From positions 10,899,186 to 10,963,185 of the forward strand of contig OZ199839.1 in the NCBI GenBank assembly GCA_964304625.1: a DNA stretch of 64,000 nucleotides, written 5' to 3'. This DNA is from Kudoa neothunni. Taxonomy: Eukaryota > Animalia > Cnidaria. Made by a program: the position numbers and the translations under genes. Under the pieces are notes generated by a model, which worked only from the letters and a program-made list of their open reading frames with translations, did not search any database and was not told the DNA's origin. This document shows, piece by piece, positions 1 to 64,000 of this stretch. Positions within the stretch are counted from its first letter, which is position 1, and every line of letters starts with the position of its first letter.

Positions 1-1903
1 CTAGAAGAAACCAGTGGTAGCTTCGAGGGTTACGAAGAGAAAAAATTTGGTATTATATTAAAATAAATTTATCAATCACAATTTATAGCTATCGTTGAGG
101 CTGCTGGTGCAAGTACACTCTTTTCTTCACCCACAACAGTGGGCATAACTTTTAGTCCTTCTCCTTATGATCCCAGTAATAATGGTGCAGTAAAATTCAA
201 CATTTGTGATTTGAAACACTTTCATGCTGACAAACCAAGGCCAACTTCCGGAGGAGGAATTGTAACCCAATGCACGAATGAAAAATGTGGTACAACATGT
301 GCGACAAGTTCAGTTATAAAGGGACTAACTGCAGGAAAAGCATACATTATTGAGATTACACCAGCAAATTTAGACAGTTACACCGATTTTAAAGAATACT
401 TGTTTTTTAGAACACGTAACTAATCGTATTTTTTTATAATTAAATAATAAATATGAATAGTTGCATCATTAAACTTGGCTGTCACATCTCCTACACCAAC
501 CGACGTGAGTGTTGCAGTCAAAGCGATTGATGGTGACGTAGGCAAGACAGTTAACGAACCAACTTGCTCATATTACATAAGTGAAACTGGTAAGGAATCA
601 TTTGTAGAAGCCGTCTGCGAGGATAGTGTTCCATGTAGAGGATTTTGTAGAGAAACAAAGAACCTGATCAATTTAAATCCTAAAACAAGTTACGATATTA
701 AGGTCGTTTCAAACAAAGATTATGGTATTAAAAAATATGAAAGTGTTACCACTAGTATATCTTGATAATCGAAATTAAATTTAACTCACTTATTAGCATT
801 TTCAACTCTTACACTTTCACGTACGTTCTTGGACAAGGGTTTTAAAGTGGTTGGTACCTTAACATCACCATATCCAAAAGCAGTATGTCATTATAAAATT
901 AATGTTAAAAACGATCAAACTTCAAAAGAGGTTTATTCATGTCCAGCAGTTGTTTCACCCACTCCAAATGTTAGTCCGCCAAATTCCAACAATGGACAAT
1001 CATCTAGTTCATCTCAACAACAGAAACTACAGGCATCTCATTTATTCGGTGATAATAAATTAGCTGAGATATATGTTGCGAGAGCGGCTACTACTGAGAA
1101 TAATGTTGGAAGTTCGTCTACAACCACTCAAAATACAAATGTTCCGCCAAAGATCCCATCATGCACCGAACCACCGCTTTGCACTAAGATATTATTTAGT
1201 GAGGGGTACGAAGCGGATAAAGAATACGAGGTTTTGGTGACAGCTGCAGAAAGATCAACCGAAGTTCTTATAAATATTCCTAAAAGTATTTTAAAAATAT
1301 AATTTTATCTACTTTTTTTAATATTAATAATTACTATAGATATGCCTCCAGAACAGCCTAGTGAGGCAGAAAGAGAAATAGCTGTTATCATTATAAGGGA
1401 GGGAGATACACTAAAAATCTCTTCATTGCTACCCAAGGGTAGGGATGATAACGCAAAATGCAAATGGATATTAAGAAACACGAGCGAGACATCACAGTTA
1501 ATCGTGAAAAAATGCGAGACAGAACGTACTAATGGTTGCGTTCTTCCGACGTGCAAGTCCTTCACAATTGAAAACATACGTGACGAAAATGATTATCATT
1601 TAACCGTCATTTTGGCTAATGATTCTAAAGTCTTTGGTATCGGGAAAATTAAACGAGGTATTTAAAATCGAAGGAATAGTAATATAATTGATTATTTAGG
1701 AGAAACTTCAAATCAATCAAGGTAAATGAATTAGTAATAACAAACTATAATATATATTTAGGGCGAGTTCGACCATGTATTAGACTTGTATTTGATGTTG
1801 TAAAGTTAAATCATACTTTAGGATCATTTCTATTGTCATTCCAGTTGTTATCATTGTGGTAGGAGTTGGATTTTATTTTGGTTACTGGAAGAATAAAGGA
1901 TAA
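1..1903 (+). CDS. Cys-rich FN3-like repeat type I membrane protein, array copy 1 (5'-truncated by window edge)
   Basis: Exons ..49, 89-415, 461-754, 797-1285, 1340-1657, 1700-1721, 1762-1776 and 1822-1903 join in frame across GT-AG introns of 39-54 nt. The protein ends in the TM helix MIISIVIPVVIIVVGVGFYFGYW-KNKG*. Paralogous to 8009-10941 and 13606-16535. Confidence 0.88.
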
Positions 1904-2655
1904 GCATAGACAGCTCAAATATTCATTCAGAAATTAATTTATTACTCTCCTTTATTTTTAATTATTTCACATATTTTATATTTTAAAATAATATTTTTCG
2001 CAAAATTATAACAATACATTGTTATTTTATTTAAGGAAGTTTCCATTATATGATTAATATAACCTATAAATAATATTTATAGTTTAAGAGTATACAATCA
2101 ACGACGGTTATTGCATAGGTGAATATTGCGCTCTTTTTGTTTTGTCATTATTTTATCATTTCATAGACCCCAATTTTATCTTCTAAGTGTTTTAAGCTAT
2201 TACGGAAGCATTTAAAATTATTTTAGAATTATTTATGACTAATGGAAATGGATATCGCACTGTTCATTTTTATTGCGTATTAACATTCAATTCCCCTATG
2301 TGGTTGTTCGATTGATATTACACATTAATTTCGGTCACCATTAAATTTAACAAAATCTTATAATCAACGTGTATTATTATTATTTGGTACTTTTTTTTAA
2401 AATAAGTATAACGAAACTTAACGTTGTGATCAATGTTTTTCAAATTTTTTATTAATAAAAATGATTCAGCCTTAATTTATTTTGCAATAAAAATTGAACT
2501 ATTAGTATATGTAGAGAAGAGATATTTTTCATAATTATAAATTTTATCCACATGCATAGATTTATTAGTACCTTGGTTTCATTACATGCTCTTTATATCT
2601 GAACAGATTCGTTTATTATAAACTAAAGTGTGGTTGTCGGAACTTAAATTAAAAA
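1904..2655 (+). repeat. 3' flank of array unit, duplicated at ~10942-11694 (shorter version after copy 3, ~16536-16670)
   Basis: Direct sequence similarity, with scattered substitutions, to the region downstream of copy 2. Confidence 0.85.
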
Positions 2656-3184
2656 TTATGATAATAGTCCATATATTGTAAGCTTTCAGTATTAGATCGT
2701 TTTAACGTTAAATTTAATCTAATATATTGAATAGAGTATATAATAAGAATACGTAATGAATTTTTCCATTAAACGTGGAGTTAATTGTCGATAAAAGTAA
2801 AAAAAATATTAAAAGGCAATTGAGAACATATTTTTATTCCAAATAACCCATAGCGGTTTTTCGTTTCCTTTTCGGCACCGTCTTCACACTTCTGTATAGC
2901 GTCAATAACTTGTTTAATAACGTAATCCTAGGTTATATGATTCATATGTATAATTTCCATATAATACAAAATTATTCATTAAATATATTTTACATTGTGC
3001 CATATACTGTTCTATATTATCCTTGTAACATGACAACTTACAAATAAAACAGGAATTCCATTTGACTGTTATTTAAAAATATTATATTTTTAATGTATAG
3101 TTATATATTAACAAAGTCTAATATAAGTGAAAATCAAAAAAAAAGATATAAGAATGCTAAAAATAATTATTACAAAAACAATGC

Positions 3185-3780
3185 CGAAAAAGGGGCATGA
3201 TAAACCACCGATGACCGATTTCTCAATTGATCTTTTTGTTGATCTCGCAAACAAAGCTTTAAGATGACGTACAGAAACTTAGTTGATGCTATCGAAAATA
3301 TTGATAGCTTATCAAATACAGTTGATTTAGTAGTCATACCCCCAAATCTTTTGAGTAAATTGACTGATAATCGGTAAGAATTCGTCCACAGAGAGTACAA
3401 CAACATTGATATTGGAATTGTTCCCGATGTATGTGGCGAAGTAGAAATCTTTGTTAACTTCGAAAATGATGAAAATATCGAAAACGGCGGAGCCTTATGA
3501 TGTAAAATCACTCCCCGTCGCAATTTATACATGAACGCAATAAATGAAGACATGGTAACCTGTAACCCATAGTACAGACATTATCTATAATGATTTCTCA
3601 CACATGTATGAGTCGTATGAAAATTATTTTAAATTTTTTGCCGAAAACTTGTCATTACCAGTCGTAAAAAAACAAATTAGCTCGTGTTATGTCGAAGAGG
3701 CCTAGTGTAATATGCGCTATAAAGAGACCAACACTAAATGACCAATAATCGAGCAAGCGTGATGTTCCTAAATATTACAG
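3185..3780 (+). mobile_element. Degenerate piggyBac (PGBD2/3-like) transposase N-terminal remnant
   Basis: Broken + strand reading YRNLVDAIENIDSLSNTVDLVVIPP...LTD...GIVPDVCGEVEI resembles the 'V-I-PP...TD-E...P-DV-G-VE' N-terminal motif of PGBD2/3-type transposases. Stops and frameshifts are present. Confidence 0.5.
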
Positions 3781-3939
3781 TAAGTGACGGGTCGTGGGCA
3801 TCTGTCATGGTTTGATAGCTTACACAATACTGTTATTAATTTAATTGTATAAAAGAATCACAGTTATAGTAAATTATGTGACCTTTAATTTTAATTGGTT
3901 TCGAATAAGAGTTTGCATAATTTTACGACTCGTGGGCAC

Positions 3940-4190
3940 TTGAAGAGAACCAAACAGTTTCGTTCCCTGAAAGATAAAGTGGATATAATCCAATATTATG
4001 AGAGAACATCAAATTAGAAAAATAGCAAAATAAAAGCCCTCAATTATTTTAGCTGAAAATCTCTGTCCTCATTGAATAGTATTTTGAATAATAAAGAATG
4101 TATAATGAAGGCTCATAATGAAAGACATGCTACAAAAAGCCGAAAAACATTAAAAAAGGTCATTTCGATACGCTATACCAGTTGTTATCA
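3940..4190 (+). mobile_element. Tigger/pogo transposase remnant (CENP-B-type N-terminal HTH)
   Basis: KRTKQFRSLKDKVDIIQYYE...SSLNSILNNKECIMKAH...SRKTLKK matches the HTH pattern at the N-terminus of Tigger transposases. The reading is frameshifted. Confidence 0.6.
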
Positions 4191-4743
4191 ACGGGGGATC
4201 CGCGGCAGGAATACATGTGAAGATTTTTTATTGCCATCTAAATTTAAATAATGTATCCGATATGTTCGGCGATGTCGAATATGAACAATTTTGTCCATTT
4301 TAATTAATTATTATTCTCGTAACACATACCTAAATTTTTGAATAATTTTAATAATAAATATTTTAAACCTATTGATTTGTTAAAACCCGACTGAAAGTTG
4401 ATAGTGGTGCTCCAAGAATCTGAGTTCGTTTTTGAATGCAAGAGCCCGAATTTCATCAAATTTTATCGTTTCGTCTTATTTCCTTTAAAAATTTTTTGCT
4501 TAGCAAGCATTTTGCGATATCAGGGATTGTGTTATTCGGTCGCAATTGAAATGACAGATGGTGATGACCCATGCTTGCTTTCACTAATGAACAATATCCA
4601 AAAAGTTAACGCCCTTGATTAAGGTTTCTACGCGTGCCACGTCACATTTCTTATCACGCATTTTTACAATCTTATCATTACTTCTTTTTTTTTATTAGAG
4701 AATTTGAGTTTTCTTATATAGTTTATTAAAATTTCATAATAAA

Positions 4744-6507
4744 TGTCAGCTATTGTTGGTTGTTTTTTAAAGAAACAAACGAAGATCGAATGTCCAAATG
4801 CAATTTTCGCGGAGTTAAAATAGTTTTTAAAGATATGGCAGGTAAGCGAACGACTGGCCGTATAAATAGACATCTATTAAAAGCTCATAATATAACAAAG
4901 AACAACTATAATGAATTCAGTAATTTTATTTATAATTGATAGTGTTTATTTTTTTAAAGTTAAGAAAAAAAAATTCATTGGATTCATACGTAAAAAAATC
5001 TGGTAGAAACTATACACTTGCCAGTTTAATTGCTGTCGACGGATTCACAATTCTTAAATTTGTGGAAGTATGTTTATAAAGCAGGGCAGGCTTTTGAAAA
5101 ATTTGGTCATGAAATGCCACAAAACCCGTAAAAAATAACCAATATAATTAAATCAGAGGTCACCGAAAAAAATGAAATTATAAAACAAATTCAATCGGAG
5201 TATGAAGAAGGCAAGTGGTTAACGGTTATTATAGACGAATGGACCGTTGGCACTCAAAAAAAGGTTCATGACTGTTGTCTTGGAATCCGATATTAAAACA
5301 ATGTTTTGAAGACAAGCTGTTTGAATTCAACGTTAACGTTGATTCATTGGTCGCCGTTGTTTTAGATGGTGCATCGGCTATGGAAGATTTTCAGAAAAGT
5401 ATTTCCTGCATACCACAAGTTTGTCTTTCTCTCTCTCGGGGTTCTTTTAGAAATCAAAGGGGTTATTGGGAGTGATAACGATGTGGTTGATAAATGTTCC
5501 TCCAATGATTTATCAGATGTTGATATAGAAATTATTATTGATAGTAACTTATCGTGCATAATATTTTTTACATTTATAACTAGGTAACTATAGAGGAGCT
5601 GTGTTTCGAATGAAGAAAATGATAAAATTTTTCAAACATTCGCCATTGCTACAAGAGAGTTTGGATAAACGCAGGCTCAGTGGAAGCAAAAAACCCCTGC
5701 GTTTAATCATACATAGAAACCAGATGGAACCGCCTTTACGATGCAATGGAGAGATTTTTAGAATTATGTCAGGAGATAAGGAAATTTGAGAAGAAATTTT
5801 GTAATTTATCGACATTAATTTTGATATTTAGAAAAAACTAATAGAGTATCCGCCTGCTTCAGATATAATTCTTCTGGAAGATATAAAAATATCACTGCCC
5901 CTATAGTCCTTTTATTAAATGTATTATCAAAGGAAACAATCAATTATAAAGACACTCATGCAATTTTTAAATTTGTCTTGGACAATTTATACCAACAAAA
6001 CGACTCACACGTCACATCAGTTGTTTTTTCATGGGATCACAGAATCAGAGAACACCGAAACGTTGTTTTGGCAACTACTGTTTCATATTTTAATAATAGT
6101 TAAGAATTTAGTAATAAAGTCGACTTTCTCATTGTAGTAAAGAGAACTGCTATAATTTTATACAGCAGCAGCATGCGAGACTATTTACATCTGAAAACAA
6201 TGTTGACGTTGAGGACGTTCCACTTAACCCCATTACCAGTCAACATCAAGATCTTCATTCTGGGTTTCAAAGTTTCATAGCCTCAAGAAAAAATGAGAAA
6301 ATCATAAAAGCCTAAATTTTAAATTCTTCAAAGATTTTTTATCTTGAAGGAGTTTTAAATGATAACCATAAATTGCTAAAAAATGCGCTTGAAAGTGTAC
6401 AACCCTCTAGCGTTCTGTCTGAGAAGGTATTTTCAAGTTCCGGAAAATGTTTGAGAAAAAGAAAGGCTAGAATTAGTGATAAGCTGCTGGATACTCTTAT
6501 GATTTAA
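4744..6507 (+). mobile_element. hAT-superfamily transposase pseudogene (BED finger + DDE + C-terminal dimerisation domain)
   Basis: BED-like CWLFFKE..SKCNF and TTGRINRHLLKAH; TLASLIAVDGF; WLTVIIDEWT; VAVVLDGASAM..QVCL; KFFKHSPL..ETRWN; C-terminal VQPSSVLSEKVFSSSGKCLRKRKARISDKLLDTL. Many stops and frameshifts. Confidence 0.88.
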
Positions 6508-8008
6508 TCTATAAACAATTATTTTAATAAAATAAAAATAAAAACTATTATAACAAAATTATCAATTTATTTGTTTGACACTATTTCAATTCTACGTTAT
6601 TTATTTTATAATTCTGGATTTCGTTAAAAAATGATAGGTTGGCGTTTTTTCATAATCAAAAATGAAGGTATTTAAATTAAATTAATTGTCGCGCTATTGT
6701 TAGAAATCTTTAATTTTTACAATTAGTACACAACAAATTTCGTACTTTTTTTAGTGTATTATTTTCTTAAACTTGTCTAAATTAAAGCGTATTTGAAGTA
6801 ATTATATATTTTTTAGAAAGTTCAGAGTAAATCGAATCAATAATTTTTTTGGTTAGTTGAAGTTTAAAAACTGTAATTTTCTAATCTTTATCTTAATAAT
6901 ATCGTGTTGTTGATGAACAAAACTAAAGGTTAAGATCTGTTCGGTTTTCGGTTTTGCCAAAAACCGAGACTGATTTTAAAGTGTATTTATTAATTCATAT
7001 AATTAAGCTTCTATTATCAATTCATGCAGTGTTTTAAACAAAGAATGACTAAAATAAGTTTCCAATCTACCACATTTTTACATACTTTGATAATGGTAAA
7101 GTATTCGGCATCTAAAAAACGTCCTCTTGCACATGTTTTTTCGAATTTCTTTTTTCATGATTCTTGATTATAAAATAAAGGAATATGGAGAGCAAAAATT
7201 CAGCTCAAAATAATAACTTCAAAATTTTGAGAATTATTCATCCGGACGCGGTTGGATACACGTGCAATGCCCATCTTCTTTCAACAAAAATTGAATTATT
7301 TTGTTTCTTTCTTAGTTATTAACTCAAAAGTTATTTATTATTACTATTTAGATTTTTACTATTGATATATGGAAATTTTATATAAACCAACTTTAAAAAT
7401 ATACTTATTGCAGATTTCGGAAAATTAACGCATGTTTCATTATAATAAAAATAATTTTAGAATTTTAAAAATGGACCTTGATGTCGTACGATTTTTTTTA
7501 GTTTATAACTTTTTTTATTAAAATTTAGAAACCTAATTTTTTAAAATGATAAAATTTAATTTTTTTACCGTGTAGTATCTGTAATATATTTAAAAAAATT
7601 CTTAAGCTACGTTTATATTGTTTTATAAGTTTTTTTATATGTCAAAATTCGGTAACAAATTCAACAAAATGTACGAATTGAGAATATTACAAGATGTAAA
7701 CACAATATGTTAACTAAGGTCATTATTTTTATCGGTATACATATAATTGACTAAAACTAATAAATTTATAGAAATAACAATTTTTGGAATTTATGGTAAT
7801 AGTATTTTTATTTAATTTTTATCTGAAATGATTCACCGCGACATTAACATAAGTCTTTTTATATTAAGGCAATTTGATTTATTACGTGTTATGCGCAACC
7901 TATAATATTTGACATTCATTAACACATGAATAGGCGTATACATACACAAATAGTTATTGTTTATTCAAACTGTATAATATAGTCGGATTTACTACATACT
8001 TTATAATT

Positions 8009-10941
8009 ATGTATAATTATTTCGCATTTTTTGCAGTGATTAGTGGAATTTTATGTAATAAATTATGTAAAATCACATTCTAACTTTATTATCATAGTTA
8101 ACGATAAATATTGTGCTGAAAACCCCCCCAAAGTCCCTGAAAAAGTCCTTTCATATCTTGTTGCAGACAACAATAAAGTGCAACTGATTTTATCTGGCTC
8201 AGTATATGGCGTGACCGATACTAAATGTCTTATCAAGAAGCAAAATGATCCCATCAGCGAGTTTACGAACATTAATACTTGTGATGGAAATGAAGCTAAT
8301 ATAACTGGGAAATGTGTTCGTACATGTACTGGAGAAAACAACAAATTGACATTCAATGCGTTATCGCCTAGAACCGAATATATTTATGTGTACTCAGGAA
8401 ATAATGCAGAAACAATAAAAGAAAATACTAAAGGTGGAGACGTTTTCGGACTTTCGATTCGTATTTTAAATTAAATTTTTCCGTATAATAAATTAAATAT
8501 AGCACTTTTGGTAAATCCATTTATCACAATTTCCACAGATGATTCTCAGAAACTAAAGCTTGAAGCTAAAACATGTGCAAAAGTGAATTGCCCGATTTAT
8601 TACAAAGGTGTGAAATATGCTGAAGGTACGGCGGGAGGAGACTGTGATACTCCTAATACAGCAAATACAGTTGATTTTGACATCATGATACCTCATTATG
8701 AGATGAAATGCATTAATTATCCCAGTTTCTTTTACGAAATGCCGAATCCATACATGAAAAAGAATATTGATGTTTATAAACCACAATATTATGTAGCATA
8801 TAAGACCGACGATAAAACAAAATATCTCTTAAAATTTACCAATCCATTCCCAGCTGAGATATGTTTGTTCAATATTAAAGATGCGGCGACTGATGCTTCT
8901 GGAAGTACGGCGAGTTATGCATCAGTGTGTGGAGGTGAAGACGGAAAGAAGTGTTTTGCACCCTGCAATAATGTCGAACTAATACTCGCTGAAACTAAAC
9001 CTATTGTTAAAATATTAATTCAAACTAGGCATCATAAACTAGAAGAAACCAGTGGTAGCTTCGAGGGTTACGAAGAGAAAAAATTTGGTATTATATTAAA
9101 ATAAATTTATTAATCACGATTTATAGCTATCGTTGAGGCTGCTGGTGCGAGTACACTCTTTACATCACCCACAACAGCGGGCATAACTCTTAGTCCTTCT
9201 CCTTATAATCCTAGTGATGATACAGTTAAGTTCACCACTTGTGCTTTGAAACATTTCCCCGCCGACATACCGAGGCCAACTGCCAATGGAGCAACAACGA
9301 AATGCACAACCAATGATCCATGTACCAATGATTGTGCAACCAGTCACGTTATAAAAGACCTACTAACTGCAGGGAAAGCATACATTATTGAGATTACACC
9401 AGCAAGCATATCTAACCATAATGACTTTAAAGAATACTTGTTTTTCAGAACACGTAACTAATCGTATTTTTTTATAATTAAATAATAAATATGAATAGTT
9501 GCATCATTAAACTTGGCTGTCACATCTCCTACACCAACCGACGTGAGTGTTGCAGTCAAAGCGATTGATGGTGACGTAGGCAAGACAGTTAACGAACCAA
9601 CTTGCTCATATTACATAAGTGAAACTGGTAAGGAATCATTTGTAGAAGCCGTCTGCGAGGATAGTGTTCCATGTAGAGGATTTTGTAGAGAAACAAAGAA
9701 CCTGATCAATTTAAATCCTAAAACAAGTTACGATATTAAGGTCGTTTCAAACAAAGATTATGGTATTAAAAAATATGAAAGTGTTACCACTAGTATATCT
9801 TGATAATCGAAATTAAATTTAACTCACTTATTAGCATTTTCAACTCTTACACTTTCACGTACGTTCTTGGACAAGGGTTTTAAAGTGGTTGGTACCTTAA
9901 CATCACCATATCCAAAAGCAGTATGTCATTATAAAATTAATGTTAAAAACGATCAAACTTCAAAAGAGGTTTATTCATGTCCAGCAGTTGTTTCACCCAC
10001 TCCAAATGTTAGTCCGCCAAATTCCAACAATGGACAATCATCTAGTTCATCTCAACAACAGAAACTACAGGCATCTCATTTATTCGGTGATAATAAATTA
10101 GCTGAGATATATGTTGCGAGAGCGGCTACTACTGAGAATAATGTTGGAAGTTCGTCTACAACCACTCAAAATACAAATGTTCCGCCAAAGATCCCATCAT
10201 GCACCGAACCACCGCTTTGCACTAAGATATTATTTAGTGAGGGGTACGAAGCGGATAAAGAATACGAGGTTTTGGTGACAGCTGCAGAAAGATCAACCGA
10301 AGTTCTTATAAATATTCCTAAAAGTATTTTAAAAATATAATTTTATCTACTTTTTTTAATATTAATAATTACTATAGATATGCCTCCAGAACAGCCTAGT
10401 GAGGCAGAAAGAGAAATAGCTGTTATCATTATAAGGGAGGGAGATACACTAAAAATCTCTTCATTGCTACCCAAGGGTAGGGATGATAACGCAAAATGCA
10501 AATGGATATTAAGAAACACGAGCGAGACATCACAGTTAATCGTGAAAAAATGCGAGACAGAACGTACTAATGGTTGCGTTCTTCCGACGTGCAAGTCCTT
10601 CACAATTGAAAACATACGTGACGAAAATGATTATCATTTAACCGTCATTTTGGCTAATGATTCTAAAGTCTTTGGTATCGGGAAAATTAAACGAGGTATT
10701 TAAAATCGAAGGAATAGTAATATAATTGATTATTTAGGAGAAACTTCAAATCAATCAAGGTAAATGAATTAGTAATAACAAACTATAATATATATTTAGG
10801 GCGAGTTCGACCATGTATTAGACTTGTATTTGATGTTATAAAGTTAAATCATACTTTAGGATCATTTCTATTGTCGTTCCAATTGTTATCATTGTAGTAG
10901 GAGTTGGATTTTATTTTGGTTACTGGAAGAATAAAGGATAA
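8009..10941 (+). CDS. Cys-rich FN3-like repeat type I membrane protein, array copy 2 (~846 aa, 10 exons)
   Basis: Exons 8009-8054 (signal peptide MYNYFAFFAVISGIL), 8098-8460, 8503-9087, 9127-9453, 9499-9792, 9835-10323, 10378-10695, 10738-10759, 10800-10814 and 10860-10941. Total 2541 nt, in frame, all introns GT-AG. Modules end in FN3-like L-x-P-x-T-x-Y-x-I/V-x-V motifs. Confidence 0.9.
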
Positions 10942-11694
10942 GCATAGACAGCTCAAATATTTATTATGAAATTAGTTTATTACCCTCCTTTATTTATAAT
11001 TATTTTAATATATTTTATATTTTAAAATAATATTTTTCGCAAAATTACAACAATACATTGTTATTTTATTTAAGGAAGTTTCCATTATATGATTAATATA
11101 ACCTATAAATAATATTTATAGTTTAAGAGTATACAATCAACGACGGTTATTGCTTAGGTGAATATTGCGCTCTTTTTGTTGTGTCATTATTTCATCGTTT
11201 TATAGACTCCAATTTTATCTTTTAAGCGTTTTAAGCTATTATGGAAGCATTTAAAATTATTTTAGAATTTTTTATGACTAATGGAAATGGATATTCCGCT
11301 GTTCATTTTTATTGCGTATTAACATTCAATTCCCCTATGTGGTTGTTCGATAGATATTACACACTAATTTCGGTCACCATTAAATTTAACAAAATCTTAT
11401 AATCAACGTGTATTATTATTATTTGGTACTTTTTTTTAAAATAAGTATAACGAAACTTAACGTTGTGATCAATGTTTTTCAAATTTTTTATTAATAAAGA
11501 TTCAGCGTTAATTCCTTTTGCAACAAAAGTTGATCTATTAATATATGCAGAGAAGAGATAATTTTCATAATTATAAATTTTATCCGCATACATAGATTTA
11601 TTAATACCTTGGTTTCATTACATGCTCTTTATATCTGAACAGATTCGTTTATTATAAACTATAAGTGTGGTTATCGTATATTAGATTAAAAATT

Positions 11695-13293
11695 GACAGT
11701 GGATATTCTCATGGAAACGAATAACTCCTCCGTTATAGGCGATATTTTGAATCTGACTTCATATTTGAATTGAGCTACTTTTGATTGAATTTTTTATGGA
11801 AAAATTGTGTGAAATTTAAAGAATAAAAATTTAACACTTTGTTTGCCCTATTTACATTGTTCACTAGTAGTACACTCACGTTTTTGAGTCTAATATTATG
11901 TAATATAAACATTATAATTGAAATGAAAAATAAAAACATTTATTAATAAGTAGAAACTGTTCTGTTCGTGCATTCTGTGTCACCCACCATGTCTGAATAT
12001 GTGCGTGAATCCTATTTGGTTGTGGGGCGTTCTATTACGTGAGACTATTTCTAAATTTTAGAGAACTTTGAAATAACTGAAATCTGTACGACATGTTTAT
12101 ATATTACATTAAATTGTAGAAGAGAAATTTAAGCTCCTGTAAGGTATAAAATACCAATCGCATGGAATAAGTCTGAAAAGTGGTGCCATTATTGCTTCCT
12201 ATGAAGCGCTTTTAAATTGACTTGTTCAAACTTATACCTTTTATTAACAAATATTATTTTACTGTTAAAATTTCAAAGGTGATGATTTCGAGGAAATTTT
12301 TTGGGCGGACAGCTAAACAACCATGACTAGTGGATAAGTTGATCAATTCTTCATTGGAGTGAAAATTGATTTTTCTGAGCTATTAAAATTACACATCCCT
12401 CAGTATCGGGAAACAAATGTTTACAACCTTAAAATGATATTTTTCATAACAATTCAAAATGTTCAAGGACGAATTAACCGTAATTTTAACTCCAACATTG
12501 TTTATTATAATACTTACTACATTCGTTCGTTGGCTCGCTTTACAAAAGCCAAACAAACGTACCCCAAAAATCACCATTCAAAAATTTTCATTTTATACAT
12601 TTACCCATTGAGACGATAATAGAGGGATTAATGCAGAAAATTTAGAATCACCCTTCTTGTTAAACATTGATAAATGAGTTTAAATTAATAAATATATAGG
12701 TTTACTCTTAAATTTGAACTCATAGATTCCTATATTTACAAATAGGCATCATAAAAACCTTCCTCATACTTCTGATTATAGTAAATACATTTGTAGGGAT
12801 GAAACAACGAAAATTCCCCAAAATTATGGTACAATCTTATAGATACATATGAAAAGTGATTTACATCGGTGTAAAATAGCTTTAATCCAATTGATATTCA
12901 TTAAATAACGATAATTATGTTAAATTTATATTAAAAAATGTTTAGATAGAAACGTACATACTTCGTAGGAGATTGGGGAGGACTTATTCTAAGTTAAACT
13001 GTGTGCGTTGAGACGTATTAAACTAAAGGTTTCTAACCACCATTAGATATATCCACATTTTCATTTCAATTATAATGTTTATATTACATAATATTAGATT
13101 TAAAAAGGTGAGTGAACTACTAGTGAACAATGTAAATAGGGCAGACAAAGTATTGAATTTTTATTCTTTAAATTTCGAACAGTTTTTTCACGAAAAAATT
13201 AGATTAAAAATATCTAAATTCAAATATGATATCAGATTTGAAATATCATCTATAACAGAGAAGTTATTCGTTTCCATGAGAATAGCCACCGCC
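11695..13293. mobile_element. Non-autonomous DNA element with ~235-bp imperfect terminal inverted repeats
   Basis: 11695-~11930 (gacagtggatattctcatggaaacgaataac...cattataattgaaatgaaaa) is the imperfect reverse complement of ~13057-13293 (ttttcatttcaattataatg...gttattcgtttccatgagaatagccaccgcc). It begins where similarity to the copy-1 3' flank stops. Confidence 0.8.
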
Positions 13294-13605
13294 TATTTTA
13301 AAGATAATAAATAAGTTTTATCTTTCATGCGAATGTGATTAAATGAATATTTCGCAACATCTCTGTTGACTGTATTTCTTTATTTATATGAAACATTAAA
13401 TTTTTTTAATCGAATTGTATGTAAAATATTTCATAGCAACGATAAATTAATTATTTTTATTTTATGCATTTTTGATTATTTACATATTTTGTGAAACCTA
13501 TAATATTTTGTCTTCATTAACACATGAATAGGCTTATACATACATGAATAGTTATTGTTTATTCAAACTGTGTAATACAGTCTGATTTACTTCCTATTTA
13601 CAAAT

Positions 13606-16535
13606 ATGGATAATCATTTGGCATTTTTTGTTGTAATTATTGGCCTATTATGTAATGAATTATATGAGATCACATTCTAACTTTATAATCATAGTTAATT
13701 ATAAATATTGTGCTGAAATCCCCCCAAAAGTCTCTGAAAAAGCTCTTTCATATCTTATCGCCGACAACAATAAAGTTCAACTTATTTTTTCTGGCTCAGT
13801 GTATACACCTGGCTCCCAAAAATGCCTTATAAAAAAAAACGATTCTACCGGCAGATTTATTGATATTAATACGAATAATGTAAAATGTGACACAAGAGTA
13901 ACTGGCAAATGTATCCTTACATGTACTGAAGAAAACAACAAATTGACATTCAATGAGTTATCGCCTAGAACCGAATATATTTATGTATACTCAGGAAATG
14001 ATGCAGAAACAATAAAAGTAAATACTAAAGGTGGAGATGTTTTCGGTCTTTCGATTCGTATTTTAAATAAAATCTTTTTTTATAATAAATTAAATATAGC
14101 ACTTTTGGTAAACCCAATTATCACAATTACTACAGATGCTCAGAAACTAAAGCTTGAAGCTAAAACATGTGCAAAAGTGGATTGTCCCATATATTACAAA
14201 GATGTGAAATATGCAGCTGGTACTGGAACAGATAACTGTGAAACTGCTAATACAGCAAATACAGTTGATTTTGACATTATGATACCTCATTATGAGATGA
14301 AATGCGTTAATTATCCCAATTTCTTTTACGAAATGCCAAATCCATACATGAAAAAGAATATTGACATCTATAAACCACAATATTATGTGGCATATAAAAC
14401 CGACGATAACAAAAAATATCTCTTAAAATTTACCAATCCATTCCCAGCTGAAATATGTTTTTTCAGTATTAAAGATGGAGCTGATAGCACCGATGGGAAT
14501 ATTGCTAATTATGCATCAGCGTGTGGAAATGTGGCCCCAAAGGAATGTTATGCACCTTGCGATAATGTCGAACTAACGCTCGCCGAAACTAAACCAATTG
14601 TTGAAATATTAATTCAAACTAGGCATCATAAATCAGGAAAAACTGGTTCAAATATAGAAGGTTATACAGAGAAAAAATTTGGTATTATATTAAAATAAAT
14701 TTATTAATCATAATTTATAGCTATCGTTGAGGCTGCTGGTGCAAGTACACTCTTTTCTTCACCCACAACAGTGGGCATAACTCTTAGTCCTTCTCCTTAT
14801 AATCCTAGTAATAATGGTGCAGTTAAATTCACCACTTGTGATTTAAAACATTTTCCCGCCGACATACCGAGGCCAACTGCCAATGGAGCAACAACGAAAT
14901 GCACAACCAATGATCCATGTACCAATGATTGTGCAACCAGTCACGTTATAAAAGACCTAACTGCAGGGAAAGCATACATTATTGAGATTACACCAGCAAG
15001 CATATCTACTCATAATGGCTTTAAAGAATACTTGTTTTTCAGAACAAGTAACTAATCGTATTTTTTTATAATTAAATAATAAATATGAATAGTTGCATCA
15101 TCAAACTTGGCTGACACATCTCCTACACCATCCGACGTGAGTGTTGCAGTCAAAGCGATTGATGGTGACATAAGCACGGCAGATACCGAACCAACTTGCT
15201 CATATTACATAAGTGAAACTGGTAAGGAATCATTTGTAGAAGCCGTCTGCGAGGATAGTGTTCCATGTAGAGGATTTTGTAGAGAAACAAAGAACCTGAT
15301 CAATTTAAATCCTAAAACAAGTTACGATATTAAGGTCGTTTCAAACAAAGATTATGGTATTAAAAAATATGAAAGTGTTACCACTAGTATATCTTGATAA
15401 TCGAAATTAAATTTAACTCACTTATTAGCATTTTCAACTCTTACACTTTCACGTACGTTCTTGGACAAGGGTTTTAAAGTGGTTGGTACCTTAACATCAC
15501 CATATCCAAAAGCAGTATGTCATTATAAAATTAATGTTAAAAACGATCAAACTTCAAAAGAGGTTTATTCATGTCCAGCAGTTGTTTCACCCACTCCAAA
15601 TGTTAGTCCGCCAAATTCCAACAATGGACAATCATCTAGTTCATCTCAACAACAGAAACTACAGGCATCTCATTTATTCGGTGATAATAAATTAGCTGAG
15701 ATATATGTTGCGAGAGCGGCTACTACTGAGAATAATGTTGGAAGTTCGTCTACAACCACTCAAAATACGAATGTTCCGCCAAAGATCCCATCATGCACCG
15801 AACCACCGCTTTGCACTAAGATATTATTTAGTGAGGGGTACGAAGCGGATAAAGAATACGAGGTTTTGGTGACAGCTGTAGAAAGATCAACTGAAGTTCG
15901 TATAAACATTCCCAAAAGTATTTTAAAAATATAATTTTATCTACTTTTTTTAATATTAATAATTACCATAGATTTGCCTCCAGAACAGCCTAGTGAAGCA
16001 GAAAGAGAAATATCTGTTATCATTATAAGGGAGGGTGATACACTAAAAATCTCTTCATTTCTACCCAAGAGTAAGGATGATAACGCAAAATGCAAATGGA
16101 TATTAAGAAACACAAGCGAGACATCACAGTTAATCGTGAAAAAATGCGAGACAGAACGTACTAATCGTTGCGTTCTTCCGACGTGCAAGTCCTTCACAAT
16201 TGAAAACATACGTGACGAAAATGATTATCACTTAACCGTCATTTTGGCTAATGATTCTAAAGTCTTTGGTATCGGGAAAATTAAACGAGGTATTTAAAAT
16301 CGAAGGAATAGTAATATAATTGATTATTTAGGAGAAACTTCAAATCAATCAAGGTAAATGAATTAGTAATAACAAACTATAATATATATTTAGGGCGAGT
16401 TCGACCATGTATTAGACTTGTATTTGATGTTATAAAGTTAAATCATACTTTAGGATCATTTCTATTGTCGTTCCAATTGTTATCATTGTAGTAGGAGTTG
16501 GATTTTATTTTGGTTACTGGAAGAATAAAGGATAA
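13606..16535 (+). CDS. Cys-rich FN3-like repeat type I membrane protein, array copy 3 (~845 aa, 10 exons)
   Basis: Exons 13606-13651 (MDNHLAFFVVIIGLL), 13695-14057, 14100-14681, 14721-15047, 15093-15386, 15429-15917, 15972-16289, 16332-16353, 16394-16408 and 16454-16535. Intron positions and phases are the same as in copy 2. Confidence 0.9.
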
Positions 16536-17132
16536 GCATAGACAGCTCAAATATTTATTATGAAATTAGTTTATTATTTTAACATATTTTATATTTTAAA
16601 ATAATATGTTTCGCAAAATTACAACATTACATTATTATTTTATGCAAGAAAGTTTCCATTATATGATTAATTAAAACTTTAAGATATATATTCATATGAT
16701 ATTGACAGAAAAATAATTGATTAAATATATTTATAAATAATAGATATATCATTAAATCTAAATTTAATTAATTTATTTATTTATCTAAATTCAGTAAAAG
16801 CTGTTAAAATCACTTAATCCAAAATCGAATTGTTAGGATCAGATATTAATCATATTTTTCACTATTACTAATTTTTCAAAATAAAAAGTCATTAAAATTA
16901 GCACTAAAAATACAATAGGAGTAGTTTATCTTCAATGTTTTCAATTTATAAAGAAAATAATCTAAAAATTTTATCCGCGCAGATTTAAATAAGAAAACCT
17001 TGATTACACATTACACACACACACACACACCTGAGAAACGAGGACAATTTTAAATATAAAGTAACACGTCAGTTAAGTTAGCAACCAGATAAGTGAATTA
17101 ACAAAGTAATACGTAATGTATAGAAAAGGGTG

Positions 17133-17962
17133 TTATTGAGTCAGAATTGGAGCTGAATTATCTTCTAAATGGGTATTCTAAAAAATAATAACGTTAATTA
17201 TTCAAAGATTATTGAACATAGTTAAAAATAATTATAAAAATACACGATAAGGTTTTGATCTTGAATTGGTCCAGCTGAGTCCCTAACAAATTAAAAGTAA
17301 TAATATGATCATAGATAAAAATACATATTTATGACGATTTAAAAACAGGGTCATTCCAAAGCAAAGTAACTCCACCACAAAACAAATCAGCTGTAAACAA
17401 CACACACTCACGGATATGAACATTAGATCTTTGGTGAAATTGGAACATTCTAGTATAATTTGAGCATCTTGAATGATACAATTAATTCGGTAGGTGTAAT
17501 AATGATTGAAGACGCAATAAATAATGACTCCATTAACACAAGCCATAAGAATATTTGTCAAATTCATCAATATGGCCTAAAATGTAGTATAAATAAAAGA
17601 GTATCTTTCAAATATAAAAAGAAAGCATATCAAACAGTATACGATGATAAAATGTTGAGGATAACACACATAAAGTTGGCCGAATAAAACTAGCGAAACT
17701 ACCTACATAATTAACGTTTACTTCATTACATTCAACAGTATATAAAACTAATAAAATGGAGGCTTACTATTGGAAGATTTAAAATAGATAATGTTCCCCA
17801 CGTAGAGTGGATATCGAAATAGTACACAATGAGTCCAATGAAAAGGTCGCTAATGGCAGTGACTGTGTAGAACACATGATTGTGGAAAAGTATGGTTCTG
17901 TAGGTGGTGGTTGCTCTAGGACGGTAGCAACAGCTGGATAGGCGTTGTCGAAATGTAGCCAT
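17133..17962 (-). CDS. Small multi-exon four-TM membrane protein, family unknown
   Basis: MATFRQRLSSCC...LNLPI | VVSLVLFGQLYVCYPQHFII | AILMNLTNILMAC...LFLNRHKY | GLSWTNSRSKPY.. join in frame via short GT-AG introns. There are four hydrophobic segments, with a Cys pair in the loop before TM4. The 3' end is uncertain. Confidence 0.6.
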
Positions 17963-18083
17963 ATCTTTTGTTTATTGAAAGAGAGAATAGATTTGTAGTA
18001 GTTGATGAGTTGGCTATTGTAGCTAATAATACCATCATCTAGGTAACCACCAAAACATGGAAACAAATGAACACAATAATTGT

Positions 18084-20062
18084 CTAATAAACAACTCCAA
18101 TCATATTTAGATAGAAAGGGCGAATCAGTGAGATATCTGCGCAGAGGAAAACGTTGTTTTTAGTTTGAAAGTGGATTTTATTGTTGGTTCTGAAAATGTG
18201 ATGATTTCGCAGGTGGATTTGTGGAGTGTGGAAGTATTCCAGATTATGGCATTTGACAGGTTCGCCAACAAGTTTTGTGCAATGGATCCAAAACTTGCAT
18301 ATATCTTGATATTTGGGTTGAACAACCGAAAATTCTTGTCTATATTTGTCGTTTGAGTAGAGAAGCGGGATAGGATCTTTGAATTGGTCTCCCATTCGTA
18401 TAATCTTCAAATGGTAAAACGCCAACATGTACAATTGATACAGATCGTCATACTCACCAAAAGTGGTGATAACACGAATGCCAGAATGAATTCCGAATTT
18501 ACCTTAAATAAATTAACAACAAAAACCCAAAACATAATTTACATACTTTTGGGGAATATGTTGGGTGGGCCAATCAGTACTACATCTTTGTATGTATAAA
18601 GTAAACGAGAAAAATCCAAATCCAGTAGCATTCTTTGTTCGTGGCGAGATTCTGTTCTAGTTTGTGCCGCATGGAACACATTGCAATAATCCACAATCAA
18701 ACTAGGATTATATTTTGAGCAAAACTCTTCGATTTCTATCAATTTTTGCTCAAGATATTTGTTTGTTGTTTTTTGTGAGATTCTAAAACGATTACATAAA
18801 ATATAGTTGATGGGAAAGTCATCTATATTTAAAGATACTTCCAGATATTTCCCACCAAATCTATCAACATCTCTTCAAACATCTTTAAATCTTGCCAATT
18901 CTTTAGCTCCATCAAGATATGTTGTCCACAATGAGGACATTTATTGTCCACACAACTTCTCAGTGTAAACAAGCTATCCAGGATTTTTCTGCTGGCTCCA
19001 TTAGAAATCGCCATGCAGTCAACTGATTCAATCACATTGGCATAGTTATTGTAACGGTGACACATCAACGACAAACGTTTCAGTCTACCATTAAATACCA
19101 ATTTAAATACAACGCCTAATAACTTTCATACTTTGTCATCAATGATAATTGATGCATATTAGACATAAAATTATAATAATATTGTAAATCAATAAAATAG
19201 TTATTGAACACATAAGGAAATCGATGATATCCAAGGTAGGCCCCGTATTTCACCACGAAAACAACAAAATATTCAACTGCTAATCTTAGCAAATTAAAAT
19301 CAGGATTGCATTGTCTAAGCAATAGATCTTCAAATACATCACTAAGATATTTGATGGGTATGGCGATTTGTCGCATAAATTTCTATTAAGTTGATTGAAA
19401 TTGAGTTATTAATTTGATTATTTCCAAAAAGTACTGGATTCAATCTAGTTTTTCCACCCGAGTCTATTTCGGTAAAATTTCTGAGCTGTTTTACAGTGAT
19501 ATTTACCTATTCAAAGAATGTTAATACATATAAACAACAATAATAATATTAATAGCATTGAAAATTATAAAGAATAATTCTCAAATCTTACCGGATTCAT
19601 GTCAATTACATCTTTCGCAGGAAAATAATAGCGAGGAAAATATTTTCCGATATTGGAGTTCATGTATTTTTTAAATTGTTCCATCTTCTCTTCACCACGC
19701 ATATAATTTTCCAAACATTGACATAGTAGGAGACACTTGGCAGTGTAGGGAAAAATGATTTCGTTGTTGGAGCCTTGCTTTGTTTCATTCTTTATATTGT
19801 AGTTGTCAGTGAACAACAAATTTTCTCCGACACCACGATTATGAAGAATTGCTATAGTGAAGTTATTCTCAGATTGACTGGTTTTTAGAACGCAAGCAGG
19901 AAATATATGAGTCACAGCCTTAAAATTCTCATGTCTTCGGTTCGATGATTCTGATGTGATATTATTAATGGATACACCATTTTTTGGCATGTGCACTAAT
20001 TTTCTATAGAAAATTGAAGAATTTTTTATCACGGCTGCAGATCGCAATATCTGTGGCCTCAT
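18084..20062 (-). CDS. PRORP: Divergent protein-only RNase P catalytic subunit (PRORP/MRPP3-like), probably mitochondrial
   Basis: Basic N-terminus resembling a mitochondrial presequence. Zn knuckle CPHCG; QKTT..LIEIEEF...LIVDYCNVF (cf. KTTPQEL..F..VIDGLNV); EYDDLYQLY (cf. SEDDPFLLY); YSNDKYR (cf. TRDLMR/TNDEMR); C-terminal IHF..FLCA supplies the His/Cys Zn ligands. One apparent frameshift near 19125. Confidence 0.8.
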
Positions 20063-20920
20063 TATCTACCATCTACCTCGCGCAAATTCCGACTTTAAAT
20101 TCACGTGAAAAATACCTTTTTTAAAAGGTTGATTTTAGATGTTATTTTGAAGTGACATACATAAAGATGAAAATTCAACTCAAATCTTCAAGTAAATTAT
20201 AATGCGTTTATTTATTTAACGGATTAAAATAACTTTTTTTCGCGCAAGCGTGGAATCTTGAGATAGAGTAATTTGTGGTTTAAGGTCTTGAATATTGTCC
20301 TATATTAAGAATTTATTATAGATTTTATTAATAAATAAGAACAAATAAAAGTATATTTTATTTATAGAAGCGCTGCATCTAAATGCATAAAATGACGACC
20401 ACGCAGCTTTAACAGTCATTATTTTTTAATTTTACGAAAAATTTTATCGTTATCTTTTCCAATATGCACAAAGACAAAAATTCTTTTTATTCGCATTAAT
20501 TAATAATTTTTGACATACATATACGAATTCAAATAAAATCGGATTGTACAAAATGACCGAGATCTGAAATTTTGGTTATCTCACAAAAAATGTCTCAAGG
20601 ACCGAAAGTGCCTATTTATTAAAAAGGAACCACTAAATCTATCAGCGAATACCCGAATCTACTTAATAATTGAATATAAACCTATTAACTAAAATAGAGT
20701 TAACCTTAAAGTTATTCCTTAGTCTAAAAAGGAAGCAGTTGAGTTTAGATTGAAATTATAAACAAACATTAAATTCTCGATCAAGAAGGGCGCTGACAAC
20801 AGAGAGAATGAAAACGTTCAAATTGTTTGAAAATATTGAATGTCAAAAACAAAAATTAAACAATATGCAATTGTCACCATCGGCTACATAGTAAACAGAT
20901 GAAACAATCAGATGTGTACA

Positions 20921-21388
20921 TTATTTCTTTGCGCCAAGGGGATTTTTCAATACCAAAATGACCGAATCGCCACGTAGGAATAACTTCGCAATGTATCTTT
21001 CTCGGTTTATCGGTTTCGATCCCTTCGATGATGATTTAGGTATCTGTAATACATTGAAAAGATAAATAACTAACAGATTTCAATTATTAACAACACTCAC
21101 ATCAGTCCACAACTCTTTCACATTTTCTAGCACCATATTCATATGTCTGTCAAAAGCTCTAACTCTACCTAACAATTTTCTATTGTTTCTACAGTTGACC
21201 AACACTTGAGTGTTGTTCTTAACTGATTCAGTCAGAATCGACATTGGGCCTGTGGTGAATTCCTCCTGTTCGAGTCTGTTCAACTCCTCTTCGGTCATTT
21301 CTGATTTATTGATTCTATTAAAAATTTCGATTATTAATTGTTACGTCGAACCGATGGTTTATGCAGAGTAACATTACGTGGCTGACAT
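20921..21388 (-). CDS. SNRPD2: Small nuclear ribonucleoprotein Sm D2
   Basis: Three exons (21378-21388, 21101-21314, 20921-21043): ...[55 protein letters not shown]...[20 protein letters not shown]. Confidence 0.97.
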
Positions 21389-21405
21389 GGTTGTTGTTTT
21401 CCTAC

Positions 21406-21418
21406 TGCGCACGCATGC
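21406..21418 (-). promoter_or_regulatory. GC-rich NRF1-like proximal promoter motif (GCATGCGTGCGCA)
   Basis: 17 nt upstream of the SmD2 ATG. Related motifs at 35557, 47097, 59451 and 24897. Confidence 0.55.
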
Positions 21419-21661
21419 TGTCTTTCGAAACACGTTGGATCGATCCACTGGCTTATATAGATATGGTCTGAAGTTGTGTGAAAATATTTGAACTTATCAT
21501 TTTAAAAGCTGCAGTTTTAAAAATGCTATTTAAGCAATTTTTAATATTCGTTGGCACCAGTTTTTATGTTATCAACATAGACCATGTGGTCAATTAATCT
21601 CGTCTTACGGTTCAGTTGATCAAACTTATAAGAATCTAACCAGATTAAACATGTGAATGGG

Positions 21662-24600
21662 TTAGTTTAATCCAGAGCAACATCGGACTTCGACCATAAT
21701 ACGTCTAGAAGTGTATTCGAACTCTGAATAATTTTGACCTGTGCAAAATAATGAAAATTAATTTAATCCGTTGCCGCGCATTTAATAAATGACTATTTTT
21801 ATTCTTATTTATGAAAAAACATGCATATCTAGTATTTATAAATATAACAAACAATTATTAAATATAATTAATGAAATATAGGATAAATATTTTTTGGTCG
21901 TCATACGATAGATTATAAAAGTTCTTCTTTCGATGGCGGCTGCATTATTTGATTCAGCAGATCTTCTCCTAGTATTTCTGTTCTTCTCTGTGTTCTGCCC
22001 CAACTGGATTTTTTCTGATTACCCTTTTTATATGTGTTCGAATTTGAAAGTGTTTCTGAATTAATATTATTTTTTTTTATTAAATCAAACTGCAGTAACT
22101 AGCGTCCGCAAGCAATATATCGAGTAAATATTTGCGTTGTCCCGATACCATGCTAATTTTTTTGTTTATATTAACCTTACTTGTCCAGATTTGAATCTAG
22201 TTTTGGATAGACAAATTCGAAGAATCCATAAGTTTCGGAATTCCTCTAAACATTTACAACACTTGGATCGGTGTAAAAATATTATATTTTAAAAAATTAA
22301 TATCGGCTAATATTAACGATTTTTGTGCCTTTCGGACAAATTACGTTTCGTTTTTAAGGAAAACACTCATGTATTTAGATAAATTATTTTTCTCTTATAA
22401 TTGTTGATTTAAAGACTTAGAATGTAATATTTAATTGAGTAAATGACGAAACTTCGCTTATTATAGAATTTCACCGCGGATCACCTAGTCTTAATCCCAA
22501 AATAACTTATCTAATTTCATATTTACTTTTTGTTACTATAAGCATATAAGCATATAAGCATGTCGCTAGAAGGATGTATGTGGTTCCTCCATTAAAATTT
22601 TAATTTAAATGATTTTTAAAGAGAATCAATGAATTAGTTTAAATATTGTGGAATATTTTTTGTTGTTTTACTTAACTTTGTAATTATCACAACCTATTTC
22701 TTATATTATTAAATTTGAAGGGAAAAATTTTTTAAAACAGAGCAATACAGCGAAAATTAAAAATTACATAACAGAAATAACACTACAAATCTTGTTTTCT
22801 AACAACAAATTAAGTCGAAAAAAAAGAACGTATGAACCAAATATCAAGAGTTAATTTGAACTGTGCCTTTTATATATGCCTTAAAAATGATGGTAAATTA
22901 CAAATTAGAACCAAGACACCTTTATTCATTTTAACCCGTTTATTGTTAATTTGCTGTTTCCGATTTTATACAATTACGCTGTCCGCTCGGATCAATTTTA
23001 CTTATGATTTCTTCTATTGAAATGGTTTTCATTTTGTAAATTACTTTGTTTTCATTTAAAATATGTTTTTTTATTGTTTGTATCATTAAATTCTTTCTTA
23101 ATTTTAAATAGCCGATATTTGTGCAGTATGGGACTCTGTTTTGAAGCCTACTAATGTTCTATAATCAATTTAATCGCCTATGCATAACATCTTATAAATG
23201 GATGAAAAATTGTTTAAAGCATGTCACTAAGAAATTAAAGCCATTAAGGTAGTTTTTTTCTGGAGTCCGGACGGATCCTTTTGGAACGGGAGGAATTTTT
23301 TCGCACCGTGCAGGAAGGGTTAAATTATCAAATAGCTAAACTTCTTGTATGAATTTAATTATGAGTTACTAATGACCACAATTATTGATTTATAGAATAA
23401 CTAGCGCTAACTGTCCAACTTCGTGGAGATTGGGAATATTTTATCATACACAATCGAACTCCAATTATTGTAGGTAATCGATTTTCCGTACTTATTTGAT
23501 GCGTGTGTAGACAATTCAAAATTTTTGTATTGATGTAATATAATTAAGTTCACAATTATTAACTTTTAGAAAGATTTTTATCTTTTTAACATAAATTATA
23601 GAAAATTTGGTGGCTATGCATTATGCATTTAGATCGCTATCCTTTTAAATAATGTAGTTTTTAACAGAAATACTTTTGTAGTTTGACTTTGAGAAATAAA
23701 TTGTTCATATATTGATAGATATAGTTAACTTGCTGAATTTTTTGAAAAATACAAGAATGTCATTGTATATTTAGTTTCATGGTTAAAATTTGAGCTGCAG
23801 AGACATACGTATAATTTGTAAACAATATTTTTGAAATTATTATTTTGGCAAATTTGATATATTTTTAATGTTTCATCGCCATTCTTGCTTTCTTATTCTA
23901 CTCACTTTAAATGGGATAATTTGTACTGCCTTTAATAACTCGTTAATTTTTGTGATGACAAATCAGTGAACGTATAAAATTAGCTAATAAATCATTTTAG
24001 ATGCCATTTCGAGATGTGAATTGGATTTCAGGCGTAAATTAAAGCTTATTTTTTTAAAATTTGTACATATCAAAATTATTTGACATTGTCTTGTTGATTG
24101 AGTGATATAGTCTTATATAAATTGTACTAAAAAGGCCGGTAGAAGATTTTGCAGCAATAGCACCGAATTTGTTTTACTAGTTATGGTAACAGCTTGGAGT
24201 GCATAAATGATCCCCCAAGAAAATTGAACTATTTTAAATTAATGCACGATCTATAATTATAGAAGCTCCTATATGTAATAAATTATTTTAATGGAATTCC
24301 TTTATTAATTTTTTTACATATTTAATCGTCTGTAATAAATCTATTTTCTTGATTCTAATGCCTTTGATCAATTATAAACTGAATTATAAACATTATTATT
24401 TGATCCCTCTTTTCAATGAATCCAAGCTTATTTTACATAAGGAAATCAATTCGACATTATTCATTCAGTAGTTTTCAAAGCGGAAATAGGTACGAGATCA
24501 AAAACGCCAAAGAATGTAAAAGATTTACCGGCTTTTATTCGCAAATTAAAAAAAATGGAAAAATAAAATAATTTACTTTATGTTTAGATTATTTACGTCA

Positions 24601-24873
24601 TTCTCATTAATGTAAATAATCAAAACAAAGGATTTTGAAAATTAAGGTTGGAGCCGAAAAGTTTCGTAAAATCGATAATCCCTATTTTTATAAAATATTC
24701 TTTGATAAATATTTTTTTCTTTAATTTTTAATTATAATCGCATAAAATAAACTTTCTTAATTTACAAAAATAATTTTAACTCTGATAATTGTATATAAGA
24801 GAAGAAAAAGTAAAAGTACGTAAAATCAATTACCTACTGTACTTAGAAAAGTTGAGACCAGCGAGATTCCCAT
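21662..24873 (-). CDS. Candidate unannotated multi-exon gene (exon chain unresolved)
   Basis: ATG at 24873 lies ~24 nt after a tatgcgcgcata motif. Exon 1 MGISLVSTFLSTV ends at a G|gtaatt donor (24834). Exon-like blocks with splice signals at ~24050-24228, 22181-22250, 22100-22153, 21900-22056 and 21662-21738 (GQNYSEFEYTSRRIMVEVRCCSGLN*). Confidence 0.3.
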
Positions 24874-25237
24874 TAACCTAACATAAACAATGTCGTATGC
24901 GCGCATATTTTCGAAATTTCTACTTAAAACATTATTCATTAGATTTATAAACAATTTTCACTATTTATTAACTAAGGTAGTTAAACTGTCGCAACTTAAA
25001 TTAAAAATATGGGCATATCTATTAAGTAAGAATATGGAAAATTAAGATAAACAAGTCTACAGAGGAGTAATCTGCTTTTATAAACAATTGGTAATTAATT
25101 TTTAATATACATGCAGGCATATATTCTGATATAGTACAAATTTATATCTGAGCATAATGCTTACTTTCAGTTTAAAAAAAAATCTATAGATAATTAGCCC
25201 AGAAATATTTTGTTTTAAATATTGCATTGGTATACAT

Positions 25238-25808
25238 CAGGGGTTGACAACCCTTTTAGTGTCGGGAGAAACTAGCATACCCTAATTTTAATGAGGACCG
25301 TATAAAATTTAATTTATAAAAATGTTAAATTATTCTTAATTCAATTTTTGAGTAAAAATATATAAATTAGAATTTAAAAAAGTCGTTTTAACTATAAAAT
25401 TACGTCAAATAAAAATTATTTTATACTAATAATTTTCATTTGCTATGTAACCAACTCCCACTTAACTCGTGGAAAAACTATTTATTGGATGATGGCAATT
25501 AGTATGAGATGTACCTGACCTTTTAAAAATATTTTATAGTTTTCCAAGAGTAATTTTAACGTTATTTCGATATTCATATTTATTCCAATTTTTTGACTTA
25601 ATGAAAATGAATTTTAGTCAGCTGAAATGTTTATATCGACAATATATTAGCGTGCCGAAACCGATCGAGATATAAACGTAAAAATTAATTACGTATTTTA
25701 GACACTAAAGAAAAAATTTTATGCTAGTCAATGCATAATGCATGACGGGTCGATAGAAAGAACTCGAGAGCCGGATTAGGCCCGAGGACCATAGGTTGCC
25801 GTCCCCAG
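25238..25808. mobile_element. hAT-type MITE
   Basis: Imperfect TIRs CAGGGGTTGACAACC ... GGTTGCCGTCCCCAG. The 8-bp flanks gtatacat / atatatat look like a degenerate TSD. Confidence 0.7.
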
Positions 25809-25832
25809 ATATATATGCTTCACTGTATATAT

Positions 25833-26592
25833 CAGGAGTGGTCAGATTTGCCCAGATCGGGATCCAACTTTATGGTCGAGCAGATTTTCAAGAGCCATAA
25901 GGCATTAAAATCATTTATGTACCTCTTCCTTATTTAAAACTTACATTACTGGAGTATTTTTGGTAAATATTAAAATGAAACGCTGTAAAATTATAAATAA
26001 AGGTTTTTTAATTTACGAAAATAATGTTAATCGCTAAAAAACCTACGTATAATTTTTATAGGTATAATTTATGAGGGTATTTCCAAAAAAAGTAAATTAG
26101 TAGTTAATAATCCATGAAATTTTTTCTCTAAGAAAAAGGTCGCAAAACTAATAAAATATTTCTCATATTTAATCATGTATAGTAAGTAGTCTGACAAAAA
26201 ATAAAATTAAAAATTCACGAATAATGTAATAACATAAGTATTTAATGATTTTGAAATATTTTGTTTAGAGATTATTTCTAATGTTACAAATTTTTTACGT
26301 TTCAACATTATCGGTGAGCTGACGGTAATCCGGTTCGTATGCTGTTAACGCTGTACGATTAGTTGCATCAGGTGTTCGTTTCTAAGGAAAGGACTCGCGA
26401 TGCTTCTATTTTACAAACTTTATCGTTGAATAAAGACTCACAACAACAAAATTTTCAGAAGATAGAAATAAATTTGGGGCAAATTTCTTTTAATTTTGGA
26501 TATTTATTTTCTAGAACGTATTTCCACAATTCGTTTGGTGAGGTCGAATTATGAATCATCTTTAAAGCTTTAATACGTGTTTTATTCTTCCG

Positions 26593-26628
<36 letters not shown>

Positions 26629-26850
26629 TTTGATAATGGATAAACATTAATTCTAATTTTGATCAAATGTTAAAACTGTATGGTAGTTTGTAATTATGTT
26701 TTCTAATTAAAAATATTATCCAGTTTACGATTAAAGATTTAATTTCTTCGTTTGATTAAATAGTTTAAACTTTTCTGAATTAATGTGTTGGTTAAATTAA
26801 AAAAACTCAACGAAAAAATTTGTTCTCAAGGCCACATGTGGTCACCTTTG
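25833..26850. mobile_element. hAT-type non-autonomous element with perfect 8-bp TSD
   Basis: CAGGAGTGGTCAGAT ... ATGTGGTCACCTTTG, flanked on both sides by GTATATAT. Contains a (TA)n tract at ~26597-26625. Confidence 0.75.
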
Positions 26851-26984
26851 GTATATATCGTACGGTGATTGGTGGTACTTTTATCCGGAATTATGATTAA
26901 ATAATTGTTTCCGTTGCTGAGATTCCAGACAAACAAATATTTATCGACAAATAATTTCAATAAAATCCAATTAAGATTTAAAAT

Positions 26985-27032
26985 GTCTTACGGATAGCGC
27001 AAATTCCGGATAATCGAGGTTCTACTACTGTA
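26985..27032. mobile_element. Tigger/pogo-like terminal remnant
   Basis: ccggataatcgaggttctactactgTA resembles a Tigger-type TIR end followed by TA. Confidence 0.45.
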
Positions 27033-27294
27033 TATTTTGACTATTGGCCTCCGAAAAAAGTGGCTAACTTATAAAATATCTCTTATTGTAGTTACAATTT
27101 AACTTTGTAATGAATTAAAATTCTGGAACTAATAATGAGTAAATTATAAGCATATTAAATTGTTAACATCGATAAAGGAAAAAACAGCCAAAATATGCAC
27201 ACTTTCCTAATCTCTCGAAAAATGTATGAAGAATCAAAGTAAATTAACGAATAAACTTTAATATTATATAATGATCGGTGATAATTCTATTGAA

Positions 27295-28356
<1,062 letters not shown>

Positions 28357-28863
28357 TAAAACACTACGATACGTACCGAATATCGTTTCGGGATACCCAA
28401 ATTATTTTGCGTGTTGAGTAGAAAATTGTCACACTCCAAAATTTGGGTTTTCAATTTCACTATTAGAAAATCATCTGCCTAAAAATATAATCATTCGGAA
28501 GAAATACCTTATCAGTGTACTTTTTTTAGTATTGCAACAATTGCAACAAGAAGCATTATGATTATCATCAAAAGATGAATGCTAATGCTTGTTATGATTA
28601 GAAATGCACAGATTTATCGGAATCATTAAATTAACGATTTTTACTTTTTAAGTATTTCGCAATTAATGAAGATATAACCTTTTAAAACACTACCAAATTC
28701 CACCTTAACAGTTGTATAGAGTAGCTGCATGGATTTCAGAGATTAGGAATGTCAAAGTATTTCGATTAGCTTAAGCATCCGAATTCATATTCACTATTAT
28801 TCGTGGATCTTTCATGTGGTGTTTAATAGTATCTTTTGCACCGAATTAGGCACTTTTTACCAC

Positions 28864-29783
28864 TTAACCTCTCACATCCAAGGGAAAAAGTTACACGAAT
28901 ACATGGAGATGGCCGTTATAACCCCATGCTAGAATGTATTAAAATAATAAAAATTGTTGCACTTAAGATTAAGGGCATAATTATCAGCGTTATTTTTTAC
29001 ATGTTGAAATATAATAAATTCAATAGAAATAAGTAAATAATGCGTTTTTGTGACGTTCATTTGCGCACGTGCGAAGAATAGAAATAGTTATGCCTGTATA
29101 CACTTTGAATAGCGTGATAAATTAGGAATAAATTGTATTATTACTATTACTTTAACAACTACGATTTGGTTTGGTTCTCATAATCCATGATTTTATAATG
29201 AAATCTCTCTCCTGTTGACAGAAATAGGCTAAATATACAAGCTCGTACTTTATAAATTGAAATTTGACGTTATAAATTAATTTATTAATATGAAATATAT
29301 ATATATATACAGTCTAAGTATTTTTAGATCTTGAGTTTTTAAGCAATGATAAGATTGTCTAAATTAAACTTGAAACAATTATACTTAGCTCGCCACTTTT
29401 TTTTGTTGATATGTAACTGTACAAAATTATAATAATATGCACGATGCATCTGCTAGATTAAATTGGTTAATAGAATCAAGTTGTTATAGAAAAAAATAAG
29501 AATTTAAAGTACATTTATAATTTTTATTTTTCCGTAGAAAAAATTTGTTATATATTTTGACTAGCTAAACGTTATTTATATGGTAGGCATGTGTGTAACT
29601 TTTTTCTTTTTTGATTTTAAGCGAAAAGATTAAACGTAAACTCCATTTTTTAAGTATTTTTAAAAGCACCACTGTACTATAAAATACATTCAAGGAAAAA
29701 GGAAATAAAATATTTTGTAAAAGTTATGGATATAACAGGCTCTGATTGGTCACAATGGCCACCTCCAGGTATTTGAGGGTTGA
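28864..29783. mobile_element. piggyBac-like MITE, copy A (~920 bp)
   Basis: Ends TTAA-CCTCT... and ...GAGGG-TTGA. Subterminal inverted repeat AATAC(C/A)TGGAG(G/A)TGGCC. Similar along its full length to 32336-33293. Confidence 0.8.
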
Positions 29784-30026
29784 AGGAGGCGGATAACGTG
29801 GATAAGGCTAACTTGCGACTCCTATTCCCATCTATATCGTATATCGTCCTTGGAGATGACGAGAACTTCTTAGACCAATGCGACTATAATTTTTGTTGTT
29901 ATATACAGTTAGAATTGTATTTGTAGTAAATTTAATTTATAACACCAATTGAGAAAGAAAAAAATATATAATACAACAACAGAAAATAAGTTGGCATGTA
30001 ACCAAGAAAATAGAAAAAAATAAACA

Positions 30027-33000
30027 TTATTTCCGGTCGTTTATTATTGTATTGACAATATCCAAAGATGTTTGAATGGATTTTTGTTTGAGTTTCTCCC
30101 TTCTGACCAATAAAAAGCACAAGTTTCTCAACTAAAGATAACTCAAATGAGAAAATGCTTACAACAACAGATCTTAATGGGTTTACTTTTTCAAATTCAA
30201 TCCTTATATCCATAAGAAGACGCGCTAATTTGCGCACATAAACTTGATCACTGTGAAGCTAAAAATCCCTATCTAGATGATGAATAATCTAGCCAAATTA
30301 CCTCTTGAAATCGAATAAAAGCAACAGGGGATACAAATGGAGCAAAACCATTTAACTATATAACACAATTAAGTAGATTTTAAATAATTATAAAAAAAAG
30401 AGGACACTTACTTCACGTTTATACAGGTAATATTCCAACAGTAGGTGAGTGGAAACAGTTGAAATTGAAAGACATTTTTCGAGTTGGTCACAATCTATCA
30501 GCGACTTTAATTCGTCATTACTAGAATATTAAAATTGTTAAAAGGAGCATGTAGTTAATTTTCTGATATTTACTTGACATATTTTACACTTGGTAAAATA
30601 TTTTTTTCAGGCTTTTTTGGTGATTTGTTAACATGTTTGCTGCAAAATACCTTTAAAATAATATCATAGATATACCATTAACTCATATGCACAACAGCCA
30701 AAGAATACCTTCATAACATGACCATTTTTGTTTGAAACTTTTTTCAATTCGAGTTTATGTTGTAAAGCACATGTAATGTGAAACGATGTGAGACATTTGC
30801 GCTCCTAAAATTGGTCAAATGTCATTACTTCAAGGAAATTCAATCTCATACGTTACACTGTACACAGCCACTATTCCTCTTACAAAAACAGCATGTTAAT
30901 TTCTCTCGTTTTTTCTAGACGAAAATAATTTAGTTCATGGTGGGGGATAATTATCGAGTTGAAATTGAAGAATACATAGGCTTTAGATATGGTGATTCCA
31001 TTAGATTTGATCGGATCTTTAAAAATCACTTCAGGAATCCAATGAGCACATATAATATGCACCCACGATTGGGGAGAAGTTCTATTTCTAGAATTCAATC
31101 ATAATAAAAATAATTACTTTCTTAGGTGTGGAAATAAACTCAAAATGTAGTAAAAAATTATAAATAACATTATTTAATGAGATGACAAACAAAAAATAAT
31201 AAAGATAATTACGCTACTCTTTTCATCGGACCACCACTCTGATGACACATAATGCATTGAGGACTATCATTGTGTTCACACGCTTCGCAAAACCAGCTCC
31301 CTTCAGGAATTTCATTCACACCATAGCAAAACTAAATTATTTCAGCAGATAGATAAAAGCAATCTGTGTGCAGCACGTATCTTACTTGGTGCACTCCAAG
31401 ATTGCATTTATCGCAGAACAGAATCTTATTGTCTTCAAAGGAGTGCGGCTATATGCAAAAATTATATTTCCGCTCAAAAAACGATATTCTAATGAATTAT
31501 AACAAACAAGATGTGTGCAAATATTTTATTCAAAATTGGTCATGTAAAAATATTCGTCTTAATTAATGAAAACTAAAATGGGCCAAACAAAGGATTGATT
31601 AAAAATACAAATAAAATATTATTTTACATAAAAAATGAACTCCAAAATAGCATAAATACTTTGGTTAAGTTATTTTTAAACGTTACTGTTAAAATCAATC
31701 CCTTCAGTTCCATTTTACATTTAAGCATACATATTTGGTGAATACCACAAAGATGTATATAATTCATTATTTATTGGTTCGGTTTTAAGTAAAGTTATGA
31801 AGCTTTAACCATTTAATATTGAAAAAAAATCAATTTAATTTTTATAATGTATTAATTAGAATAGAAATTATTAGAACTCACATTTGTGATATTCCACTGT
31901 TAATAATACATTTGGCCAATTAAAATAATGATTTTGCTGTAAATTTTTATTCAAGTTATGAAAACTACGTTCCAAATTTAAAAAGTATATTTATAATATT
32001 TAAAAATGGATTATAGTTTAATTAATATTATATACAATAAATATTGTAATAATTATACTAAAATATTATTATTTTGTTGTCTTATTCTTTCGATGACTAA
32101 GAGAAAAATTTAATATAGATAATCTTATCTAATAAGTATTGAATTTTGTCATTTATTGATAGAGAAATAATAATACAAATTAAATAATTAATTGCGCTTT
32201 CATTTAACGCATGCACAATTATATTTAAAAAGTCATACATTCATTTATGCACTTATAATAAAAGTTTTTATGAATTTTATTGAATTTTTATGTGCAACGA
32301 AAAACATATTACTCAAAATTTCAAGCGACCCTAACAACCTCTGAACACCCAAGGAAAAAAGTTACACGAATACCTGGAGGTGGCCACTGTGACCACATGT
32401 AAAAATGTATTAAAATAATAAAAATTGTTGCACTTAAGGTTAACAGCATAATTATTAGAGTTATTTTTTACATGTTTAAATATAATAAGTTTAATAAAAA
32501 TAAGTAAATAATGCATTTTTGTGACGTCCATTTGCGCGAATGCGAGGAACAGGAGTAATTATGCTCGTATACATTTTGAATATTGTGAAAAATTAGAAAT
32601 CGATTGTTTTATTATTGCTTCATTTTTCGCATTTTCTTCTTATTATTATTAATTTAACAGCTATATTTTGGTTTTGTTCTCAAAATCCATGATTTTATTA
32701 GGAACTATCTTCCCTCCTGTTGACAGAAATATACTAAAGGTATAAATCCGTGCTTTATAAAGTGAAATTTGGCATTATAATTTAATTTATTAATAAGAAG
32801 CATATATATATATATTTATATAATCTAAGGATTTTAAAAATTTGAATTTTTCAGTTATGATAAGATGGTCCAAATCAAATTTTAAACAACGATTTTAATT
32901 TACTACTTTTTGTTGATATTTAATTTAACAAAATTATAATAATATGCGCGATGCATCTGCTAGATTAAATTAGTTAATAGAATGAATTTGTTATAGAAAA

Positions 33001-35525
33001 AAAATATGAATGTAAAGTACATTTATAATTTTTATTTTTCTGCAGAAAAGCTTTTTTATACATTTTAACTAGCTAAACGTTATTATTTAAATGGTAGGCA
33101 TGTGTAGTTTCCTTCTTTTTGATTTTAAGCGAAAAAATTCAACGTAAACTCCATTATTTAAGTATTTTTAAAAGTATCACTGTACTATAAAATACACGCG
33201 GGAAAAAAGGAATAAAATATTTTTTAAATGTTATTGATATAATAAGCGCTGATTGGTCACAATGATGGCCATCTCCAGGTATTCGAGCGTTAATCAATTC
33301 AATTACTGCGATAAGTTAATGATTTGTAAATCCACGATTTCCGGCATGACACCTCGATCACTTGCCAAATTACAGATAAGTATTCTCAAAATAGCTAAAC
33401 AATTTAATAAAATATTCGTAAAGGGTTCTATTTCTAATTATCTCCAAATTCTTCCATGTTTATAAAGGGAGAATTTTTTATATCGAGTAATCTAAAAATT
33501 TTAATCTAATAATGTACTATAACAGGTTTTTTAAGAGTAAATTATAAAAAAAATAAAAACATTTGAGCACAAGCGATAAATTAAGATCCAATAATTTAAA
33601 CTATCTTGCTTATTACTCTATACAAATTTAATCCATATCATGACTACCAGCGAGGTTTAAAAGAAAACCCAAGTTCAAGTAAAAAAATCCAAGGTTGAGA
33701 AAACGCTAGTTTAAAGTACGACAAAAATATAGAATCGTACCCATTAAAGTTTTTAATCTTCTTCCGATTATATAATTACGTTTTCAGATATTAAATTTAA
33801 ATTTATCGTCGTATTATTGCAATTTTTTGGGGCGAAAACACACACACACACCTAATGTCTAATATAGATCAATATACTCACAATTAATTATTAATTACTT
33901 CATAGTTCAAGATATATTTTTAAATTTTCTAATAATATGCGACAATATTTACTGAGTAATAATGTAATCGTGCCACTTTAAACAATCTAATGGGTTGTAG
34001 TACAATATCGTAAATGTTTAAACCCTCTATGATATAATCTGGATAGGATACGTTATCAAAAATATAAATATTAATGCCTCGGATTAAAAAAATTGTGTTG
34101 TTAGTCAATGTATACAGGTTTTCAATAAAAAATCAAGATTTTGTAAAAAATGAAAAAACCCCAAGTCCTGGCACCCTTGATCCATATGTGACATATGCTA
34201 TGTGATATACGTATGCGAGGACTAAAGTTTAATTCTTGTAACTCTTATTTCCAAGTCACAACTAACGTTAACCTATCATAAATTATATAATTAATTGACT
34301 ATGCTCCTAATAAACACAGTAATGGTTCAGAAATGATATACGCAAGTGGTTAAATTCAAGCAACTCAACATACATTTCTTGATTTAAAACTCATCATACA
34401 TAATTATCTGAAATACGTAACTTTTATGTTGTTTGACGTTCGTGTACTCAACTTTCGTGTGATATTAATTATTTTAAGTCAACCTATATCAATCCGAATA
34501 CAAATTTCAATGAGAATAAACATTCTGCTTAATCTACTAGATATATGCTATTATTGCAAACAAATATTAAATGATCGCTTCTTTAATATTATAAGCGAAT
34601 TAAATGAGAACTTAAGTAGAGTGTGGTTATGCTCACTTACACTCAAACATATTTCACATATGGAGGATTCGTAGTCTATTGGCTCACGAGTTTTATCTTG
34701 AGTGAGTTGGATATTTAGTACCTAAACCATGCAATGATTGGTAGGAATCGATTAAAGTATGTGGAAAAAGTCAACCAAAATTACAAATATCTCCATATTT
34801 GTTATGAATAGTTCCATTATATTTTGGTCCACATCTAAAGGGAGTACATCAACAAAATCTGATATAAATAATATTCACGATATACCACTGCACAATTTTT
34901 TCCCCTGAGCAACTTTTAACCAATTGCTATCCAACTCATCCAAGTCATACAAAATTTCTTTGTTGGTAACCCATTGAAAATATTTCAAGGCGAGATTATG
35001 AGCAGATCTTTTGGTGATTTTCGGTTTCCTACACACAAAAAAACATTCATATTTTTTGGCGCGATGAAGAATACTTTATTTTGGGTGTGTCAATTATTCT
35101 AAATGAGATATTATGTTTTAAAATTGTTCACAAAAACAAATCACTCAAAATGATTTTTGATAGGAGTTTCTGTTAAATCCGGAACCTAAAATTGGATTGA
35201 TAATATGTGCCGCCATTTATCATTATTGAGGTCTACTTGGATCGGCTTATTCCATTCAGTTCGCCATCGTTCCGCAATAGGATAATGAGGAAGTTTTTTT
35301 ATTTCCGATGCCGTTATATTTGACATGGCTGTGATTTGATCGGTCATAAAAACCTTTACAAATTAAAAAGTAGATTCCATCGTATCAACTCAAATCAACC
35401 TCATTTGTTATTTTTTTCTCTGCGTGGTTTCATCTAAATTACTCTCAATGAATAACAATCATTATTCTTGATACCATGGTAATTTTTGGTTGGTTGCATT
35501 CCTCGTGTTTTCTCTTTCTTGGCAT
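30027..35525 (-). CDS. JADE: JADE-family PZP (PHD-Zn knuckle-ePHD) chromatin protein
   Basis: VFMTDQITAM..IAERWRTEWNKPIQVP (JADE N-terminus); YDLDELDSNWL (EPc); PHD1 CEIC..FCDKCNLGVHQFCYGV..WFCEAC; CIMC..GGPMK; WVHIICAHWIPEV; FHITCA; FCSKH; C-terminal LRNLCFLLVRREKLK. A 3.2-kb intron spans 31449-34640. Confidence 0.92.
32336..33293. mobile_element. piggyBac-like MITE, copy B (in JADE intron)
   Basis: Direct-orientation homologue of 28864-29783. Ends ...CCAGGTATTCGAGCG-TTAA. Confidence 0.8.
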
Positions 35526-35556
35526 TGCGAAAGAGGTAAGAAGCTTGAATAATCGC

Positions 35557-35569
35557 TGCGCGCGCATGC
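35557..35569 (-). promoter_or_regulatory. GC-rich NRF1-like proximal promoter motif (GCATGCGCGCGCA)
   Basis: 31 nt upstream of the JADE ATG (35525). Confidence 0.55.
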
Positions 35570-37454
35570 CACATAATGATTGTTGATCAAATTCATCCTA
35601 TAAGCATTTGATAAAACTGATGCATTTATTTTTAACATGAAGTACTAATTAAGTGTAAACGTAATTAGATGAAAAAAATTAATTTTCATAAATAAGTGTG
35701 CATAGTAATTATTACGTTTCTAGTTGGCGGAATAAATTTTACTTGGTAAATAAAGATTTCACTAGACAATGCATTTTCATGTTTGCAAGAATTAAATACC
35801 ATGCCTAAATTTTGGCCCGAAACAAGAACGAAATTTATTTTAACTATGAATTTCGTGCATGAGTAGCGAAAGAAACCATATCCATGGGTTTTGTATGGGG
35901 AAGTTTAATTTTTGAGATATATCTAAACTTGGTAAATGTGGATGGAAAATTGTCTCATTCTTATGTTTTAATGCTGGACATCTTCCACGAGTAGAGGGCA
36001 CCATTATCTAAACTTTTTTTCGCATCGTTAATATTCCAGGAAAACATCTCGAAAAGAGGTTTAAAAATGCAAATGTCGAAACTATTGAATATTCGAAATT
36101 TCAATACTGAGGGAGACAATCATATTTCGTGGAATTAACTAAATTAGTGTGCATTTAAATCTACAATATAAGCAAACTAGCGTCAATAGCGCGACGTAAC
36201 TCGGTATCGAAAATATTTACATTGAAAAATGCATTAAAACAACTCCAAAAATACGCCAATCCATTTAATTAATCTATGTAAGTTTATATACGTATTTTTT
36301 ACGTACGTTATAAAATAAAAAATTTAAAATATATTGGTTAATTGTGAATATATTAAATCAGAATAAGTGTAAATTTTTATAGGCCATATGTATCCAATAA
36401 TAAAAGGACAATTATTTGGAGTTTACCTACGCATTACGATATTCAAATGCGATTTTTATTGCATGTTTTATATTTCTTTAATTTAGGTTTTAAAAAAAAA
36501 GTATTGAAAAATTAACTGATAATAAATTTTGTTTGCACATTTTTATTTTAGTGAAATTAAAAAGCTAATCATTTGGTTACTATAAAGTTTAGTGATAAAA
36601 ATTTATATGATAGAATGATTTTAACTCCTTTTATTGCAAATAAAATGTCACCCAAAAAATATATAAACTAAAAAATGTATTAATTAATTGAAATAATTTT
36701 GTAAAAAGTCTATAGTAGATATATAAATAATGATATAGAAGATAACTGATTATTATTAAATGTGTGAAGCTTACTTTAATGGCTGAATCATATAATTTTG
36801 AAAACGAAACATTATTAAAAATGTTTATAAGACATATAATTAATTTTGAAGTCAATGTAGGAATAATAGAGTGAGTTTTCATTGGTTTTTTCGAAACTTA
36901 ACGAAGACTTTGCAAGTGCCGATGGTGTTGTATTGGGGTTTGGTAGCAAAACTAGAAATTATAAAAATTTGCTGAATCCTTGCATAGAGATTCAATTATT
37001 TAATTTTTAAAGATCGATTAAGAATAGGTAAAAAATGACGCTCAAAATGTTGTTTTTAGATTCTTTATCCTACCTTATAACTTGATCTAGAACTCAATTA
37101 CTTCAATTTTAATAAACACCTACTAACCTAAATTCACTAACTTAAATGATTATCAAATATTTTTAAGCAATTTAATTAAAATATTCATTATAAACAAAGT
37201 ACAGCTATAGTCAATGAAATCCCAAGTGTTAAATCGACCCTGTGAGTCCATACTAATACCCTCAATATGGTAATCAAAAAGTCCCTTTATAAGGAAGAAG
37301 TATCTTGATACTCGATTACTCAAAAGACTAATCTCAAACTGTCATGGTAGCATGAACACGAACGAACGAAAGTGCATTGTCTGGTTTGTTGATTAGAATT
37401 TTATTGCTGAAAATTTTTCAAAAGTTGATGTGGTAAAAAACTGATAACTAATGC

Positions 37455-37495
37455 CGCCCGTGGTCCAAGAGACCCCAATTATACTTAGGGGTTAA
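37455..37495. mobile_element. Orphan piggyBac-like terminus
   Basis: cgtggtccaagagaccccaattatacttaggggTTAA is similar to the terminus at 61178-61224. Another GGG-TTAA end lies at ~23260-23323. Confidence 0.45.
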
Positions 37496-38277
37496 TGAAT
37501 TTTTTCTCTGAATTATACCATCAATAAGAGCCTCCTTTTCGGAAAGTAAAAGACGTAGGCTATTCACCAGATTTAACGAATTCCTATATTTCATTTTCAT
37601 TAACTTATTCATTAAAAATAGCGAGTTGGTCAATTTAGTTAACCTTAATAATCGTTTATTTGTCGTATCTAATGAAAAATATATGAATTATGGACTTCTG
37701 AGGAAAAACTTACGATTACAAGATTCTCCGATTTTGACTAAATTAGGATTTTATCAAATTTTATAAATTATTTTTGTCAGCTAAATATTTTATATTGCTG
37801 TTTTTAGGTTAAAAATAACTATTTTTAGAGAAAAGATAAAGAAAAATTACTTATGACCTATTCTTACATTTTTTTGGATGCATATTATTGCTTAAAGTTT
37901 AATTAGAAAAATATCAGTGATCGTTACGCTCATCATGTCGTTATTTGCGTCTTAAATACAGAGGCTCGGAGCTACACGAACAAATGTAAAATTATTCGTA
38001 ATGATTATATTTTTTGAAAGTTTATAAAAACAAAGATAAATTATAGATTCTGTTCTCTTTTGTGTTTAAAGATCAAACCCCTAGCGCGACTTAATAGATT
38101 GTGTAGTTATGACTCGTTATTTTGCTCGCGTATTAGATAGTGGATCTTTTCCAGCTTCGTAAACGCTGTAGGCACCACATTAAGTCATATGTAGCCATAT
38201 ATTTTATTTCTTTGAAGTAGTATTGGAATTTAGGCGATTAAATCTTCTCACCATATCAGAGAAATCATGACCTAATT

Positions 38278-39786
38278 CAGTGTTTCCCTACAAATTTTAC
38301 ACCTCCATCCACCATCTTAATTTCTGTGTTCTCTTCGCACCCCTCCTCCATGTTAATGTCGAGACTCAATTATACTTTTTATTTAAATACGAAAATAATA
38401 ACATCAATGACAAATGTCTTAAAATTAAAATTTTTATTATTTTAGATTATATTTAAATTTCGAATTTTCCCATTTATTTCTAGAATAAATTAAAATCAAA
38501 ATGTTTTGATTAACTCAATTTGCTATGTACATTTGAAAAACGATGAACATTATCTTTTCACTACTCATGACTTAACATTCAGTGATTGAAGCTATTACTA
38601 ATTCCAGCTTATATATTCCATTTTTATGTAAAGTAACAAATAATTCTAATAAATTATGTTATTATAATTATTCCAAAATATTAAACGTAACATATAAATA
38701 TGAACGCAATACTAAACTATAAAAAGTATGGTCGCTTAAATAAGTTCTGTACTTAAAGGTGAAAATTAAATGAGCCAAATAAAAATAGTCAATTCGTATA
38801 GTTCATAGGAAACATTATCTCAAAATCAATTGTTATTTAGTATTTCTTTGATCTGGCGGTTCTTTTGCTCTCGCTGGGTTTTCATAAGTAATTCAAGGCT
38901 GAACATTTTGTACGAATATTAAACATGAAAATCGTTGTCGGGGTTTGATGAATTCCTATACTAATTATTTGTATATAATGAAGTCGATAAGTTTGTTTCA
39001 TATGCTATCTTTTGTTGAATAAATCTAGCGATTTCCCTATTCTATATTGAGTCATATGTTAATTTAAATTTTGAGGCAGTGGATTAATAAAAATTCAATG
39101 GATTCAACAATTATGCCTTCCAAATATATTTGACTAAAATAACTAATATATAGTGATAAAATTGGCATTCATTTATTTAAGTGTATAAATGAATGCTTTG
39201 ATCCTTGTTTTACTTATACTTAAAAGGATAATTTAACTTATATTTATATCAGAAGCAAAATACAAATTCTAAAGCATAACTTGGAACGTAATATAATAAA
39301 AACTATACAATTAAATGATGGATCTCAAATTTAGACAGAAGACAAAGTTAAAATTTCGTCGTGACTTTATTTTTATGGATATGGATTATTTCTAAGTGAA
39401 TAAAAATGCTGACAACCTAATTACAGCTTAAGAATATAAATATGTTATTTTGAAAGATAACTAAGTTACGATTTTACATGAAAATAGCGATAGTTGGATT
39501 TTGTAAGCTGAACAGACTTAACAAAAATTATTACCTTACTGTGCTATTTCGTAGAATCAATTATAAATTGAATAAATTATCATATCCCATTTTTTTAATC
39601 GAAACTAAATGATATCAAAACACCCAGAAATAGTACTGCACGCATTACGTCCTAACATGATTTAAACAGGGACTAACGAAAATTACGAGGTGAATAAATT
39701 AAGATTAATTTTTAAATTTATTCCAGAATGACTATTGCAATCCCAATGAGGGCTCTTCGCACCCCTAGGGGATGAGGGAAACACTG
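38278..39786. mobile_element. hAT-type non-autonomous element (~1.5 kb)
   Basis: Perfect 12-bp TIR CAGTGTTTCCCT / AGGGAAACACTG. The 8-bp flanks acctaatt / aactagtt match at 6/8. The motif ctcttcgcaccc occurs near both ends. Confidence 0.75.
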
Positions 39787-40383
39787 AACTAGTTGAATCT
39801 ATTCAATTTGAATCTAGTTAGCTCATCGGAATCGAGGCATTGAATTTTTTCATATATTTCTGACACTTGATGCCTCCAATTTGACTGGATTCAACTTTGA
39901 ATTCAAATATATTGCATAAAATGGTAAACATAAGTTTTACCAACTTTGAATTTTACAAAATAAAGACGAATAAGCAATAAAATGACCGTATGACAACATC
40001 ATAATATATAAGGAAGAGGGATCTATAACACAAGAAAAATCTCCCCAAAAGCATTATTTTTATAGGATTGTGTAATTTGAACATAAAAATATATTCTAAT
40101 CAATGTCAATATGTGTTCATTTGCACGATATAAGGCCGAGCTGAAATAGAACTTACTGTAATATCTAGGTAGGTTCACACCTATGTTGTATTGGCAATTT
40201 TAGTCGTTTGAGAGTTAAATAGAAAATCTAACGCATCTCCAAAAAAAACAGAGAATACATACATGAAGAAAGAAATTATGTATTTTGATAAATGAAAAAA
40301 ATATTAATGGGAATAAAAAATTTGTCCAGGTCATTACTAAAAAAATAAAAACAATTGGAAAAAATTTAATAAAAATGCCACTC

Positions 40384-42713
40384 TTAATTGTGCACTATTT
40401 CATGTATGATATTTTTTATTGTCATTACGACACCTAAATCAGTGTTAATAACATGGCGGCTATTAAGCGCCTATATTAAGAAATACCTGATACAGATAGA
40501 AAAGCGCCAAACATCATCAAAACAACACAACTAACTATGGTGAGCCAATTGACAGGAGGTCTTCCAGAATATTCATCTTCATGCCAAAACGTTGCCAGAT
40601 AGATCATAGGAGGGAACACCAAGCTGAGACTTGAACAACACATAGCACCAACCAAACTGATAAGATTGTCCAACTGGGGTATAGCTACGGCAGCAATGAA
40701 GGTGAGTGTGACACAGAGAAAAATTATTAAATTCTCTGTGAATTTTTTCTTTCTTGTATCATTAATCCGTTTTTTCACTGAGGGTAGAATAATGCTGGTG
40801 GCGACGAAAAACTGGAGAAAGTAAGTAAGAAAAACGCCTAACGCATAAATCATTTTCACTGAGTTGTATCCACTATACAATAATTTTAAAATATGAATAA
40901 GATTGCATAAGGGTGTATGTAAACAAACATTACTTTGTGTTGGGGATATTAAGGGTGACACTAGGTTGTATTTTATCGCCGTATGCCATATAACCAAACA
41001 GTCCCATACTTATCATAATAACAACCACAACAACCATTGATAATATGACCGTTCGATTATATTTTTCTTTGTTTTTGATTTTGTTATATAAAGGCATAAC
41101 CTAATTAGGTGATGAGATAGATACAAAAAAGTTGTTATTAATTTTTAAACAAACACGTTCTTAATATGTAAGGTGATTTAAAAACCAGCTAATGGTGATA
41201 TATAACTATTTTTGAAAACTTACTGCCGGTATTCCTTCATAAGCATACATAACCGATGTGAAAAACAGCAGAATACTGGAGGTGGATTGAATGTAAGGAT
41301 ATTTTTGATGTATGTCAATACTGCCAAAGATGGCAACAAAAGTTCCCAAAAATCCGGCCAGACAGAATAAATTAGCACATATAGAAAATAGAAGCATGCA
41401 ATGCATATCTTTAACGAATGATATCGGTAGAATAACAAAATACAAAATGGTTATCCATATCCGAACGTCATGAAGAGCGTTAAAGGTCAACTAGAAAAAA
41501 TAATTAGAGTGTACCAGAGGAACTGGTATGACAGAAAAGAGCCTACTTCGTGTAAGGTCTTAGCCATGAATAAAAACAACGTGGAGCATACTCCAAGTTG
41601 GGTGGAAATCAAGAACATATTGATTGTGTAGCTTGTAGAATAATTTTAGATTTGAATCTTTTCAACTTATTACTTACCATACGTACTTGGAACGTTCTTT
41701 TAAATATGGTAGAAATGCATATCGTGCCGTTCCAGCATATCCAATGATTGGTTTTTTATATCTATTGAATAAGAAATTAATTTCCTATTTCACAATATTC
41801 TAGGCATTTAAATTTCTAATTTATTATATCATATAAGAAAATAAATCATTTAAGAAAAACTTCACAAAAAAGATCATCATAGTTGACTATTATAACAAAT
41901 AATTACCTTTTAGATATAACCTTCGAGGACTCAAGAACCATAATGATACAACATATAATAGGAAATGATAGGAGAACCATCACAATAGGGGCAAACTAAA
42001 TTATCATAGTTGAGGTAAAATAAATCAAATAGTATAATTTGATCGTTAAAACTTAAGCATATTACAGATTTTAAAAAACAGTAGTAATAAAAAATCGTTC
42101 AAGTATTTTATTGCTGTCAAATTCCCTGATCAGTAATTAATGTTGGTTAAAAATTATTACCACAATTCCTCCTCTTGATACCGCCTGTGGTAAGGCTAGC
42201 AAACCAGCACCAATGTTCGACTTGACTAAGTGAGTGAATGCGGTCACCAGTCTACCGAAACACACTACTGACCATATCTCAATTAATCAGCACTTACGAC
42301 ATATCTGCCACAGGCAAATATTCAGGAGATTCAAGTTGATTGTCCACCTCGGTAATAAGGTTTTCATCGTCGCAAATATCATCTTCCATAATGCTAGCAC
42401 TTAGAGCATCGTCACTCAACATCCAATCTTGTTCACTGTCACAAATCAGATTAGCACGCATTGTTGACTGGATCACCAGCAGGGTTCTGTGTAGTTAAAA
42501 TCGATTACTATCCACAAATGTGAATATTCTTATATACCAGCAACCTAATCCGTGGAATTATGTGAGTATTCTCGGCTGTACGTTCGTCTCTAAGAAGTAA
42601 CCAGCAAATGACTCACTTAATTCTATCGATAGATTTCCAAAAGCTATTGATGAACTAAGTAATTTTTTGAACATCGACTGAACTAAGCCATACCTACTGC
42701 GAGACGGTATCAT
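40384..42713 (-). CDS. SLC36A: Proton-coupled amino acid transporter (SLC36/Aa_trans family)
   Basis: TAFTHLVKSNIGAGLLALPQAVSRGG; FLISTQLGVCSTLFLFMAKTL; LFFTSVMYAYEGIPA; FGYMAYGDKIQPSVTLN; IPQLDNLISLVGAMCCSSLSLVFPP. Multi-exon; the 5' exons (above ~42480) are tentative. Confidence 0.9.
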
Positions 42714-43497
42714 TTACAATGCCACTACCGATTTTAGTTGTTTGGCTAGTTTGAAAGAACGAGAGATCGCCAATTAATAATATTCAAATTTTGTAATACA
42801 CAAATAATTGAAATCATTTATATTTAAGAAATGGCATGGAAAAATGTATTATTTTACAAAATTAATATAATCCATTGGAGTGGACTTTACAATTGCTTTA
42901 TTATACTGTTTAATCCGAGAAAAATCGGAAAAATATTTATGAGAATTTTATGCTGAATTTATATTTGATTCAAAATTCAGCAAACACCTCAATAATTGTT
43001 AATTATTTTATTTTGAATTAAATTTCTTGAAAACTTGTTGATAAATAGCCATTAAATACCCTTTCTACTTAATATAATTAAAAAATATAAATCGATCAAA
43101 CTTTTATGACGTAGGCATAATTTTTATGGTTAATACAACATGAGAAATTTATTCGCTATATCTTCGATCAACCGTAATCCCATTGTGTGATTTAAATTGA
43201 TTATTTCTATTCAATGGTTTATCTTCAATTCAAGGTCTTAAATATGTTGCTAGCATAGCCACAGTCTTGTTTAGGTATAACTATTTGTGTGGAATTAAAA
43301 GTGTAATGATAAAAAAATCAATGTTAAGTTAATAATTAGATGATGAATTATAATTACCTTTTTATCATAATCCCTTTTTAATGCGATAACATATTGGCCA
43401 AAAACAATAATATTATATGCTTTTATTTGGAGCAATTGAATTATTCGTCAACATAGATTGCAAGAAAATTATTTACAGATCATTTTCTATGTAATGC

Positions 43498-44080
43498 AGG
43501 GGTCGGACACACATGCTAAACTAGAGGATAATAGAGTTTTTAAAAAGTGTGAACGTGATAATATACCGTGATGCGTAATGGCGAGAGCACTTGTGTGATG
43601 TGGCCTGACATGTGGGTGGGTATTCTAAAATGTTAAACGTGATATTCGTTACATCCAAATCACTAATTGATTAAGGTACCGTAGAGAAAACCGTGGTACC
43701 TAGAGTTGGAACTAAAAAACCTTATTGATAAACTCTATAACCAAAAAATAACCACATTAAATACGTAATTTCTAAAATTTAATTTAAATAATTTTATAGT
43801 GCATTAAAGGTAAAGAAAGCATTTTATTGTTATTATTCCTTAAAAAGGGTCTATTTTCTGTTATGGCGCGATCGTTTATTAGTCCAGTTCTGATACCCTA
43901 ACTTTTGTGGTTTCTGTGAAGGGCGAATGTGGTGAAAAAGCGTTAAACATAATGTGTGATGAGAAATCGTGATACATGGTGAATTTCACGTCCATCACGC
44001 TGTATCTGTATCAAGTGCGTGACGTGACACCGTAGAAACCCCAGAAGACAGGCAATAATATATGAAAATCCTTTAGCTGT
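43498..44080. mobile_element. Possible hAT-like MITE remnant
   Basis: Begins CAGGGGTCGGAC and carries clustered CGTGA(T) subterminal-like motifs near both ends. The right terminus is not resolved. Confidence 0.3.
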
Positions 44081-45496
44081 AATGTATTTTTCGTAATACA
44101 ATTGAAACTTGCTTTAGTAAATTGATATTTTGATATTTAGAAACATATTTTTTCATTGTAGCGTGAGAAAAATATAATGAAAGTTCGACATTTTTTATGA
44201 AGATATGGTTAGTTTTATTAATTTTTTATTTCAAAATTTACCTGATTTTAACTATATTTAATATAATATTTTTAAACTTGACTGATGATTCTAAATCGTA
44301 AAAAACAATGATTAGACGTCTCCATTAGTTATAATAAGATTACTATCATACAATCAGTGAAAACAAGTAAAATATTCAATTAACTCCGTTTAATATGTTG
44401 ATAAATTTCTTGATGTATCGGAAAGATCTATGATTATAAGAATCGAGCGAATTATAAAAGTACTGTCTAATAAGAAACAATTAAAACTTATCAATGACTC
44501 CCCTCGCATATTGTATTAGGGAATGTCCCGAAGCGAATTTAGAACATTGGTCTGTCGTTGCCGACCTTCGATCTAAAAAAAATTTATTACGACCGAATTC
44601 TTATAATTAAAATAACATATTTCATTAGGGCAGAGCCTAAAGTTAGCAATATACAATTCCAAATTATTTTTAAAGATTTAAAGAAACAGTGATAACGTCA
44701 GTAATCTGTATGACTATCAATCAAGTCTGAATTCGAGATAATTTGTTGAGCTAAGAAGTGAATTTTCTATAGGTTTCTTTTGGATTAATATCACGCAAAG
44801 CATATTCTCATTATTGGTCTACAGGATATGATAACAAGCAACCGGTTGTTTCAACATTAACTCTCACTCTTCCACCAATTTACGGAGCTATATTTTCTAT
44901 ATGGATTCATTTACGTAACGGCATTAGTTGAATTTTTATGTTTGATACTTCTAATTAGTTTAACCACGCAAAAACACTCTTTTGTTGTTAATGCCGCCAA
45001 AAATAAAATCATTGATCATTTATTCCCTAATTTAATGAAAATCCCAGCTATTTAGGATCCTGTATATTTATAGTGTGTGCAACTGATTAAAGTATTGATG
45101 TACAGCCACATCAAATATTTTCTAATTAAAAAGAAACACCTTTTGGTTTGGAAATTGCTCGAATTTGTTGCATTTAGAAGTTTACCAGTAGTTAATCGCT
45201 AAAAAATGGCATTTTTCAATTAATTAAGATTGTACAAAAGAAAGTTAACATTACATTTTTGGTCATAATAGATAACTGAAAAAATTAATGTCCAAATAAG
45301 TTTTATTTAATAAATATTGTTTCTTGTGCGAAATTAAAGAGGCGGGTTTATTACTTTTTTATGAAGTGTAATTAAAAGCCGTCTTGGATAATCAAAGGTA
45401 TTTAGGCATTTTAAGAGAATAAAATTAAAAATCTTTTTAAATCTTTCCGAATAGCCGTATCATTGATATACTGTATTCTTGTCATTATATGTCAAT

Positions 45497-46290
45497 TTAA
45501 CCTTCTAAGTAAAATGGGGTAGATTTCTACCCCGAATGAATTTTGTCAACAATATTATAGCGTATAAATGGAACATAACTCCCCTCCAGTTTTTGTAACC
45601 ATTTATCTGTCGAAAAGCTTTCAGAAAAACAGCTTCCAACTAGGATTATTTTAAAATATTGATATATGTCATTTTTAAAGATTTACAGAAATTCTATTGA
45701 CTAAATAATGAATAAATAACTGAATACAACGATAGCTCCTCATTTTCTCCTTATCATTATACTAGCTATCCAAAATATGATGACTCTTCGTTAGGTTGTT
45801 TAACTCCTTGTTGTATAGAGTATCCAAAAACATATGTGAAAATTGTTAATCAATATTCTTAGTTTTGTATTGTAGAGAGCCTTAAAAAATCATATGTTGT
45901 AATTGTTCAATATTTTGATAAGTTTCATGTTTTAAATCATTTTTAAAATATATATGATAAATTTTCTGTGAAATAAGCACTGTTTTCCGTCATTTTGTGT
46001 TTTTCCGAACAGTATTACACTGTGTTGTTTAAATGAGATAAATTAATTGACAGCTGTTATAAAACTTGAATTAAATGTTAAAACTAAAAAACCACAGAAA
46101 TACACCTATAAATAAAATCATACTCCAAAAAAACATAACAATATTAATGTTCGCGCAAGCACACATAAAATATAACTTTAATAATTAGCTATTTATTCGA
46201 AATTTACTCTATGAATTTTACTCATATTAAGTCAGTCAATGCCGACATTTAATTGTAGGATGTAAATTTTTCAGCGACTTAAAAGGTTAA
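45497..46290. mobile_element. piggyBac-like MITE
   Basis: TTAA-CCTTCTAAGT ... ACTTAAAAGG-TTAA: a short imperfect TIR with a TTAA TSD. Confidence 0.6.
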
Positions 46291-47096
46291 TTTTGAATAA
46301 AATATTATTTGTATAGCATCGATATCACCTCCCCTCTAATTTATACTAATTACTTCATAAACAAAGAAATTTTTAAATTTCACTCTAATACTTCCCAAAA
46401 AACTGCTTAAATTTTTGTGGACTACATGCAAATAAAAATACTTTTTAGAATCTCTGAATTTCTGGACAGAAATATAGTTCCTACATTACCTAGGAAATAT
46501 ATGAGATTAAGAATAATTTCTAAATAATATAATTTCAATTTACATTAAATATTATAATATGTTATTCTTGACTTAATTTAAAAATAAAAATGTTAAAAAG
46601 GATTTTGATTAAGCTGGGGTATATTTTAATTTCAAACTGCCACTAGTATCCTATCGTCAGGTTCAATATATATTTATATATATATAAAACTTAATTAACC
46701 GAAGCTTTCAACAATTTCAAAAATCAAATGAGTAAGTTTAATAATGTTTCACACTTGGCAAATCAACTTTGATAAGATAAATCGAGATATTTATAAATAC
46801 GAATCAAATCTTAGCACCATGACAAATTAAATATTTATGTGAAAGAAATCTAGGTTCATTATATTTTAATATCTCATGTGCTTTTGATAAAACCCAAGTC
46901 CGCTTAAAACACACCACAAGGATAATCCCGTGGAATTAACTCTAGGATTAAACAAACAAAGCTAACAAATATGTTTTTTCTTTTTAACCTGTTGAAAAAG
47001 TTTTATAAAATTTGTTGGTTAATAGAATTATAAACGAACCGCAACGTAGCATACAATAACAGCTTCCAAAGCTTACACCTATATCTCAATCTAAAC

Positions 47097-47107
47097 GCAT
47101 GCGCGCA
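47097..47107 (+). promoter_or_regulatory. GC-rich NRF1-like proximal promoter motif (GCATGCGCGCA)
   Basis: 35 nt upstream of ATG 47143. Confidence 0.55.
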
Positions 47108-47142
47108 TTCTGTGATACTCAGCAATATCGGTCGGTTGAGCC

Positions 47143-47380
47143 ATGGATGAAGAAGATTATGATCCATCTAACCCTTATAACTACAAACTACCAACGAAAA
47201 TATTAGCATTACCAGCAGTTCTTGTTTTTTCGTTATTTGGTATGTTGCTTCAGCTATCTCATGCGGCCAAGTGCTAATTTTCTGCGTTCTGTAGGATATA
47301 TGATGTATCTTTTATTGAAATACCTAAAAAATAAGGAACTCGCCAAGCAGAACAAAAAGAAACGCATCAAGCGAATGTGA
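47143..47380 (+). CDS. 60-aa single-pass membrane microprotein with basic tail (SMIM15-like architecture)
   Basis: gccATGg context. Exons 47143-47239 and 47295-47380 (55-nt GT-AG intron) give MDEEDYDPSNPYNYKLPTKILALPAVLVFSLFGYMMYLLLKYLKNKELAKQNKKKRIKRM*. Missed by the ORF track. Confidence 0.75.
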
Positions 47381-47664
47381 TATTTTTGATCAAAAAATAC
47401 GACATTGCTTTCTATTTTATAAGTTCATTTTGGATACTTTGTAGTTGTTTACTGCTATGAGATACTCAATTTGGTTATTTTGGACTGTTATTTTTCTTTT
47501 TAAATACAATTATGATTGGTTTTTCGCAATTTATTCAAAAGCTAATTGTAAGTTTTATAAATGGTGACATCGGCAGCAACCTGGTCGGCTAATACTAATA
47601 TGTTGAATTACTTCGTCACTAGGAAGATTTGAATTTAATTGTGTGATTTTATAATTTTAATTGG

Positions 47665-48652
47665 TTGACCCTCGAAGGACCGACTTAAAAAAACTTACGC
47701 GAGGAACCAACTGGGATCATTTTTGATCTCAGTACTTTTTTACTTTTTTAAACAGTTATATTTGTTTGGTCCGTCTAGTTGTTATACTTGTGTGTATTTA
47801 ATAAAAATGGGGTGATAGGATTTCTACCACAGCTAAGTTACGATTAAATGCTTACATCGCTCCGTATGCCATTGTCCATGTTATTTGTATATTAATATAT
47901 ATATATATATATATATATATGTATAATGTCTTAAATAGAGATATACCACTATGTTATAACATTTTCAAGGAGATAACGATAATAATAGGACATCTAATCG
48001 AGTTTTAATGTGAGATTTAAGCATAAGACTCCAAATATTAGATGATTACAATCTCTGGCGCGGCTTGATGGCTTGATAATACGTGTATGCAATTGTAGGT
48101 TAAATTTGATCTTTGTTTATTAGACAGGGAGCGCCCTTCCCAAATAACTTATAATTATTCAGATGTGGAGAGTATAAAACATATTTTTGGCAAAATATAA
48201 ATATATTTTAAAGTTAACAACGGATTTTGTTGACTCTTCTTCTTGATTTAAAGTAAATATTCGATGTATGTTGTCCTTCATTACATTGCTTGTTGAAATC
48301 TCTGGATAATCACCATATCCAAACGGAGTTCATTAGTTCATCGGCGCGAAATCAAAAAATGTATTTATTACGATTCTATCAATATTCTAACGCTTTTTTA
48401 TAATATTTATTATTTTGATACCAATTCGTAACAACTACATTTAAATGAAATAACGAGCACATCGCTTATTAAAAATAAAATATTTAAAACAGTAAATACA
48501 CTTTTTTCTTCATAACCTTATAATTGTAAATTACAGACTATAATTAAGGAATCCAGAATTTTTGAGCCCTCTCATTTAATTCAATATGCGAAAAAAAGTC
48601 AAGTTATCGATATTGGGGTCGTAAGTGAGCCCCGTCGGTCCCACGAGGTTGA
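47665..48652. mobile_element. piggyBac-like MITE (~990 bp)
   Basis: ttgaccctcgaaggaccgac ... gtcggtcccacgaggttgaa form imperfect TIRs. The left end has the same TIR/A-run/second-repeat layout as the 28864 family. Confidence 0.65.
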
Positions 48653-50589
48653 ATGTATCTATCTATGAAAGTATGTTTCCACACGTATTCTCGGCATAGC
48701 CATGGACCCACGAAATTACTCGTGGTTAAATTAATTACTTTAAAAATTTTGAAAATAAAAATAAGTTCTATATTTTCAATTAATTGGCAAAGTCTATTTT
48801 AAACTTATTAATAACTGTGGTGTGTTTGTTAAATAAGGCTTAATGGGAGTTTCGATGAAAAATCAATAAATCACCGCGAACTACTAAGTGAGAAACACGA
48901 TAATAAACGTAAAATGTATTTTATGTCATATTTTATATCTTAATAGATAAAAACAATAATTTCAAGATAATTGTAAAAATAATCAAATTCAATATGAATT
49001 CAGTTTGTTCTTGGGATCAATAGAACTACTTTTTATTAACACATTCGGTGGGAATGGCTATAGATGGGGTAATAATATTCATGTGCCACTAATTTTGATT
49101 ATATTTAATTCCGTTTGATCCCTAATAACAAAGCGGAGAGTTATTCTACAAAATTAAATCAGTACACAGCTTGTATGTAAGGGTGGCAGGGATTAAAAAA
49201 TTGTTATTGCGTTTGCGCCATGTGAAGTTTCAGATTAAAATTTACCAAGCAAATAGACTACTCTGCCTTTGAAAAATGTGGAATTATTACACACCTGCGC
49301 ATTTGAACAAACAGAATTACGTGCTGAAAAATACCATTAACATCCTCTAAGTGTGTTACAATCGAACTAATTGGCGTTAAAATATGACATGAATCCATAT
49401 AAAATTGGACAAGTGAATTAGTGTTTTATGCAATTCTTAGCGCTTATAAAATTTAAAGATATTTCAATAAACATTGTGTAACTTAATTACAACCAATTAA
49501 AAATTGCATTGTCAATTATAAAAAATAAATAAATGAATGAATATTAATATTTATTAATATTAATTGTTTAGGGTTGAATTTAGTCGATCAAACATGTGAT
49601 CGCATCTTCCTTTTGATTCGTTGATTTCACTTAGTGTCTTCAAAAGTTCGGAAGCTTTGCCTAGTTTGTTTTCTAAAAATTATACTGTTATCGTTGTTGA
49701 ATTGTAACCATTGGTTACGTTGTTGCTGAAAGAATTTCCCTTTTGATATTTCTAGAATTTCGTCATCATTCATCAAAATTCCTAAATCATTTTCAATTAT
49801 CTCATGGTTTGTTAAGCCTGAAAACTCTTTCATAATAATCTCTGGGTATAATATCAGTACGTACAAATCCGATTATGTGCGAACCAATTATTATCCGTAA
49901 TTAATGAATTTCCCTTCTTGTATTGACTATTTTGAAATTTTATGATTTGAAAATTACATTAAAAATTGTTTAAAATATAATTGAATAATTAAGTTATATT
50001 CTTTAATTGATATACAGCTTGAGTATTTAGTAAGTACTCACAACAAAATTTTGATAGTAGTTACATGTAAAACTACATTAATCTCTACAAAATAAATTGA
50101 TCTTATGAGGAAAACTAATCACATAAGAAAAGTAATCCCTAAAATGTAACGAACACTTGTAGCGGATATCGGATCATAAAAAATGAAATAAATTTCTAAA
50201 TGACAAAAAATAAATTATCAAAATTATTAACTTAACTTTATGGTAATGTCGTCAAAGTTTAATAGTTAAATTATGTAAATACAAAAGATACTCATAATAT
50301 TTAATGAATTAATTTGATGAATATTAATCAATATAATTATCTCTAAGGGAGCGTTTAATGTTGACATCAACAACAAAAACAAAAAATAAAAATGTTAAGC
50401 TAATATTCTAACCTCTAATTTTCGAATATTACGAAGAAAATAATTATTTCAACATTAATCTATATTTATCTGAAGTGAGTTTGATTACTTGACTCAAGGC
50501 TGAATATTATTTATTTATTTATTTATTAAAATGTTGCTATTGGTCTCATGCATTAGCTAAATTAGTTGTAGTAATAAATTTGTGTAGAG

Positions 50590-53164
50590 CTCTTTTTTTG
50601 TGCTGAATATGGGTAAAGTATCGTTGTTAACTGGATATCACTGTCCCCTATATCTTTATTGAAAATATTTTCATTAAATCAAATTATGATGCCGCATTCA
50701 ATTTTTCAATGGTTATGACTATGTGACGATTTGCTAATAAATAATAGTTTATTATAAAGGTCGATAAGAGAGTACGTACAATATATCAGAATGTACATTC
50801 CCAAGTATTAAAAAAATACTACATTCACTGGGAAATACCCAACCATTGAAAACATTCATATTTTCAAACAGTAAATAAAAAAATTGAAAATTATTATTTA
50901 TTAATTTTATTCTAAGAGCTTGTAAACACGATAACATTGAAGCTATAATAAAAATGATTATTGCTACATATGTAGCCATGCTTATGGTGATACTGAATTA
51001 TATGTTGATAATTTTGTAACCGCTTATTTAGATTGTGACCCTTTATTAAAGAATAAACTGGATTTATTATCAACTACAAAATTAGTACTAAAACTAGAGG
51101 TGACACTTGGAAACAGTTCGGAATTTCTGGAATAGCTGTTCTACTTATCAAGCCACCTTGGGGACATATGGAATGCGCCAAAGCTAGATATTTTCCATGC
51201 TCAAATCACAACTTAAACTTATGCTATTGGATGGTGATGATGATACAAGAGCGCACATGAGCAATGTATCTTGATTCGTCCGTAATTTATAATCTACATT
51301 CATCATTTAGGTGCTATGTGAGAGGACGATGAGAAAACTCATCTATGTAATCTGGTGTTATATATGATACGAGCTTGGGTGAGTTTGAAGTATTTTATTA
51401 AACAATTCACAGAATGAAATAGGATTTATACAATCCATCAGATAGCGATCTTATTGAGAGAGCACGAAAATTTTCCCATAACTATCTTCTCCATCTGGAT
51501 TCGCTAGTGACGTTAGGACATTGGCTGAAATTCAATGTCATCAACTTTGTGTCACAGAAAACAATATTCGCCAATAATCAACGTTTGGATTGCACTTTTG
51601 TACATCGAATCAAACTTCATGCTATCAAATATAATTCAATCTCATTGAGAGGGTTTCTTGCTAGTTACCATTCCGATATTATCACCACTAAAAATAATGG
51701 GCATCGTCCACTAACTAATGAGATAATGGAGGCATTTTTCAATATTTTTATTGAAGATAATTTTTAGAATAAAATTTAGTATATTTATTGTTTCAATCAA
51801 TATCCAAATATCTTTCCAAATTTATCCTTATCCGAATATCACCTTGAACAACTGTACGAATCAGTAGATTATATGAGGTGAAATTAAAATCAACTATTTA
51901 TAGGACATTTTTGACCTGTTTTCTTTTCGATATTGCAATTAAATTTATGCTCAAACCAATAACTGTACATATGAGTTTAATGTATGTGAATTCTTATAAC
52001 AGCCATCGAAATGTACATTTGGATGAACTTTTTTGTATTGGATTGTCGGCTATGGTTCTCAGTGCGAAGTAATTTCTCTCGTTTCGTTAAAATTTGTCTA
52101 TTACTTTTGATCTATTAAGGGCGCTTCAAGATAATGATGTTTGTTTTTGCAGTGATAGATGCCATGTGCTGCATAGATGACATAGAATATATAAACGTTT
52201 ATATGTGATACGTCCACCTATTTTCATGTAGACATTATAATATTCTCCTAGGTTTCTAGCCGAAATGCTTTCCACAAACCCTGAAAACCTTATTATCTCA
52301 CATTATATGCTCCAGCCAATATCCTCTGTAATTATCTTAAGGTAGAGTGTACTATTTGACAAGTAATTATTTGAAAGTGATTATCTAGGTGAACACACTA
52401 TTTCACGAAATAGTAAACTTCTTTTGTGATCTCCTACTATTGAATATCACAAAAATATACTAGTAATTTAATATTTGGTTACGGACGTTGATATAAATGT
52501 TGCTTAGTGACAAACTGATTTATATTTATTATTTTATTGAGGTAGCGTCCATTTAGTCACTTTAAATGGTGGGTTTTCAATTAATGATTAATTTATTATA
52601 ATTATTTTTAGATAACCAAACAAAATTGATAACGAAACTGTTCCATCAATTAAAACTTCCATTTCATTGCCGCAAGGGTGTTTTTACGTAAATTAAAAAT
52701 AAAAGATTCGCCTTATTTTAATTAAGATCGATTAAATATATTTGTGACATTAATTCTCCCATCAATAGATATTTAATGCAATAGTAACTTTTTTTATACA
52801 AGTTTTTAATTGATTTTTATTGAATAAAGTTACTACATGAGGTGTATGCATGACGTTGGCTCGGAGAGAAACCCATTTTCTTCCGACGAATCTAGAATTC
52901 TATTGGCCATAGAAAATTTCCTAAAATTTGATGAGGTTGGTAAATGTTGTATAGTGGCCCCAAAATCATTTACCAATTGTGCTAGTAATCAAACATTTTT
53001 ATCCAAATATAATGTTTATTTTTATTAAGGTTTACCAAGCAAACTCTCATCGACTTCCAAAGGTCCTGAAAATGTCTAACGATACAACATCACCTAATCG
53101 CGCTTCAATCCAAACACCAACCAATTACCTTGAAAAAATATCAAATCAGGATTTCAAATTCTGA
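50590..53164 (+). CDS. Multi-exon gene of unknown function, possible cyclin-box-like segment
   Basis: Chain of exon-like blocks with GT/AG borders (HAYGDTELYVDNF.., DLYNPSDSDLIERARKF.., YESVDYMR|TFLTCFLFDIAIKFML..|..LDELFCIGLSAMVLSAK|ALQD.., ESRILLAIENFLKFDE|VYQANS..*). The boundaries and some junctions are unresolved. Confidence 0.45.
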
Positions 53165-56100
53165 ATAAATATCCATACATCAATGCAGCACAGAAAAATA
53201 ATGTTGGCCGCAAAACTAATTAATTCTGTTGGCCCCAATTTTTTCGACTTTTTCTTTAAAGAATTCAAGATTTTATTTAAAACATATATTATTTGATAGA
53301 TAATTTTGTATGTAATAAATTAATATGTATTATTTAATAATAAATTGACAACTCGGGATGGGATATGACGATATTTATCAAAATTTGTACGTCCAAAGAA
53401 ATTTCTTTGAACATAGATTGACTTTAGTAATTAATTTTTTATTCTCCGCTAGATAATAAAAGGTCAATCTTGTTTTTTTAATATCTATCTAAATGCGTAT
53501 ACGTAGTCTTATCAGTTGTGGTTAGTAAACAAAGCTATTAATCTGTTAAACTTTTCTGTATCTTTTTCAAAATACCAAAAATTACGCGATATTTTTAAAA
53601 AATTATATTTAGTCGTAAATAAATAATTTCATCCATATATCATTAAATTTTTTCGCTCGAAGTCATTGGTCTAAATATTGCGATATATTTTTTATTGTAG
53701 TTTTATCTCTATCAGTTTATTTTATATGTATAAGAGGTTTTTAATTATAAAAATATAAAAGTTTAAAATAATGTAAGTGCGACAACCTCATGTTTATTAG
53801 AAAATCACCTTTAATGTAATTTTATGTATAGGATTCTTCTAATTCGTACAAAAATAGTTTCAATACAAAGACAATTATATAATAGAAATATTTTAATGCA
53901 AGAGTTTTTTTATTTTAATTGATTATAAACCATTCCTAAATAAAAGTATCGACATCACAGCTAACCAACTTAAAAATAATAAAATACAAAATAAATAATT
54001 ATAGCAACTATTATTTTTGTCAATGATAGAATTTAATGTGTCTATAAACAAAAATTTTAATCTTATTATTATGCTTTAAATTTTTTTACTATTAATTCTT
54101 TATTCTAAACTTAGCTTTTCTAATTGATTTCTGCTACTTACTATGTGAGAATTTGTGATTTTCTGTGGGTAAAAATCTTACTGGATTGGAGAGACTTTGA
54201 AAGTCTATTTTTATTCTATTCGCTTCACACAACAAGTTTTACCCTGAATTGTAAAGAATAATATTACAACCCAACAGGGCTCGTACGTAATGAATCGGGG
54301 AATGGAGTCTCATTAGGTAGAATTGCCGCATTACTTACGAGCCGTTCGCGCACTGATATTTTTCGAAAATTCCGTTCTATGTTAATCACTACTTTATGCA
54401 TACTTAATGGATAAAATTAATTTTGATATTATTGCGTCTGTTTTTAATCTTTAAAATTTCTGAATGAATTATGAAATTACGAAAACTAAATAGACATTAT
54501 TATTCGAGAGCTTGATTAAATGAGATAGATGGATTCACATTTTCGGATGAATCCTCATAAGGTGGATTTTTATCGTCCATTTCCTTATTTATTACATCCT
54601 TAATTATTTTTTTATGTTTATGTGTTAAAAACATTCTTGGGCGACCACTCTTGAAGAACGTAACATATTTTAATTAAACCTTCCACAGTTAAAATGATCC
54701 CTATTATTGCTGTTTTCATTTGGAACGAATCACCTCGGAATTGCAATGGTATTATCAATGTTCATATTACCTGGGCCTTTAAAAAACGAGGATGATCGTG
54801 TATTTTGATTTATGACGATTGCTCTACTTTAAACTTAATTTTAATTAAAAAATAATTATTGAGTATTTTAGTTTTTAGTTACATAATGTAAATAAATAAA
54901 AAGATAACTTATTAAAATAATTAAAAATTTTCATGTTTGAATTTTTGAACAAATATTGTTATAACATATTTTAATCATGAATAAACTACCAGAAAAAATT
55001 TATAAACTAAAAACTGCATTAAGAAATGCCATCGTTAAATTGATACATTTTCTTTCTTATACTGAATAGAATAAATCAGAAGGTTCTGTTTTTAAATACG
55101 AAGTCACAAGATTGAAGATTTACAAATTTATTACTGACAGATACAAACAAAAAAAATTAGTGAACAATTAGCGACTTCAAATTTGTTAAAATTATAGATA
55201 AATAATAACTTTTTGATGTATTTATCAACCACATAGAGATTCCACGTGAGTCCGAATGTGCTCGACTTAAATTTTTTTTCCAGTTTATAAGTTAATTCTT
55301 GTTGGGTTAAATTTAACTATATAATGTAATTTTTTGTGATAAGAAAAAAAAATGAAAAAACTTGTGAAAAAGAAATGAATTAAAAGGACGAATTGTAGGA
55401 AACGACTTTATTTCCGATTTTGTATGCGACACCGCCCGAAGTTCGTACACAGGTATTGTAGGCTGTAGTTTAGCTGATATTATAAAAGAAATAAAATAGT
55501 TTATTCCAAAAAATTATGCACTGCTGAATTTTGATAATAAAATTTCTCCTAACATTGATTACAAAAATCCACTGTGAACAAATCACACAATCTTGCTAAT
55601 ACATTGACTTAATCCCTTCGATTTTTTGAATCCCTAATATTACCACCATTCACTGTTGTTTAACATATCCATTTATAAACTTTGTTATCGACATCAAGAT
55701 TCAGGCCTTATGTAAGTTATTCGATAATTGTGCAAAAGTCTTAAACCTCCTGATTTTAAAATTACACTCTTATTAGAATCCTATTCAATATTGACAATCT
55801 TTTCAGGTCATACTTATCGAGATTCATGTTTTAAATTTCTTAACTCGTGTACTGAATGATAATATTGAATTAGTTTATATGGATTACAAAAAGCTTTTGT
55901 AATTCCGCGATTACGTACTAGCCATGTTTTTGATTTATTTTTTTTACATTGAATGATATTTATTTGATAGTTAAATGTATTTTCTGTAGTACAATATGAA
56001 TTAAACTATTCAAATCTAGTTTAGCGTAAAAAAGTGGCGATTGCGTACGACGCCTGGTTGCACAATATGTATATTTTTAGTTTCACACAATTATAATTCT

Positions 56101-56750
56101 TATTTATTAAAAATTAATTCTTATTTATATTAATTTTTGTTGTTTAAAATATTTCATTATTCCTTACAAGACGGGGTTTCAGTCATACAAAATCGTTGTG
56201 CCCTTGAAACATCGAAAACGTTAGGTGAAATTTTGATTAATAAAAATATAGATTGAATAAATATTTATTTTGCATTTTTAAGGTAAATAAAATTTATGCT
56301 ATTAAAAAATTACTGTATCTAGTTATGATCTGTTGTATTCCGACGTCCTGAAGGTTTAATATACTAGCATCCCAAAGAGCTTGTTTGTATTGTATTTTTT
56401 TCTTGTAAAAATTCAATTAAAAAAATTTTAATTTGAAAAAATGGATTTCACTCTTAAAATAAATATTATTTGGAGTTGAATCATATGTCGAAATTCAATA
56501 AATAAAAGTGGTAAAAATAGAACAAATCCGAGTGAATGTTAGATTCAATTAATTCGTAAACCGAAGTTAACACCAAAATATCAATAATTAACCTCAAATA
56601 AAAAAATAATGATTTTTAAATTCGAAGAAATGTCTAACATTAACGTTAGGAAAAAATGCCTATTCATTTGATAACAAATCGAGAAATTAAAATTAATTTA
56701 ATATAGAATAAAAAACAAATATACATAAAACACATCAAATCTGGAATAAT

Positions 56751-59406
56751 TTATCTACGATATCTGTATCTTCGGAATTGGAACCATAGTTGGAACACTC
56801 CATTCTCAAATTGGCATAAAAAGTTGGATCGATCTCCAACGTCCCATTCACCATTGACAATCTTGAAAGCGATATCCTAAATTTATTTATTTATTAATAA
56901 ATAAACAAAGTATTAGTATTTATTAATTAATCGTTGATGTTAAAGCGAATAAAAAACGAGTAAATGTACTTCGTAAGGTGGACCACCAGAGAAGACCAAA
57001 ATATTATAATCGGGATTGTCTGGGCATTTAGTCTAAAAATGCTTACAAAAATTATAAAACTAACTAATAATGATTACAGCGGTGTAGGAGGGGTTTTGGT
57101 GACATCCAATAAATTCGGGTAAAATATCTAAAATATGTGAATCCAAAAGATAAAATTAAAACATTTACATTAAATTTATAGCCCTGAATAATTTTAGGGG
57201 GAGGGTTGTCTACATCGTAATGGGTTTGGTTGTATTTGTTCCATTCAAAGCCCTACCAATAAAAACAATCTCTGACCAAGCTTCATATGAAAATAATGCT
57301 CACAGTATTAATTCGATTATAGTATTTTGGTTTATGAGTTTATAATGGGAAGCGATTCTGAAAGTGTCCTATAGATTATAGATGCGTTTTAAAAAATAGG
57401 CGATTAATTTAATATGAAAGAATTAAATTATCAACATTATTTTGACTGAATGATTCTTGGTTGAATTCTTCTTCGTCCTCGTCCATTTTACGTTGTGATT
57501 CCTGAATATATAGTTTTAGGGATGTTTTATCCTATCAAATTGGATATAAATCAAAAGTTCAACAAGTAACAAATCAAACATCTGCAATTTTTGGTCCATT
57601 TAAAACGAATCTTGTTGACTTTTCTAAATTAATATAATATTAAAAATAATTGTAGTCCAATCATTACAAGCTCATTATAGTAGTTATTTTCCCCAACAAC
57701 TTCAATCTACACAAAAGTAACTCTACACTACTAACTAGTTAGTCGGTTTACATTTGACTTGAGTTTAGCATGGTGCAGAAGAGTAGGACTATAACATTCA
57801 CTCTGATAGGATTCTCTAACAGCTAGAAGGGTGTATGATAAAAAATACAATCACAATAGGAGCTACTAGAAACGTTTGTTACTTCTTGAACTTTAAAGAG
57901 CTCCAAATCAGTTGCATTACTAAAAAATAATAAGAATAGGATATGCCAAAATTCGGGGAAATCACATATTGGTTCTTTGTTCATCATCGGTTTTCAAAAC
58001 AATATTCTAACATTTGATCAAAAAAGCTCATATATTTGAAAAGCACATAAATATTACTTTGTTGTGTTTTTCGACTAGACGTTCTTTCACAATGTCTTTG
58101 TAGCGCTGCGTGGTGGATAAAGAGGCAATTCTTATTCGTAAACGTTTCAATACTGAGTCCCAGTAAGCTAAACCCCAATCAAAATTCAACATATCTATTC
58201 CTAATAAATAGAAAAATACAAGTATCCATTTTGGTATCATTTAAAGTGTTAATTTTTTGGGTGAGTTGATTTTTAAGTATATTAAGTTGGTCGATGGTTT
58301 TGCTTGTGAAGATTTTTTCAATATCTTCTTTGTGGATTTGGCATTCGAATACTCAACTGCATGTCGGCCTTTGTATTTGTGATGGGCAGCTTTTTGTTCG
58401 TTTGATTTGTCGTCAATTTTCTGATCGACGACCATCAAAAGATCCTACAACAGTTGATAACATGGCCCAACTTCAAATAAATTTCAAATTCGAAGTTTCC
58501 TCACTTTCCAGAAACACAAATTTGATTCTGAATCAAACTTGGTGTACAATTTAATATCTTCGTATAGATTTTCAAGATCCTCCAAGTTTAATTCCTTTAG
58601 AGACAACTTCAAACACCACATTTTTTAATCCACAATATGATACATTGACCAACTGAATGGGTTCGATCATTTTGACTTTATTCGATAAATTATCTTCGTC
58701 ACTAGCATTAGTTTCATTGAAAAGAATATCCTGATGTATGAATGAGGCTAATAGATCGATTGGTTGCTCTACATTAAGTCAAACATCGATTTTTCGTAAA
58801 ATATGAAATAGCGCCAATTAGATGAAATACGTCTTCCATTCTTGATACGAATTCTGGATCGTTCTTTCGCTTGGTTATACTCAAACTTGATTTAAAAAAA
58901 GCACAATCAATATTTTTATAAATCTCCACTGTTATAGTACTTCCTTTTCTTTGGCTAAATACTGTTCGTAGGTTTCATTGTCTTTCTTACGAATTTCAGC
59001 GTCCTGAAAAAATCCGAGTTATTCAATTTTATTAGCGTAAATTGACTACTCGTTCATTTTGCTTTACTGCAAGTTCTTTTTCTCGTTTCCTACCAACACA
59101 CACAACAAATCAACCCACTTTAAACAACTAGAGATATCTTACTTTTCTTTGTAACTTGACTTTTTCAAGTTCGATCTAAATTAAATTAACAAATCTGAAA
59201 AATATCATAATAATAATATTAATTACTAAAGTTTCTTGGCGCTTTTTTTCTAAGATCACTTTCTTAGTTTCACTATCCAATTCATTTAATCCTTCTTTAT
59301 CGAATTTCTAATTTTAATTTAGATAAAGTTATACAGATTGCTCAAATCACTTTTTTTTCCAAACAAACGTATCAGTCGACTTTGATTTTTCATTGGAGGA
59401 ACTCAT
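56751..59406 (-). CDS. CACTIN: Cactin (spliceosome C-complex factor)
   Basis: N-terminal DTFVWKKK; KERSRIRIKNGR; YWDSVLKRL; C-terminal GFEWNKYNQTHYDVDNPPPKIIQGYKFNIFYP..FSGGPPYEDIAFKIVNGEW..FQLWFQFRRYRYRR*. Two apparent 1-nt frameshifts (~58335, ~57091). Confidence 0.95.
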
Positions 59407-59464
59407 ATCAAATGCAGATGAAGTGGTAAATAGTTCTAAACCTTTTAATCACGCCTGCGCACAA
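59407..59464. promoter_or_regulatory. 58-bp bidirectional promoter/UTR between cactin and CCDC174
   Basis: Divergent ATGs at 59406 (-) and 59465 (+). Contains ACGCCTGCGCA at 59451-59461. Confidence 0.7.
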
Positions 59465-62400
59465 ATGACGGAAAATGAGGACGATTCATCAAAAAAACCT
59501 TTAAGAGTGGAACAAACCACTGTAAAAATTTTAAATATTTTAATATTGAATTAACTGCTAATTAAAGATGATAGATTTGGGTCGCTGAGCTCAAAAGAAA
59601 AGAACTTCTCAGCGCAAAATTAACCAATGTGAATCAATCTGTATCAGCAATCAAAGCCACTACCAAAGATCCGATAAATTATGATGATTATGTGCCTAAA
59701 AATACGTTTAAAAAAGTAGTTATAGTCAAAACTGAGTTAATTATAGTGGATTTTTAATTATATGTAGATCGTGGCAAACACTGGAAAATTCATGAAAAAA
59801 GCTGTTCATAAACAGTATGAACATTTTCCGCCCAAAGAAGATGATTCTAATGGTGATTCATCTACAAAAATTGATGAACACGACGATATCACTGAAAAAC
59901 TAATTTTGAGTCGAAAAAAACTTGAGGAAAAGGCACAGCTTTATGATCGATTACAAGAAGGAGCAGTAATGGGTAAATTATCATGCGCTTTCTTTTAAAA
60001 CACATCAGATAATAATTTAAAATATTTTATTTTGTGACATATTTATTGAATTATTCTAAAAAACAAATAATCTTTCAAGAGCGACATGCAGATATGAGAG
60101 ATAAAATTTTTCAACTCTTTTTTCATTGTTTAAAAATGTATTGAAGAATCAATTAAAAAAATTGATTTTTTTACTTTCCAATTATACCATTTAAGATCGT
60201 ATAAGCATTCTACCTACTTAACTTTCTCCCAATTGTTCAAAATATATATTTAAATTGGTTGATTACTAAATGCCGATAAATATTAAAGTAAATTAAAAAT
60301 CTATTCTAAAATTTGCCGAATTTAATAAAATTAATTCTTTATTTAATTTGTGCTAAAAGCGATCAAAAATATCATAATCCTGACATAGACTATTGTATAA
60401 AATAGGTAACATAGATACGCTCGAAATGTTCATTAGGGTGGAAACGACACTTAAAAAATCCACCTAAATATGCCGTAATGCACCAACATGGCATAAATTC
60501 CCGGATTATTTTGTTACCTCAATATTTTCCATACCATCAAAATGTGAAACTCGCATTATTTGGAGAAATTTATGTAATGAGAATAAATCACGATATATCT
60601 TTCCTTCTTCTAACCCAAATATCTCTTTAACCGATTCTCGATTATTCCTGTGATATCCCATCAGAAATAAATAGTTAATGAACCCATCCCAATTCGATCT
60701 ATCTGTCACCAAAAATGTTTTCACTCATATACTGGTATATTTTAAAATAAGGCGTACATAAAAAAACCAAATACTATTCTGACAGTATCAACTGTAGTTT
60801 GTAATAAAAACGGAGAGACACCAGGGCGACTACTGACTACTCATATATTTGCAACACATGTTCTGGATGCCAATGCGGGTTCATCGACCATAACATTCCG
60901 TTCTTGTATATTAATGAGTTAAGTTGTATATCTGTATCAATATCAAATTTTCTGACGATAAATAATCATGAAACTAAGAGAGTGAATCTGAAGACTCGGT
61001 ATCAGAGTGATTATTATCAAGATCACTTGAACACATCATTTAAATTAATTATGATGTATGCTCAATGTAGATTAAGATATGACATTCATGCAATAAAAAT
61101 ATATTTACTCGATAGAATTTTTTCAAGGTTTCCCTAAACATTTAAATCAATATTTTTGATAATTAGATGAAAAAAAACGTGGGGTCTTTTGAACCCCAAT
61201 ATTACTTTTTACTTGGAGGGTTAAAAACTTTTAATGCGACCTATTTTTTCAGTAGTGATATTGTGTTAAAAATGACATTGATATATGGTATATCGTAGGA
61301 ATTTTAAAATTTGTTACACTATTAAAAACGTTCTTTACTCGGATATTAGACTATTATAGAATTTTATGCAATAAAATAAGATTTTGTCCAGTTTTGGACT
61401 CATGATTTCCTAGGGATCATATGAGTTAGTGTATGGATGATACGATAGAATTTACAACTATATAATCCTTACATTATTAAGTTCACATGAAATTATAAAC
61501 TTGATAACAATTATGGCTTAAGTAATATCGCTGAAAAAACTATAAAGCAATTTCTAGCATGATGAAAACGGAACGGTAAACTTAAAAAGGATGTTATACT
61601 AAAAATTGATTGTTTCATTTATTTTTATTACATTCATACCCAAATATTTTATGTATTAAAATTATTTCCGCAAATATTGGAAGGTTAATTATGGTAGAAT
61701 AACGATTGATTATGTAGAATATAAATAAGCAGTGAATTGGTTCTACTAAATATTATAATTCAACTTTAATATAACTTATTGAATTAATATTTTAATTTTT
61801 TCAAATATGATTAGACCGTCCGGATGATCTCACTGGCGAATATCAATATTTGGTCGACTTTGACACTTTTACAGCTGGGAATGTCGAGAAAAAACTTGAA
61901 CTTAAAAAGTTTGAAAAAATATATTCTTGTGTTGAGTTTTGAAATTGTTTAGGATTTCATTAGCAAAGGCAGCTCAGCTTGCAGAAAATGAATATTTCGA
62001 AAAAAGGAAGCAGATTTGGCTCGAGAAAAAAATCCAAAAATAAACTCATTGAACATTATCAAGATGTCATTGAGGATGGTAAGTAACCGATTACATTCGA
62101 AATTGGATATTGCGTATCATCATCACGGCCTTTATATAATACAAATATCGAACCATGCGCTTATTATTTTAAGTTAAAAATCTTTAGCTAAAAGTGTGTG
62201 TTTGTTGAGACAAAATTGTCTCATATTCTTAATTTTCAAAATAATTCACCCCCCTCCTCATCTGCATATTTAGCGAGTGGGTAGATATAAACAAATTAAT
62301 CATTGTTAACTCTAAAAAATTAACTTGTATCTTCAACCAATAAAAATTTATTGACGACCAAAATAAACCAAAAATTAACTTGGAAATTTAACTATTTTAG

Positions 62401-63520
62401 GTCAAACTCCATACCTGAAAACCTGTTCTTTACTTATCCTCCTAACAGATAAAAGCTAAATAATGCCTAGATATGAGTATTTGGTTACGAATACGTAAAA
62501 TTTCGTAAGTCTTAATTGGCACCTCACATCATTAGATAAGATTTCGTCGTAAGTTCTTTTTTATGAAGTTTACGAAGTAATCGAACATAAGTTATTTTTT
62601 ATCCTGCAAAATGTTGTACATTGTCTTCATTGAACTATTCAAACATCTCTTCACCCTTGTTTAAATATTCAACATTCAATCGATTTTTACATAATATCCA
62701 ACGATGGTTTAAGAAAACATATGTATTTTTGAATTAAAATAAAACCCCCCATCAACTTGAACTATTTCAAATATCACGTTAGAGTTGAATTATTTCATTT
62801 TTTAAATTATCACACTACTCAATCCACATAATGAACAGAATATTACTTAATAATGAGATATTGCCATACAGACAAAACACCCTATCAGTTAATTTCTAAT
62901 CCAATATTGTACAAATAAGATCAACAAATTAGACTCTAATTTCTCCATGTATACAATTGCGATTATTATTATCATTATTTGAATTATAGTTAATCTCGAT
63001 TAAATAATACTAACCACTTAAACTTGCTTATATTTAGACTTTGACACGCAATATCCAATCTCAACTGCAGTTGTTAGGTTGTGGTTCTGTTTAATCGATT
63101 AAATACTATTGGTAGAATTGCGCGAACACGGAACCGGTTATTTTAAATTTTCTACCAACGAGCAGGAAAGAGAGTCTCAACTTGATCAACTGAACCAACT
63201 GCGACGCAACACAGTACAAGAACGAGAGAAGGCCGACCAAATATTACAAAGTCGGCGTGACGCAATCAATAAGCGTCTTAATGGCTGTTAGAAAACGTCG
63301 TAATATGGCGTCCAATGATGACGTATCAATTACAAATCAATCCACCTCGCAAACAAAATACGAGCCACAACCATGTGCTTCCACAACTTCGGCAAATCAT
63401 TGTTCCGAAGATTTAATTAATGATTTATTCGCCAACAGAAAGATTCTAACAATTCTGAATAGCCTATACAATAACTTCACATATAATTGTTTATATTTCC
63501 ACCTTCTCAAGTGTATATAG
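59465..63520 (+). CDS. CCDC174: CCDC174-like coiled-coil protein
   Basis: (MIDL)VAELKRKE; LSRKKLEEKAQLYDRLQEG; YLVDF; HYQDV; ELREHGTGYFKFSTNEQERESQLDQLNQLRRNT..ER. Long introns. Apparent frameshifts near 59580 and 63279; the 3' end is approximate. Confidence 0.85.
60440..61224 (-). mobile_element. Truncated piggyBac element (left end + PGBD4-like transposase fragment) in CCDC174 intron
   Basis: The minus strand starts TTAA-CCCTCC. GFINYLFLMGYHRNNRESVKEIF..EEGKIYRDLFSLHKFLQIMRVSHFD matches the piggyBac 'G..R..E.W..G..R..MS..RF..I.R..HFD' block. Confidence 0.75.
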
Positions 63521-63600
63521 TTACGATTTGAAGTGTTATTTCATGAGTCATTTTGATTATAATTCTTCGGTTATTGTCGTTAATATCGCTTGCAACTAAT

Positions 63601-64000
63601 ATGACAGAAGGTAGTTGATTAAATGTTCGTTTATCAGCCACACAATGTTAATTGTGGTATAAAATTATTATTAATACAACGCCAATAGACGACATTAAGG
63701 TGGCTGGTAAAACATTGCGCGATTCCAATGGACTTATAGTCCAAAACATTGAAAATATAGTAATACACTCGTGTTCATTTTCATTGATTGTTGTTTGTAC
63801 ATTTGAAATTCCACATTTAGAATATCAAAGAGTTGAATCCTTTACACAGCGGAATTCTAAGTAGACAAGCCACCATTAATATCGGTAAGTGGCGTGTGTC
63901 TGATGGCTGATTTCAACTTAATTTTGTCATTTGAAGGTACAATTGGACATGTAGCTCATGGAAAATCGACTGTAGTGAAAGCTATATCGGGCGTTCAAGT
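63601..64000 (+). CDS. EIF2S3: Translation initiation factor eIF2 gamma, 5' part (runs off window)
   Basis: NIKELNPLHSGILSRQATINI|GTIGHVAHGKSTVVKAISGVQ across a GT-AG intron. The first exons from ATG 63601 are tentative. Confidence 0.93.

Follow-up and report, generated by a model that had tools for sequence, protein, structure and literature searches.

In the clustered protocadherins of vertebrates, part of the ectodomain is kept uniform by gene conversion, and diversity persists in the distal domains that determine specificity. The Alr proteins of Hydractinia possess V-set-like Ig domains, and many of them carry signalling motifs in long tails. The locus described here lies in a 64,000-nt stretch of the Kudoa neothunni genome (the window), and in the original prediction it was likened to Alr clusters and to variant surface antigens. 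We consider it likely, with a probability of roughly 70%, that the locus is a four-gene array from a family of type I membrane proteins that is restricted to one lineage and counts at least about 200 genes, that neighbouring genes exchange patches, and that the proteins would form an extracellular repertoire.

The window starts inside one gene copy and holds two complete ones. Together with the sequence upstream (negative positions) the array comprises the following features.

-25146 to -22307: fourth copy (copy 0), intact, about 22 kb upstream
-941 to 48: 5' part of copy 1 (exon 2 and most of exon 3), upstream of the window start
1-1903, + strand: copy 1, 3' part, partial within the window
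1-49, 89-415, 461-754, 797-1285, 1340-1657, + strand: end of exon 3 and exons 4 to 7 of copy 1
1700-1721, 1762-1776 and 1822-1903, + strand: two micro-exons and TM exon of copy 1
8009-10941, + strand: copy 2, complete
8009-8054, 8098-8433, 8503-9087, 9127-9453, 9499-9792, + strand: exons 1 to 5 of copy 2
9835-10323, 10378-10695, + strand: exons 6 and 7 of copy 2
10738-10759, 10800-10814 and 10860-10941, + strand: two micro-exons and TM exon of copy 2
13606-16535, + strand: copy 3, complete
13606-13651, 13695-14030, 14100-14681, 14721-15047, 15093-15386, + strand: exons 1 to 5 of copy 3
15429-15917, 15972-16289, + strand: exons 6 and 7 of copy 3
16332-16353, 16394-16408 and 16454-16535, + strand: two micro-exons and TM exon of copy 3, ending in KNKG and a stop

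The three head-to-tail paralogues predicted for the window were borne out, all on the same strand and spaced 9038 nt (copy 1 to copy 2) and 5594 nt (copy 2 to copy 3) apart; the spacers between the four copies measure 2.7-22 kb. Reading frames of exons 2 to 7 are open in 4/4 copies, and each copy has its own exons 1 to 10 and stop. The array does begin before the window, with the 5' exons of copy 1 and with copy 0, but a larger array was not found: beyond these two, no further family exons occur in the 30 kb upstream, nor between 17 and 64 kb of the window. The unequal spacing is explained by dispersed repeats.

2844-6576 (about 2844-3685, 4168-4634 and 5097-6576), unstranded: repeats in the spacer between copies 1 and 2, with dozens of genomic copies

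These repeats agree with the description of the locus as TE-rich, but a Pfam search of the spacer ORFs detected no transposase or reverse transcriptase domain.

The gene plan consists of ten exons: exon 1, six module exons, two micro-exons and the TM exon. In copy 3, exon 1 encodes a hydrophobic, signal-type N-terminus and the TM exon ends in K-N-K-G, which matches the signal peptide, single TM helix and tail proposed earlier. Its exon borders are all AG/GT and the introns after exons 1 to 7 are all in phase 1. The summed exon lengths of copy 3 come to 2511 nt or about 836 aa, not the 846 aa predicted. Five paralogues at 28-69% identity share the ten-exon plan, both micro-exons being retained with synonymous changes, and in five distant paralogues the tail encoded by the TM exon is 3-5 residues long.

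Two modules, those of exons 5 and 3, were modelled.

15093-15386 (copy 3), also 461-754 and 9499-9792, + strand: exon-5 module, one per gene, FN3 fold by modelling
14100-14681 (copy 3), also 8503-9087, + strand: exon-3 module, 194 aa, eight conserved Cys (seven invariant) and an invariant aromatic core

Four Cys are conserved in the exon-5 module, which also bears the motif S-x-P-C-R-G-x-C of the family. Its AF2 model (pLDDT 90.2, pTM 0.82) was aligned by VIA-align to FN3 domains of contactin, titin and fibronectin with Z-scores of 8-9.3 over 83-88 of 97 residues. At Z≥8, 106 chains were retrieved with FN3 domains in all top rows, and FN3 superpositions gave an rmsd of 2.2-3.8 Å over 75-88 residues. 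Foldseek matched the model to FN3 with E-values of 1e-3 to 1e-2, and fn3 clusters of the ESM Atlas were found at TM 0.65-0.72. On the basis of this model we are confident that the exon-5 module is a fibronectin type III (FN3) sandwich at the fold level. A Pfam search gave no match to PF00041 (fn3) at E≤1 in any exon; exon 2 of copy 2 showed weak sub-threshold matches to FN3-like families (E 0.049). The idea that the exon-5 module carries hypervariable loops on a conserved set of strands was dropped as a general claim, since the two showed no significant difference in variability (Mann-Whitney p=0.26).

The exon-3 model was poor (pLDDT 60), and its best score, Z 7.2 to tandem FN3/Ig receptors, is within the noise of the tool, so no firm fold was assigned; the model suggests that the module probably consists of two beta-sandwich halves. 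A PDB sequence search with the exon-3 profile returned 0 matches, the top score in an ESM Atlas feature search (0.83) was at noise level, and Pfam searches with all module exons and 23 exon-3 paralogues yielded nothing usable. By hhalign, homology between modules was detectable for exons 4 and 5 only (47%, E 2e-4), every other pair scoring below 15%. The exon-6 module carries an insert rich in Ser/Thr/Pro/Gln/Asn. The earlier count of about seven Cys-rich modules is thus approximately correct, with six module exons of which exon 3 is probably double.

The size of the family was examined by searching the whole genome. The motif SxPCRGxC occurs 199 times, against 1 occurrence in the control, and such a large paralogue repertoire is a hallmark of variant surface antigen systems. 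Searches with exons 3 and 5 gave 517 and 497 first-look candidates, respectively, and exon 2 gave 148 matches. Of the 517 exon-3 candidates, 150 were scored; these had E≤6e-58, were nearly all full length and showed 51-69% identity outside the array. Stops are rare among the family matches. Arrays similar to the one described here recur on all three chromosomes, and the tandem clusters sit away from chromosome centres. The family has at least about 200 genes in a 40-Mb genome.

Outside this genome, relatives were encountered only as unnamed exon-sized ORFs from ERZ28624939, SRR31175926 and SRR33849685, whose identity to loci of this genome does not exceed about 50%. The long matches in a profile search of 1.84 billion representatives were bacterial FN3 proteins, rejected as family members because they match C-terminal strands only. 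Protein searches found no full-length match to a known conserved protein, and a literature search turned up no relevant description of such a family. The family had been called unrecognised, and it stayed so after comparison with Pfam, with PDB sequences and with billions of proteins. These comparisons indicate that it is lineage-restricted and apparently undescribed.

Divergence is distributed very unevenly along the gene. Between copies 2 and 3 nucleotide identity is 81% in exon 2, 85% in exon 3, 95% in exon 4 and 97-100% in exons 5-10, and copies 1 and 2 are 80% identical in exon 4 and 100% identical in exons 5-9 including introns. In-frame indels among the copies occur in exons 2, 3 and 4. 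Within the array, these identities confirm that the distal exons are more divergent than the proximal ones. Synonymous divergence follows the same pattern, with dS of 0-0.15 in exons 5-7 and 0.2-0.58 in exons 2-4 (0.2-0.55 for copy 1 against copy 2), except for the pair of copies 2 and 3 in exon 4 (dS 0.085). The original prediction of near-invariant membrane-proximal modules holds inside the array but fails across the family: when five distant paralogues were compared with copy 3, exon 3 was conserved best (55-66%), while exon 6 (28-53%) and exon 7 (39-57%) did not stand out from the other exons. Family-wide, exon 3 and not the stalk is the best conserved module.

The near-identity of neighbouring copies includes one long tract and contrasts with a patch of high variability.

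409-1799 (corresponding to 9447-10837), + strand: zero-difference tract between copies 1 and 2, 1391 nt, introns included
14871-15018, + strand: hypervariable patch in exon 4, 65-68% nucleotide identity for all pairs, but 98% for copies 2 and 3

Despite the identical tract, 289 of 3059 sites differ between the genes of copies 1 and 2; the tract is the most recent product of conversion or duplication. Among the four copies, informative sites fall in contiguous blocks with conflicting groupings, in runs of B(8) A(9) mixed(24) B(15) ... C(10) ... A(17) C(10) A(7). Because stalk dS is near zero, introns are identical and blocks conflict, the stalk is better explained as homogenised by exchange than as a conserved stalk with a mutating tip. 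Its constancy reflects local concerted evolution, in which nearby copies undergo unequal exchange or gene conversion in patches. Within the array, the variable tip and constant stalk thus arise mainly because copies are overwritten patchwise by their neighbours; across the family, the stalk is not constant. Introns in the variable zone (39-69 nt) resemble each other more closely (88-95%) than do synonymous sites in the exons around them, which is not expected from simple conversion; this may be due to splice-signal constraint in short introns or to selection for exon diversity. Intron length agrees with that published for orthonectids, an agreement that is not diagnostic.

The variable exons have dN/dS of 0.35-0.6, and the ratio is below 1 for every whole exon. 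Sliding windows revealed patches with pN/pS of 0.7-0.9; raised values lie in exons 2, 3 and 4, with about 0.6-0.74 in the hypervariable patch of exon 4. Only one loop patch in exon 5 exceeded 1, on very few changes, and this segment is shared with copy 0, to which the exon-5 patch that separates copy 3 from copies 1 and 2 is identical. Positive selection was rejected on these grounds, although the patches leave room for diversifying selection.

According to the reading that we favour, each protein would start with a signal peptide, followed by beta-sandwich modules that contain disulfides and are strung together, one per phase-1 exon and at least one of them FN3. Further parts would be a Ser/Thr/Pro-rich stretch, a short stalk from the two micro-exons, one TM helix and a basic tail of 3-5 residues. 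Patch exchange keeps exons 5-10 and their introns near-identical among neighbours, whereas exons 2-4 remain a patchwork of older segments that have diverged. Overall, selection is purifying, with relaxation in a few patches. The products may act as an extracellular repertoire of binding, adhesion or coat glycoproteins, and since the tail has no signalling motifs, signalling would need partners. The source of diversity would be conversion that reshuffles many germline paralogues, with no programmed switch involved.

With genes of about 3 kb, at least 200 copies occupy at least 1.5% of the 40-Mb genome and probably make up a larger fraction of its genes, yet the family has no name in any library. 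A mostly intact family of this size is likely to be central to the dealings of the organism with its surroundings, be it as coat, in adhesion or in host contact. The array further offers a clean case from nature of concerted evolution that affects only part of a gene. Annotators should therefore not take a variable tip and constant stalk, seen within a single array, as evidence for antigenic variation; synonymous divergence and distant paralogues need checking before such a reading is adopted.

More specific functions are conceivable. The several hundred variable binding proteins may constitute a germline repertoire with which this small and possibly host-associated animal recognises host, self or mate, in which conversion generates the diversity of the exon 2-4 mosaics while exon 3 and the stalk serve as frame. 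We regard this as possible though on balance unlikely; if true, animals would have a counterpart, made of FN3-like modules, to the mosaic families of surface antigens in protozoa. Distinctly less probable is a code for allorecognition, gamete recognition or homophilic cell identity, comparable in function to Hydractinia Alr, Botryllus FuHC or clustered protocadherins, with specificity set by the distal modules and homogenised proximal parts. The array has such diverged distal and homogenised membrane-proximal exons, as reported for clustered protocadherins, and the raised pN/pS patches lie in exons 2, 3 and 4, but each copy owns its exons 5-10 so that shared constant exons are lacking, a 4-aa tail cannot signal, and the distal double module of exon 3 is the part conserved most across the family. 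About as improbable is a germline-encoded repertoire of immune-type or host-molecule-binding receptors acting with a signalling co-receptor. A large, mostly intact and rapidly diversifying family of beta-sandwich ectodomains with variable patches on an invariant Cys/aromatic frame would suit it, but the lack of contrast between strands and loops in exon 5 does not.

Programmed antigenic variation, with a large silent repertoire of which one or a few members are expressed at once and conversion supplies mosaics, is very unlikely. The size and clustering of the repertoire away from chromosome centres, the mosaic conversion and the tiny near-invariant tail, as in Giardia VSPs, are in its favour, as is the labelling of the organism's RNA runs as metatranscriptomic, which suggests that it may live inside a host. 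However, all copies examined are complete genes, each having a start of its own, and nothing in them resembles an arrangement of expression site and donor cassettes; moreover, dN/dS lies at 0.35-0.6, the scaffold is strongly conserved, and the source is a multicellular animal, a group from which no switching system of the protozoan type is known. Its HSC70 matches bilaterian sequences best, at no more than 78% identity, among them those of arthropods, rotifers and flatworms. Nothing in the analysis shows an antigen-switching system. Mis-joining of haplotypes or collapsed repeats into an apparent array, to which the 1391-nt identity of copies 1 and 2 might point, is extremely improbable given their dS in exons 2-4, the unequal spacing (9.0 kb, 5.6 kb and, towards copy 0, 22 kb), the similar arrays on all three chromosomes and, as a weak point because these may be source data, the presence of 63-88% of copy-3 words in contigs of four 2021 runs from one sample.

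Compared with known systems, the array resembles Giardia VSPs and other protozoan variant surface proteins in its large Cys-rich type I repertoire, short conserved basic tail and mosaic conversion, but it has another fold and Cys pattern and resides in an animal genome. Like Hydractinia Alr, it is a clustered family of type I proteins whose membrane-distal domains vary, and it too belongs to an invertebrate with a small genome. The analogy breaks down on domain type and cytoplasmic tail, the confident fold being FN3 and the tail 4 aa (K-N-K-G), and neither an Ig match in Pfam nor a named relative in protein searches suggested kinship. Clustered protocadherins and the shortened Dscam (sDscam) arrays of chelicerates are likewise tandem surface-protein units, but here the units are complete genes with their own signal peptide, stalk, TM exon and stop; the four copies have no shared constant exons as in a variable-exon locus, the modules are FN3-like and not cadherin or Ig, and there is almost no cytoplasmic domain. 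With the FN3 domains of animal surface proteins, such as contactins, NCAM, titin, sDscam and cytokine receptors, the array has in common the sandwich in exon 5 (Z 8-9.3), one phase-1 exon per module and a type I chain of modules followed by a TM helix; a motif in the C-terminal strand also leads the family profile to FN3 proteins from bacteria and elsewhere. The array differs from them in that none of its modules reaches any Pfam family, fn3 included, in the 194-aa exon-3 unit without a confident fold, and in having conserved Cys pairs, family motifs such as SxPCRGxC and several hundred paralogues in 40 Mb.

The three same-strand gene copies of the array (copies 1-3) were marked in the window by direct repeats with spacings of 9038 and 5594 nt, which confirmed the three head-to-tail paralogues of the original prediction. 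The expectation that the array starts before the window was also borne out. The 30 kb fetched upstream contained the 5′ part of copy 1, which is thereby complete (exon 2 at window position -941), and an intact fourth copy, copy 0, at -25146 to -22307. No family copies beyond these four were found in the 30 kb upstream or in window positions 17-64 kb, where ordinary genes lie, including two with Pfam matches (below). The genome comprises 40.26 Mb at about 30% GC in three chromosomes and an 18-kb contig, and the window is located on chromosome 2 at 10899186-10963185. The best matches to the HSC70 of this genome were from arthropods, rotifers and flatworms, with no more than 78% identity, and were taken to mark the organism as a bilaterian. 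The locus had been called rich in transposable elements; the spacer between copies 1 and 2 indeed carries dispersed repeats that recur dozens of times in the genome, but no transposon protein could be recognised there. Since the ORFs of these repeats yielded no Pfam domain, the repeats are probably non-autonomous elements. A ~840-nt spacer element has at least 13 copies (76-84% identity) and a ~440-nt element at least 24 (81-86%), while a 1.5-kb segment has one copy on chromosome 3 (82%).

Features in and around the array (window positions)
2844-3685, dispersed repeat, copy 1-copy 2 spacer
4168-4634, dispersed repeat, same spacer
5097-6576, dispersed repeat, same spacer
10997-11035, stretch just past the copy 2 stop, within a 3′-flank repeat common to all three copies, with near-copies at about 1958-2080 and 16570-16690
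17283-20062, minus strand, multi-exon gene, no Pfam match
27295-27555, minus strand, adenylate kinase exon (PF00406, E 6e-6)
40476-41490, minus strand, exons of an Aa_trans amino-acid transporter (PF01490, E 1e-17)

Exons were queried singly and unspliced, all searches and folds were exon-level, and the search queries avoided positions 10997-11035 and their near-copies; local copy alignments end at 10990 and 16590. Copy 3 was read as a ten-exon gene with a signal-peptide exon (exon 1), six module exons whose borders are all AG/GT and whose introns (39-69 nt) are all phase 1, a 22-nt and a 15-nt micro-exon, and a last exon encoding a hydrophobic helix of 22 residues, then K-N-K-G and the stop codon at 16535. 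Added up unspliced, the exons amount to 836 codons. Exon order, splice phases, both micro-exons and the transmembrane (TM) exon were kept in all five paralogues taken from other clusters, at 28-69% identity per exon. GT/AG borders were kept at their micro-exons, and their basic tails measured 3-5 residues (KNRG, RKK, KKNKS, NKNKD and KNKS). At L052, the locus of the closest of the five, the micro-exon residues E-T-S-N-Q-S were unchanged via synonymous changes. This common layout gives comparative support to the predicted 3′ end with TM helix and KNKG tail. From its anatomy the product would be a type I protein of the secretory pathway with a long modular ectodomain and almost no cytoplasmic domain, and a Ser/Thr/Pro-rich stretch in exon 6 is probably O-glycosylated. 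Because the frame through a retained intron 7 stops two codons on (...KRGI-stop), a secreted, TM-less isoform is conceivable.

Positions of intron 7
1658-1699, copy 1
10696-10737, copy 2
16290-16331, copy 3

A variable tip (exons 2-4 and the start of exon 5) on a constant stalk (the membrane-proximal modules) had been proposed, and within this array the description stands, with dS differing between exons 2-4 and exons 5-7. The dN/dS ratio was 0.35-0.6 wherever changes sufficed, which indicates that tip and stalk differ in age and not in selective regime. Family-wide, however, the distal double module of exon 3 was the most conserved unit among the five paralogues, and the membrane-proximal exons 6 and 7 were among the least conserved. 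By this comparison, the constancy of the stalk is local and of recent origin.

dS within the array, and identity of five distant paralogues to copy 3
Exon 2: dS 0.38-0.58; identity 35-47%
Exon 3: dS 0.20-0.37; identity 55-66%
Exon 4: dS 0.09-0.55; identity 31-63%
Exons 5-7: dS 0-0.15; identity 42-69% (exon 5), 28-53% (exon 6), 39-57% (exon 7)

The contrast was made by patchy gene conversion or unequal exchange, which affected the 3′ end either more often or more recently than the rest of the gene. Although 289 of the 3059 sites aligned between copies 1 and 2 are mismatched, the pair is identical over 1391 consecutive bases that span four introns. Parsimony-informative sites of copies 0-3 fall into contiguous blocks with three conflicting groupings, in the order 0+2/1+3, 0+1/2+3, 0+2/1+3, 0+3/1+2, and so on; in exon 3 of copy 1 the first half groups with copy 3 and the end with copy 2. 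At the start of exon 5, copy 3 differs from copies 1 and 2 by nine amino acids and zero synonymous changes, and the source of these differences is a segment common to copies 3 and 0, which differ there by one residue. Conversion alone does not fully explain the pattern, since introns 1-3 (88-95% identity) have diverged less than the synonymous sites of adjoining exons and a few patches with pN/pS of 0.7-0.9 occur in exon 2 (residues 51-85), exon 3 (121-155) and exon 4 (51-75). Both observations would fit distal modules that are in part under relaxed or diversifying pressure, although four sequences are too few to prove it. Family-wide variability of the exon 5 module was not significantly different between strands and loops.

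Taken from sequence, the product would most likely act as a cell-surface binding, adhesion or coat protein, with a repertoire that would have been diversified through duplication and exchange between paralogues. Allorecognition, immune-type recognition and programmed antigenic variation are possible but unsupported readings. Every copy is a complete gene, with no expression-site arrangement, and the copies show no shared-constant-exon arrangement.

The exon 5 module, modelled from an alignment of 20 paralogues (A1), folds confidently as a predicted FN3 domain (mean pLDDT 90.2, pTM 0.82). In Foldseek, FN3 domains and monobodies derived from FN3 made up almost all of the best PDB rows (E 1e-3 to 1e-2). 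VIA-align gave Z of 8-9.3 over 83-88 of 97 residues to FN3 domains of contactin, titin, fibronectin and CDO. A Z≥8 was reached by 106 chains, and fn3 clusters of the ESM Atlas matched at TM 0.65-0.72. The exon-by-exon Pfam search returned no match. The exon 3 unit (194 aa, alignment A2) has an invariant aromatic core and eight conserved Cys, seven of them invariant and one present in at least 90% of sequences; its model was poor (pLDDT 60), and matches to tandem FN3/Ig receptors (Z≤7.2) were at the noise level of the tool. Profile-profile comparison linked only exons 4 and 5 (47%, E 2e-4), the other pairs being too diverged in sequence. Since one module folded confidently and one pair was linked, a chain of FN3/Ig-like modules is established at exon 5 alone, and for the rest we infer it.

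Outside this genome, the true members that a profile picked out among 1.84 billion representatives were all unnamed ORFs, 61-128 aa long, and a word-indexed search with the exon 3 profile found two outside members. The outside contigs are short and come from three unrelated public samples.

Sources of outside contigs
ENA ERZ28624939: L021, L049, L057
Logan SRR31175926: L051
Logan SRR33849685: L050

One of these contigs carries exons 4-7 in the order found here. Neither of the two ORFs tested, P0004 and P0008, exceeded about 50% identity to a locus in this genome, and both thus come from other species. Related species bearing the family have already been sequenced with the family unrecognised there. 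As the databases searched apparently do not cover the proteome of this organism itself, the missing annotated full-length relatives argue only weakly for novelty.

The exon 5 module occurs once per gene. Its motif S-x-P-C-R-G-x-C, searched as a DNA pattern, gave 199 genomic matches versus 1 for the reversed control, and a first look by protein search yielded 497 (exon 5), 517 (exon 3) and 249 (exon 2) candidates. The best 150 of the 517 exon 3 candidates had E≤6e-58 and were nearly all full length, those outside the array being 51-69% identical; stops were present in only a few family matches. Among the matches listed, which are lower bounds, clusters occurred on all three chromosomes. In the best-150 lists each chromosome had a central member-free zone of about 3-4.5 Mb (chromosome 1, about 6.2-10.7 Mb; chromosome 2, about 2.9-5.7 Mb; chromosome 3, about 5.0-8.3 Mb). 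Fast-evolving families on nematode chromosomes sit on the arms, and the clusters described here resemble them in lying outside the central zones.

What the first reader, a model, noticed from the sequence alone, without database searches (positions are those of the whole stretch)
1..16570. Copies are patchwork mosaics: nearest-neighbour relationship switches at least four times
Seen: (i) at the end of exon 3, copy 1 = copy 2 (LEETSGSFEGYEEK) while copy 3 has SGKTGSNIEGYTEK. (ii) In the 5' part of exon 4, copy 1 is closest to copy 3 (FSSPTTVG..SNNGAVKF..CDLK) versus copy 2 (FTSPTTAG..SDDTVKF..CALK). (iii) In the middle of exon 4, copy 2 = copy 3 (PADIPRPTANGATTKCTTNDPCTNDCATSH) versus copy 1. 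(iv) Over exons 5-9, copy 1 = copy 2 for ~1.3 kb by eye. (v) In the last intron, TM exon and 3' UTR, copy 2 = copy 3 (gtcgttccaattgtt...gtagta). Inference: segmental gene conversion or unequal crossover shuffles loop cassettes between paralogues and generates combinatorial diversity.
Basis: seen in the sequence. Interest (0 to 1): 0.82.

Follow-up and report, generated by a model that had tools for sequence, protein, structure and literature searches.

The report
Mosaic surface-protein genes in fish parasite
Four neighbouring copies of a surface-protein gene, probably from the tuna parasite Kudoa neothunni, are true patchworks of one another made by repeated copying of short DNA stretches between copies: a well-known process, seen here in a very large, undescribed gene family.

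Summary
There are four tandem paralogues, not three. The fourth lies 24 kb upstream of the window, and the window start cuts copy 1. All four are intact 10-exon genes of about 846 codons: signal peptide, six Cys-bearing domain exons, two microexons and a TM exon.

Across the four copies, 125 informative sites fall into blocks with at least 8 topology switches (0 of 100,000 permutations match). Per-segment AU tests reject a single tree. Copies 1 and 2 are identical over 1,391 nt, next to an exon-4 patch only 68-79% identical.

Silent-site divergence ranges from 0.045 (exons 5-7) to 0.75 (variable patches), and dN/dS never exceeds 1. Recurrent short-tract gene conversion is therefore well supported. 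Selection for diversity is not shown.

Raw-read contigs from the source sample reproduce copy 3's 5' half exactly, but linkage on single long reads could not be tested.

The family has at least 150 loci, an FN3-like predicted fold, no Pfam match and almost no database relatives. Assembly statistics match Kudoa neothunni. The scan has already reported the same phenomenon elsewhere in this genome.

The parts
1..1903 (+). Copy 1 (c1), the part inside the window: last 49 nt of exon 3 through the stop codon. The gene starts at window -1038 (G000:C2:10898147). The repeat unit runs to 2657.
   Evidence: exons at -1038..-993, -949..-575, -532..49, 89..415, 461..754, 797..1285, 1340..1657, 1700..1721, 1762..1776, 1822..1903. 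GT/AG is kept and the frame is open.
8009..10941 (+). Copy 2 (c2), complete 10-exon gene. The repeat unit is 7805..11694.
   Evidence: exons 8009..8054, 8098..8460, 8503..9087, 9127..9453, 9499..9792, 9835..10323, 10378..10695, 10738..10759, 10800..10814, 10860..10941. The gene is intact.
13606..16535 (+). Copy 3 (c3), complete 10-exon gene of 846 codons. The repeat unit is 13296..16696.
   Evidence: exons 13606..13651, 13695..14057, 14100..14681, 14721..15047, 15093..15386, 15429..15917, 15972..16289, 16332..16353, 16394..16408, 16454..16535.
409..1799 (+). Tract of 1,391 nt exactly identical between c1 and c2 (c2: 9447..10837), from the exon 4 end into intron 9, introns included. Within it, 582 nt are identical in c1, c2 and c3 (c3: 15187..15768).
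   Evidence: The run of 84 concordant polymorphic sites was reached by 0 of 5,000 permutations.
1801..2117 (+). c1 switches partner within one base of the previous tract. From here it is identical to upstream copy c0 for 318 nt (intron 9, TM exon, 3' UTR), while c2 = c3 over 10638..10982 = 16232..16576.
   Evidence: 9 of 9 informative sites support c0c1|c2c3; AU p 0.001 for the other two topologies.
128..350 (+). Exon-4 hypervariable patch in c1 (c2 9166..9388, c3 14760..14982). c2-c3 are 95-97% identical; c1 is 68-79% identical to the others.
   Evidence: There is no closer donor anywhere else in the genome. It maps to a Cys-rich loop region of the model.
13412..13666 (+). c3 segment grouping with c1 (topology c0c2|c1c3): 5' flank, exon 1, intron 1.
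   Evidence: 21 of 22 informative sites. AU 0.000 for the alternatives.
13676..13769 (+). c3 segment grouping with c2 (c0c1|c2c3): intron 1 and the 5' part of exon 2.
   Evidence: 10 of 12 sites; alternatives AU 0.011 and 0.002.
13789..13917 (+). c3 segment grouping with c1 again (exon 2). Support is weaker.
   Evidence: 10 of 15 sites; alternatives AU about 0.03.
14180..14596 (+). c3 segment grouping with c1 (most of exon 3).
   Evidence: 16 of 18 sites; alternatives AU at most 0.002.
14634..14665 (+).
   Evidence: 10 of 10 sites; alternatives AU 0.015.
14705..15016 (+). c3 segment grouping with c2 (intron 3 and most of exon 4).
   Evidence: 21 of 22 sites; alternatives AU 0.004.
15018..15186 (+). 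c3 segment grouping with c0 while c1 = c2 (exon 4 end, intron 4, 5' part of exon 5). The switch from the previous segment is resolved to 2 alignment columns.
   Evidence: 10 of 10 sites; alternatives AU 0.000.
2658..7804 (.). 5.1-kb spacer between c1 and c2 that the c2-c3 spacer lacks. It holds a dispersed repeat and a degenerate hAT-like remnant.
   Evidence: Dimer_Tnp_hAT at E 0.0035, below Pfam's cutoff, so a weak lead only.

Best explanation
The locus is a tandem cluster of four intact paralogues (c0-c3) of a type-I membrane protein. Each has a signal peptide, six Cys-bearing domain exons joined by phase-1 introns of 39-54 nt, two conserved microexons, a TM exon and a 6-residue tail.

The copies have repeatedly exchanged short stretches (tens of nt to about 1.4 kb) by non-allelic homologous recombination, mostly interlocus gene conversion. 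Exchange starts and ends in conserved framework blocks. The 3' half has been homogenised very recently (c1 = c2 over 1,391 nt). Strongly diverged patches in exons 2-4 have either escaped conversion or been moved as blocks, so each copy carries a different combination of old variant patches.

Shown: the mosaic, its statistical significance, the intactness of the genes, and the same signal in two other arrays of the family.

Inferred: the mechanism (conversion rather than crossover), the surface location, and any benefit of the variant combinations.
For: - Four units are found by self-BLAST.
- Informative-site patterns cluster: 100 of 124 adjacent pairs agree against 44.4 expected (0 of 100,000 permutations). 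GENECONV-like longest concordant runs are beyond all 5,000 permutations for c1-c2, c2-c3, c1-c3 and c0-c1.
- Segmentation gives 8 topology switches.
- AU tests per segment prefer B, A, B, (A), B, C, A, C, star, A, and reject the alternatives at p <= 0.03 in 8 of 10 segments. Summed lnL is -7162.1 for per-segment best trees against -7265.7 for the best single topology.
- Patches of 32-320 nt have other topologies on both sides, and partner handovers are resolved to 1-2 nt.
- dS varies 17-fold along one gene: 0.045 in exons 5-7, 0.215 in the exon 2-4 framework, 0.75 in the variable patches. One divergence time cannot produce this.
- All copies keep open frames and GT/AG sites.
- The variable patches have no closer donor elsewhere in the genome, so the exchange is local.
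- A PHI-like test is also significant in the C1 and C2 arrays (0 of 2,000 each).
- Logan contigs from the source sample's reads match c3 exactly over 13405-14091, 14422-14697 and 14773-14998 at about 9x, and one of them spans a switch region.
- The assembly is HiFi-based with QV 48.5, if it is the K. neothunni assembly of PMC12239612.
Against: - No single long read spanning a whole unit could be inspected. The contigs come from the same reads as the assembly, so they are not independent.
- Parasite read coverage was only about 7-9x.
- The contigs do not show c3's private variants in the 3' half. The contig there carries the majority letters, which fits bubble popping.
- The segments for the AU tests were chosen from the data, so those p-values are optimistic.
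- Conversion cannot be told from repeated unequal crossing-over using one haplotype.
- One contig joins c3 from 13456 onward to sequence that is absent from the assembly. This remains unexplained.
Confidence: 0.85

Rival explanations
1. Assembly or consensus chimera. At low coverage, reads from near-identical paralogues were mixed during error correction or consensus, creating false mosaics and the false 1,391-nt identity.
For: Parasite k-mer coverage was only about 7 and the genome came from a meta-assembly of host-plus-parasite reads. The read contigs do not confirm c3's private 3' variants. One contig has a 5' junction that is absent from the assembly.
Against: Most switches lie in the 5' half, where copies differ by 10-30%, so HiFi reads of 10+ kb are unambiguous there. 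Read-derived contigs reproduce c3 there with 0 differences at single-copy depth, including across a switch. The same mosaic signal appears in two other arrays. All four copies keep perfect reading frames and splice sites, which random chimeras might not. The reported QV is 48.5.
Confidence: 0.05
2. No exchange at all: one duplication history, with strong rate heterogeneity and convergent changes in the loops.
For: Divergence is very uneven and concentrated in loop-like patches.
Against: Rate variation does not change topology, yet the three possible 4-taxon topologies are each strongly preferred in different contiguous blocks. Introns and silent sites follow the same blocks. 1,391 nt of exact identity, including five introns, sits beside a patch at 68-79% identity.
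Confidence: 0.02
3. Mainly unequal crossing-over and re-duplication of hybrid genes (reciprocal exchange with copy-number change), rather than non-reciprocal conversion.
For: Tandem direct repeats with uneven spacing (24 kb, 9 kb, 5.6 kb) are substrates for unequal crossover. The 5' flank and exon 1 of c1 and c3 are 95-100% identical, as expected if a hybrid unit was duplicated.
Against: A single crossover gives one breakpoint per event. Here short internal patches (32, about 100, about 170 nt) are flanked on both sides by other topologies, and the spacers between units are not homologous. Many rounds would be needed.
Confidence: 0.1
4. An adaptive variant-surface-antigen system. Selection by the fish immune system maintains and re-assorts divergent loop patches, and the family is used for antigenic variation.
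For: The family is very large (at least 150 exon-3-like loci of 344 candidates). The architecture is secreted and TM-anchored. Variability sits in Cys-framed loop regions family-wide. Mosaicism is found in three arrays. Antigenic variation is reported in myxozoans with its mechanism unknown (preprint 10.64898/2026.02.11.705288).
Against: dN/dS is below 1 everywhere, 0.70 in the patches, and dS there is also high, as expected for old unconverted tracts with relaxed constraint. There are no expression, localisation or population data. The arrays are not confined to chromosome ends.
Confidence: 0.2

Closest known systems
Interlocus (ectopic) gene conversion among tandem paralogues in multigene families (general phenomenon; established knowledge, not tested here against any one example)
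   Same: Mosaic identity blocks, alternating tree topologies, long perfectly identical tracts beside old divergent tracts, and breakpoints in conserved sequence.
   Different: Nothing in the mechanism appears different. The host family and organism are new.
Pneumocystis jirovecii msg surface-glycoprotein genes, whose mosaicism comes from recombination among paralogues (PMC10622565, PMC5676039; titles and abstracts seen)
   Same: A large family of surface proteins in a host-restricted parasite, with paralogues that are mosaics of one another.
   Different: msg genes are subtelomeric and described as part of an antigenic-variation system. Here the arrays are chromosome-internal or dispersed, and no expression control or expression data are known. 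The proteins are unrelated.
Candidate variable surface protein families of the myxozoan Sphaerospora molnari (VSP-like, RIFIN/STEVOR-like; preprint 10.64898/2026.02.11.705288)
   Same: Expanded, lineage-restricted TM surface-protein families in a myxozoan, proposed for immune evasion.
   Different: The architectures differ: those have CXXC-rich VSP-like ectodomains. The present family has an FN3-like predicted fold, no Pfam match and only 15 unnamed relatives among 1.84 billion representatives. The term 'gene conversion' does not occur in that preprint's main text.
Fibronectin type III domain proteins
   Same: The exon-4 domain model aligns to FN3 domains almost exclusively (VIA Z 5.8-6.7, rmsd about 3.0-3.5 A over 80-87 of 108 residues; Foldseek TM up to 0.56). 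It has one domain per exon with phase-1 introns.
   Different: No sequence-level match to Pfam fn3 or to any PDB chain. There is an extra long loop with three invariant Cys. The model is only moderately confident (pLDDT 72), and Z below 8 is within the range of common folds.
Earlier follow-up in this scan (s1-682521): mosaic FN3-like surface-protein gene on another piece of the same genome
   Same: The same phenomenon and, by its description, the same kind of family.
   Different: A different cluster. The present one adds a fourth copy outside the window, an exact 1,391-nt tract, the silent-site gradient, and tests on two further arrays.

Membership tests
Interlocus gene conversion / non-allelic recombination mosaic | Tree topology changes along the alignment, so a single tree is rejected | tested here: met
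   8 switches. AU tests reject the alternatives at p <= 0.03 in 8 of 10 segments. lnL is -7162.1 against -7265.7.
Interlocus gene conversion / non-allelic recombination mosaic | Shared-variant tracts longer than chance allows | tested here: met
   0 of 100,000 permutations (clustering) and 0 of 5,000 (longest runs, four pairs). PHI-like test, 0 of 2,000.
Interlocus gene conversion / non-allelic recombination mosaic | Short internal tracts bounded on both sides (conversion rather than a single crossover) | tested here: met
   tracts of at least 32, 99, 103, 132 and 169 nt flanked by other topologies.
Interlocus gene conversion / non-allelic recombination mosaic | Non-reciprocal transfer (the donor is unchanged) | not testable with these tools
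   This needs an outgroup cluster or several haplotypes. Only one assembly and one sample hold the locus.
Interlocus gene conversion / non-allelic recombination mosaic | The mosaic exists on single DNA molecules | tested here: inconclusive
   read-derived contigs of up to 315 nt match c3's 5' half exactly, one of them across a switch. No unit-spanning reads are available, and c3's 3' private variants are not shown.
Fibronectin type III fold | Beta-sandwich structurally superposable on FN3 domains | tested here: inconclusive
   pLDDT 72. Top hits are nearly all FN3, but Z is at most 6.7 and Foldseek E at least 0.03.
Fibronectin type III fold | Sequence match to the fn3 profile or to solved FN3 chains | tested here: not met
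   no Pfam hit and no meaningful PDB sequence hit.
Variant surface antigen families (var, VSG, msg, VSP type) | Large multigene family of secreted or membrane-anchored proteins | tested here: met
   at least 150 loci scored of 344 candidates; hydrophobic N-terminus and a 22-residue hydrophobic segment before the tail YWKNKG. This was read from the sequence; no predictor was run.
Variant surface antigen families (var, VSG, msg, VSP type) | Excess amino-acid change in the variable regions | tested here: not met
   dN/dS is 0.70 in the patches by a crude pairwise count that ignores recombination. A 9:0 nonsynonymous to synonymous count in exon 5 is not significant.
Variant surface antigen families (var, VSG, msg, VSP type) | Switching or mutually exclusive expression, and surface exposure to host immunity | not testable with these tools
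   The RNA run laid (X10) had no reads on the locus. The genome paper reports very few parasite RNA reads.
Variant surface antigen families (var, VSG, msg, VSP type) | Subtelomeric clustering (typical of several of these families, not universal) | tested here: not met
   arrays lie 0.6-2.2 Mb from contig ends, and many loci are dispersed along all three large contigs.

The most novel reading that the evidence does not exclude
This family of at least 150 FN3-like TM proteins is the variable surface coat of Kudoa. Recombination between paralogues, in the germline and perhaps also during proliferation in the fish, creates new patch combinations that help the parasite avoid antibody recognition. 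This would be a metazoan counterpart of the mosaic surface-antigen systems of protozoan and fungal parasites.
Probability: 0.15. Interest if true: 0.85.

Novelty: new member of a known kind. Interest (0 to 1): 0.45.

Why it matters
Gene conversion between tandem paralogues is ordinary. What adds value is the setting. Myxozoans are highly reduced animal parasites with about 5,300 predicted genes (PMC12239612). This unannotated family contributes at least 150 loci, which may be several percent of the gene set.

A 2026 preprint states that antigenic variation has been observed in myxozoans but its molecular basis is unknown. A very large, recombining family of secreted, membrane-anchored proteins with loop-localised variability is a concrete candidate to test. 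It would also matter for diagnostics or vaccines against fish-muscle Kudoa.

For annotation, the locus shows that these genes need manual models, because they contain conserved 22-nt and 15-nt microexons. It also shows that single-tree phylogenies of the family are not valid.

Tried and rejected
1. Donors outside the cluster. The exon-4 hypervariable patches of c1 and c2 were searched against the whole genome. The nearest non-local copies are at most 72% identical, so there is no long-range cassette donor.
2. Nematode origin. No SL1 spliced-leader sequence is present. Assembly size, N50, GC and intron length instead match K. neothunni.
3. Naming the family. Pfam on five exon ORFs gave nothing above threshold. 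The word-based homologue search gave nothing. The ESM Atlas gave only sub-threshold look-alikes at 0.82-0.83. PDB sequence profiles gave nothing meaningful.
4. Independent samples. Runs X5 and X7 (DNA) and X10 (RNA), which carry the same species label, had 2, 0 and 0 reads on the locus. They are essentially host only, so they test nothing.
5. A first reading of X1 contig 15022-15966 as 'the c1/c2 version at double depth' was dropped. It carries c3 letters at 11 sites and majority letters at 6 c3-private sites, so it is a simplified graph path.
6. Positive selection. Pairwise dN/dS by exon and by variability class never exceeds 1, apart from ratios based on 2 silent changes.
7. Intron-specific conservation. 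Introns 2 and 3 looked more conserved than their exons, but they simply sit inside conserved blocks that include exon sequence.
8. The joined spliced protein was never built, searched or folded. All searches and the fold were done exon by exon, by reference.

Full report
LAYOUT

Self-comparison of the window shows three homologous units: 1..2657, 7805..11694 and 13296..16696. A whole-genome search places the window at G000:C2:10899186-10963185 and reveals a fourth close copy 24 kb upstream. I fetched 30 kb upstream and redid the comparison. In window coordinates, where 0 = G000:C2:10899185, the four units are:
- c0: -25471..-21940
- c1: -1347..2657, cut by the window start
- c2: 7805..11694
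- c3: 13296..16696

The spacers are 24 kb, 9 kb and 5.6 kb and are not homologous to each other.

GENE MODEL

From ORFs, GT/AG sites and frame continuity, I derived a 10-exon model on c3 and projected it onto a four-way MAFFT alignment. All four copies keep every splice dinucleotide and an open frame of about 846 codons.

The architecture is:
- a hydrophobic N-terminus (exon 1)
- six domain exons (2-7), all entered in phase 1 and separated by introns of 39-54 nt
- two microexons of 22 and 15 nt
- a last exon encoding 22 hydrophobic residues and the tail YWKNKG

The microexons are conserved in sequence and length in distant paralogues, while the introns around them are not. A metagenomic relative (P0002) runs uninterrupted across the exon 2/3 junction, which agrees with the chosen donor. 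No RNA evidence exists. Another note of this scan (s1-692965) reads the approach to the TM exon in a surface-protein family of this genome as nested twin introns. I could not see that layout here, but the 3' model remains unverified.

THE OBSERVATION

Sliding-window identity shows these nearest-neighbour relations:
- c1-c3 96% in the 5' flank
- c2-c3 best in mid exon 2
- c1-c3 97-99% in the first half of exon 3
- c1-c2 best at the end of exon 3
- c2-c3 95-97% in mid exon 4, where c1 is 68-79% identical to the others
- c1 = c2 at 100% from the end of exon 4 into intron 9
- c2 = c3 and c0 = c1 over the last intron, TM exon and 3' UTR

The exact tracts are:
- c1 = c2: 1,391 nt (409..1799 = 9447..10837)
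- c1 = c2 = c3: 582 nt
- c2 = c3: 345 nt
- c0 = c1: 318 nt, starting one base after the c1 = c2 tract ends

STATISTICS

Among 3,261 ungapped columns, 558 vary and 125 are 2:2 informative. The three possible partitions occur 52, 49 and 24 times, so any single tree conflicts with at least 73 sites.

The partitions are strongly clustered along the sequence. 100 of 124 adjacent pairs agree, against 44.4 expected, and no permutation in 100,000 reaches this. A GENECONV-like test of the longest concordant run gives 0 of 5,000 for c1-c2 (84 sites), c2-c3 (55), c1-c3 (36) and c0-c1 (19). Penalised segmentation gives 8 topology switches.

Likelihood tests of the three unrooted trees, segment by segment, prefer B, A, B, (A, weak), B, C, A, C, star, A. 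Here A = c0c1|c2c3, B = c0c2|c1c3 and C = c0c3|c1c2. The alternatives are rejected at AU p <= 0.03 in 8 of 10 segments. The summed lnL of per-segment best trees is 103.6 units better than the best single topology. The segments were chosen from the data, so these p-values are optimistic; the permutation tests do not have that problem.

WHAT KIND OF EXCHANGE

Several tracts are short and bounded on both sides by another topology (at least 32, 99, 103, 132 and 169 nt). Two handovers are resolved to 1-2 nt. The inter-unit spacers are unrelated. This fits non-reciprocal short-tract conversion better than single unequal crossovers, though one haplotype cannot separate the two.

The hypervariable exon-4 patches have no closer relative anywhere else in the genome, so exchange is within the cluster. 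Copy c0, 24 kb away, takes part.

HOMOGENISATION VERSUS DIVERSIFICATION

| Region | dS | dN/dS |
|---|---|---|
| Exons 5-7 | 0.045 | 0.61 |
| Framework of exons 2-4 | 0.215 | 0.20 |
| Variable patches of exons 2-4 | 0.75 | 0.70 |

A 17-fold range of silent divergence within one gene is the signature of uneven conversion, not of one duplication date. Introns 2 and 3 are well conserved, but only because they lie inside conserved blocks. No class reaches dN/dS > 1. A local 9:0 nonsynonymous to synonymous count in the 5' part of exon 5 is suggestive but not significant.

The variable patches therefore behave as old tracts under relaxed constraint that conversion has either skipped or moved as blocks. 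That the combinations differ between copies is shown. That this is selected is not shown.

IS IT AN ASSEMBLY ARTEFACT?

Only four runs of one sample hold the locus. Runs of other samples with the same species label have essentially no reads on it. This fits a parasite assembled from host sequencing data.

Logan contigs of run X1 reproduce c3 with zero differences at about 9x depth over three stretches:
- 13405-14091 (three contigs)
- 14422-14697
- 14773-14998

These stretches differ from the other copies at 11-80 sites each, and the 13629-13943 contig crosses a switch region.

In the 3' half, the contig 15022-15966 carries c3 letters at 11 sites but the majority (c0 = c1 = c2) letters at 6 c3-private sites. 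This is what bubble popping does, so c3's private 3' variants are neither confirmed nor refuted.

Two of the loose ends are explained: one by a C1-array paralogue and one by a repeat copy at C3:1365741. One contig joins c3 from 13456 to 255 nt that are absent from the assembly; this is unexplained. I put the artefact reading at about 5%.

THE FAMILY AND THE ORGANISM

The exon structure is conserved in arrays at C1:16.30-16.56 Mb and C2:9.78-9.87 Mb, and in scattered genes. A profile of exon 3 finds at least 150 full-length, stop-free matches of 344 candidates on all three large contigs. A PHI-like test is significant in the C1 array (9 genes) and the C2 array (11 genes), so mosaicism is a property of the family.

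The framework is highly conserved, and variability sits between invariant Cys residues. The exon-4 domain folds, at moderate confidence (pLDDT 72), into a beta-sandwich. Its structural neighbours are almost all FN3 domains (Z up to 6.7, TM up to 0.56). The hypervariable patch lies in a long Cys-bearing, mostly non-regular stretch.

The family has almost no recognisable relatives:
- no Pfam match
- no PDB sequence match
- nothing in the word-based protein search
- only 15 unnamed singleton fragments among 1.84 billion representatives

The published assembly has 40.2 Mb, N50 12.0 Mb, GC 30.4%, median intron 49 nt and three chromosomes, built from HiFi reads of a yellowfin tuna at about 7x parasite coverage with QV 48.5 (PMC12239612). 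This matches G000: 40.26 Mb in four contigs, C2 of 12.04 Mb, about 30% GC and introns of 39-54 nt. The identification is inferred from these statistics, not proven. My term searches of that paper found 'surface' and 'gene famil' nowhere in its text, so it does not appear to describe this family.

COMPARISON AND VERDICT

In mechanism, this is ordinary interlocus gene conversion. It resembles the mosaic surface-protein families of other parasites (for example Pneumocystis msg). The defining functional features of such systems (surface exposure, switching expression, selection for change) were either untestable or not met.

The scan has already reported the same phenomenon in this genome: s1-682521 was followed up, and several first-reader notes exist, including s1-698981 on the C2 array that I tested. 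This is a solid, well-quantified new member of a known kind, in an undescribed and very large family of a poorly known animal parasite.

Noticed in passing
G000:C2:10873948-10876881 (window -25237..-22304; L003): A fourth intact paralogue (c0) lies 24 kb upstream of the window. It takes part in the exchanges: it is identical to c1 for 318 nt at the 3' end.
   Followed up: yes
Whole genome: Exon-3-like domains occur at 150 or more loci (344 candidates), nearly all as stop-free frames of about 200 or more residues, on all three large contigs. This may be several percent of the roughly 5,300 predicted genes.
   Followed up: partly
window 16332-16353 and 16394-16408 (c3); 10738-10759 and 10800-10814 (c2); 1700-1721 and 1762-1776 (c1): Two microexons of 22 and 15 nt between the last domain exon and the TM exon are conserved in sequence and length in distant paralogues, while the flanking introns are not. 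There is no RNA support. Another scan note reads this region of a surface-protein family in this genome as nested twin introns.
   Followed up: partly
window 14058-14099 (c3 intron 2), with the matching introns of c0 and c1: Intron 2 is 42 nt, in frame and stop-free in c0, c1 and c3 (open frames of 345-357 residues), but carries a stop in c2. Retaining it would add 14 residues without breaking the frame.
   Followed up: no
window 11679-11929 versus 13058-13309; also -3072..-2814 versus -1763..-1518: Inverted copies (86-89% identical) of a roughly 250-nt element lie just downstream of c2 and just upstream of c3, with a similar pair upstream of c1. A dispersed element may bound the units.
   Followed up: no
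window 2071-2657 and 11109-11694: The sequence just downstream of c1 and c2, absent after c3, is a dispersed repeat with 68-76% identical copies in both orientations on all three large contigs.
   Followed up: no
window 2658-7804: The 5.1-kb c1-c2 spacer contains short ORFs with a weak hAT dimerisation-domain hit (E 0.0035, below Pfam's cutoff) and a weak CENP-B_N hit. It is probably a decayed DNA transposon.
   Followed up: partly
window 13456 (run X1, table 7): One read-derived contig fits c3 from 13456 onward but is preceded by 255 nt found nowhere in the assembly at up to 1 mismatch. It could be a purged haplotype, an unassembled extra copy, or a host-parasite graph artefact.
   Followed up: partly
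window 15020-15051: An exact word of 31 or more nt is shared between c3 and a C1-array paralogue (L018:2380) across the invariant FKEYLFFRT end of exon 4. This is long enough to seed exchange between arrays, although no inter-array tract was found.
   Followed up: partly
window 28866-29781 versus 32336-33291: A direct repeat of about 950 nt at 80% identity, unrelated to the gene family.
   Followed up: no
window 40476-41490 (-) and 27295-27555 (-): Exons of ordinary genes: an Aa_trans amino-acid transporter (E 1.3e-17) and an adenylate kinase (E 7e-6, just under Pfam's cutoff). The 47 kb after the cluster holds few long ORFs.
   Followed up: partly
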